Part shown: one piece after another, positions 1 through 35,382 of the stretch
How the letters are laid out: the number at the start of each line of letters is the position of its first letter
How positions within the stretch are numbered: the first letter of the stretch is position 1
DNA from: Basidiobolus ranarum
Taxonomy: Eukaryota
NCBI GenBank assembly: GCA_040143965.1
Contig: JASJQH010006940.1
Coordinates: 1 to 35,382, forward strand
DNA length: 35,382 nucleotides
Direction: 5' to 3'
The notes under the pieces: model-generated
Database searches by the model: none
Told to the model about the DNA's origin: nothing
The model's input: only the letters and a program-made list of their open reading frames with translations
Translations under genes and position numbers: made by a program

Positions 1-1097
1 TATTCTTAAGAGTATATGGTGACTTATATAGTAGAAAAGTAAATCAATTGTTTGAGATATTCAGAAGTTTGTGTAATAAGATATAATAGATAAGTGGGGG
101 TAATAAGACATTCTTATTATATAGATATAGAGATATTCCTATTCAGAATATAGGGGCTATAGATACATTGCTTTCTGTATCTGATATATGTATCATAACT
201 AAAGTTAACTATGATGTTGAATAAAGATTAATTATCCAACAACTTTGCATTATAACATTGAAATCTCACGATTTTACTCCATGCAAGAATATGACCACTA
301 CACAGAATGATATGCCCTTTTTCTGTTGAATTATTTTGGGAGTCTGTTGGTAATGGTTTGGAGAAATATAGATATTGATGGTTTTCACCAAATGATTCAT
401 TGTGTTGAAAGTTTACATTTATAGTTTTTATTTTTATGAAAGAAAATTATCCTGTAGGGTGTGGTGAGGAAGGTCCTAGGAGCATGTTTACAAGGTATGG
501 GGCTTCTAGCACAATTTGAAAAATCTATATTTCTGAGAACTTCTAAGTTGGTAGTAATATTCTAGGTAAATTCCAATTGAGAATATTGAGTGATATCTCA
601 GCAACGACTCACTGTAATTGAGGTTATACCCTAAGCCTAAGCATATCAACATGAAAATCGGAAATCAGAAATCGAAAATCCGATATCACAAATCAGCAAT
701 TAAATGAATCATCTGAAGAACCCAATCGCGGGTAGCGGCAAAGCATGAGAGAACCAATTAAAGTACGAGTGGGGTGGGGGCTAATTATTTCAACTATATT
801 AAGATGCACTCATTTAAGCCTAACTAATATAAGCATTTGAAAGTGGACAATACATTTCAGGTGACAATATATTTGAGATGGTGAATCAACTGGAATCAGC
901 TGAAATCATTTCATGGTAAATCTTCGTCTATCATCCATATTGCCAAGTAATTTAGTGCAAAACTTATCCTCTTTCACCAACATAACCACAAACAGTTGAA
1001 CCACTACCAGTTGTGGTTTCTGTAATAATATATTCGTTAGGGATCCTTTAAGACATTTTCTCCTTTCAACTTCCGAATTGACTTAGAACTCTTGGAG

Positions 1098-2494
1098 ATG
1101 GATTTTGATTCAAACAAACCTCTATACACATCCGCACCCCATAATGAGCACATTAGTCCAACCGCTAACAATGTAGAGTCCATGTCTCTTACGGGAGACA
1201 CACACGGAAACTCTAAAGCAGTGGAGCCTCCTAAACCTAAGCAAAATGTTAGATTCAAGCGTAACTTGCCAGGTTATCGTTTCGAGGATTCAATAAGAGA
1301 GTATTGCCCTTCCAAACTTCAAAGCAAAGAGAATTTGAAGAAAACGAAAGAATCTTATACAGTAAATGGAGTAAATATGCTCAATAAATCAGATATGGAT
1401 AGTTCAACCGCTTTAAATCGCATAAAGAAGAAACGTGAGCAGCACAATCGCGTAGAACGTCGCCGTCGAGATATGATTAACAGCGCAATCGAAGAAATTG
1501 CTGAAATAGTACCTAAAGTAGAGGATAAAGAAAAATCGGCCAGGGGAGATGTCCTTCGGTTAACAATTGATTATATTCGTGAACTTCAATCAGAGTTGGA
1601 AAGTCTGAAGATCGAGAATGAAGTATTGAAACAAAACGATGGCTCCATGGCGCAGTATCCTCGTTTGGATCCAGCTAAACGCCCACCAACCATTGTTATA
1701 GAGAGGCCTCATGTTAATAATGATCACCATAATCCTTGGACCACCCAATTCAACTCTGTTGAGAACTCACCTACGTATTCAGAGGTGTCATCTAATAATT
1801 TTGGAAGTAATTGCAGCAGTCCTATTTATGGCAACGTACCCCTCCTATCCCCGGCCAGCCACTCGACCAATTCACCACTCTTATCCCCAGTTAGTCACTC
1901 AACCAACTCGCCTACACTTTCTCCTGTTAGCCCCATTGACAATCTGGCGAATCCATGGCGTAGAAATAGTGCTGGTGCTCAACTAATGCCTATTTCAGGT
2001 ATTGTAAGTTTCATTCTTGTAATAGCGATAGATAACTCATCTCTTACTATACACTAGGTCATTCCCATTCGCATTCGCATTCGCAGTCCTATGAGCAAAA
2101 TATACTCTCGCGTTCGCTTCCTGACCACCCGTCACCTGCTGGCTCTTTTCAGTATAGTCGCCCTTCTACTGAAGCTGACAGGTTTCATCATGTACCAGTA
2201 CCAGTGTATCAGGATAATAGGCTATCTCCATCTATGGTTACCTATCATCGACGACATTCCGCATCTTCGGCATCTTCACATTCTGTCTCACCAGCTCCAA
2301 TGGAGATTTCTACCGCACATCCAAGCAAGCCACTCCCTCCTGACCATTTCACCTTCATATCACACCCTTCAACCGTGAATCCAGAAGTTGGAGCATCTCA
2401 TGGGCCTACGTTTCGCGCTCAGATGTCACCAGCACATGCCACCGATACAAATCACACAATAGAACCAACTGTTCCATGGCCTTATCAGCAGTAA
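1098..2494 (+). CDS. bHLH(-ZIP) transcription factor, Cbf1/USF/Pho4-like E-box binder; exons ~1098-1998 and 2058-2494
   Basis: Basic region KREQHNRVERRRRDMINSAIEEIAEIVP...RGDVLRLTIDYIRELQSELESLKIENEVLK (H-E-R DNA-contact triad, zipper-like tail). Intron 1999-2057 (G|GTATTG...CTAG) joins it in frame to the S/P/H-rich ORF ending at 2494. First in-frame ATG is at 1098; the start may lie further upstream. Confidence 0.85.
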
Positions 2495-2784
2495 TTATAT
2501 GAATTGTCTGGAAGGCATCAGTTCTATTGTAGCACTCCAAATAGCACCCGAAATGATTCTTGCCAACCCTCCCTTACCCATCAGAATGTAATATGTATAG
2601 AATCACGTGTCGCTTAGTAAGCTCTGCTACATCTTTTGGGAAGTAAGCCTATGTATGTTCTCAAATGACGGTTTTTTTGGAATTTTTATTATATCATCTT
2701 TAGTAATAATTATATTGAATCCACTATTTGGCTTGAGTTTATTCAGTACAGTAGTCATCAAGTACTTATCAATAATATATGTCT

Positions 2785-3108
2785 TTAACCTCCACTCACA
2801 GGTGGTATAAGAGCAACTTCATCTCCTCCCTTTAAAGCCACTTCAGAGTTACGCTCCACGTACTCCATGTTAACAGCAAACATAGTATTGCCGGCGAAGA
2901 TTTTTTCCAGTTCAGGATATTTTTCAATCAACCATGTAAGTAGAGAGGGAATGGTTGGACTAGGTAGCTCGGTTAAGACAAGTGTCTCCTCAGGAACTTT
3001 AGTGGCATCTTGAGCGCTGGCGAAATAAAGCAGCTTTATCTTCTATAATTAGTGAGTAAGTACTACATCCACATGAACTCAATACAAAATAACTCGTACC
3101 TCAGACAT
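2785..3108 (-). CDS. MOCS2A: Molybdopterin synthase sulfur-carrier (small) subunit, MoaD/ThiS family; exons 3108-3100 and 3042-2785
   Basis: Manual translation MSE|KIKLLYFASAQDATKVPEE...MFAVNMEYVERNSEVALKGGDEVALIPPVSGG*: N-terminal LYFA motif, AVN.EY and C-terminal PPVSGG. GT-AG intron 3099-3043. Confidence 0.93.
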
Positions 3109-3491
3109 ATTGTATTGTGTAATCCTTGGGAGAATAACGACTCTACACACGTGTAGACTTTATGTGGGATATTTTTTTGTCTCCACTCGGGATCAAGTAT
3201 ACACAAACTTACCACAACACTGATTATCCACATTGAGTCACACCATGATATAGTTTATTCCGGTCTGGTGATAGATTTCTATGTAACCTTCTCAAATATT
3301 ATGGAATAAACTCTTCCTGAATAGGAGTTTTCAGATGAGTAAATTTATTTCTTGCACGTCATAGATTTATTCAGATCAATGGTTCATTTTCTCAACACTG
3401 GAAATTTGAACACGCCAAAAAATAATTATCCCAAACCAATTCGTTAGCAACTTGTTCTATCAGCGGCTTAACTAGACCCTATCTTTTCAAA

Positions 3492-5866
3492 ATGAGTTCA
3501 ACCCCGTTGAAAACGTTAGTTTATTATTAGTGACTAATATAAGATTTTCCTTCATGAACTAATCCCCTCTAATATTTCTCTCGATAGAATCGTGGTCGGT
3601 TCGGTACACGGACAAATTAAACAGTTATTTAGCAAAATCGAGCTTATTAATAAGAAGAATGGCCCCTTCGATGTATTATTGTGTGGTGGGGACTTTTTCG
3701 GTAGTCATTTAGAAGATCTAGAAGATTTAGTGGAAAATAGAATTAATGGTAAGAAAAATTTCCTCTCGATACAAAATATGAACTCCAACTAAAGCGTGCT
3801 GAATTTGATATAAAGTACCGGTGACCACTTATTTTATCTCTGGTTCGAACGCTATTCCGGAGATAATACAAAATAAAATAGACCAAAACCACGGTGAAGT
3901 GTGTTCCAACTTGTTTTACCTAGGTGAGTGATTCTACTTGGATTCGAGCGACTGCAACATCCTATCTAATAATTGTATGCCTACTTGTAGGAAAGGGAGG
4001 AATCTTGAAGACTTCACAGGGTTTAAGCATTGCATATCTTAGCGGTACATATGCTCAATCATCGGATGACTCTGACTCAGTAAGATATTGCATCTATGTT
4101 CTTCTAAATAACTTACTACAAGAGCTAACACCAAATTTGGCGAAAAGAATGATGTCGCACTTCCCTCATATCAATACAATGATACTGATGTAGAGAATAT
4201 GCTGAAGACGACACAACAAGATGGCTTCGATGGAGTAGACATTTTACTCACACACGAATGGCCAGAAAATTTAATGCAATTCTCAAGCTTAACCCCTAGT
4301 CAGAGTATTTCTTCCGGATCTTCTAATATTGCCAAAGTTGCCTCTGCTCTAAAGCCTAGATATCATTTTGCAACACTGGAGAAGGTTTTCTTCGAAAGAG
4401 AACCATATAAAAATGAACTTCTTACTAAGGATGGTTCGCTTTCACAAAGAGTCACTCGTTTCATCGGGTTAGGCGAGATGGGAAACACATTAAAAACACG
4501 GGTAACCAATCTATCAGTATTCTCACCACTTTCTTGATATCTGTAGTAATGAATTTGCCTGTATTAGTGGTTTTATGCTATGAACGTTGTACCCACATTG
4601 CATCTTACGTTTGATGTGTTGACTACAGTGCCACCCAATTCGACCGATTGCCCTTTTTCGAAACATCCTTCTCAAGGCAAAAAAAGAAACCTTACTAATA
4701 TGAGCCAGGTAAATAGAAGCCATTTTTCTCTTGATTGATTGGTTGCTGACAGTGGAAATACAGTCAGGTAATTACTTCTGGGATAATAGCGCGGAGCCCA
4801 GTAACAAACATGCTCGTACGCTTCCACCTAATTACGTATGTAATAAGTGTAAGCAACCGGGGCACCATATTCGTGACTGTCCAACCCATGCTGAGAGTGC
4901 TTCACAAGGCCCTCCCGATGACTATGTATGTAAGATTTGCCAAGTACCTGGACATTGGATTCGTGATTGCCCCAAGAAAGCTGAGGAAGAAAGTGGCAGA
5001 AAAGGCGGTGAGAAAGGTGAGACCAAGATTGATTTTCGCCACCAAAAGAATCGCCATTAACAGCCTATGTTATTGACTAGATCCTTGTTGGTTCTGCTTA
5101 TCGAATCCCAAAATTGCCAAGCATTTGATTGTCAGCATTGGATCAGAACTCTATGTGACTCTTGCCAAAGGAGGATTAGTAGATGCGAATGATGAAAATG
5201 ATGGCCACGTCCCAGGTGGTGGCCACGCCTTGCTAATCCCCATTGGACATTATGCCTCCTTCAATCGAATCAATCCCGAAGCATATGACAATATCATGTC
5301 TGAACTTGAAAAATACAAGAAAGCTCTTAAGGATCTTTATGAAAAATATGGCTGCGAGATGCTCACATTTGAGATTGCTAGGGAAGGTCGTTTCAATCAT
5401 GCTCACGTCCAGGTAACTATGTCAGGATCTTCAATAATATGGTTCCGAGACACTAATCATGCGCTTACTAGGTTGTCCCTATTCCCAAGCATCTCGTGGA
5501 CAACATCGAAAACGCGTTCATTCAAGAGGCAGATAATATGGGCATGATGCTCACCGACCATGTTCCGGTAAATTTATCATCCATATTGTGCATTACTTTG
5601 CCTTGGTTTAATTGGAAATCCGATATTTCTAGGATTACCCAAATGCCCAATACTTTAAAGTAGAGCTTCCAAATGGCAAAATATTGGCTCATGAAATCGA
5701 ACCTAAAGCCAGATTCAATTTACAATTCGGCCGTATAGTGCTCTCCAAATTGCTGGGCTTCCCTGAACGCGAAGACTGGAAAACTTGTGCGAAAGACGAG
5801 GAACGAGAGAAAGAAGACGCCCAAGAGTTCAAGGATGTCTTCAAAGAGTTTGATTTCACTTTGTAA
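3492..5866 (+). CDS. CWF19L1: CWF19-like protein 1 (Drn1/Mug161 family): pseudo-metallophosphoesterase, 2 CCHC knuckles and CwfJ C-terminal domains; about 10 exons
   Basis: Spliced motifs IVVGSVHG...KKNGPFDVLLCGGDFF, VDILLTHEWP, KPRYHFA..FFEREPY, TRFIGL, WFYAMNV, PCWFCLSNP...HLIVSIG, GGHALLIPIGH, HAHVQV, RFNLQFGR, WKTC...FKEFDFTL. Nine GT-AG introns keep the frame. Confidence 0.92.
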
Positions 5867-6211
5867 GGTTGTCGGACTCGTAAAACGAATATTCCCCAAA
5901 AATACTGATTCATAACATTCCTCTTCTCTCCTCCTTTCCCTCTCTCGTACACACACAATTAGCTTGTATAGTTAGATGAATAGAGTCAATATATGCTCAT
6001 CTTATCAATCAATATACAAACACTGGCTAAAAAGTGTCTTAAATTAGTTGTGGTGCATTCTTAGACAATCAGAGGTAGCAGCAATAATAATTGATTAACT
6101 CTACTCCTGAGATAACTTAATTTTTGATTAGTATTTTAATGGAATAACCATCATTTATACTCGAATAAACCTCTTCGTCAGTTGTAAGCTCCTTTCACAT
6201 CGAAAACTATC

Positions 6212-8101
6212 ATGGACAACCCCTTAAGCAACAGCTTAGAACAACTCTCACTTGGTGAAAATCCCTCCGAAGAACGGATTACAAAACTCAAAGCTTTATT
6301 GCAGAATTTAAATACACCTGAAGCAGCCAAAGAAATCGTTGATTCCAAAGAATTTCACACTATTCTTCTCAGCACTATTGACGATGACTTTATAACCGAG
6401 AAAGCTCTTTGCCTGATGATCTTCACTAAAGTTTACGAACTTCATTCGGATAAAGAACAGGTCCAAAAGATAGTTAAAAATATCTTAGATGGTTGGTTGG
6501 ATTCTACCAAGTCAGAGGAAAAAATCAAAGCTTATCGGTTGCTGTCGGTGAATTTTCAAGTTAACGCAGAGTTGGGTAGCTTTGTGTTTAACCAAGAAGG
6601 ATTTCTCTCCGAAACTATGGATTTGTGTGAGTTTGATACAGAGAAAGTCCAAGAAGCTTTGGTTGAGATGCTCTCATACGCTTGTACAGATAAAACCTCC
6701 CGCAATAATATTGCCATTAATTGCACCGAGTTCTTGAAGCAACTTCTTATCTCTAGTGTAAGCCAAAGATTGAAATCATACAGCGCTGTAGTCTTATCGA
6801 AGCTTTTATTTGTCGATAAAAAATTGGCCTCTACTCTACTCAAGGATAGCAAGCTTCTGAAGCTATTTATTACTATAGTTCTGGATCCAAATATGGATGT
6901 CGTCTTGAAGATTAATGCCATTGAAGGACTTTCCTATCTGACTTTGCAAAAAGCACAGTACAAACAAGAAATCGCCGAAAATGCTGAATTGCTAAAAACT
7001 CTTGGGGCTATGGCAAAAAAAGAAACCAACACTACTGTACAGTATGGTGTGGCCGTAATCTTTACCAACCTTACCAATTATAAGGCTCGACTTTCTGAAG
7101 AGCAAAAGCAAATGATGAAACTTAAAAAGCTAGCCAAAGATAATGATAAACAAGAACCTTCTCCTGAAGATGAAGACGAGTACGTGGAGAAAAGAATCCG
7201 ACAGGTGGTGAAGTCAGATGGTATCTCGACATTGGTAACGATTGCCAAAAACTCCAGCCCAAATATACATCAGTTGGTAGCTCAAGTATTTCTAAATATT
7301 GCCACAAACCCTGAAAATCGCGGTTTGATTGTCCAAGGAGGCGGTGTAAGGATTCTGATAGCCATTGGAAATTCCAACGAAAAGTCAGCTAGTGCAATTG
7401 CTTCCCAGGCGCTAGCAAAGATTGCCATTACAATGGACCCAACCGTAGCGTTCCGAGACAACCAGATATATGAGCTCGTTCGATTGTTCATCCGCTTATG
7501 TAAAGGGGAAAGTCTACTTGGTCAATTTGAAGCGCTCTTGGCACTTACGAATATCACTAGTATTAGCGAAGAAGTCCGTGAAAGAGTAGTCAAGGCCAAT
7601 GGAGTTGAGGAATTCGAGAACCTTATGTTTTCTGACCATGAGATGGTTCGTAGAGCAGCAACCGAGACTATGTGCAATATGATGATGTGTCAATCTGTAT
7701 ATGAAACCTATTGCTCAGAAGGTAGCGACAACAAGAGAAAAATACTGCTCGCTCTGTCAGACGTCGAGGATTTCCCCACACGGCGAGCCGCTAGCGGTGC
7801 AATCGCTATTCTATCGAATGCAGAGGACGTATGTCGCTGGTTAGCTAACGATCCACGTGCATTTGAGATTTTGTCGGATTTAATCAAACCAGATGAATCT
7901 GCGGAGCTTCAGCACCGTGGGGTAGAGTGCTTGAAGAATATCGCAAAAACTGATAAGGAATCGGCAGCGAAGCTTGTTGGAGCAAATGTAGATGTAGTAG
8001 ATAGATTGAAAAGCTTGATCAAATCCTCTAAAATTCAGCCCATTGTGCTGTCCGCTGTAGAGACACTAAAAGCTATCGCTACTTACGGCTTTGCTGTGTA
8101 G
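6212..8101 (+). CDS. SHE4: UCS-domain myosin chaperone (She4/Rng3/CRO1/UNC-45 family), intronless, no N-terminal TPR domain
   Basis: 629-aa ORF with AIEGLSYLT, NRGLIVQGGGVRILI, ASQALAKIAITMDP..AF, LGQFEALLALTN, VRRAATETMCN, TRRAASGAIA and LQHRG motifs typical of the UCS domain. Confidence 0.9.
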   Translation: MDNPLSNSLEQLSLGENPSEERITKLKALLQNLNTPEAAKEIVDSKEFHTILLSTIDDDFITEKALCLMIFTKVYELHSDKEQVQKIVKNILDGWLDSTKSEEKIKAYRLLSVNFQVNAELGSFVFNQEGFLSETMDLCEFDTEKVQEALVEMLSYACTDKTSRNNIAINCTEFLKQLLISSVSQRLKSYSAVVLSKLLFVDKKLASTLLKDSKLLKLFITIVLDPNMDVVLKINAIEGLSYLTLQKAQYKQEIAENAELLKTLGAMAKKETNTTVQYGVAVIFTNLTNYKARLSEEQKQMMKLKKLAKDNDKQEPSPEDEDEYVEKRIRQVVKSDGISTLVTIAKNSSPNIHQLVAQVFLNIATNPENRGLIVQGGGVRILIAIGNSNEKSASAIASQALAKIAITMDPTVAFRDNQIYELVRLFIRLCKGESLLGQFEALLALTNITSISEEVRERVVKANGVEEFENLMFSDHEMVRRAATETMCNMMMCQSVYETYCSEGSDNKRKILLALSDVEDFPTRRAASGAIAILSNAEDVCRWLANDPRAFEILSDLIKPDESAELQHRGVECLKNIAKTDKESAAKLVGANVDVVDRLKSLIKSSKIQPIVLSAVETLKAIATYGFAV

Positions 8102-8531
8102 AGAATCCATCCATTTATTTAATCCAAATTTAATGCTAAGAAATAAACCAAATCCGAGCTCGTCATCATAATAACGCGAAATTCTAGCTAGTCTGTACTC
8201 CAATATTGCGGTGAATTTCAGTGATGTAATTCAGCATTCATCCATAAAATTATTGGGAATTTTTAGATTTCAACATAGTATAAATCACCACAAACCAAAT
8301 AAATTGATGGGTAAAAAGATTTTGCTGAATCCAAATTAGAAAATCTATCCTCATCCCCCTTTTTTTAAAGTAATTTCTTTCCTGATGACATAAATTCGTG
8401 ATACATTCGTTAGGAATTAATTTTCGTCGCTTCTTTCCTACATTGAATAGTCTTTTTTTTTACGTGGAGCTTAATAGATTGAAATTTTAAATACTCCTTT
8501 TTAATCTAATACAGCCGCGAGACTTTATAAA

Positions 8532-11500
8532 ATGGCGGATCAGATCGCTAAGGCGTCTCAGTATCAATATACTCAAAATTCTAATCTTGTCCTTCAGGCG
8601 GACAGATCTGCCCTACCTAGAAGAGATCAAGAGCCTTCCGGTGAGCCAGAGACGTTACATGGTAAAATAAACCCAAAGGAATTCGGTAGTCGCGCCGTTC
8701 GAGACACGGTTAAGTTTACAGACGAGAAGAAGAAGAAGGCTGAGGAAGAACACGTTAAGATAGAGAAGAAAAAGAAACGAAAGGAAGAGAGGTTTGTATA
8801 TTTTCTATTTTATGATTTATTTGGTGTACACCCTTCTAATCTAGTATATTTATTCTCGAAAATTATCTAGCTCTTTACGAAGCGCATACGGCTATAATAA
8901 TGTTCTTTCTGCTACAGACGATTTCGAAGGTCTTGGATATAGACCTCGTACAAGGGAAACAAGATCAGTATACGAACTGATCTTGGCCTTCGTTAGTCAA
9001 AATCTTGGAGACCAACCACACGATGTGATTCGAAGTGCTGCCGATAGTGTATTAGAGATTCTTAAATCTGAAAATATGAAGGATTTCGATAAAAAATCGG
9101 AGATTGAATACATCATCAACTCGATGACTTCTGAGCGATTTGCACAATTGATTAATCTTGGCAAAAAGATTACCGATTTCAACCCCGATGGAGAGGCAAA
9201 TAATACAGGGGAAGATGGTCGCCCTATAGAAACAATAGATGAGGAGCACGGTGTAGCTGTTGTATTCGACGAGGACGAAGAAGAGGAGGGTGATGAAAAT
9301 TTGTATGAGATTAAAGATGAATCTGATGAAGAGGAGGAAGAGCAAGAGGGAGACGTTTCCATTGGTCAAGAGGATATGCAACTCAGTGACGATGGTGATG
9401 AGGTAGTTGTTAGAGCTGACACGAATAAAAAGTTAACTTCGGAAGCTAACAGCGAGCAAATTCTAAATCCTCATGATATTGACGCTTTCTGGCTTCAACG
9501 TCTAGTTTCTACATACTATCCCGATCCTCAAACTTCGCAAGAAAAAACTGCCAGTGCTTTGCTAATCCTCTCATCTGAAACTATAAATACCAGGGACTGC
9601 GAAAACGAGTTGATGGGTCTCTTTGATTATGATCATTTTGAACTCGTTAAAACCATAACGAAAAACAGAGATTTGATTGTTTGGTGTACAAGACTAGCCA
9701 GAATTGGTACAGAAGCTCCGGAAAGGGCTAGCATAGAGCAAGAGATGAGATCCAAGGGCTTAGACTGGATTTTAAAAAGCTTGAGCGGTGAAAGAGTAAG
9801 ACGTAGTGCCACTCGTAAAGGAGTAGTTGAGGATGCGGATGCTATGGATGTTGATGAAGCAAAGCCAGACCTTGCTTCTAGAGCGCCAACCAAAGGCCCC
9901 ACTGGTCTGATACCTCGAGCTGCTCTCGATTTAGAGCTTATGACATTCTCACAAGGATCACACTTGATGTCAAATAAGCGTTGTAAATTGCCAGATGGTT
10001 CCTTTAAGCGCTCGAAGAAGGGCTATGAAGAGATCCATGTTCCTGCACCCAATGCCAAACCCCTTGGAGCTGATGAAAAATTAGTACCTATTTCCACCTT
10101 GCCCGAGTGGTCCCAAGTCGCTTTTCCCGGTGCCACATCCTTGAACAGAATTCAAAGTAAGCTATATCCTACAGCATTTGGTAACGATGAGAATATCCTA
10201 CTATGTGCTCCTACTGGTGCTGGTAAAACCAACGTAGCCATGTTGTGTATTTTGAGAGAACTTTCCAAGTTCCGTGACGAGTCTACTGGTATCATCGACA
10301 TTGATGCATTCAAAATCATTTACATTGCACCAATGAAGGCTTTAGTCCAAGAAATGGTTCTTAATTTCTCCAAGAGACTCGAGCCTTTTGGTATTAAGGT
10401 TTCTGAACTTACTGGTGATCGTCAGTTAACAAAACAACAAATCGCTGAGACTCAAATTATTGTAACCACACCGGAAAAATGGGATGTTATCACTCGTAAG
10501 GCTACTGATAGAAGCTACACCAACTTGGTCAGCTTAGTTATCATCGATGAGATCCATTTGTTACATGATGAACGTGGTCCTGTACTCGAGAGTATTATTG
10601 CACGTGCCATTCGTAACATGGAACAAACTCAAGATATGGTCCGTTTGATCGGTCTTAGTGCTACACTGCCTAATTACACCGATGTTGCTGCTTTCATGAG
10701 AGTCGATCCCAACAAAGGATTATTCTATTTTGACAGCTCTTACCGTCCTTGTCCATTGAAACAAGAATTCATTGGAGTCACAGAAAAGAAAGCTATTAAA
10801 CGTTTCCAGGTTATGAATGAAGTAACTTACGAGAAAGTCATGGATCAAGCTGGCAAAAATCAAGTTCTTATTTTTGTGCACTCTCGTAAGGAAACCGCAA
10901 AGACTGCCAAAGCTATTCGTGACATGTGCATCGATAAAGATACTATTGGACAATTTCTTCGCGAAGACTCGGCCAGTCGTGAAATTCTTCAAAGTGAAGC
11001 TGAGGGGGTTAAAGATGAAAATTTGAAAGACGTTTTGCCATATGGATTTGCCATTCATCATGCTGGTATGACTCGTGTTGATCGTACTTTAGTGGAAGAT
11101 CTCTTTAGTGGTGGCCATGTTCAAGTTCTTATATCTACAGCGACCTTAGCTTGGGGTGTCAACTTGCCCGCCCATACCGTCATTATCAAAGGAACTCAGA
11201 TATACTCACCTGAGAAGGGTCGTTGGGCCGAATTGAGTCCCCAAGACGTTCTGCAGATGTTGGGTCGTGCTGGTCGTCCTCAATTCGATACCTTCGGTGA
11301 GGGTATTATCATCACTACACATACTGAGCTTCAATATTACCTTTCTCTTCTTAATCAACAGTTGCCGATTGAAAGTCAGTTCGTAACTAAACTTGCCGAC
11401 AATTTGAACGCTGAAATTGTACTTGGTACAATTAGGAACCGTGATGATGCTGTCCAATGGCTTGGATATACTTACCTTTATGTAAGAATGCTGAGAAATG

Positions 11501-14500
11501 GACCTTTATATGGTATAGGAGTCGATGAGCTTGACGAAGATCCTTATCTTGAACAGAAGCGAGTTGATTTAATTCATTCAGCAGCTCTTTTACTCGATCG
11601 GGCCAATCTCGTTAAATATGATAAGAAGACTGGTCGTTTCCAAGTTACCGAACTTGGTAGAATTGCCTCACATTACTATATCTCCCACACCTCGATGGCT
11701 ACTTACAATCAGCATTTGAGACCCATTATGTCACATATCGAACTCTTCCGAATTTTCTCACTTTCTGACGAATTCAAATACATTCCCGTTCGTGAAGAGG
11801 AGAAGCTGGAATTGTCCAAGTTATTGGAACGTGTTCCTGTTCCAGTTAAAGAGTCTATTGAGGAGCCCACCGCTAAGATCAATGTTCTTCTTCAATCGTA
11901 CATCTCTCAATTGAAGCTTGAAGGATTCGCACTTGTATCAGACATGGTTTATGTAACCCAAAGTGCAGGACGAATTCTTCGTGCTATCTTTGAAATCTGT
12001 TTGAAGCGCGGTTGGGCCCAGTTAGCTCGTAAGGCTCTTGATCTTTGTAAGATGGCCGAGAAAAGAATGTGGCTTTCCATGTCTCCATTGAAGCAATTCA
12101 AGCAAATCCCAGCAGATATTCTTAAGAGACTGGAGAAGAAAGAATTCCCTTGGGAACGTTACTTTGATCTTAATCCACAAGAAATCGGCGAGTTAGTTGG
12201 CATCCCCAAGGCCGGTAAAATGCTTCACAAATTCATCCATCAATTCCCCAAACTTGATCTTCAAGCTCATGTTCAACCAATTACTCGTTCTCTCCTTCGT
12301 ATTGAGTTGACCATTACGCCTGATTTCCAGTGGGATGAGAAGGTTCATGGAAATGCTGAATCATTCTGGATTATTGTTGAAGACGGGGACAGTGAGATGG
12401 TCTTGTATCACGATGTCTTCCTCTTAAAGCAACGATATGCCGAGGAAGAACATCTTATCACCTTTACTGTTCCATTATTTGAACCTATCCCACCCAATTA
12501 TTTTGTAACAGTCGTTTCTGATCGCTGGTTACACAGTGAAACCAAGCTCCCAGTTTCCTTCCGACATCTTTTACTCCCTGAAAGATACCCACCTCCAACT
12601 GAATTGCTTGATCTTCAGCCATTGCCTGTTACCGCTCTTAATAACCCGGAATTCGAATCTCTGTACAGCAGTTGGGTCGACAGATTCAATCCTATACAGA
12701 CACAGATATTCAATTCTCTCTATATGACTGATGATAACGTCTTCATTGGTGCTCCAACAGGTAGTGGGAAAACTATTTGTGCTGAGTTTGCTATTCTTCG
12801 CCTTTGGCAGAAGAGTCCTGGAGCTCGTTGTGTCTATATCGCTCCTTTCCAAGAAGTTGCGGACTTGAGACTAGCAGAATGGAGCCGAAAATTCGCCACA
12901 GTTCAAGGAGGCAAAAATGTTGTTGCTCTTACTGGTGAAACTAGTGCAGATCTAAAACTACTTGAACAAGGTGATGTTATTATTGCTACACCTGTACAAT
13001 GGGATGTCCTTTCTCGTCGTTGGAGACAAAGAAAGAATGTTCAGACTGTTGAACTTTTCATTGCCGATGAAATCCATCTTATTGGTGGTGAAATTGGCCC
13101 TACCTATGAAGTAATTGTTTCTAGAATGCGTTACATGTCTTCTCAAATTCAGGGTAAACTCAGGATCGTTGCTTTAAGTACATCATTATCAAATGCTCGT
13201 GACTTGGCTGAATGGATTGGAGCTACTCCTCATTCCACATTCAATTTCCCTCCTATGGCTAGACCTGTTCCTTTGGAGCTTCATATTCAAAGTTTCAACG
13301 TTCCTCACTTTGCTTCTTTGATGTTAGCTATGGCCAAACCAACTTATCTTGCCATTACCACACACTCTCCTGATAAGCCAGCGATCGTATTTGTTCCTTC
13401 TCGTAAGCAGTGCCGTTTAACCGCTGTAGATTTATTGACCTTCTGTAATGCTGAAGGTGAACCTGATCGCTTCCTTCGCTGTCAACCCGAAGATATTGCC
13501 GAGCATATCAATAAGATATCTGATAAGACTCTTGCCGAAACCGCTCAGCACGGTGTTGGTTTCTATCATGAAGCTCTTTCCAAGCAAGATAAACGCATTG
13601 TCGAGCATCTATTTGAATCCGGCGCCCTTCAAGTTGTTGTTGTCTCTAGAGACACATGCTGGGGTATAAACATCAGCACCCACATGGTTATAGTAATGGG
13701 CACTCAATACTTCGAAGGTAAAGACCATCGTTATGTTGACTACCCCATTACGGATGTTCTCCAAATGTTGGGTCGCGCATGTAGACCTAACAAGGATGAT
13801 ATTGGCCGTTGCGTTTTGATGTGTCAAGCGAATAAGAAAGAGTTTTACAAGAAATTCTTGTTTGAATCTCTTCCAATTGAGTCTCATTTGGACTTATTCC
13901 TTCATGATCATTTCAACGCTGAAATTGTCACCAAGACCATTGAGAATAAGCAAGATGCCGTTGATTATATTACTTGGACCTTTATATATAGACGTATGAC
14001 TCAAAATCCCAATTACTATAACCTCCAAGGTACAACCCATCGCCACCTTTCAGATCATCTCTCAGAATTGGTGGAGAACACTTTGAATGATTTGGTCGCC
14101 TCCAAGTGCATCACTGTTGAAGATGAGATGGATATCTTCCCATTGAATTTGGGTATGATTGCCGCATACTACAACATCAACTACATTACAGTTGAGATGT
14201 TCAGCATGTCTCTTACAGCCAACACCAAGCTCCGCGGTCTCCTGGAGATTATCTCCTCTGCTGCAGAATTCGAATCTATCCCCATTCGTCACCACGAGGA
14301 TGGCATTCTTAAACGTATCTATGAACGTTTACCTGTAAAGCTTGCTTCCACCAAATTCAACTCTCCTCATGTCAAAGCCAATATTTTACTACAAGCACAC
14401 TTCTCACGTACTCAACTTCCCCCAGATCTTCAATCCGACCAAACGATTGTTGTTTCCAAGATCATCCCCTTACTTCAAGCTTGTGTTGATGTGATATCCT

Positions 14501-15156
14501 CCAATGGCTGGCTTACACCAGCACTTGCCGCTATGGAGCTTGCTCAAATGACAGTACAAGCCCAATGGGATCGCGACTCGCCTCTTAAGCAGGTTCCTTA
14601 CTTCTCAAGCCAGCTCATCAAGCAATGTCAAGATAAGGGCGTTGACTCGGTATTCGAAATCATGGAACTCGATGACTCGGATCGTGATCAAATATTCAAG
14701 GGTTTGGAGCCCCGAGCAGTACGCGAGATTGCCCGTTTCGTCAACAGATACCCCAACATTGAACTTAACTTTGAGGTACAAGATTCGGCCGAATTGACTA
14801 CGGACTCATCTGTGGTCATGCAGATTTCGCTAGAACGTGAAGGAGATGAAGAAGATGAAGAGCCCGTTGGACCAGTAATTGCACCATTCTTCCCCACAAA
14901 GAAGGATGAAGGCTGGTGGTTAGTGGTAGGAGATCCAGTGGCCAAGACAGTGGCGGCCATCAAGCGAATCACTGTTCAACGCCGTCTTGGTGTGAAGCTA
15001 GAGTTCCCAGCACCCTCTGAAGCGGGAGAATTCAAATACAAACTTTACTTAATGTGTGATTCGTACATTGGTTGTGATCAAGAATACGATTTTGAAATGA
15101 AAGTAGCTCAAGGAGAAGATGAATCCTCCGAGGGAGGAAGTGATATGGAAGAGTAG
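8532..15156 (+). CDS. BRR2: U5 snRNP 200-kDa Ski2-like RNA helicase; exons 8532-8791 and 8871-15156
   Basis: N-terminal [16 protein letters not shown] and [11 protein letters not shown]-like IDAFWLQR; two helicase cassettes ([20 protein letters not shown] and [12 protein letters not shown]), each followed by a Sec63 unit; C-terminal DSYIGCDQE. Single phase-2 intron 8792-8870. Confidence 0.98.
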
Positions 15157-15256
15157 TTCAGCCCCGATAATTCCACACTTCGGTCTATGATTTCCATATA
15201 ATCACCTATTTTTGTCGTCTTAGAAACGAAACGAGACATACTTTTTGTAAAATATT

Positions 15257-15362
15257 ATTTGAACTTTACGGTCAAGTCAATTAAACTATTGGAATAAATT
15301 AGCATTTGAACTTTATAGTGAAGTCAATATAACCATTGGAGTGAACTGCCATCTGAACTTGA
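15257..15362. repeat. Degenerate 47-bp tandem repeat (~2.3 copies)
   Basis: ATTTGAACTTTA...AAGTCAAT...ATTGGA recurs at 15257 and 15304, and ATCTGAACTT at 15351 (period 47). Confidence 0.75.
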
Positions 15363-15527
15363 CATGGCATTCACCATTTCCATTTCTCATTCCCATTCTC
15401 ATCCCCATTTGCGTTTCTTTGGTAACTTCCAGGTAAAAGCACGATAAACAATGGACCCATATATGGATTGGCATTGTACATGTTTGTACAAATGTGAATC
15501 ATATGGCGATTGAGTAGGTCGAGATAA

Positions 15528-15552
15528 ATCCAGGGATCCAGGGATCCAGGGA
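15528..15552. repeat. 8-bp tandem repeat (ATCCAGGG)x3
   Basis: atccagggatccagggatccaggga read directly. Confidence 0.85.
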
Positions 15553-15756
15553 ATCAATCCTAATTAGCCCATATTTGATTTGCAATGTCTATGGATCCCA
15601 TGGACAATCCAATCATTTTTACCAGAGTCAGTGGCTGGTGAGGGACCAATGTAGAGTTGAGAAAGAAATTACGACGGGTAAGTGGCGGAGAGTAAATATT
15701 GATTTAAAAGAATGAGAGACGTCACTTAGTTATTCATATTAAAAATTCTTCAAGAA

Positions 15757-16901
15757 ATGTCTAGAGTACTTTGTTTCGGTTCAGTTAACATCGATAGTTT
15801 CTACGTTGTTCCACATATCGTTCGCTCGGGAGAAACCCTCTCTTCTACTCGGTATTTCCTTCGTGCAGGTGGTAAAGGAGCTAACCAATGTGCAGCTTTA
15901 GCTAAGGTCGGTTAGCAGTTCTTTGGAAAAAAAACAATGTTGACCTCCCTCTCATACTTGTTTCTTTAATATTTAGGCTGGAAATAAAACCTTTATGTCA
16001 GGTGTCATCGGTAAAGACGGGCTCTGGATCAAAGAAAAATTGGAAAAATTCGGTGCTAATGTTGACTTACTAGAAGTTTCAGAAGAGGAGGTATATATCA
16101 TATACTATGTCATAAAACTTTTTACTCCTTTAGCTAAAAAAAACCCCACTTTCTTTTGACTAGTCAACCGGAAAAGCTATTATTCAACTGAGTGAACACG
16201 ATCGTGATAACTCTATCATCTTGTTCCCAGGTACCAACTATAAAATAAGCAAAGAACTTATCGATAAAGTAGTTGGTCAATTCAATGAAAACGACTGGTG
16301 TTTATTACAAAATGAAATCAACCTTGGTGGAGAGGTTATGAGATCTGCCAAACGTCAAGGTAAATATGAACGTTCTCTTTACAAGAAGTTCGTATGGATT
16401 AATGAATAATTTCATATGATTGATTTAGGCATGAAAATCATCTTCAACCCAGCTCCATTCAACTCGGAAATTATGTCAGAATTTCCATTAGAGTTGGTGG
16501 ATATCTTGGTCGTCAATGAAACTGAAGCCATGGGTCTTTATGAAGGAATTACTGGAGAAAAAATGGCCGCAGATACTTTGGATGTTCAGAAACTCTCTAA
16601 AACTGTGACCGAGAAATACCCCGAATTAGAATGTCTTATTATTACCTTGGGCGCAGATGGTGTATTTGGTGCTTCCAATGGAGAGGAAATCACTTTGCCT
16701 TCTATGAAGTGTGATGTCGTCGATACTACTGGTGCCGGTGACACTTTTATCGCTTATTTCTTATCAGAATACATCCGATCAAACAAAGACTTTAAAAACT
16801 CTTTGGAACTCGGAATTAAGGCTGCCTCTATCGCTATTAGTAAAGAAGGAGCAATGGACAGTGTGCCTACCAAAGAAGAATTGGATGAGAAATTTGCTTG
16901 A
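15757..16901 (+). CDS. RBK1: Ribokinase (PfkB family); exons 15757-15906, 15977-16090, 16164-16359, 16429-16901
   Basis: MSRVLCFGSVNID...GETL...GGKGANQ; TGKAIIQ; LLQNE; FNPAP; VNETEA; TLGADG; DTTGAGDTF PfkB signature. Confidence 0.92.
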
Positions 16902-17370
16902 TTTCCTTCACATTACTAGCCTGTTATTTCTCCCCTCTCCCGCTCTTTCTTGGTTAATATATTCTTTTTAAGCCTCATAACATGTCTTAAGTTTAGTTTC
17001 AATACCCTTTCCCCTCATCACATACATCATTTCATCCCTCTTTTCATCGCATTTCATTTCCAATAAAAAGGGGAATTCTTTTCTTGCATATACTTTTATT
17101 ATGTGTAATGACTATTACATGGATTTCTAAAATAATATTACAACCCTTTCAAATTTTACTGAACAAGAAAATTACGAATGACACTGGTTTTTTTTTTTCG
17201 TGAATCCCTTTTTCATGTAAATAAAGCGAGAGAAAAAGACAAATTGAACTAAAAATAAAAGGGTGGCAAGAAATGATTTTTATGAAATAAAAAAAGAAAG
17301 TTGATTGGAAATTGGAAAATTAAAATCGTATTCGTATTCGAATTAGAAATTTGAATTTACCCAATTACTT

Positions 17371-19513
17371 TTAACGACGTGGAATACCACGTCCGCGACC
17401 TGGCATACCGCCTTGGGGTCCTTGAGGGGCGGGTTGACTCTGTGGGTTCTTCACAGTTTCATCAACAGATAAAATCAAACAAGCAGCCTCGGTAGCAGCA
17501 GAGATAGCATTGGTCTTAACAAGTGATGGTTCCCAAACGAAAGCCTCGTAGTTATCAGCGATGGTCTCGTTATTTATGTCCACACCGAACCAGATGCCAC
17601 CTTGAGCATGCTTTTGACGAAGCTTAGTTAAGATCTCAGTAGAGTCAAAACCAGCATTATCGCATAATTGACGTGGGATCACTTCCAAGGCTTTAGCGAA
17701 GGCAGAGATAATCAATTGTTGTTTACCTTGAATAGTTCTAGCATGAAGACGAAGATATTTGGAAAGTTCCATTTCTGTGGCACCGCCACCGGCAACAACG
17801 TGGTTATTTCTGATGGCTCTTCTGACAATCATAATAGCATCATTCAAACTTCTCTCTACTTCAGCAATGAATTGCTCCGCACCACCACGAAGGATCAAAG
17901 TGCAAGTCTTGGCAGCTGGGCATCCAGTGAAAATGTTGAATCTTTCACCACCAATCTGCTTCTCTTCGAAAACCTCACAGGTACCCAAGTATTTCTCGGA
18001 GATATCTGTGCATGTAGATTGAACGGATCCACCAACTGCTTGAACAACACGGCTAAGATCATCAGCGGCAACACGACCAGCACAGAAGATATCTCTATCA
18101 GCAAAGTATTGTGTGGCAAGATCACCGATGGGAAGCTTAGAGAGGACTACCTTAGCACCAGTCTTGGCAATAGCCTCAAGTTTTTGGTAAATGATGGACC
18201 ATTCGGCATCAACAATTGCTTGGTATTCATCAACAGCCTCAACACGAACTTCGGCATTATCCTTCTCAGCCTTGAGTTCCAATTCAACGTTTAAGCAAAG
18301 AATCTTAGGTTGCTTGAAGTGTTTGGGTTGTTGTTCGAAACCGGCATAGGAGAATGTCTTCTTGAATGCAACACCATCAACAAAGATGGAGTCTTGCATA
18401 GCACCACCTGGGACCTTCTTGATACCAATGAGGTTGGGGTTGAGGTCTTCTTGATCCAAGTGAAGAACGGAATCGACTACCATCTTGGTGAAGAAATCCT
18501 TGTGTGAATGGATAAGCTTGGATGACATGGCGGTAGCAGCGCATTTCTCGAGAAGGGATCTGAACTCTCTAATAACAACAACAATATATGCATCAGAAGT
18601 CAGGTCTTGAATAAAGTGCTAACTTATAACGAATGTTAAAAGAATTCACTTACTCTTCGTTATCTCTATTAATAGTGACAGCCATTTCCTTAACCTTGTT
18701 AATAGCCTAAAATAGGATACAACCATGTAAGTTTGTTATGCCCTAAACATAGCTCATTAAATTCATATTCAGCTTACAAGTTGGGCGGCCTTTCTGAATC
18801 CTTTGATAATAACATGAGAACTAACGCCCTCTTCGATGTAAGACTTGACTTCTTTCAAGAATTCACCGGCGAGAAGAACTACACTAGTAGTACCATCACC
18901 AACCTAAACGAACCCTCGTGGTTAATATCTTACTGAAAGAAGGTTGCTTGAAATATAAAATACTCGGCCTTACCTCAGCATCTTGTGATCTGGCAATATC
19001 AACCAAAGTTTTGGCAGCGGGTTGAACGATATCCAATAACTTCATAATGGTAGCACCATCGTTAGAGATTGTGACGTCGCCTAGGAGCGGGGTAAAACAT
19101 GAATAGGTTGCCTAAGGTTGACCAGCTTCTTGATGATAGACTTACCTCTTTGGTTGACCATCAACTTATCCATACCACGAGGGCCAAGAGTGGTGCGAAC
19201 AGTATCGCATACAGCAAGACAAGCGTTGATGTTGGATAGAAGCTGACCTTTACCTTGGGAAGAGTCGGTACCTTCTTTGAGAAGGATGATTTGAGGTTGC
19301 TATAATATATAAAGTCAGTATACTGGATAGGATGGATTGAGGTTCAAATAACTTGATCAAGTGTTTACAAAGGGATACAATGTGGATAAAAAAGGTCGGA
19401 CAGCTTAACAGAAGGGAACCAAAGGTATTTCAATGGAAAGGTAACTTGGTAATGGTATTTGTGAACTTGGCTAAAACTACTTGGGGTTAGAGACATACCA
19501 TCATGTTCGACAT
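17371..19513 (-). CDS. CCT7: T-complex protein 1 subunit eta (chaperonin CCT/TRiC); 6 exons
   Basis: [82 protein letters not shown]-type loop, and the C-terminal GRGRG tail characteristic of the eta subunit. Confidence 0.97.
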
Positions 19514-19726
19514 TTTAGATCCGTAGTAATAGATTTAATAAAATACACGGTTTGTTGTAGGCAAGAGTCTTTTCAAAAAAAAAGTCCCGACAAAGAAACC
19601 AGGTCAGTTAAGTTGGATGTTTGAAAAGTAGTAATCAAATAACTTTTCCTACGTAAAAAACCGAGAAAAAGCCCTTCCTGGGGGTCTGATTTTCATGGTT
19701 TCTAAGGAAGCTTTCCGAAGCTTTTT

Positions 19727-19735
19727 TCACGTGAC
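19727..19735. promoter_or_regulatory. Candidate E-box TCACGTGAC (Cbf1/USF-type site) upstream of CCT7
   Basis: Exact GTCACGTGA on the minus strand, about 215 nt upstream of the CCT7 ATG. Function is inferred only. Confidence 0.4.
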
Positions 19736-20265
19736 TTGATTCTTGACAGTTATCACCCACTAATATTGCCCACTGCAATGTAATTCAGCTCTAACAAAAA
19801 ACTTTCAGTCAATGTTTTTTTTTTTCGATAGCCGCTGGCTGTTTATTTCTTGCCCTCCTCAATATGCTTTCCCCTTGATTTGAGTATATTGATGATGGAT
19901 TTAGTGGGTCATGATTGGCTGACAGTCATAATTTAAGATTATGAGAAAAAGGATACAAATAATGGAATGATCGGTTGTCATCGATGGCTACACAACCACT
20001 ACTTAGGGATTATGCTTCGAGATTCAGTAGTGTCAAGCACAGAGAAGCAGAGCAATTCAGTTGGGTAAAGCAAAGAGGGAAATAGAGCAATTTTAATAAA
20101 ATTGATATTGATATATAATACAAATGCCAGAAGCCATAGATGATGGTAAACAAAAATCTGTGTCCACCTTGATTTTCTATATCAGCGACGATAAAAGAGC
20201 ATTCAGAACCAATGGTCACACGCAGTAGATGCGCAGAGCCATTGTACTTGGTGGCAATTTGTTCT

Positions 20266-21912
20266 TTAGGTCAAGAACACCTTCTTGAGTTCGGAGAATT
20301 CAAAGGTATCGTTGGTGCGTGGACATTTGATCTTCCCTTGATTCTTGGCTGCCGCTTCTTTGAGTGCCTGTTGGATGTGGAATATGAATTCAATTGGCTA
20401 GGAGATCTTTAGAGATGGTGCAACTACTTACATTAAAAGAGTAAACATATCCGTTCGGAAGGGCCATGGGGGGATTGTTTTCGTTCATGATGTCACCAGA
20501 TATCCTGCACACAATGGTTGAATTTACATGATGAGATAGAGGCAGCTTTTCTGCCAATACACCCAGAGTTTCTGGTGCACACACTGGGCAATTGATGTTG
20601 CGGTTTTCTGGTTGATAGCACATTGGTGTTTTCAAAGCAGATAGACCGGTTTGTAAAGTGACCGAGAGCAAAGGCTCCGAAGTTAAGCTGTGGAGACTAA
20701 AGTTGTCGTTGCGGAATTGGTCCATCAAATGTTCCCATCTGTTCTCATCAAAAAGTTTCTAAGCAATAGACATTAAAAATTAGATTGAGCTGAAACATTG
20801 ACGAATTAGGGATTTCTAATTTACTTTGTAAGGCTGACATTTAGTGTCGGGTTTGAAGGCCAAAAGTGCCATGGCTTGTTGGATTTCCTTGATATTAACG
20901 TCGGTCCATTGAATCAAGTATTTACGTGCATATGTGATGGCATCACTAGTTCTTCGCGTTCTGACCAATTCGATAAACTCTTGTAGTCTTAAATTGAACT
21001 CGAGCGTACTCTTATTCGTCAAATGAATTGATGTAAACATCTTGCTGAGAATAGAGTTCTTGGCTTGAAATACAAATTACCTTCATCTTTCGTAAGCTTG
21101 TTTTGTTCTCGCTACACCAATGCAAGCATTCAGTGCAGCTGTGCTTTTGTAAAGCTTCTTCGATCTTCTTGGATTGAATAAATAACTCTGTATCAACAAG
21201 TTCCTTTTGTAATACAAGTCGATATTAATATTAACGATAAATAACCCCATAAACTATTGAGATAAAAGAACCTCAATGTTGGCATCTTTCGCTAGTGCTT
21301 TGGCAGTCTCGCTGTAACCTGAGCGCAGCATAAAGTCAACTAGTACACGATCGAGTCTTATTCTGCTCCAACGCGTGTAAGCCTCATCATTGTAAGAGAG
21401 AACCTGATTGAGCTCTGAAAGATGTTGTAAGCGGGTTTTACTCCTTTGTGTAAAAAGGAACTCCTCTTGCTTGGCATCTTGAAGCTAAAGGATAAATTGG
21501 ATCATGAAGGTTAATTATTGTGACGATTAGTATAGAAAAGTGTAATTGTTGTCAAGAAACTCATCGTTCTGAGTTGTATACAAGCCAATAAAAAAGTGAA
21601 AGGTACCTTTTTCTTCAATGTTTTCAACCGCTGAATAGAGCTATCAATGACTTTAACAGCTTCCTCTGCATCGATCTTATTCTGATTTGCAGATTTCAAT
21701 AAGTCACTGATAGCGTGAGTAAGTACAGTAGTTTCTTTCTCTATATGCTTTTGAGAAATTCGAAAAGCCTTCTTCAACTGTTCGTATGGTACCTAAGTAA
21801 AACCCAATAGAATTACCATTAGGATTGATGGTTTGTAATAATGGCAAAAAAAGAGTACTTTTATAAATGGTTGCTCTACAGTGAGCAAAGCTTCATGGTT
21901 AATCTTGTTCAT
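20266..21912 (-). CDS. MAEA: GID/CTLH E3 ligase subunit (Fyv10/Gid9/MAEA); 7 exons
   Basis: MNKINHEALLTVEQPFIK|VPYEQLKKAFRISQKHIEKE; LisH-like RLDRVLVDFMLRSGY; CTLH STLEFNLRLQEFIELVR; LQTGLSALKTPMC...CPVC...LPLSHHVNS..CRISG..MNENNPPMALPNGYVY; CPRT...KKVFLT*. Confidence 0.94.
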
Positions 21913-22376
21913 TAAAGAAACTACTATTCAGATACTCGTAGCGTTAATAATAAGGTGGAAATAACTACGTATTCAGTTGGGAATATTGCTTCTCTGGCAC
22001 AAATTGAATCAACGATCCCTTAGCCACACCAGTGACTATGTATCAAGTAAATTCACATGATCAGGATTTGCTTAAAATTCTATGTACCTCGATTACGTCT
22101 AAAGTTGGCATGAATAAAATAATACATATTTCATTGGCTAATCTGACTATTTATTTCACAAGTGATGCATAAAGTTTGGTTATCATTTGATTAAAATGTT
22201 GAGTAACTAAACATTATTTATCTCAAATTAAGACGTTGAGTTAAAAACATAGTAAATATCTGTTTGTATATGCTTCGATCAAGGATAAACAAAGTCCTTG
22301 TATGTATGTATATCGAAACCAGTGATTGTTAGTGTGTTTGAGTTCGCTTATCATTTTTCTCTTTAACAAAATAAGA

Positions 22377-25300
22377 ATGGTGTCTGATGTCGAGAAGACC
22401 TTCAACCTACTTGGTCAAAAAAGACTGCCAGAATCCGTATGTTTTCTTTCATGGTGCCCAACAATGGATTTGATTGCGCTTATTACCTATACTAGTGAGA
22501 TTTCTCTATGGCGTTTATCCTGGCAGAAAGTTTGGTCTATACCACATACAGGAGGGAATAAACCAACTGCACTGACTTGGCGTCCGGATGGTAACCTTTT
22601 CTTCTTTTTATTTGTGAATTCCTTTTGGATAAAAATATTCATGAGAGTCTATGCATATCAGGAAAAGTTTTGGCTGTTGGTTACTCTAATAGTGAAGTGA
22701 TACTATACGATGTGAGTTCAGCTCAGATCGCTCACAAAATCCAACTCTTCAACTCAGAAAATTCAAAGAATCCCATTTCTTTTCTGTATTGGGCTGAGGA
22801 AGCAGGAAATTCTCAAGTCAATCAGGTAAGTGAGCATTTTATGTCGAGCATAGGCATTGTATTAAACTCCTTTTATTCGATAGCGTTCGTCTAAAAATCA
22901 TTCCCATAGTGTAAAGCATTTACCGTTGTTAAGCACTATTCCGCATAATCGATCAAGGTAATTCTTTCAATTGAACGCAGAAATTTGATCAATAGTAATA
23001 ACCTCTTTCTTCAACGTTAGTATATTTGCCACTAAACCAAAGGATACTGCATTAGATGTGTTTGATGAATCTGAACAGGATAACGATACCATGAATTTAT
23101 TAATAGCAGCAGATGATTTCGGAAATATTTACACTAGGTATTAGCTGATGATCTGCATGGTTCTTCTAAATTTCTACTAACTAAACTGGGATGATTTAGT
23201 GTGTATGGTGTATTTGACCTTGGGTTCAAAACTGTCCAGAAACATGACGTGACCAAGCATAAGGTACTTTCGCCTGGTTTCTCTATTGATCGCTTGCTCT
23301 TTCCTCACATTATTGCTAGAAATTTCGTGTAATCGATGGTTGTGCTTCTCATGATCTCTCCATGTTTACCTTGCTTTGTTCAAGTTTATCCAATCCTAAC
23401 GAAGAAGAGACCAAAATGGGAGCCACGTTTTCCATCTCTTTCGATACTGGGCTCTTACACTCAAGAAAGGCGGAAATTCGCTCATTATCATCAATTTCCA
23501 CCAAAGTGAATTTCTTGCTTAATTATATTCAGCAAAGTATTAAGGGGATGGAGGAGGAGTATCTTGGAGTCACCAATCTATCGAAAAAATACTTGGAGCG
23601 TTTGGAACAAATAATGATAGATCAAGGAGGTTGGTCATATTCTCATGGTAATCAAAGAATGAGATACTGAGTTTCTTTACGTTATAGTGGACTCCAACCC
23701 AGTCACCGAGTTTGCTAATATGCTAGCAAGAGGATCTCCCAGCGTTTGTCTAAATCAATTTATGCAGCAAGATCTCACGGAAAAGGTAACTCTATTTAGA
23801 CTCACGTTTCTTCTCGGAAGATACTTTTTCTAACTAGTTCATGTTGAAATTAGGGATTGAGAAAATGGGAGAAAACTACTGAAAATGGATTTGTTGGGAT
23901 TCGAAATTTCGCTCACGAATACGTTCAACCTGCTTGTATACGATTGATTTTATATTTGGACGAAATAGCTGGACTGAGTAGATGGTATTGAATCCTTCCA
24001 TTGACGAATCAGTAATATCGTTGCCATCATCGTTGTTGACATCTATTTTTAAAGGGAAGAGCGATACCAAAGTATTGGTCTTGACGAAGAAACTGTACAT
24101 TCATGTGTTATGTTGATTGGAAGTTTTATCGGTAGATTGGAGGAATTGCTGTTAACTATCGATGCAGAGCTAAAGAAATTCCAGAATTTCACTAAATGGT
24201 TGCAAAATGGTACATTTTCACGTTACCATCTGAAAAAGATGACCCATTTACTTAAAAAGAAAGCGTCTATTATTTAGTATTACAGAAGATCATGCCAACT
24301 GAAGAACCCATTCCAATCCGATATCTACCTGTGGATATCTTGAAGGTGGCCGAGTTTTTGCAGACCTCGTTAACTCAGGATTGTTTGGCGGGATTCTTTT
24401 CGAAAATGAAGAAGAGCGATATGAATTGGTATTTGATGGAACTAGAGAAGCGTAGCAATATGAAGAAATCTGGAAGTTGCCTTTACCCGCATAATTTCAC
24501 CTTTCCCAAGGAGATATTGAATGATTGCGATATACCCTTTGTTAGTATTCGTGACTTCTTCCAAGAGCTAGATGGTCGCTGCAAACAGCTTCTGGATGTC
24601 CCCGCCAAATTGATAGGAAATACTTTCCAACAGATTCAATCCACTTCCTTAAAATCCAGATCCATAGATTGCTGCTCCATTACAGAGTTTGGCAAACAGG
24701 AGCAAAACTCTCATCTACTGATGTCCACCAGAGCAATCCATAAGGTAAGATTTCAGGGGAACGGTATGATTGATTCTAGAATATTCATTGATTCTAATCG
24801 ATATCGTGTTATACAGGAGAAGGAGACATACGAATATGTTGCGCTTCATTCATTGCCGAATGATGAAGATGCCGAATCAATTGGTAGGTGATGTTCGAGA
24901 AAATCTTTGGAATGCATCTAATCTTTGGAATGCATCTAATGTTTGGAATACATCTAATCTTTATTTCTCCTAGTTTGGATAATACGTACCAAATATTCGA
25001 TTCAGTCATACGAACTGACACAGCTGAGAGAAGTGGTTGGATTATGTTTAGAAGAGCCAGGAGTTTCACTGGTGGATATGGAATTTTTCGATGATCAGTC
25101 TCTGGCTGTACTGATGCAGAAACGAGAAGAAGATGGTAATTATCACCTTTAGTGTACATTTATTTAACGGGTAGACATCCATGGTTGGGTTAGACTTGGT
25201 TTACACCGGACAGATGGATCCATTTCACTCAACATATTGAATTCGATTTAGAAACATCATCATGCTACTTGGGACTTGTGGAGTTCCGAGAATTGGAATT

Positions 25301-25611
25301 CTCAGATGGATCGCAATCATTGAGTGACTTGTCTTTGTTGGAGTTTTGCAAGGTAATTGATATTAATCATTAACTTCATATGCATACAATACGTATTGAT
25401 CGAACTTCATCTCTAGGAGAATATCCCCTTGAAAAGCTTTGTTCCTCATAGAATGAGAAATTTGAAGTTGAATCAAACCAATGGTATTGTTGTTAATGGC
25501 AGAGAGTCTAGAAGAGTCATCGGTGTACTCTCTTCCGAACAAAAAGATATCTGCGTCTTTGATATCGATAATGATGAAGATGACTCGGAAGATGAAGACG
25601 AAGAGGAGTAA
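22377..25611 (+). CDS. APC4: Anaphase-promoting complex subunit 4; about 14 exons
   Basis: N-terminal WD40 SWCPTMDLIAL...LWRLSWQKVW...LTWRPDG|KVLAVG; helical region GLRKWEK, LAGLSRW, FQNFTKWL; C-terminal MEFFDD, VNGRESRRVIGVL..ICVFD and an acidic tail. Thirteen GT-AG introns maintain the frame. Confidence 0.9.
24902..24962 (+). repeat. 18-bp tandem repeat (~3.4 copies) inside an APC4 intron
   Basis: AATCTTTGGAATGCATCT x2, then AATGTTTGGAATACATCT, then AATCTTT. Confidence 0.9.
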
Positions 25612-25947
25612 TGGTTCGTACGGGAAGTAAACAAAGTTGCCGATGATGAAGTCACCCCTTACGCCCACGCCCTCACTCACCCATGTTCACATCAATTGTC
25701 CTCATATGATTGTATATAACGGGAGTATAACAAGTATATATACGATATTCACAATGCATCCATTTCAATGTAAATCATAACATCTTATATACATGTACCG
25801 ATGTAATAGACATATTCGTAATTTTAGAAATATAAAGGGAAAAAGCATTCATCAATTAAGAAATTACCAGAAAGAGGAAGATAAATTACATTATAATACG
25901 ACTGCTACTGCTACTGCCACTGCCATGAATATTGCTTACTCGTACAG

Positions 25948-27052
25948 TTATGACAAACTCATTTGACTAAAGGATGTACTGGTACGTTGAATGTTAATCA
26001 ACGAATTCGATCTAACTTGAACTCTAGCTGCTGCATTGGTTGGTGAAATTGCTCGTCTTTTCAGACTGGAATAAGGTTCGAATCTTTCCTCTACTGTTAT
26101 GAACAATTAATAAGATGAAGTCGAGTGAAGAATTGGCTTATGTATAACCCTTACGTTTACGTTTTGTACGTAACCCAGCTGGACTTCTATGTCCTGAGTT
26201 CAATAGATTGTTACTTGAACACGATGTAGAGGAAGATGTGGGAGAAGGTGAGGATGTGATTTCACTATAATAACACTAAGAATTCATGTTAGAGATAACA
26301 TGTTATCCATAAGAATCATCGATATCTTTCATTTACATCGTTTTCTGGATTCAGTCGGGAAGGAAGATAAGTTGGACTCGAAGGTGGATTAAATGTGGTT
26401 GACTCCCAAAATCGCTTCAATAAAGCATAGTCAGTATTTTCATATGGAATATTTCGTTGGCTAGTTTATATATGTATATATACCCCTGAAGTGTCGGTTT
26501 TCTTCTCTATATCTGTATCCGTTTCCATTACTTCTAAAGACGTATCAGACTCGTTCTTTAACAAATGAGTCACTTCATGTTCGTGAGCCATTTCTCTTTC
26601 CGAAGGATAAAATTCTTCCTAAAGAATGAAAATAACCGTAACACAATAAATATCTTCAATAATTCACCAAGATTTAGAACTCTTCGCAAGATAAGATACT
26701 CACTTCTAACACGGAAAACACTCTATTTAGATTTTTCATCTTTGGCTAAAGTATCAATAAAAATCCACTTAATATGATAAATTCAAAAGTGTTTAGGAAG
26801 TGGACTTCTCAAAATCTGTTTCTATACCACTATTGCATTCTTTCTTACAGGAGGATTTCCGGAAGTTATCTTCGTCTCTTTTTCTTGATATAAACTTGGT
26901 AATAAAGAGAACCCGTCTTCTAAACTCTTGATTCTGGAAAGTCTACGTAAGGTATGTCTTGGTGAAGTGTTAGAAGCATTCTTAACGATTGATAAAGTTT
27001 CTTCACTTGAGTTCTCTTCAACCATATTCTCTTTGGGTGTTATGTAAGACAT
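25948..27052 (-). CDS. Uncharacterised ~248-aa S/P-rich protein, possible FAM122/PABIR-like; exons 27052-26828, 26745-26704, 26618-26484, 26414-26337, 26275-26155, 26093-25948
   Basis: Five GT-AG introns join six exons (747 nt) into one open frame: ...RKNAIV|PKMKNLNRVFSVLE|EEFYPSEREMAHEHEVTHLLK...|RFWES...|...SPSPTSS...TKRK|LEERFEPYSSLKRRAISP...FSQMSLS*. Confidence 0.75.
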
Positions 27053-27834
27053 TATTAGCTAGGCAAAGAAACGTCTACAACGGAAACTCAATTAGAGTCA
27101 AATAGATAAGTAAAGAATGGTGAGTTGAATCCAGAAAAAGGGACCAAAATAAGTACTAGATGCTATGGTTATGGTCATGGTTATGGTCATGGTCCTACAT
27201 TCTATCAATATGGCATTTGATATTCCAATAGTTTATACAAGTGAATATGAATAATCATGGAGAATATACTGCACATATCACCCAACCTGCCACACGCCAC
27301 CCACAACCTATTTCAAACAGACCAGCCAATTCCTTAACAAAATATCTTGAATGTCAAACTCCACACGAATCATTCAAACTTGGCGTGTTTCAATTGTATC
27401 GCAAATTAAAGCCTAGGTAGATGCAGTTAGGTTTTATGCCATCCCCAAACATTCATTGTAAGGATGCAGCTAACACTAATGAATATGACTAATGAATATG
27501 CACTCACAACCAATGAAGTTCCAGTTTGGTCCACATTGTTGGAGTGAATTAGGATGAGCGGTAAGAACGGTGGCTTATCTAGATCCAGTGTTTGAACTTA
27601 CAAATGATCGCAAGTGGATTTTATTCCTTTCTTTACATTCACATATATAATGGGTATAATATATATATATACAGGTATATATATATAAAATCGAACTGAT
27701 AAAAAAATAGAAACTCTTGAGTGAGCAGGAGTCCAAAATAACGAATTAGAGATCGGGTAAGAAAATTGTATGGTGCATTGGGGTTGGTGTAGTTGTTCAT
27801 CCCACTCGTACCCACACCACTGGCACCGAGGTGT

Positions 27835-29404
27835 TCAGTCTGTTTTAACTAGTGTTCTCAATCGATCGACTAAGGGTGGGTGAGAGTAATGGTATGTAGA
27901 ATACCAGGAATCCAAGATCAAGTTGGAGCTATCTTGTTTATTCAATCGGACTAACCCGGTTCTCAATGGCTCACCATATCCGTGACGCTTGGAAAACTCA
28001 TCTTCATATACATGGTTAGAAAAATTCATGCAAGACTAGATAACTGACTCAGTACCTGCTTGAAACTCTTGCTTTCGACGCAACGCATTTGTCAAGAATG
28101 TTGCTAAGCCCTCAAATGGGGAAAAGATATACTGAAAAAGCATGAACCCAACCAGCACGGGTTTAGACTCAAATCCGAAAGCGCGATATAAGTTCGAATT
28201 GTTGATGAAATGGCTAAAGACATAGAAGATTCCGAATAGATGGATTTGATGGATGATAAAAAGCTTCGTAACGTGATTGTATTTCCAGTGACCGAGCTCA
28301 TGACCTGCTCACAGAAAAGTTAAGCCATGTAATGGGTGTTATTCACTAATCAATTACTTACACAATATGGCACACACTTCCTCCTTGGTCGTCTCTTGCA
28401 GTGCACTCTCGAAGATCGCAATGTGCTTGTTGGGAGAGAAGCCAAAAAAGTAACTGTATCCATGATGTGCCTTTCCACCCGGCTCGGAAGGTACAACATA
28501 GATTTTACTTAACGGGAATCCAATTCGTCGTGCCAGATTCTCTATATTCCCCTTAAGCTCTTCGTCTTGTAGCGGTTTAAATTCATGAAACAATGGTTGA
28601 ATCAAGGTAGGATACAGGCTGACCATCAGAAATTGAAAGAGCCCACTATCATTGTATGCAAAAGTAAGTTACAGTCTTCCCGCAGATATCAAGCATTCTT
28701 CACTACATACGCAAACATCCAAACATAGAAATAGAATCGGTCGCCACTCCACTGAATAATATACAGGAATGTAGCGATAAGCGGCACCCCCACTGCCCCG
28801 CCAAACAGATAGCCTTTGATCCCACTTATGAAGAAAGAAGCCACGGTCAAGGTCCTAGACCCGTGTCGGGCCTCTATAACAAATGTATTGTACAGGCTAA
28901 ATGGCAAAGCGGTGATGGAGCTAATGCTTGATATTAAAATGAAAAATATGACACTCTGAGCGATCTGTATACGAAGTACTTGTGAGAAACCAACCAGTCA
29001 TGCAATTGCAATTAGACAAGCATACCTCACTTCCGCTTGAATAACCAGCTAGTGTCAGCCATCGACCAGCCAAGTTCCAAAGCCAGGCTAGCAGATTAAA
29101 GTATATTACCGCCGTATTTTGAAGTTGAGAAAGAGCATCCCCCAAAAATAGGAATTTACTTTTATCTATTCCGTAGGCATTAATACGATTGAACTCTTCC
29201 GAAGTGATTAGTTTTGTTAATATTTTTGGTTGCTCTTCGTATTGGAGTTTCCGAAGTTGACGGTAACTATATGGAGACACACAAGTTAGAGATGACTTGG
29301 GGGAAGAGCAGGGATGAAATATGATAGCATTACTTGAGATAAGTAATAAAAATATAGGAGGCGTATGAGAGACCAAGGACGTATTCTTTGTACAAAGATT
29401 CCAT
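27835..29404 (-). CDS. Ste24/ZMPSTE24-like CAAX prenyl protease (peptidase M48), divergent; 6 coding exons
   Basis: MESLYKEYVLGLSYASYIFITYLN|YRQ; LPFSLYNTFVIE; IQPLF..F.PL; spliced EEVCAIL-C|HELGHW (HEXXH); EFQA|D; WYSTYHYSHPPLVDRL. Confidence 0.9.
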
Positions 29405-30324
29405 GTAAACCGAAGCCCAGTAACTTTATACCAAAGGGAGCAAGAGGAAAGCAAAAGGCAAAGCGGTACAATCCTTGCTGAAATTAGTCAAAATTATGCT
29501 ACGAAATTACCAACGTTATCCAACCTACCAGTAGAGCTTTTCTAAGTATGCTGGAAGAAGCAAGGGAATGTTTGTAGTCTTTTGTGACTGACAACAATAA
29601 ACCAGACTACTAATTGAATGAGTCACGTCTAATTTGAAGTACCTAAGCATTGATCATTTTCATCGATTAACCGGGGATAGAAATCAGGAGTATTCGAGAA
29701 CCTCCAAAACTTCAGGAACGTGATACTAACCCTAACCCTAAAAATGATTGTAACTATATGGAATGTATGATTAAAGTTACTTTGATTTAGAGAACATTTC
29801 ATTCACCAAACATTCCATAATATTCCATTCACTACCATACTGTTCAGCTCGCGTCAATGCAGTAATCTCACCAGAGAAAATTCTCTATTTGTCAATGATT
29901 GATTTTAATCCCCGTGATTTGAGCCTGCAAGAGATCTTGATTTTCATGTAACCTAGTAACCTTCAAACCTGAATAGAGACAGAAGTAGGCTGATGATGGC
30001 ATAATGACAAGGAATCCATTAATGACCTGATGTAACACAAATAGGGAACAAAATAACACCCAAAACCTTGGAAATTCGTTTGTTTAATGCACGTATTTAA
30101 ATGGTAATGAACACTAACCACTGGAATAAATGTGACTGATTTATTGGTTTAGATTAAAAGAGGCTTCTCTTTCCGCCACCAGACCATGGAATGCAGAAAA
30201 GGGATTTTGAAAAGTATAATATGGCTGTAATATGGCTGTACTGTTACATTAGGTAAATATCGAAGAGATGTTTCAATAATAAAAATGAAGGGTGTGTTCG
30301 TGATATACATGGTTCAGAAGGAAT

Positions 30325-33300
30325 TTAATGGTGCTGCTGCTCATACTCCTTCAGGTAGACTAACAAGCGTTTCTTGTGAATCATACCTACATACTGCCCG
30401 TGAGATACAACGCATACGTAGCGAACTCCAAGTTTAGAGAAGAGTTCCAGTACCAACTCCATGGAAGAGTTTTCGGAAATAGTTAGTGGAGCCTAAAATA
30501 ATTTCTCAGTTAAATCGACATACACTCATTATGTGACTTCATTGAACTTACCTGGTCCATGTACGCAGTGAGATCATTCAGATGATTCTCAACTTCATCG
30601 AAAGTTTGATTAAAATAACAACGAATGTTGGTGTCCTCTGGCTTGATTTTATCTAGGGCATGCTCAAGTTCGTTACAAGCTATGTAACCAATCAAAAGTT
30701 GCCCATCGAGAACAGGCAAACCACCATCGGGGTAGCCACGGTTGATCATTTTAGTTAATTTTTTACGAAGGTCGCTAGCAGTGTTAGGCTCATTGACATC
30801 AATCACCTGGAGATCATGTTCAGTGATGTCACTGGTTTGCCCAAGACGAATGTACTCGGTCTTGGAATCGAGGTATGGATGACCATTGACTTCAATTAGC
30901 TTGTCATAAATACTTCCTGGGGCTATAGCATCTCCTGTCCATTTGGCTACGAGAATAGATATCATCAATGGCTGTAAGAAAACATCAAAATGTCAGCTCA
31001 TATCTGCGCAAATCACACCGAGTTAACTCTTACCAAGACATAGGTGAGGGTCCCAGTAAGTTCAAACATGATAACAATCAGAGATACGGTCATACGAGTG
31101 ACACCACCCAGACCTGCTGCTGCACCAACGATTGCATAGACTCCAGGATTAATACAAGTGGTGGAATCGACGCAAGAATTGAAGATTGGGAGCGTAGGGT
31201 AAACTCTGATGAAAGAGGTTGGATCAATGAACAAGTGTATCGTGCAGGCAATGATGCGAAAACTACTCACAATTGGAGGTATTGAACGCCAAGTCCAACG
31301 ATACGACCGAAAGAAGCTCCTACTACCATGGATGGAATGAAGATGCCACATGGAACCTGGAAAAGTGCAGATGATTAATGTGACTTGTGTGTGTAGACGA
31401 GTCAATATTCAGTACATACTCTGCATCCAAAGGTGAAGATGGTCAGCACAATCTTGATGAGCAAAGTGTACAGAAGCATTGTTACAACCGGACCGAATTG
31501 CTCAGGTTCGTTGACACAGAGTCCTTCCAAGTCACCATGATGCTCGTCTTGACATTCTTTGAACAAACTTGTAACCAGTTCCCCGGAGCCCATTCTGAAA
31601 TATAAAAGTAGGTTAGAACAATCTGTATAGAAAGGCCTGGAAGAAAATTGTACCTAGTGTAGATGTTCCAATAACTAACGATCGATGTGACCATAACCAA
31701 AGTAAGGACTTCATGAATGGGGTAGTTTTTGAGCTTTGTAGCACGGATCTTTGCCCACCATATATTACATTTTATAAACAATGCTCCGAAAAGTCCCTGA
31801 AAAGGTACCGTGAGATATAGAAATGAGTGGTAGAGCAGGATAAGAAAGACTTACCCCAAAAGTGCCAATGATAAAGAAACAGAAAATTTCGAAGAAATGC
31901 CATTCATGGTCATAGGTAACCTGGAACATTACAATTTTCCCGGTTCTGAATGGATTGATCAACTTGAATGTGTGTCAGTATATGTCGAGTCTGGATGTAG
32001 GTGATCTGAACATACCTTCAAGGTCATTGCGGCTGTAAAGGCACAGAAGAAACTACGAATCATGGTCTTGTTGGGAAAGTAGTAACTGACTTCCTCCAAA
32101 CTAAAAAGGACACCACCGATGGGAGCACCAAAGGCAACAGCAACACCGGCAGCCGAAGAAGCAGATAGGATCTCACGACGTTTACCTTTTAGAGATTCGA
32201 ATTAACATTTTGCGAAAAAGAATAAAACACTATAGCCATCTACCTTCATTCTTGTTGTATTTGTCGAATATACGACTACACACATTACCGATACAGCATG
32301 CGATATGAACCAGGGGTCCTTCCTTACCAGTACTCAATCCTGAGGCAACTGAAAGAGTCTAGATATCATTCATCATTAGTATCGGTTAGAGGATTTATGA
32401 GGATTCTTACTCAAACTTACCAGTCCAACAGTTTTGACGCACAAAGTGCGAAGACCTAAATAGCCACGCATGACGAACCCACTGAGAATTGTCTTTACTT
32501 CAGGTACACCACTGCCTGCTGCGTAATATCTACGAACAGGAGGGGCGTTCTTAGAGTTCTTGGAGGAAATTATAGGCTTTGAATTGAAGAAAATCAACAA
32601 AGCAGAAGAGCCAGCAAACAGAACCTGAGAAGAGTCAACTTTAGTGCATGCATCGGATCGTCATGAAGCAAATTGACTTACAGCAAACAACAAGTATATG
32701 ATGAAGTTGAACCAATAGCTTAAAGTTTCATCTTGAATGTCAGTGATAGAGGACCACTCTTTCCATTCGGGACAATGTTCCTCCTCTATTGAAGTAGGTA
32801 AGTATCTGCATATTACAAATCAATATCCATTAAACAATCACCTGAATCCCAACAGCAAAATGTTTGAGTGTACGAGAAATTTGAGGAACAGAAACCACGT
32901 TTGATATCTGAGAGCCAAAACTCAACACTGGCAATACTGGCAGCAACACAACCACAAACGACACCTTTGAGAAAAGTATGAATTCATCTGACTACGATCA
33001 AGTGGTAAACAACCAAAATAAAAAATTGCCATACCTATAAGCCCCACAAGTATCCAAGCCTTTGCACTGTCCCATGAATTAACAAACCACCCTCTGGCTC
33101 CTTTGATGGAGCGAATTTGACGCAAGCGAACACGTTCTTTGACCGAGTCGTGAATCCAATCTATAGTTATCGATTGATATTGATTTTAGCTCAATAAGGT
33201 CCCCTTTAAACTCATTCAGAATACAGAACTTACCAATAGTTGTATAGTTATCATACCAAACACGAATACCGTTATTTTCCCCCATTAAAGCTTCGTTATC

Positions 33301-33637
33301 TTTATCGTCATAGGTTCCACTTTTGCGTTTTAGCCATTTAGATTGAGCGATATCGCTCATGGAATATCTTCGTTTGAGATTTAGCTTATTTGGAGACCAG
33401 GTTTTACTCCCATCTTTCTTTCGATTATTTCTCGATCTACACCAAAAACGGAATTTTAGAGCGCAAACAGAAATATTTGAAGCACACTTAATATTACTAC
33501 CTTACAGCTTCCTCCGAATACTGCGGCATTGGCCGAGACAAGAGTGAGGTGGATTCATTACTTGCTTCATTCGCCTCTAGGCTGGTTGGCGAAGTACTGG
33601 TAGTTGCCTTGGAGGGATTCGAACTTTGCGATGACAT
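30325..33637 (-). CDS. CLC family Cl-/H+ transporter (Gef1/CLC-3-like) with C-terminal CBS domains; about 15 exons
   Basis: [28 protein letters not shown] (gating Glu), GGVLFSLEE (proton Glu), [29 protein letters not shown] pair ending LFSKLGVRY...KKRLL. Fourteen GT-AG introns. The 5' exon and start (33637) are less certain than the rest. Confidence 0.93.
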
Positions 33638-34036
33638 ACCAAATGTTTATCAATAATATGCCACAGATATTTCCAGTTAGCGGCAGTTAAAAAGAGCGAC
33701 ACAAAGAAGTTAAATAGTACTTTCAGAAATTAGAAACAGTATGAACAAAGGAGGAAATATAATCTAGGGGCAACTAGTCGCAAGTTTATATACATTAGAG
33801 ATGGCGGTAAAAACTAGTCTATCCCGGTTTCACTAATAACTAAATTAGATCCATTGGTTAAAATGACAAGAATGGAAACCTTAATTCAAGCTGAGTCCTC
33901 CGCTTTGATCTTTAATCAAACTACTGCTCTCAAATCCCAAATTATATGTAGCACACATTAGTGCTCGAAGTGACGATATATTAAAAAGAAACGATTCAAG
34001 ATCATATGGAATGAATATATTAGACTATGCTCTATA

Positions 34037-34098
34037 TATATATATTATCCATCCAATTCAACCTTCATATATATACTATCCATTCAATTCAACCTTCA
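34037..34098 (+). repeat. 31-bp tandem duplication with a TATA-like run in each copy
   Basis: TATATATATTATCCATCCAATTCAACCTTCA followed by TATATATACTATCCATTCAATTCAACCTTCA. Confidence 0.85.
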
Positions 34099-34691
34099 AT
34101 TCTACCAAATCCCGAATTGAAAAGGTAAGAACCCCTGACTACTGCATGTTTCGCTCTGTGAGAAACAGAAACAACGTCGAAACAACGACAGATTTGTAAT
34201 CACGTTCACGCAAGCAGTACCCAGACTAGAACATGGCACAAAGTCGAGGGTTTGTATCCAGATCATGTAACCAACCATCAGGCATAGAATATTCGTGAAT
34301 ATATTACAATCCTTTAATTACCCCTGCTTCTGTTTCAATCAGTCTCATGTAAAAGAAACACAAGTTCTTCTACCAAAACTGACACCTGCTCCCACCTATT
34401 CTCCTATTGCAACCTCAATGGTAATCTTGAGTTACTCTGGAGAGAGAGTATTGATGGATAGTATCCGTGGTAGATCGTTATATGCCCACATATCTACTAC
34501 TTCTTTCGTGATTAGTGATACAAGTTGTGATTGTCGATCGTTATTCTTGCTACTCTCCATATCACGATCAGGATCACGATCATGATCCATATATGTCAAA
34601 ACATATTAGCCGTCCGTGAAAACAACATTAGGAGCTCTTCTCTGTATTTTTAACTCTCTGTTGTTCTTGTATTAGTATTCTCATTTTCAAT

Positions 34692-35382
34692 ATGACAAGC
34701 GAGTCAGTTGACAACTTCAAAAGTCCTGATGAAAGAAATTTAGACTCACCGACAACGAAATCTACAACTTCTCCAGAAAGTAAAACTCTAAATTCGTACT
34801 TTCAAGAGGTTTGGCTAGGTGATCAAATCTCGCTTGCCGATGTTTTCAGTTTGGCATTTACTGGACATTTATCTTCGTACACATTAGTAGCAATCCACAC
34901 CAAAAGTAACGAATGGAGTAAACGTCTTGATGATACATATACCAATTTATTGAAAAGAACCAAATTAGATAAAGAGTCTCGTGAACGCTTTCTAAAAAAG
35001 ATAAAACTTGTGGAAAAACGAGAGAAGATGACGCGGAAGTGGCAAGAGCAAAATGTGGTTAGACTAAAAGATAAAATCGCTTTTGTTGTGGGTGTAAGCA
35101 ATATATTTGCTGCTGCTTATCTACTTGGAAGAGCACCCGCCTGGATACCAGAATGGTATACGTTTTGGGCTGTCACTTTAGTATCAGTCCGATTTCTGAT
35201 TTACAAGTCGAAATCATGGCATTACTTTGTGTTCGATCTGTGCTATTTTGTTAATTTATTGGTTGCTCTTTATCTCTGGGCCTTCCCAACGAATAAATCC
35301 ATCTTTAGTGCGGCCTTATTATTGACCAATGGGCCACTAATATGTGCAGGTGTGACTTGGCGCAACTCGATTGTGTTCCATT
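34692..35382 (+). CDS. GPC1: Glycerophosphocholine acyltransferase (DUF2838 family), 5' part, truncated by the window end
   Basis: Open frame from ATG 34692 to the window end: ...VRLKDKIAFVVGVSNI...WYT...RFLIYKSKSWHYFVFDLCYFVN...LTNGPL..AGVTWRNSIVFH, motifs of the GPC1/DUF2838 family. It is absent from the ORF track because there is no stop in the window. Confidence 0.88.
   Translation, partial: MTSESVDNFKSPDERNLDSPTTKSTTSPESKTLNSYFQEVWLGDQISLADVFSLAFTGHLSSYTLVAIHTKSNEWSKRLDDTYTNLLKRTKLDKESRERFLKKIKLVEKREKMTRKWQEQNVVRLKDKIAFVVGVSNIFAAAYLLGRAPAWIPEWYTFWAVTLVSVRFLIYKSKSWHYFVFDLCYFVNLLVALYLWAFPTNKSIFSAALLLTNGPLICAGVTWRNSIVFH

What the first reader, a model, noticed from the sequence alone, without database searches (positions are those of the whole stretch)
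25948..27052. Hidden 6-exon gene that may be a fungal FAM122/PABIR-type PP2A-B55 regulator
Seen: only exon 1 is in the ORF track, but five canonical introns splice into a 248-aa disordered, SP-rich protein with a helical-looking core NRVFSVLEEEFYPSEREMAHEHEV. Knowledge (recalled from memory, unverified): human FAM122A, a PP2A-B55 inhibitor, has the core SRLHQIKQEEGMDLINRETVHEREV, then SP/PSPT repeats and KRK..E..Y..KR. The fungal core aligns with one gap (R-[LV]-x-x-[IV]-x-x-EE...RE-x-x-HE-x-EV), and SPSPT and KRKLEERFEPYSSLKRR follow in the same order. Exon 1 carries a second RLxxIK-like motif (SPRHTLRRLSRIK) resembling the described B55-docking SLiM. The protein also resembles, from memory, a fungal hypothetical family with LLPK/KRRAVSP motifs. 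Inference: it could link that family to PP2A(Cdc55) control of mitosis.
Basis: partly seen in the sequence, partly recalled or inferred. Interest (0 to 1): 0.75.

Follow-up and report, generated by a model that had tools for sequence, protein, structure and literature searches.

The report
Candidate fungal PP2A-B55 inhibitor gene
A correctly spliced six-exon gene of the fungus Basidiobolus ranarum encodes a mostly disordered protein from a large, unnamed fungal family whose only structured piece resembles the two-helix clamp that animal FAM122A uses to switch off the cell-cycle phosphatase PP2A-B55, although standard sequence searches do not confirm kinship.

Summary
Six exons on the minus strand (27052..25948), joined over five GT..AG introns, give a 248-aa protein. 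It is letter for letter the deposited 'hypothetical protein K7432_002425 [Basidiobolus ranarum]'. So the gene is real and already annotated, but unnamed.

It belongs to a large fungal family with no Pfam match: 903 proteins at E<=10, and the best 120 all score E<=2.9e-17. Named members are Zoopagomycota, Mucoromycota, Glomeromycota and Ascomycota.

The family shares a core, R-phi-xxx-L-x-E-E-xx-P-x-[DE]-x-E-xxx-E. AlphaFold2 folds it as helix 78-92, turn, helix 96-115, in an otherwise disordered chain.

The FAM122A/PABIR reading is partly supported.
- For: the near-invariant fungal residues R83, E90/E91, E98 and E102 fall on human R84, E91/E92, E100 and E104, which contact B55 and the PP2Ac active site.
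- For: a language-model search puts PABIR_N clusters first for two members that are 28% identical.
- Against: eight HMMER searches found no FAM122A or PABIR match.
- Against: the human K89, I88 and R105 positions and the exon-1 'second motif' are not conserved.
- Open: no complex could be modelled, because no B55 sequence was at hand.

The parts
25948..27052 (-). Whole coding region, start codon to stop codon, of the 248-aa protein (= K7432_002425, Basidiobolus ranarum)
   Evidence: Splicing by coordinates reproduces database protein P0001 exactly
26828..27052 (-). Exon 1, aa 1-75. Disordered N-terminus with RRLS (36-39) and the first part of the basic R-K-x-x-phi-phi-P-K block (70-77)
   Evidence: The block aligns with the family's RRxxLLPK
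26746..26827 (-). Intron 1 (82 nt, GTATAG..TTTAG). A second in-frame donor lies at 26848
   Evidence: The annotated donor is preferred because it keeps the conserved block
26704..26745 (-). Exon 2, aa 76-89. Most of helix 1, with invariant R83 and L88
26619..26703 (-). Intron 2 (85 nt), which splits helix 1 between aa 89 and 90
   Evidence: P0003 and P0005 carry inserts at this very point
26484..26618 (-). Exon 3, aa 90-134. Holds E90 and E91 at the end of helix 1, the turn with P94, helix 2 (aa 96-115, 26600..26541) with E98, E102 and E104, then an acidic tail
26415..26483 (-). Intron 3 (69 nt, GTATAT..TTGAAG)
26337..26414 (-). Exon 4, aa 135-160. Holds the conserved Ser147-Pro148 and LNPE (155-158)
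   Evidence: P148 is at least 90% conserved in the 69-sequence alignment A4
26276..26336 (-). Intron 4 (61 nt)
26155..26275 (-). Exon 5, aa 161-201. Holds SPSPT (169-173) and KRK (198-200)
   Evidence: K198 and R199 are invariant in the 15-sequence alignment A3
26094..26154 (-). Intron 5 (61 nt, phase 1)
25948..26093 (-). Exon 6, aa 201-248 plus the stop. Holds RFEPY (204-208; with KRK a candidate basic PY-type nuclear import signal), KRRAISP (212-218) and the conserved C-terminal hydrophobic tail
   Evidence: Pfam HnRNP_M_NLS gives weak hits in 11 of 69 members, best E 0.1, below the cut-off

Best explanation
The gene encodes an intrinsically disordered, probably nuclear phosphoprotein. I propose that it is a stoichiometric inhibitor or regulator of the PP2A-B55 (Cdc55/Pab1-type) holoenzyme and works like animal FAM122A/PABIR.

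Proposed mechanism. All of this is inferred; none of it is shown.
- A basic lead-in (R70-K79) runs into helix 1 (aa 78-92), which docks on the B55 platform. R83 would make the salt bridge made by human R84. V84 and L88 would fill the hydrophobic pockets. E90 and E91 would enter the basic pocket.
- The turn at P94 redirects the chain.
- Helix 2 (aa 96-115) lies over the PP2Ac active site, with E98 and E102 facing the substrate-coordinating arginines.
- KRK...RFEPY imports the protein into the nucleus.
- The Ser/Thr-Pro sites, notably the conserved S147-P148, allow control by CDK-type kinases.

Shown here: the gene model, membership of a large fungal family, the two predicted helices, and the residue-by-residue conservation.
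For: (1) Structure. AlphaFold2 predicts only two ordered elements, helices 78-92 and 96-115, with block-mean pLDDT 82-91 over residues 81-110. Human FAM122A binds through residues 81-111 as two helices joined by a sharp turn.

(2) Conserved columns. Counts are out of 129 aligned family domains.
- R83: 127.
- I or V at 84: 127.
- L88: 128.
- E90: 122.
- E91: 126.
- P94: 125.
- E or D at 98: 128.
- E102: 128.
- E104: 103.
With one gap in the turn, these fall on human R84, L85, E91, E92, E100, E104 and E106. The Nature paper names R84, E91, E92, E100 and E104 as contacts.

(3) Chance. The a-priori strict pattern occurs in 0 of 20000 shuffles of P0001, and nowhere else in the six-frame translation of the window.

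(4) ESM Atlas. The best three hits for P0001 are PABIR_N clusters (0.89/189, 0.88/186, 0.83/157). An Ascomycota cluster of unnamed proteins, possibly its fungal kin (not checked), scores only 0.81. For P0013, 28% identical to P0001, the two best named clusters are again PABIR_N (0.79 and 0.77, 166 features each).

(5) Same order of parts as described for the human protein: basic region, two helices, a conserved Ser-Pro between helices and NLS, then a basic NLS. KRK is at 198-200, against the human NLS at 201.
Against: - No sequence or profile search links the family to FAM122A/PABIR. Pfam gave 0 relevant hits at E<=10 for P0001 and five of its exon translations, for 12 relatives, and for 69 members. 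I could not establish that the local Pfam copy holds PF27638.
- PDB searches with P0001, with the 59-aa core, and with profiles of 13, 15 and 69 sequences never listed a FAM122A chain at E<=10.
- Unrelated helical proteins reach 10-14 bits with the core, so the pairwise similarity is at noise level.
- Human K89, called highly conserved, aligns with invariant L88.
- Human I88 aligns with Ala in 99 of 129.
- Human R105, whose cancer variant weakens inhibition 11-fold, aligns with Ala in 88 of 129.
- The Atlas scores are below 0.9, which the tool calls leads only. P0013's recognition value is low.
- Binding to B55 or PP2Ac was not modelled or measured.
Confidence: 0.55

Rival explanations
1. The similarity to FAM122A is coincidental. 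The protein is a nuclear disordered phosphoprotein whose amphipathic, acidic helix-turn-helix binds some other partner, for example a chromatin, transcription or transport factor. It has nothing to do with PP2A.
For: - Eight HMMER searches gave no FAM122A/PABIR match.
- The core scores as well against Dsl1, a glycosyltransferase and Smc as it could against FAM122A.
- The strict human-like pattern holds in only 2 of 128 members.
- The looser pattern also occurs once elsewhere in the window (11749-11811) and in 35 of 20000 shuffles.
- Glu-rich amphipathic helices are common.
- The Atlas warns that a third of shuffled proteins get a first hit of 0.8 or more, and ten of ten agreeing families.
Against:
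- 189 shared features exceeds the tool's 170 mark. Nine in ten true family members reach that mark, against one to two in ten chance hits.
- The best-conserved fungal columns are the ones that correspond to the human contact residues.
Confidence: 0.3
2. The protein does bind B55 through helix 1, but as a substrate or recruiter rather than an inhibitor. It acquired the helical motif independently of the animal family, so it is convergent and not homologous.
For: - Many unrelated proteins bind the same B55 pocket through single helices or helix-loop-helix elements, including yeast Zds1.
- The hydrophobic pair in the fungal helix is spaced i/i+4 (84 and 88), as in ARPP19 L49/L53, rather than i/i+3 as in FAM122A L85/I88.
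- The R105 equivalent, needed for full inhibition, is not conserved.
- The protein has seven [ST]P sites that could be B55 substrates.
Against: - Helix 2, with its conserved acidic residues at 98 and 102, has the E-xxx-E spacing of the human inhibition helix E100/E104. A mere docking motif would not need this.
- The Atlas points to PABIR_N specifically, not to other B55 binders.
Confidence: 0.15

Closest known systems
FAM122A / PABIR1 family (Pfam PABIR_N, PF27638), animal PP2A-B55 inhibitors
   Same: - Similar size. The best Atlas PABIR_N clusters are 253 and 241 aa, against 248 aa here.
- Largely disordered, with two short helices at almost the same residue numbers: 78-92 and 96-115 here, within residues 81-111 in human.
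- Conserved Arg at the start of helix 1 and Glu-Glu at its end, with identical R-to-EE spacing. An acidic E-xxx-E pair in helix 2.
- A conserved Ser-Pro between the helices and the NLS, and a basic NLS near residue 200.
- Highest-ranked family in the language-model search.
   Different: - No HMMER-detectable similarity.
- The turn is one residue shorter and holds a near-invariant Pro (125 of 129).
- K89 becomes Leu, I88 mostly Ala, and R105 mostly Ala.
- Features that the FAM122A texts I read do not mention: the RRxxLLPKTK lead-in, RFEPY...KRRAVSP, and a C-terminal hydrophobic tail.
- The literature I read describes the family as bilaterian.
ARPP19 / ENSA / Igo1,2 (endosulfine family)
   Same: Small disordered PP2A-B55 inhibitors that put one helix on the B55 platform, with an i/i+4 Leu pair, and a second helix at PP2Ac.
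   Different: Endosulfines need a Greatwall-phosphorylated Ser at the active site and a third B55 site. No Pfam family matched any of the 69 members above its cut-off. No comparable phospho-motif was seen.
Spo12 (proposed fungal PP2A-Pab1/Cdc55 inhibitor) and Zds1
   Same: Fungal disordered proteins reported or predicted to bind PP2A-B55 through short helices.
   Different: Spo12 is 90 aa, is defined by a SPO12 domain, and depends on CDK phosphorylation. Zds1 uses its own helix-loop-helix. No Pfam match to either family was listed for the present family. That those models are in the local library is my recollection and was not checked.

Membership tests
FAM122A/PABIR | Significant sequence or profile match to the family (Pfam PABIR_N, or the FAM122A chain in solved PP2A:B55 structures) | tested here: not met
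   - Pfam hmmscan at E<=10: 0 families for P0001 and five of its exon translations.
- No PABIR hit for 12 relatives or for 69 members.
- PDB: phmmer with P0001 and with the 59-aa core, and hmmsearch with profiles A1, A2 and A4. No FAM122A chain was listed.
- Caveats: I could not confirm that PF27638 is in the local Pfam copy. No profile-profile (HHpred) test was possible, because no animal PABIR sequence could be obtained.
FAM122A/PABIR | B55-binding helix: Arg (R84), a hydrophobic residue next to it (L85), and Glu-Glu (E91, E92) seven and eight residues later | tested here: met
   Counts out of 129: R83 127; I/V84 127; E90 122 plus 5 D; E91 126. The spacing is identical to that given.
FAM122A/PABIR | Second hydrophobic residue at +4 (I88) and a conserved Lys at +5 (K89) | tested here: not met
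   Position 87 is Ala in 99 of 129 (Val in P0001). Position 88 is Leu in 128 of 129. The hydrophobic pair is therefore i/i+4, as in ARPP19.
FAM122A/PABIR | Inhibition helix with two acidic residues four apart (E100, E104) that reach the PP2Ac arginines | tested here: met
   Position 98 is E 111 plus D 17 of 129. E102 is 128 of 129. Helix 96-115 is predicted. Reaching it from helix 1 needs one gap in the turn.
FAM122A/PABIR | R105 and V107, which stabilise the inhibition helix (variants weaken inhibition 11- and 6-fold) | tested here: inconclusive
   The R105 equivalent (position 103) is Ala 88, Tyr 14, Ser 14 and His 7 of 129, so it is not conserved. The V107 equivalent (position 105) is Thr 75, Val 25, Ile 24 and Leu 4 of 129, so it is beta-branched or aliphatic in 128.
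FAM122A/PABIR | Two short helices joined by a sharp turn in an otherwise disordered protein | tested here: met
   AlphaFold2: helices 78-92 and 96-115 only, mean pLDDT 52.9, 133 of 248 residues below 50.
FAM122A/PABIR | Second, C-terminal binding region around a conserved Ser-Pro (human S158), and an NLS near residue 201 | tested here: inconclusive
   S147-P148 is present, with P148 at least 90% conserved in A4. KRK is at 198-200, with K198 and R199 invariant in A3. The order matches, but no residue-level alignment with the human region could be made.
FAM122A/PABIR | Physical binding to, and inhibition of, PP2A-B55 | not testable with these tools
   No B55 or PP2Ac sequence was in the window or in any search result. 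The complex-prediction job was therefore not sent.
Fungal LLPK/KRRAVSP family (unnamed) | Core R-phi-xxx-L-x-[ED]E-xx-P preceded by RRxxLLPK, followed by KRK...F[ED] and KR[RQ]A[IV]SP | tested here: met
   - P0001 hits relatives at E from 1e-59 to 7e-4.
- The core profile retrieves 903 proteins at E<=10.
- Out of 128 fetched members: core pattern 121, lead-in 124, KR[RQ]A[IV]SP 112.
- The core precedes KRRAVSP in 107 of the 107 that have both.
PY-type nuclear localisation signal (transportin/Kap104 class) | Basic patch followed by R-x(2-5)-P-Y | tested here: inconclusive
   KRK 198-200 and R204-F-E-P-Y208 fit the pattern. The pattern itself is recalled. Pfam HnRNP_M_NLS gives weak hits in 11 of 69 members, best E 0.1, below the cut-off.

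The most novel reading that the evidence does not exclude
The unnamed fungal RRxxLLPK...KRRAVSP family is the true fungal branch of the FAM122A/PABIR family. It has at least 903 database clusters and runs from Basidiobolus through Mucoromycota and Glomeromycota to Pezizomycotina and Taphrinomycotina. If so, this PP2A-B55 inhibitor dates back to the common ancestor of fungi and animals rather than to bilaterians. Filamentous fungi would then carry a phosphorylation-independent B55 brake alongside Igo/endosulfine, Zds1 and Spo12.
Probability: 0.4. Interest if true: 0.75.

Novelty: new variant of a known kind. Interest (0 to 1): 0.6.

Why it matters
PP2A-B55 sets the timing of mitotic entry and exit. 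FAM122A is the inhibitor that acts before Greatwall-ENSA, and in the papers I read it is treated as an animal, bilaterian invention. Fungal work lists only Igo1, Zds1 and now Spo12 as B55 regulators.

If this family works as proposed, several things follow.
- Hundreds of 'hypothetical' fungal proteins would gain a function.
- Genetically tractable moulds that carry a member, such as Aspergillus, would offer a way to study FAM122A-type control.
- The two-helix clamp would be shown to be far older than thought.
- The conserved differences (Leu for K89, the Pro turn, the basic lead-in) would show which contacts are dispensable.

My five usable literature searches found no paper that links FAM122/PABIR to a fungal protein. 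A sixth, for the string KRRAVSP, found no paper at all. That library misses most subscription journals, and bioRxiv supplements are closed.

Tried and rejected
1. Another exon-1 donor (GTAAGA at 26848, giving 241 aa). Rejected because it deletes residues that align with the conserved RRxxLLPK block.

2. The exon-1 'second RLxxIK SLiM' (aa 36-42). Rejected as a family feature: the Basidiobolus relatives P0002 and P0005 have R-R-S-R-T-K there, without the Leu or the Ile. It looks more like a basophilic kinase site (RRLS).

3. A B56-type [LFM]-xx-[ILV]-x-E motif (F85..L88..E90 in P0001). Rejected because position 85 is Arg or Lys in 102 of 129 members. By eye, no PP1 RVxF motif is present.

4. 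Foldseek of the AlphaFold2 model against the PDB. One match at E = 4.2 and none at E<=0.001, so uninformative for a two-helix model.

5. Fetching an animal PABIR sequence for a profile-profile comparison. None of the three word-indexed searches listed one, nor did the exhaustive phmmer search (13 hits, all fungal-looking). Only the best 120 of the 903 hits are visible, so weak animal hits in the tail cannot be excluded.

7. Complex prediction was not sent, for lack of B55 and PP2Ac sequences.

8. Literature search was badly posed: PABIR was not made compulsory, so it says nothing.

The genome-contig collection holds only bacteria and archaea and was not used.
Full report
**What is there.** The minus strand between 27052 and 25948 carries a six-exon gene. 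The exons are 27052-26828, 26745-26704, 26618-26484, 26414-26337, 26275-26155 and 26093-25948. They join over five GT..AG introns of 82, 85, 69, 61 and 61 nt into a 747-nt reading frame. The introns are AT-richer than the exons (GC 0.26-0.33 against 0.38). The unspliced frame stops at codon 77. The 248-aa product is identical to a deposited protein, 'hypothetical protein K7432_002425 [Basidiobolus ranarum]'. Its contig length (35382) equals the window. I first chose a stronger-looking donor 21 nt upstream, which gives 241 aa. The family alignment argues against it, because the seven residues it removes align with a conserved block. Relatives read straight through all five junctions. Two database relatives (P0003, P0005) carry inserts exactly at the exon 2/3 junction, the mark of an intron left in their models. 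No transcript data were available.

**The family.** An exhaustive phmmer search of 1.84 billion representatives found 13 proteins at E<=0.001, six of them at E<=1e-10. That profile retrieved 903 proteins at E<=10 among 7999 scored candidates. The best 120 all scored E<=2.9e-17.
- By my count about 57 of those 120 rows carry an organism name. By my own knowledge of the genera, all are fungi.
- Glomeromycota: Ambispora, Entrophospora, Rhizophagus, Gigaspora and Geosiphon.
- Mucoromycota: Umbelopsis.
- Many Pezizomycotina: truffles, Morchella, Aspergillus, Talaromyces, Coccidioides and black yeasts.
- adds Savitreella (Taphrinomycotina), a second B. ranarum copy (K7432_011911) and a B. meristosporus protein.
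- Every name is 'hypothetical', 'uncharacterized' or 'sequence orphan'.
- 118 of the 120 have no precomputed Pfam domain. The other two look like fusions with unrelated domains.
- No named Basidiomycota, Saccharomycotina or Schizosaccharomyces member was listed. With only 120 of 903 rows visible, that says little.

**Anatomy of the protein.** The fetched family members share these blocks, counted out of 128:
- a basic lead-in of the RRxxLLPK type: 124;
- the core R-phi-xxx-L-x-[ED]E-xx-P: 121;
- KRK followed by an acidic F[ED] element: 94;
- KR[RQ]A[IV]SP: 112;
- a short hydrophobic C-terminal tail: 100.

The core lies before KRRAVSP in all 107 proteins that have both. In P0001 these blocks sit at residues 70-77, 83-94, 198-208, 212-218 and 232-248. 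There are seven [ST]P sites and one RRxS site. AlphaFold2 with the 69-sequence alignment A4 predicts a disordered chain (mean pLDDT 52.9). The only secondary structure is helix 78-92 and helix 96-115, with block-mean pLDDT of 82-91 over residues 81-110. KRK...RFEPY fits a basic PY-type nuclear import signal; that pattern is recalled. Its only outside support is a weak Pfam hit to HnRNP_M_NLS in 11 of 69 members, best E 0.1, below the cut-off.

**Comparison with FAM122A, for.** I took the human facts from papers and not from memory. The Nature 2023 structure paper (passages read) states the following.
- Residues 81-111 bind as two helices joined by a sharp turn.
- In the B55 helix, R84 pairs with B55 D197, L85 and I88 fill hydrophobic pockets, K89 binds loop carbonyls, and E92 enters a basic pocket. 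R84, K89, E91 and E92 are highly conserved.
- In the inhibition helix (97-111), E100 and E104 reach the PP2Ac arginines. R105L and V107G weaken inhibition 11- and 6-fold.

Aligned by eye with one gap in the turn, P0001 R83, V84, V87, E90, E91, R97, E98, H101, E102, E104 and V105 match human R84, L85, I88, E91, E92, R99, E100, H103, E104, E106 and V107.

Across 129 aligned family domains, the conserved columns are the ones that correspond to the charged contact residues:
- R83: 127;
- E90: 122, plus 5 Asp;
- E91: 126;
- position 98: Glu 111 plus Asp 17;
- E102: 128.

The hydrophobic neighbour at 84 is Ile or Val in 127. A pattern written from the human functional residues occurs in 0 of 20000 shuffles of P0001 and nowhere else in the six-frame translation of the window.

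The ESM Atlas search knows nothing of the hypothesis. For P0001 it ranked three PABIR_N (PF27638) clusters first (0.89 with 189 of 256 shared features, 0.88/186 and 0.83/157). These sit above an unnamed, mostly Ascomycota cluster (0.81) that may be its fungal kin, which I did not check. For P0013, 28% identical to P0001, the two best named clusters were again PABIR_N (0.79 and 0.77, 166 features each). The order of parts also agrees with what is published for the human protein: a basic region, two helices, a conserved Ser-Pro (human S158; here S147-P148) and an NLS (human 201; here 198-200).

**Comparison with FAM122A, against.** Every HMMER-type test failed.
- Pfam listed nothing relevant at E<=10 for P0001 and five of its exon translations, for 12 relatives or for 69 members. 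I could not establish that the local Pfam copy (24736 models) contains PF27638, so this is weak evidence.
- The PDB sequence set should hold the FAM122A chain of the cryo-EM complex. It gave no such hit at E<=10 with P0001, with the 59-aa core, or with profiles of 13, 15 and 69 sequences.
- In one search unrelated helical proteins (Dsl1, a glycosyltransferase, Smc) reached 10-14 bits. Pairwise similarity to the human protein is therefore within noise.

The family also departs from the human pattern at positions the paper stresses.
- The K89 equivalent is an invariant Leu (128 of 129).
- The I88 equivalent is Ala in 99.
- The R105 equivalent is Ala in 88.
- The strict pattern fits only 2 of 128 members, while a looser one fits 124.
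His-Glu-x-Glu-[Val/Ile] occurs in five members only, among them the two Umbelopsis proteins P0010 and P0103.
- The exon-1 'second docking motif' is not conserved even in Basidiobolus relatives.
- Foldseek was uninformative.
- The Atlas scores are under 0.9, which the tool calls leads.

**What I conclude.** The most likely reading (0.55) is that this is a FAM122A-like stoichiometric regulator of PP2A-B55. Helix 1 would sit on the B55 platform, and helix 2 would lay its acidic face over the catalytic site. Import would run through KRK...RFEPY, and control through proline-directed phosphorylation. Only the gene model, the family, the helices and the conservation are shown; the binding is inferred. 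Whether the likeness reflects common descent (about 0.4) or convergence on a much-used B55 pocket cannot be settled here. Many unrelated proteins, including yeast Zds1, use helices on that pocket. The fungal i/i+4 hydrophobic spacing is closer to ARPP19 than to FAM122A. The main rival (0.3) is that the resemblance is accidental and the helices bind something else.

**Novelty.** Five usable literature searches found no paper that ties FAM122/PABIR to a fungal protein. A sixth, for the string KRRAVSP, found no paper.
- One paper (passages read) describes the family as arising in bilaterians.
- One search was badly posed and tells nothing.
- The library lacks most subscription journals, and bioRxiv supplements were closed.

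**What stayed open.** No animal PABIR sequence could be obtained, so no HHpred-type comparison was made. No B55 or PP2Ac sequence was available; neither is encoded in the window.

Noticed in passing
window 22326-23670 (+), 28036-29487 (-), 31013-32201 (-), 20390-21484 (-): Neighbouring genes are ordinary housekeeping genes split by short introns. Downstream lies an APC4-like gene (anaphase-promoting complex), tail to tail with this gene. Upstream lies a Ste24-type CAAX protease. Further off are a CLC chloride channel and a CTLH/LisH protein. No PP2A subunit is in the window.
   Followed up: partly
window 8845-15156 (+): A Brr2/SNRNP200-type spliceosomal helicase reads as one uninterrupted 2103-aa frame. 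This is striking in a genome where a 248-aa gene has five introns.
   Followed up: no
window 27165-27194 and 25901-25923: Hexamer microsatellites flank the gene: five copies of ATGGTC/ATGGTT about 110 nt upstream of the ATG, and 3.8 copies of ACTGCT about 25 nt after the stop.
   Followed up: no
database proteins P0002, P0003, P0005 (relatives; P0002 is from B. ranarum): Their deposited models look mis-spliced. P0003 and P0005 have inserts at the exon 2/3 junction. P0002 ends shortly after KRK in a tail unlike any relative, at the place where intron 5 begins in this gene.
   Followed up: partly
window 26164-26071 (-), aa 198-208: KRK followed by R-F-E-P-Y fits a basic PY-type nuclear import signal. 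This gives a testable prediction of transportin/Kap104-dependent import.
   Followed up: partly
window 11749-11811 (+): The loose R-phi...EE...E-xxx-E pattern also occurs once inside the Brr2 helicase frame. This shows how easily the loose form arises in Glu-rich helices.
   Followed up: no
window 1041-2057, 5077-5547, 6188-8101, 16410-16901, 17371-18618, 34632-35381: Other Pfam-recognisable genes: an HLH transcription factor, CwfJ, an UNC45/She4-like ARM protein, a PfkB kinase, a CCT chaperonin subunit and DUF2838.
   Followed up: no
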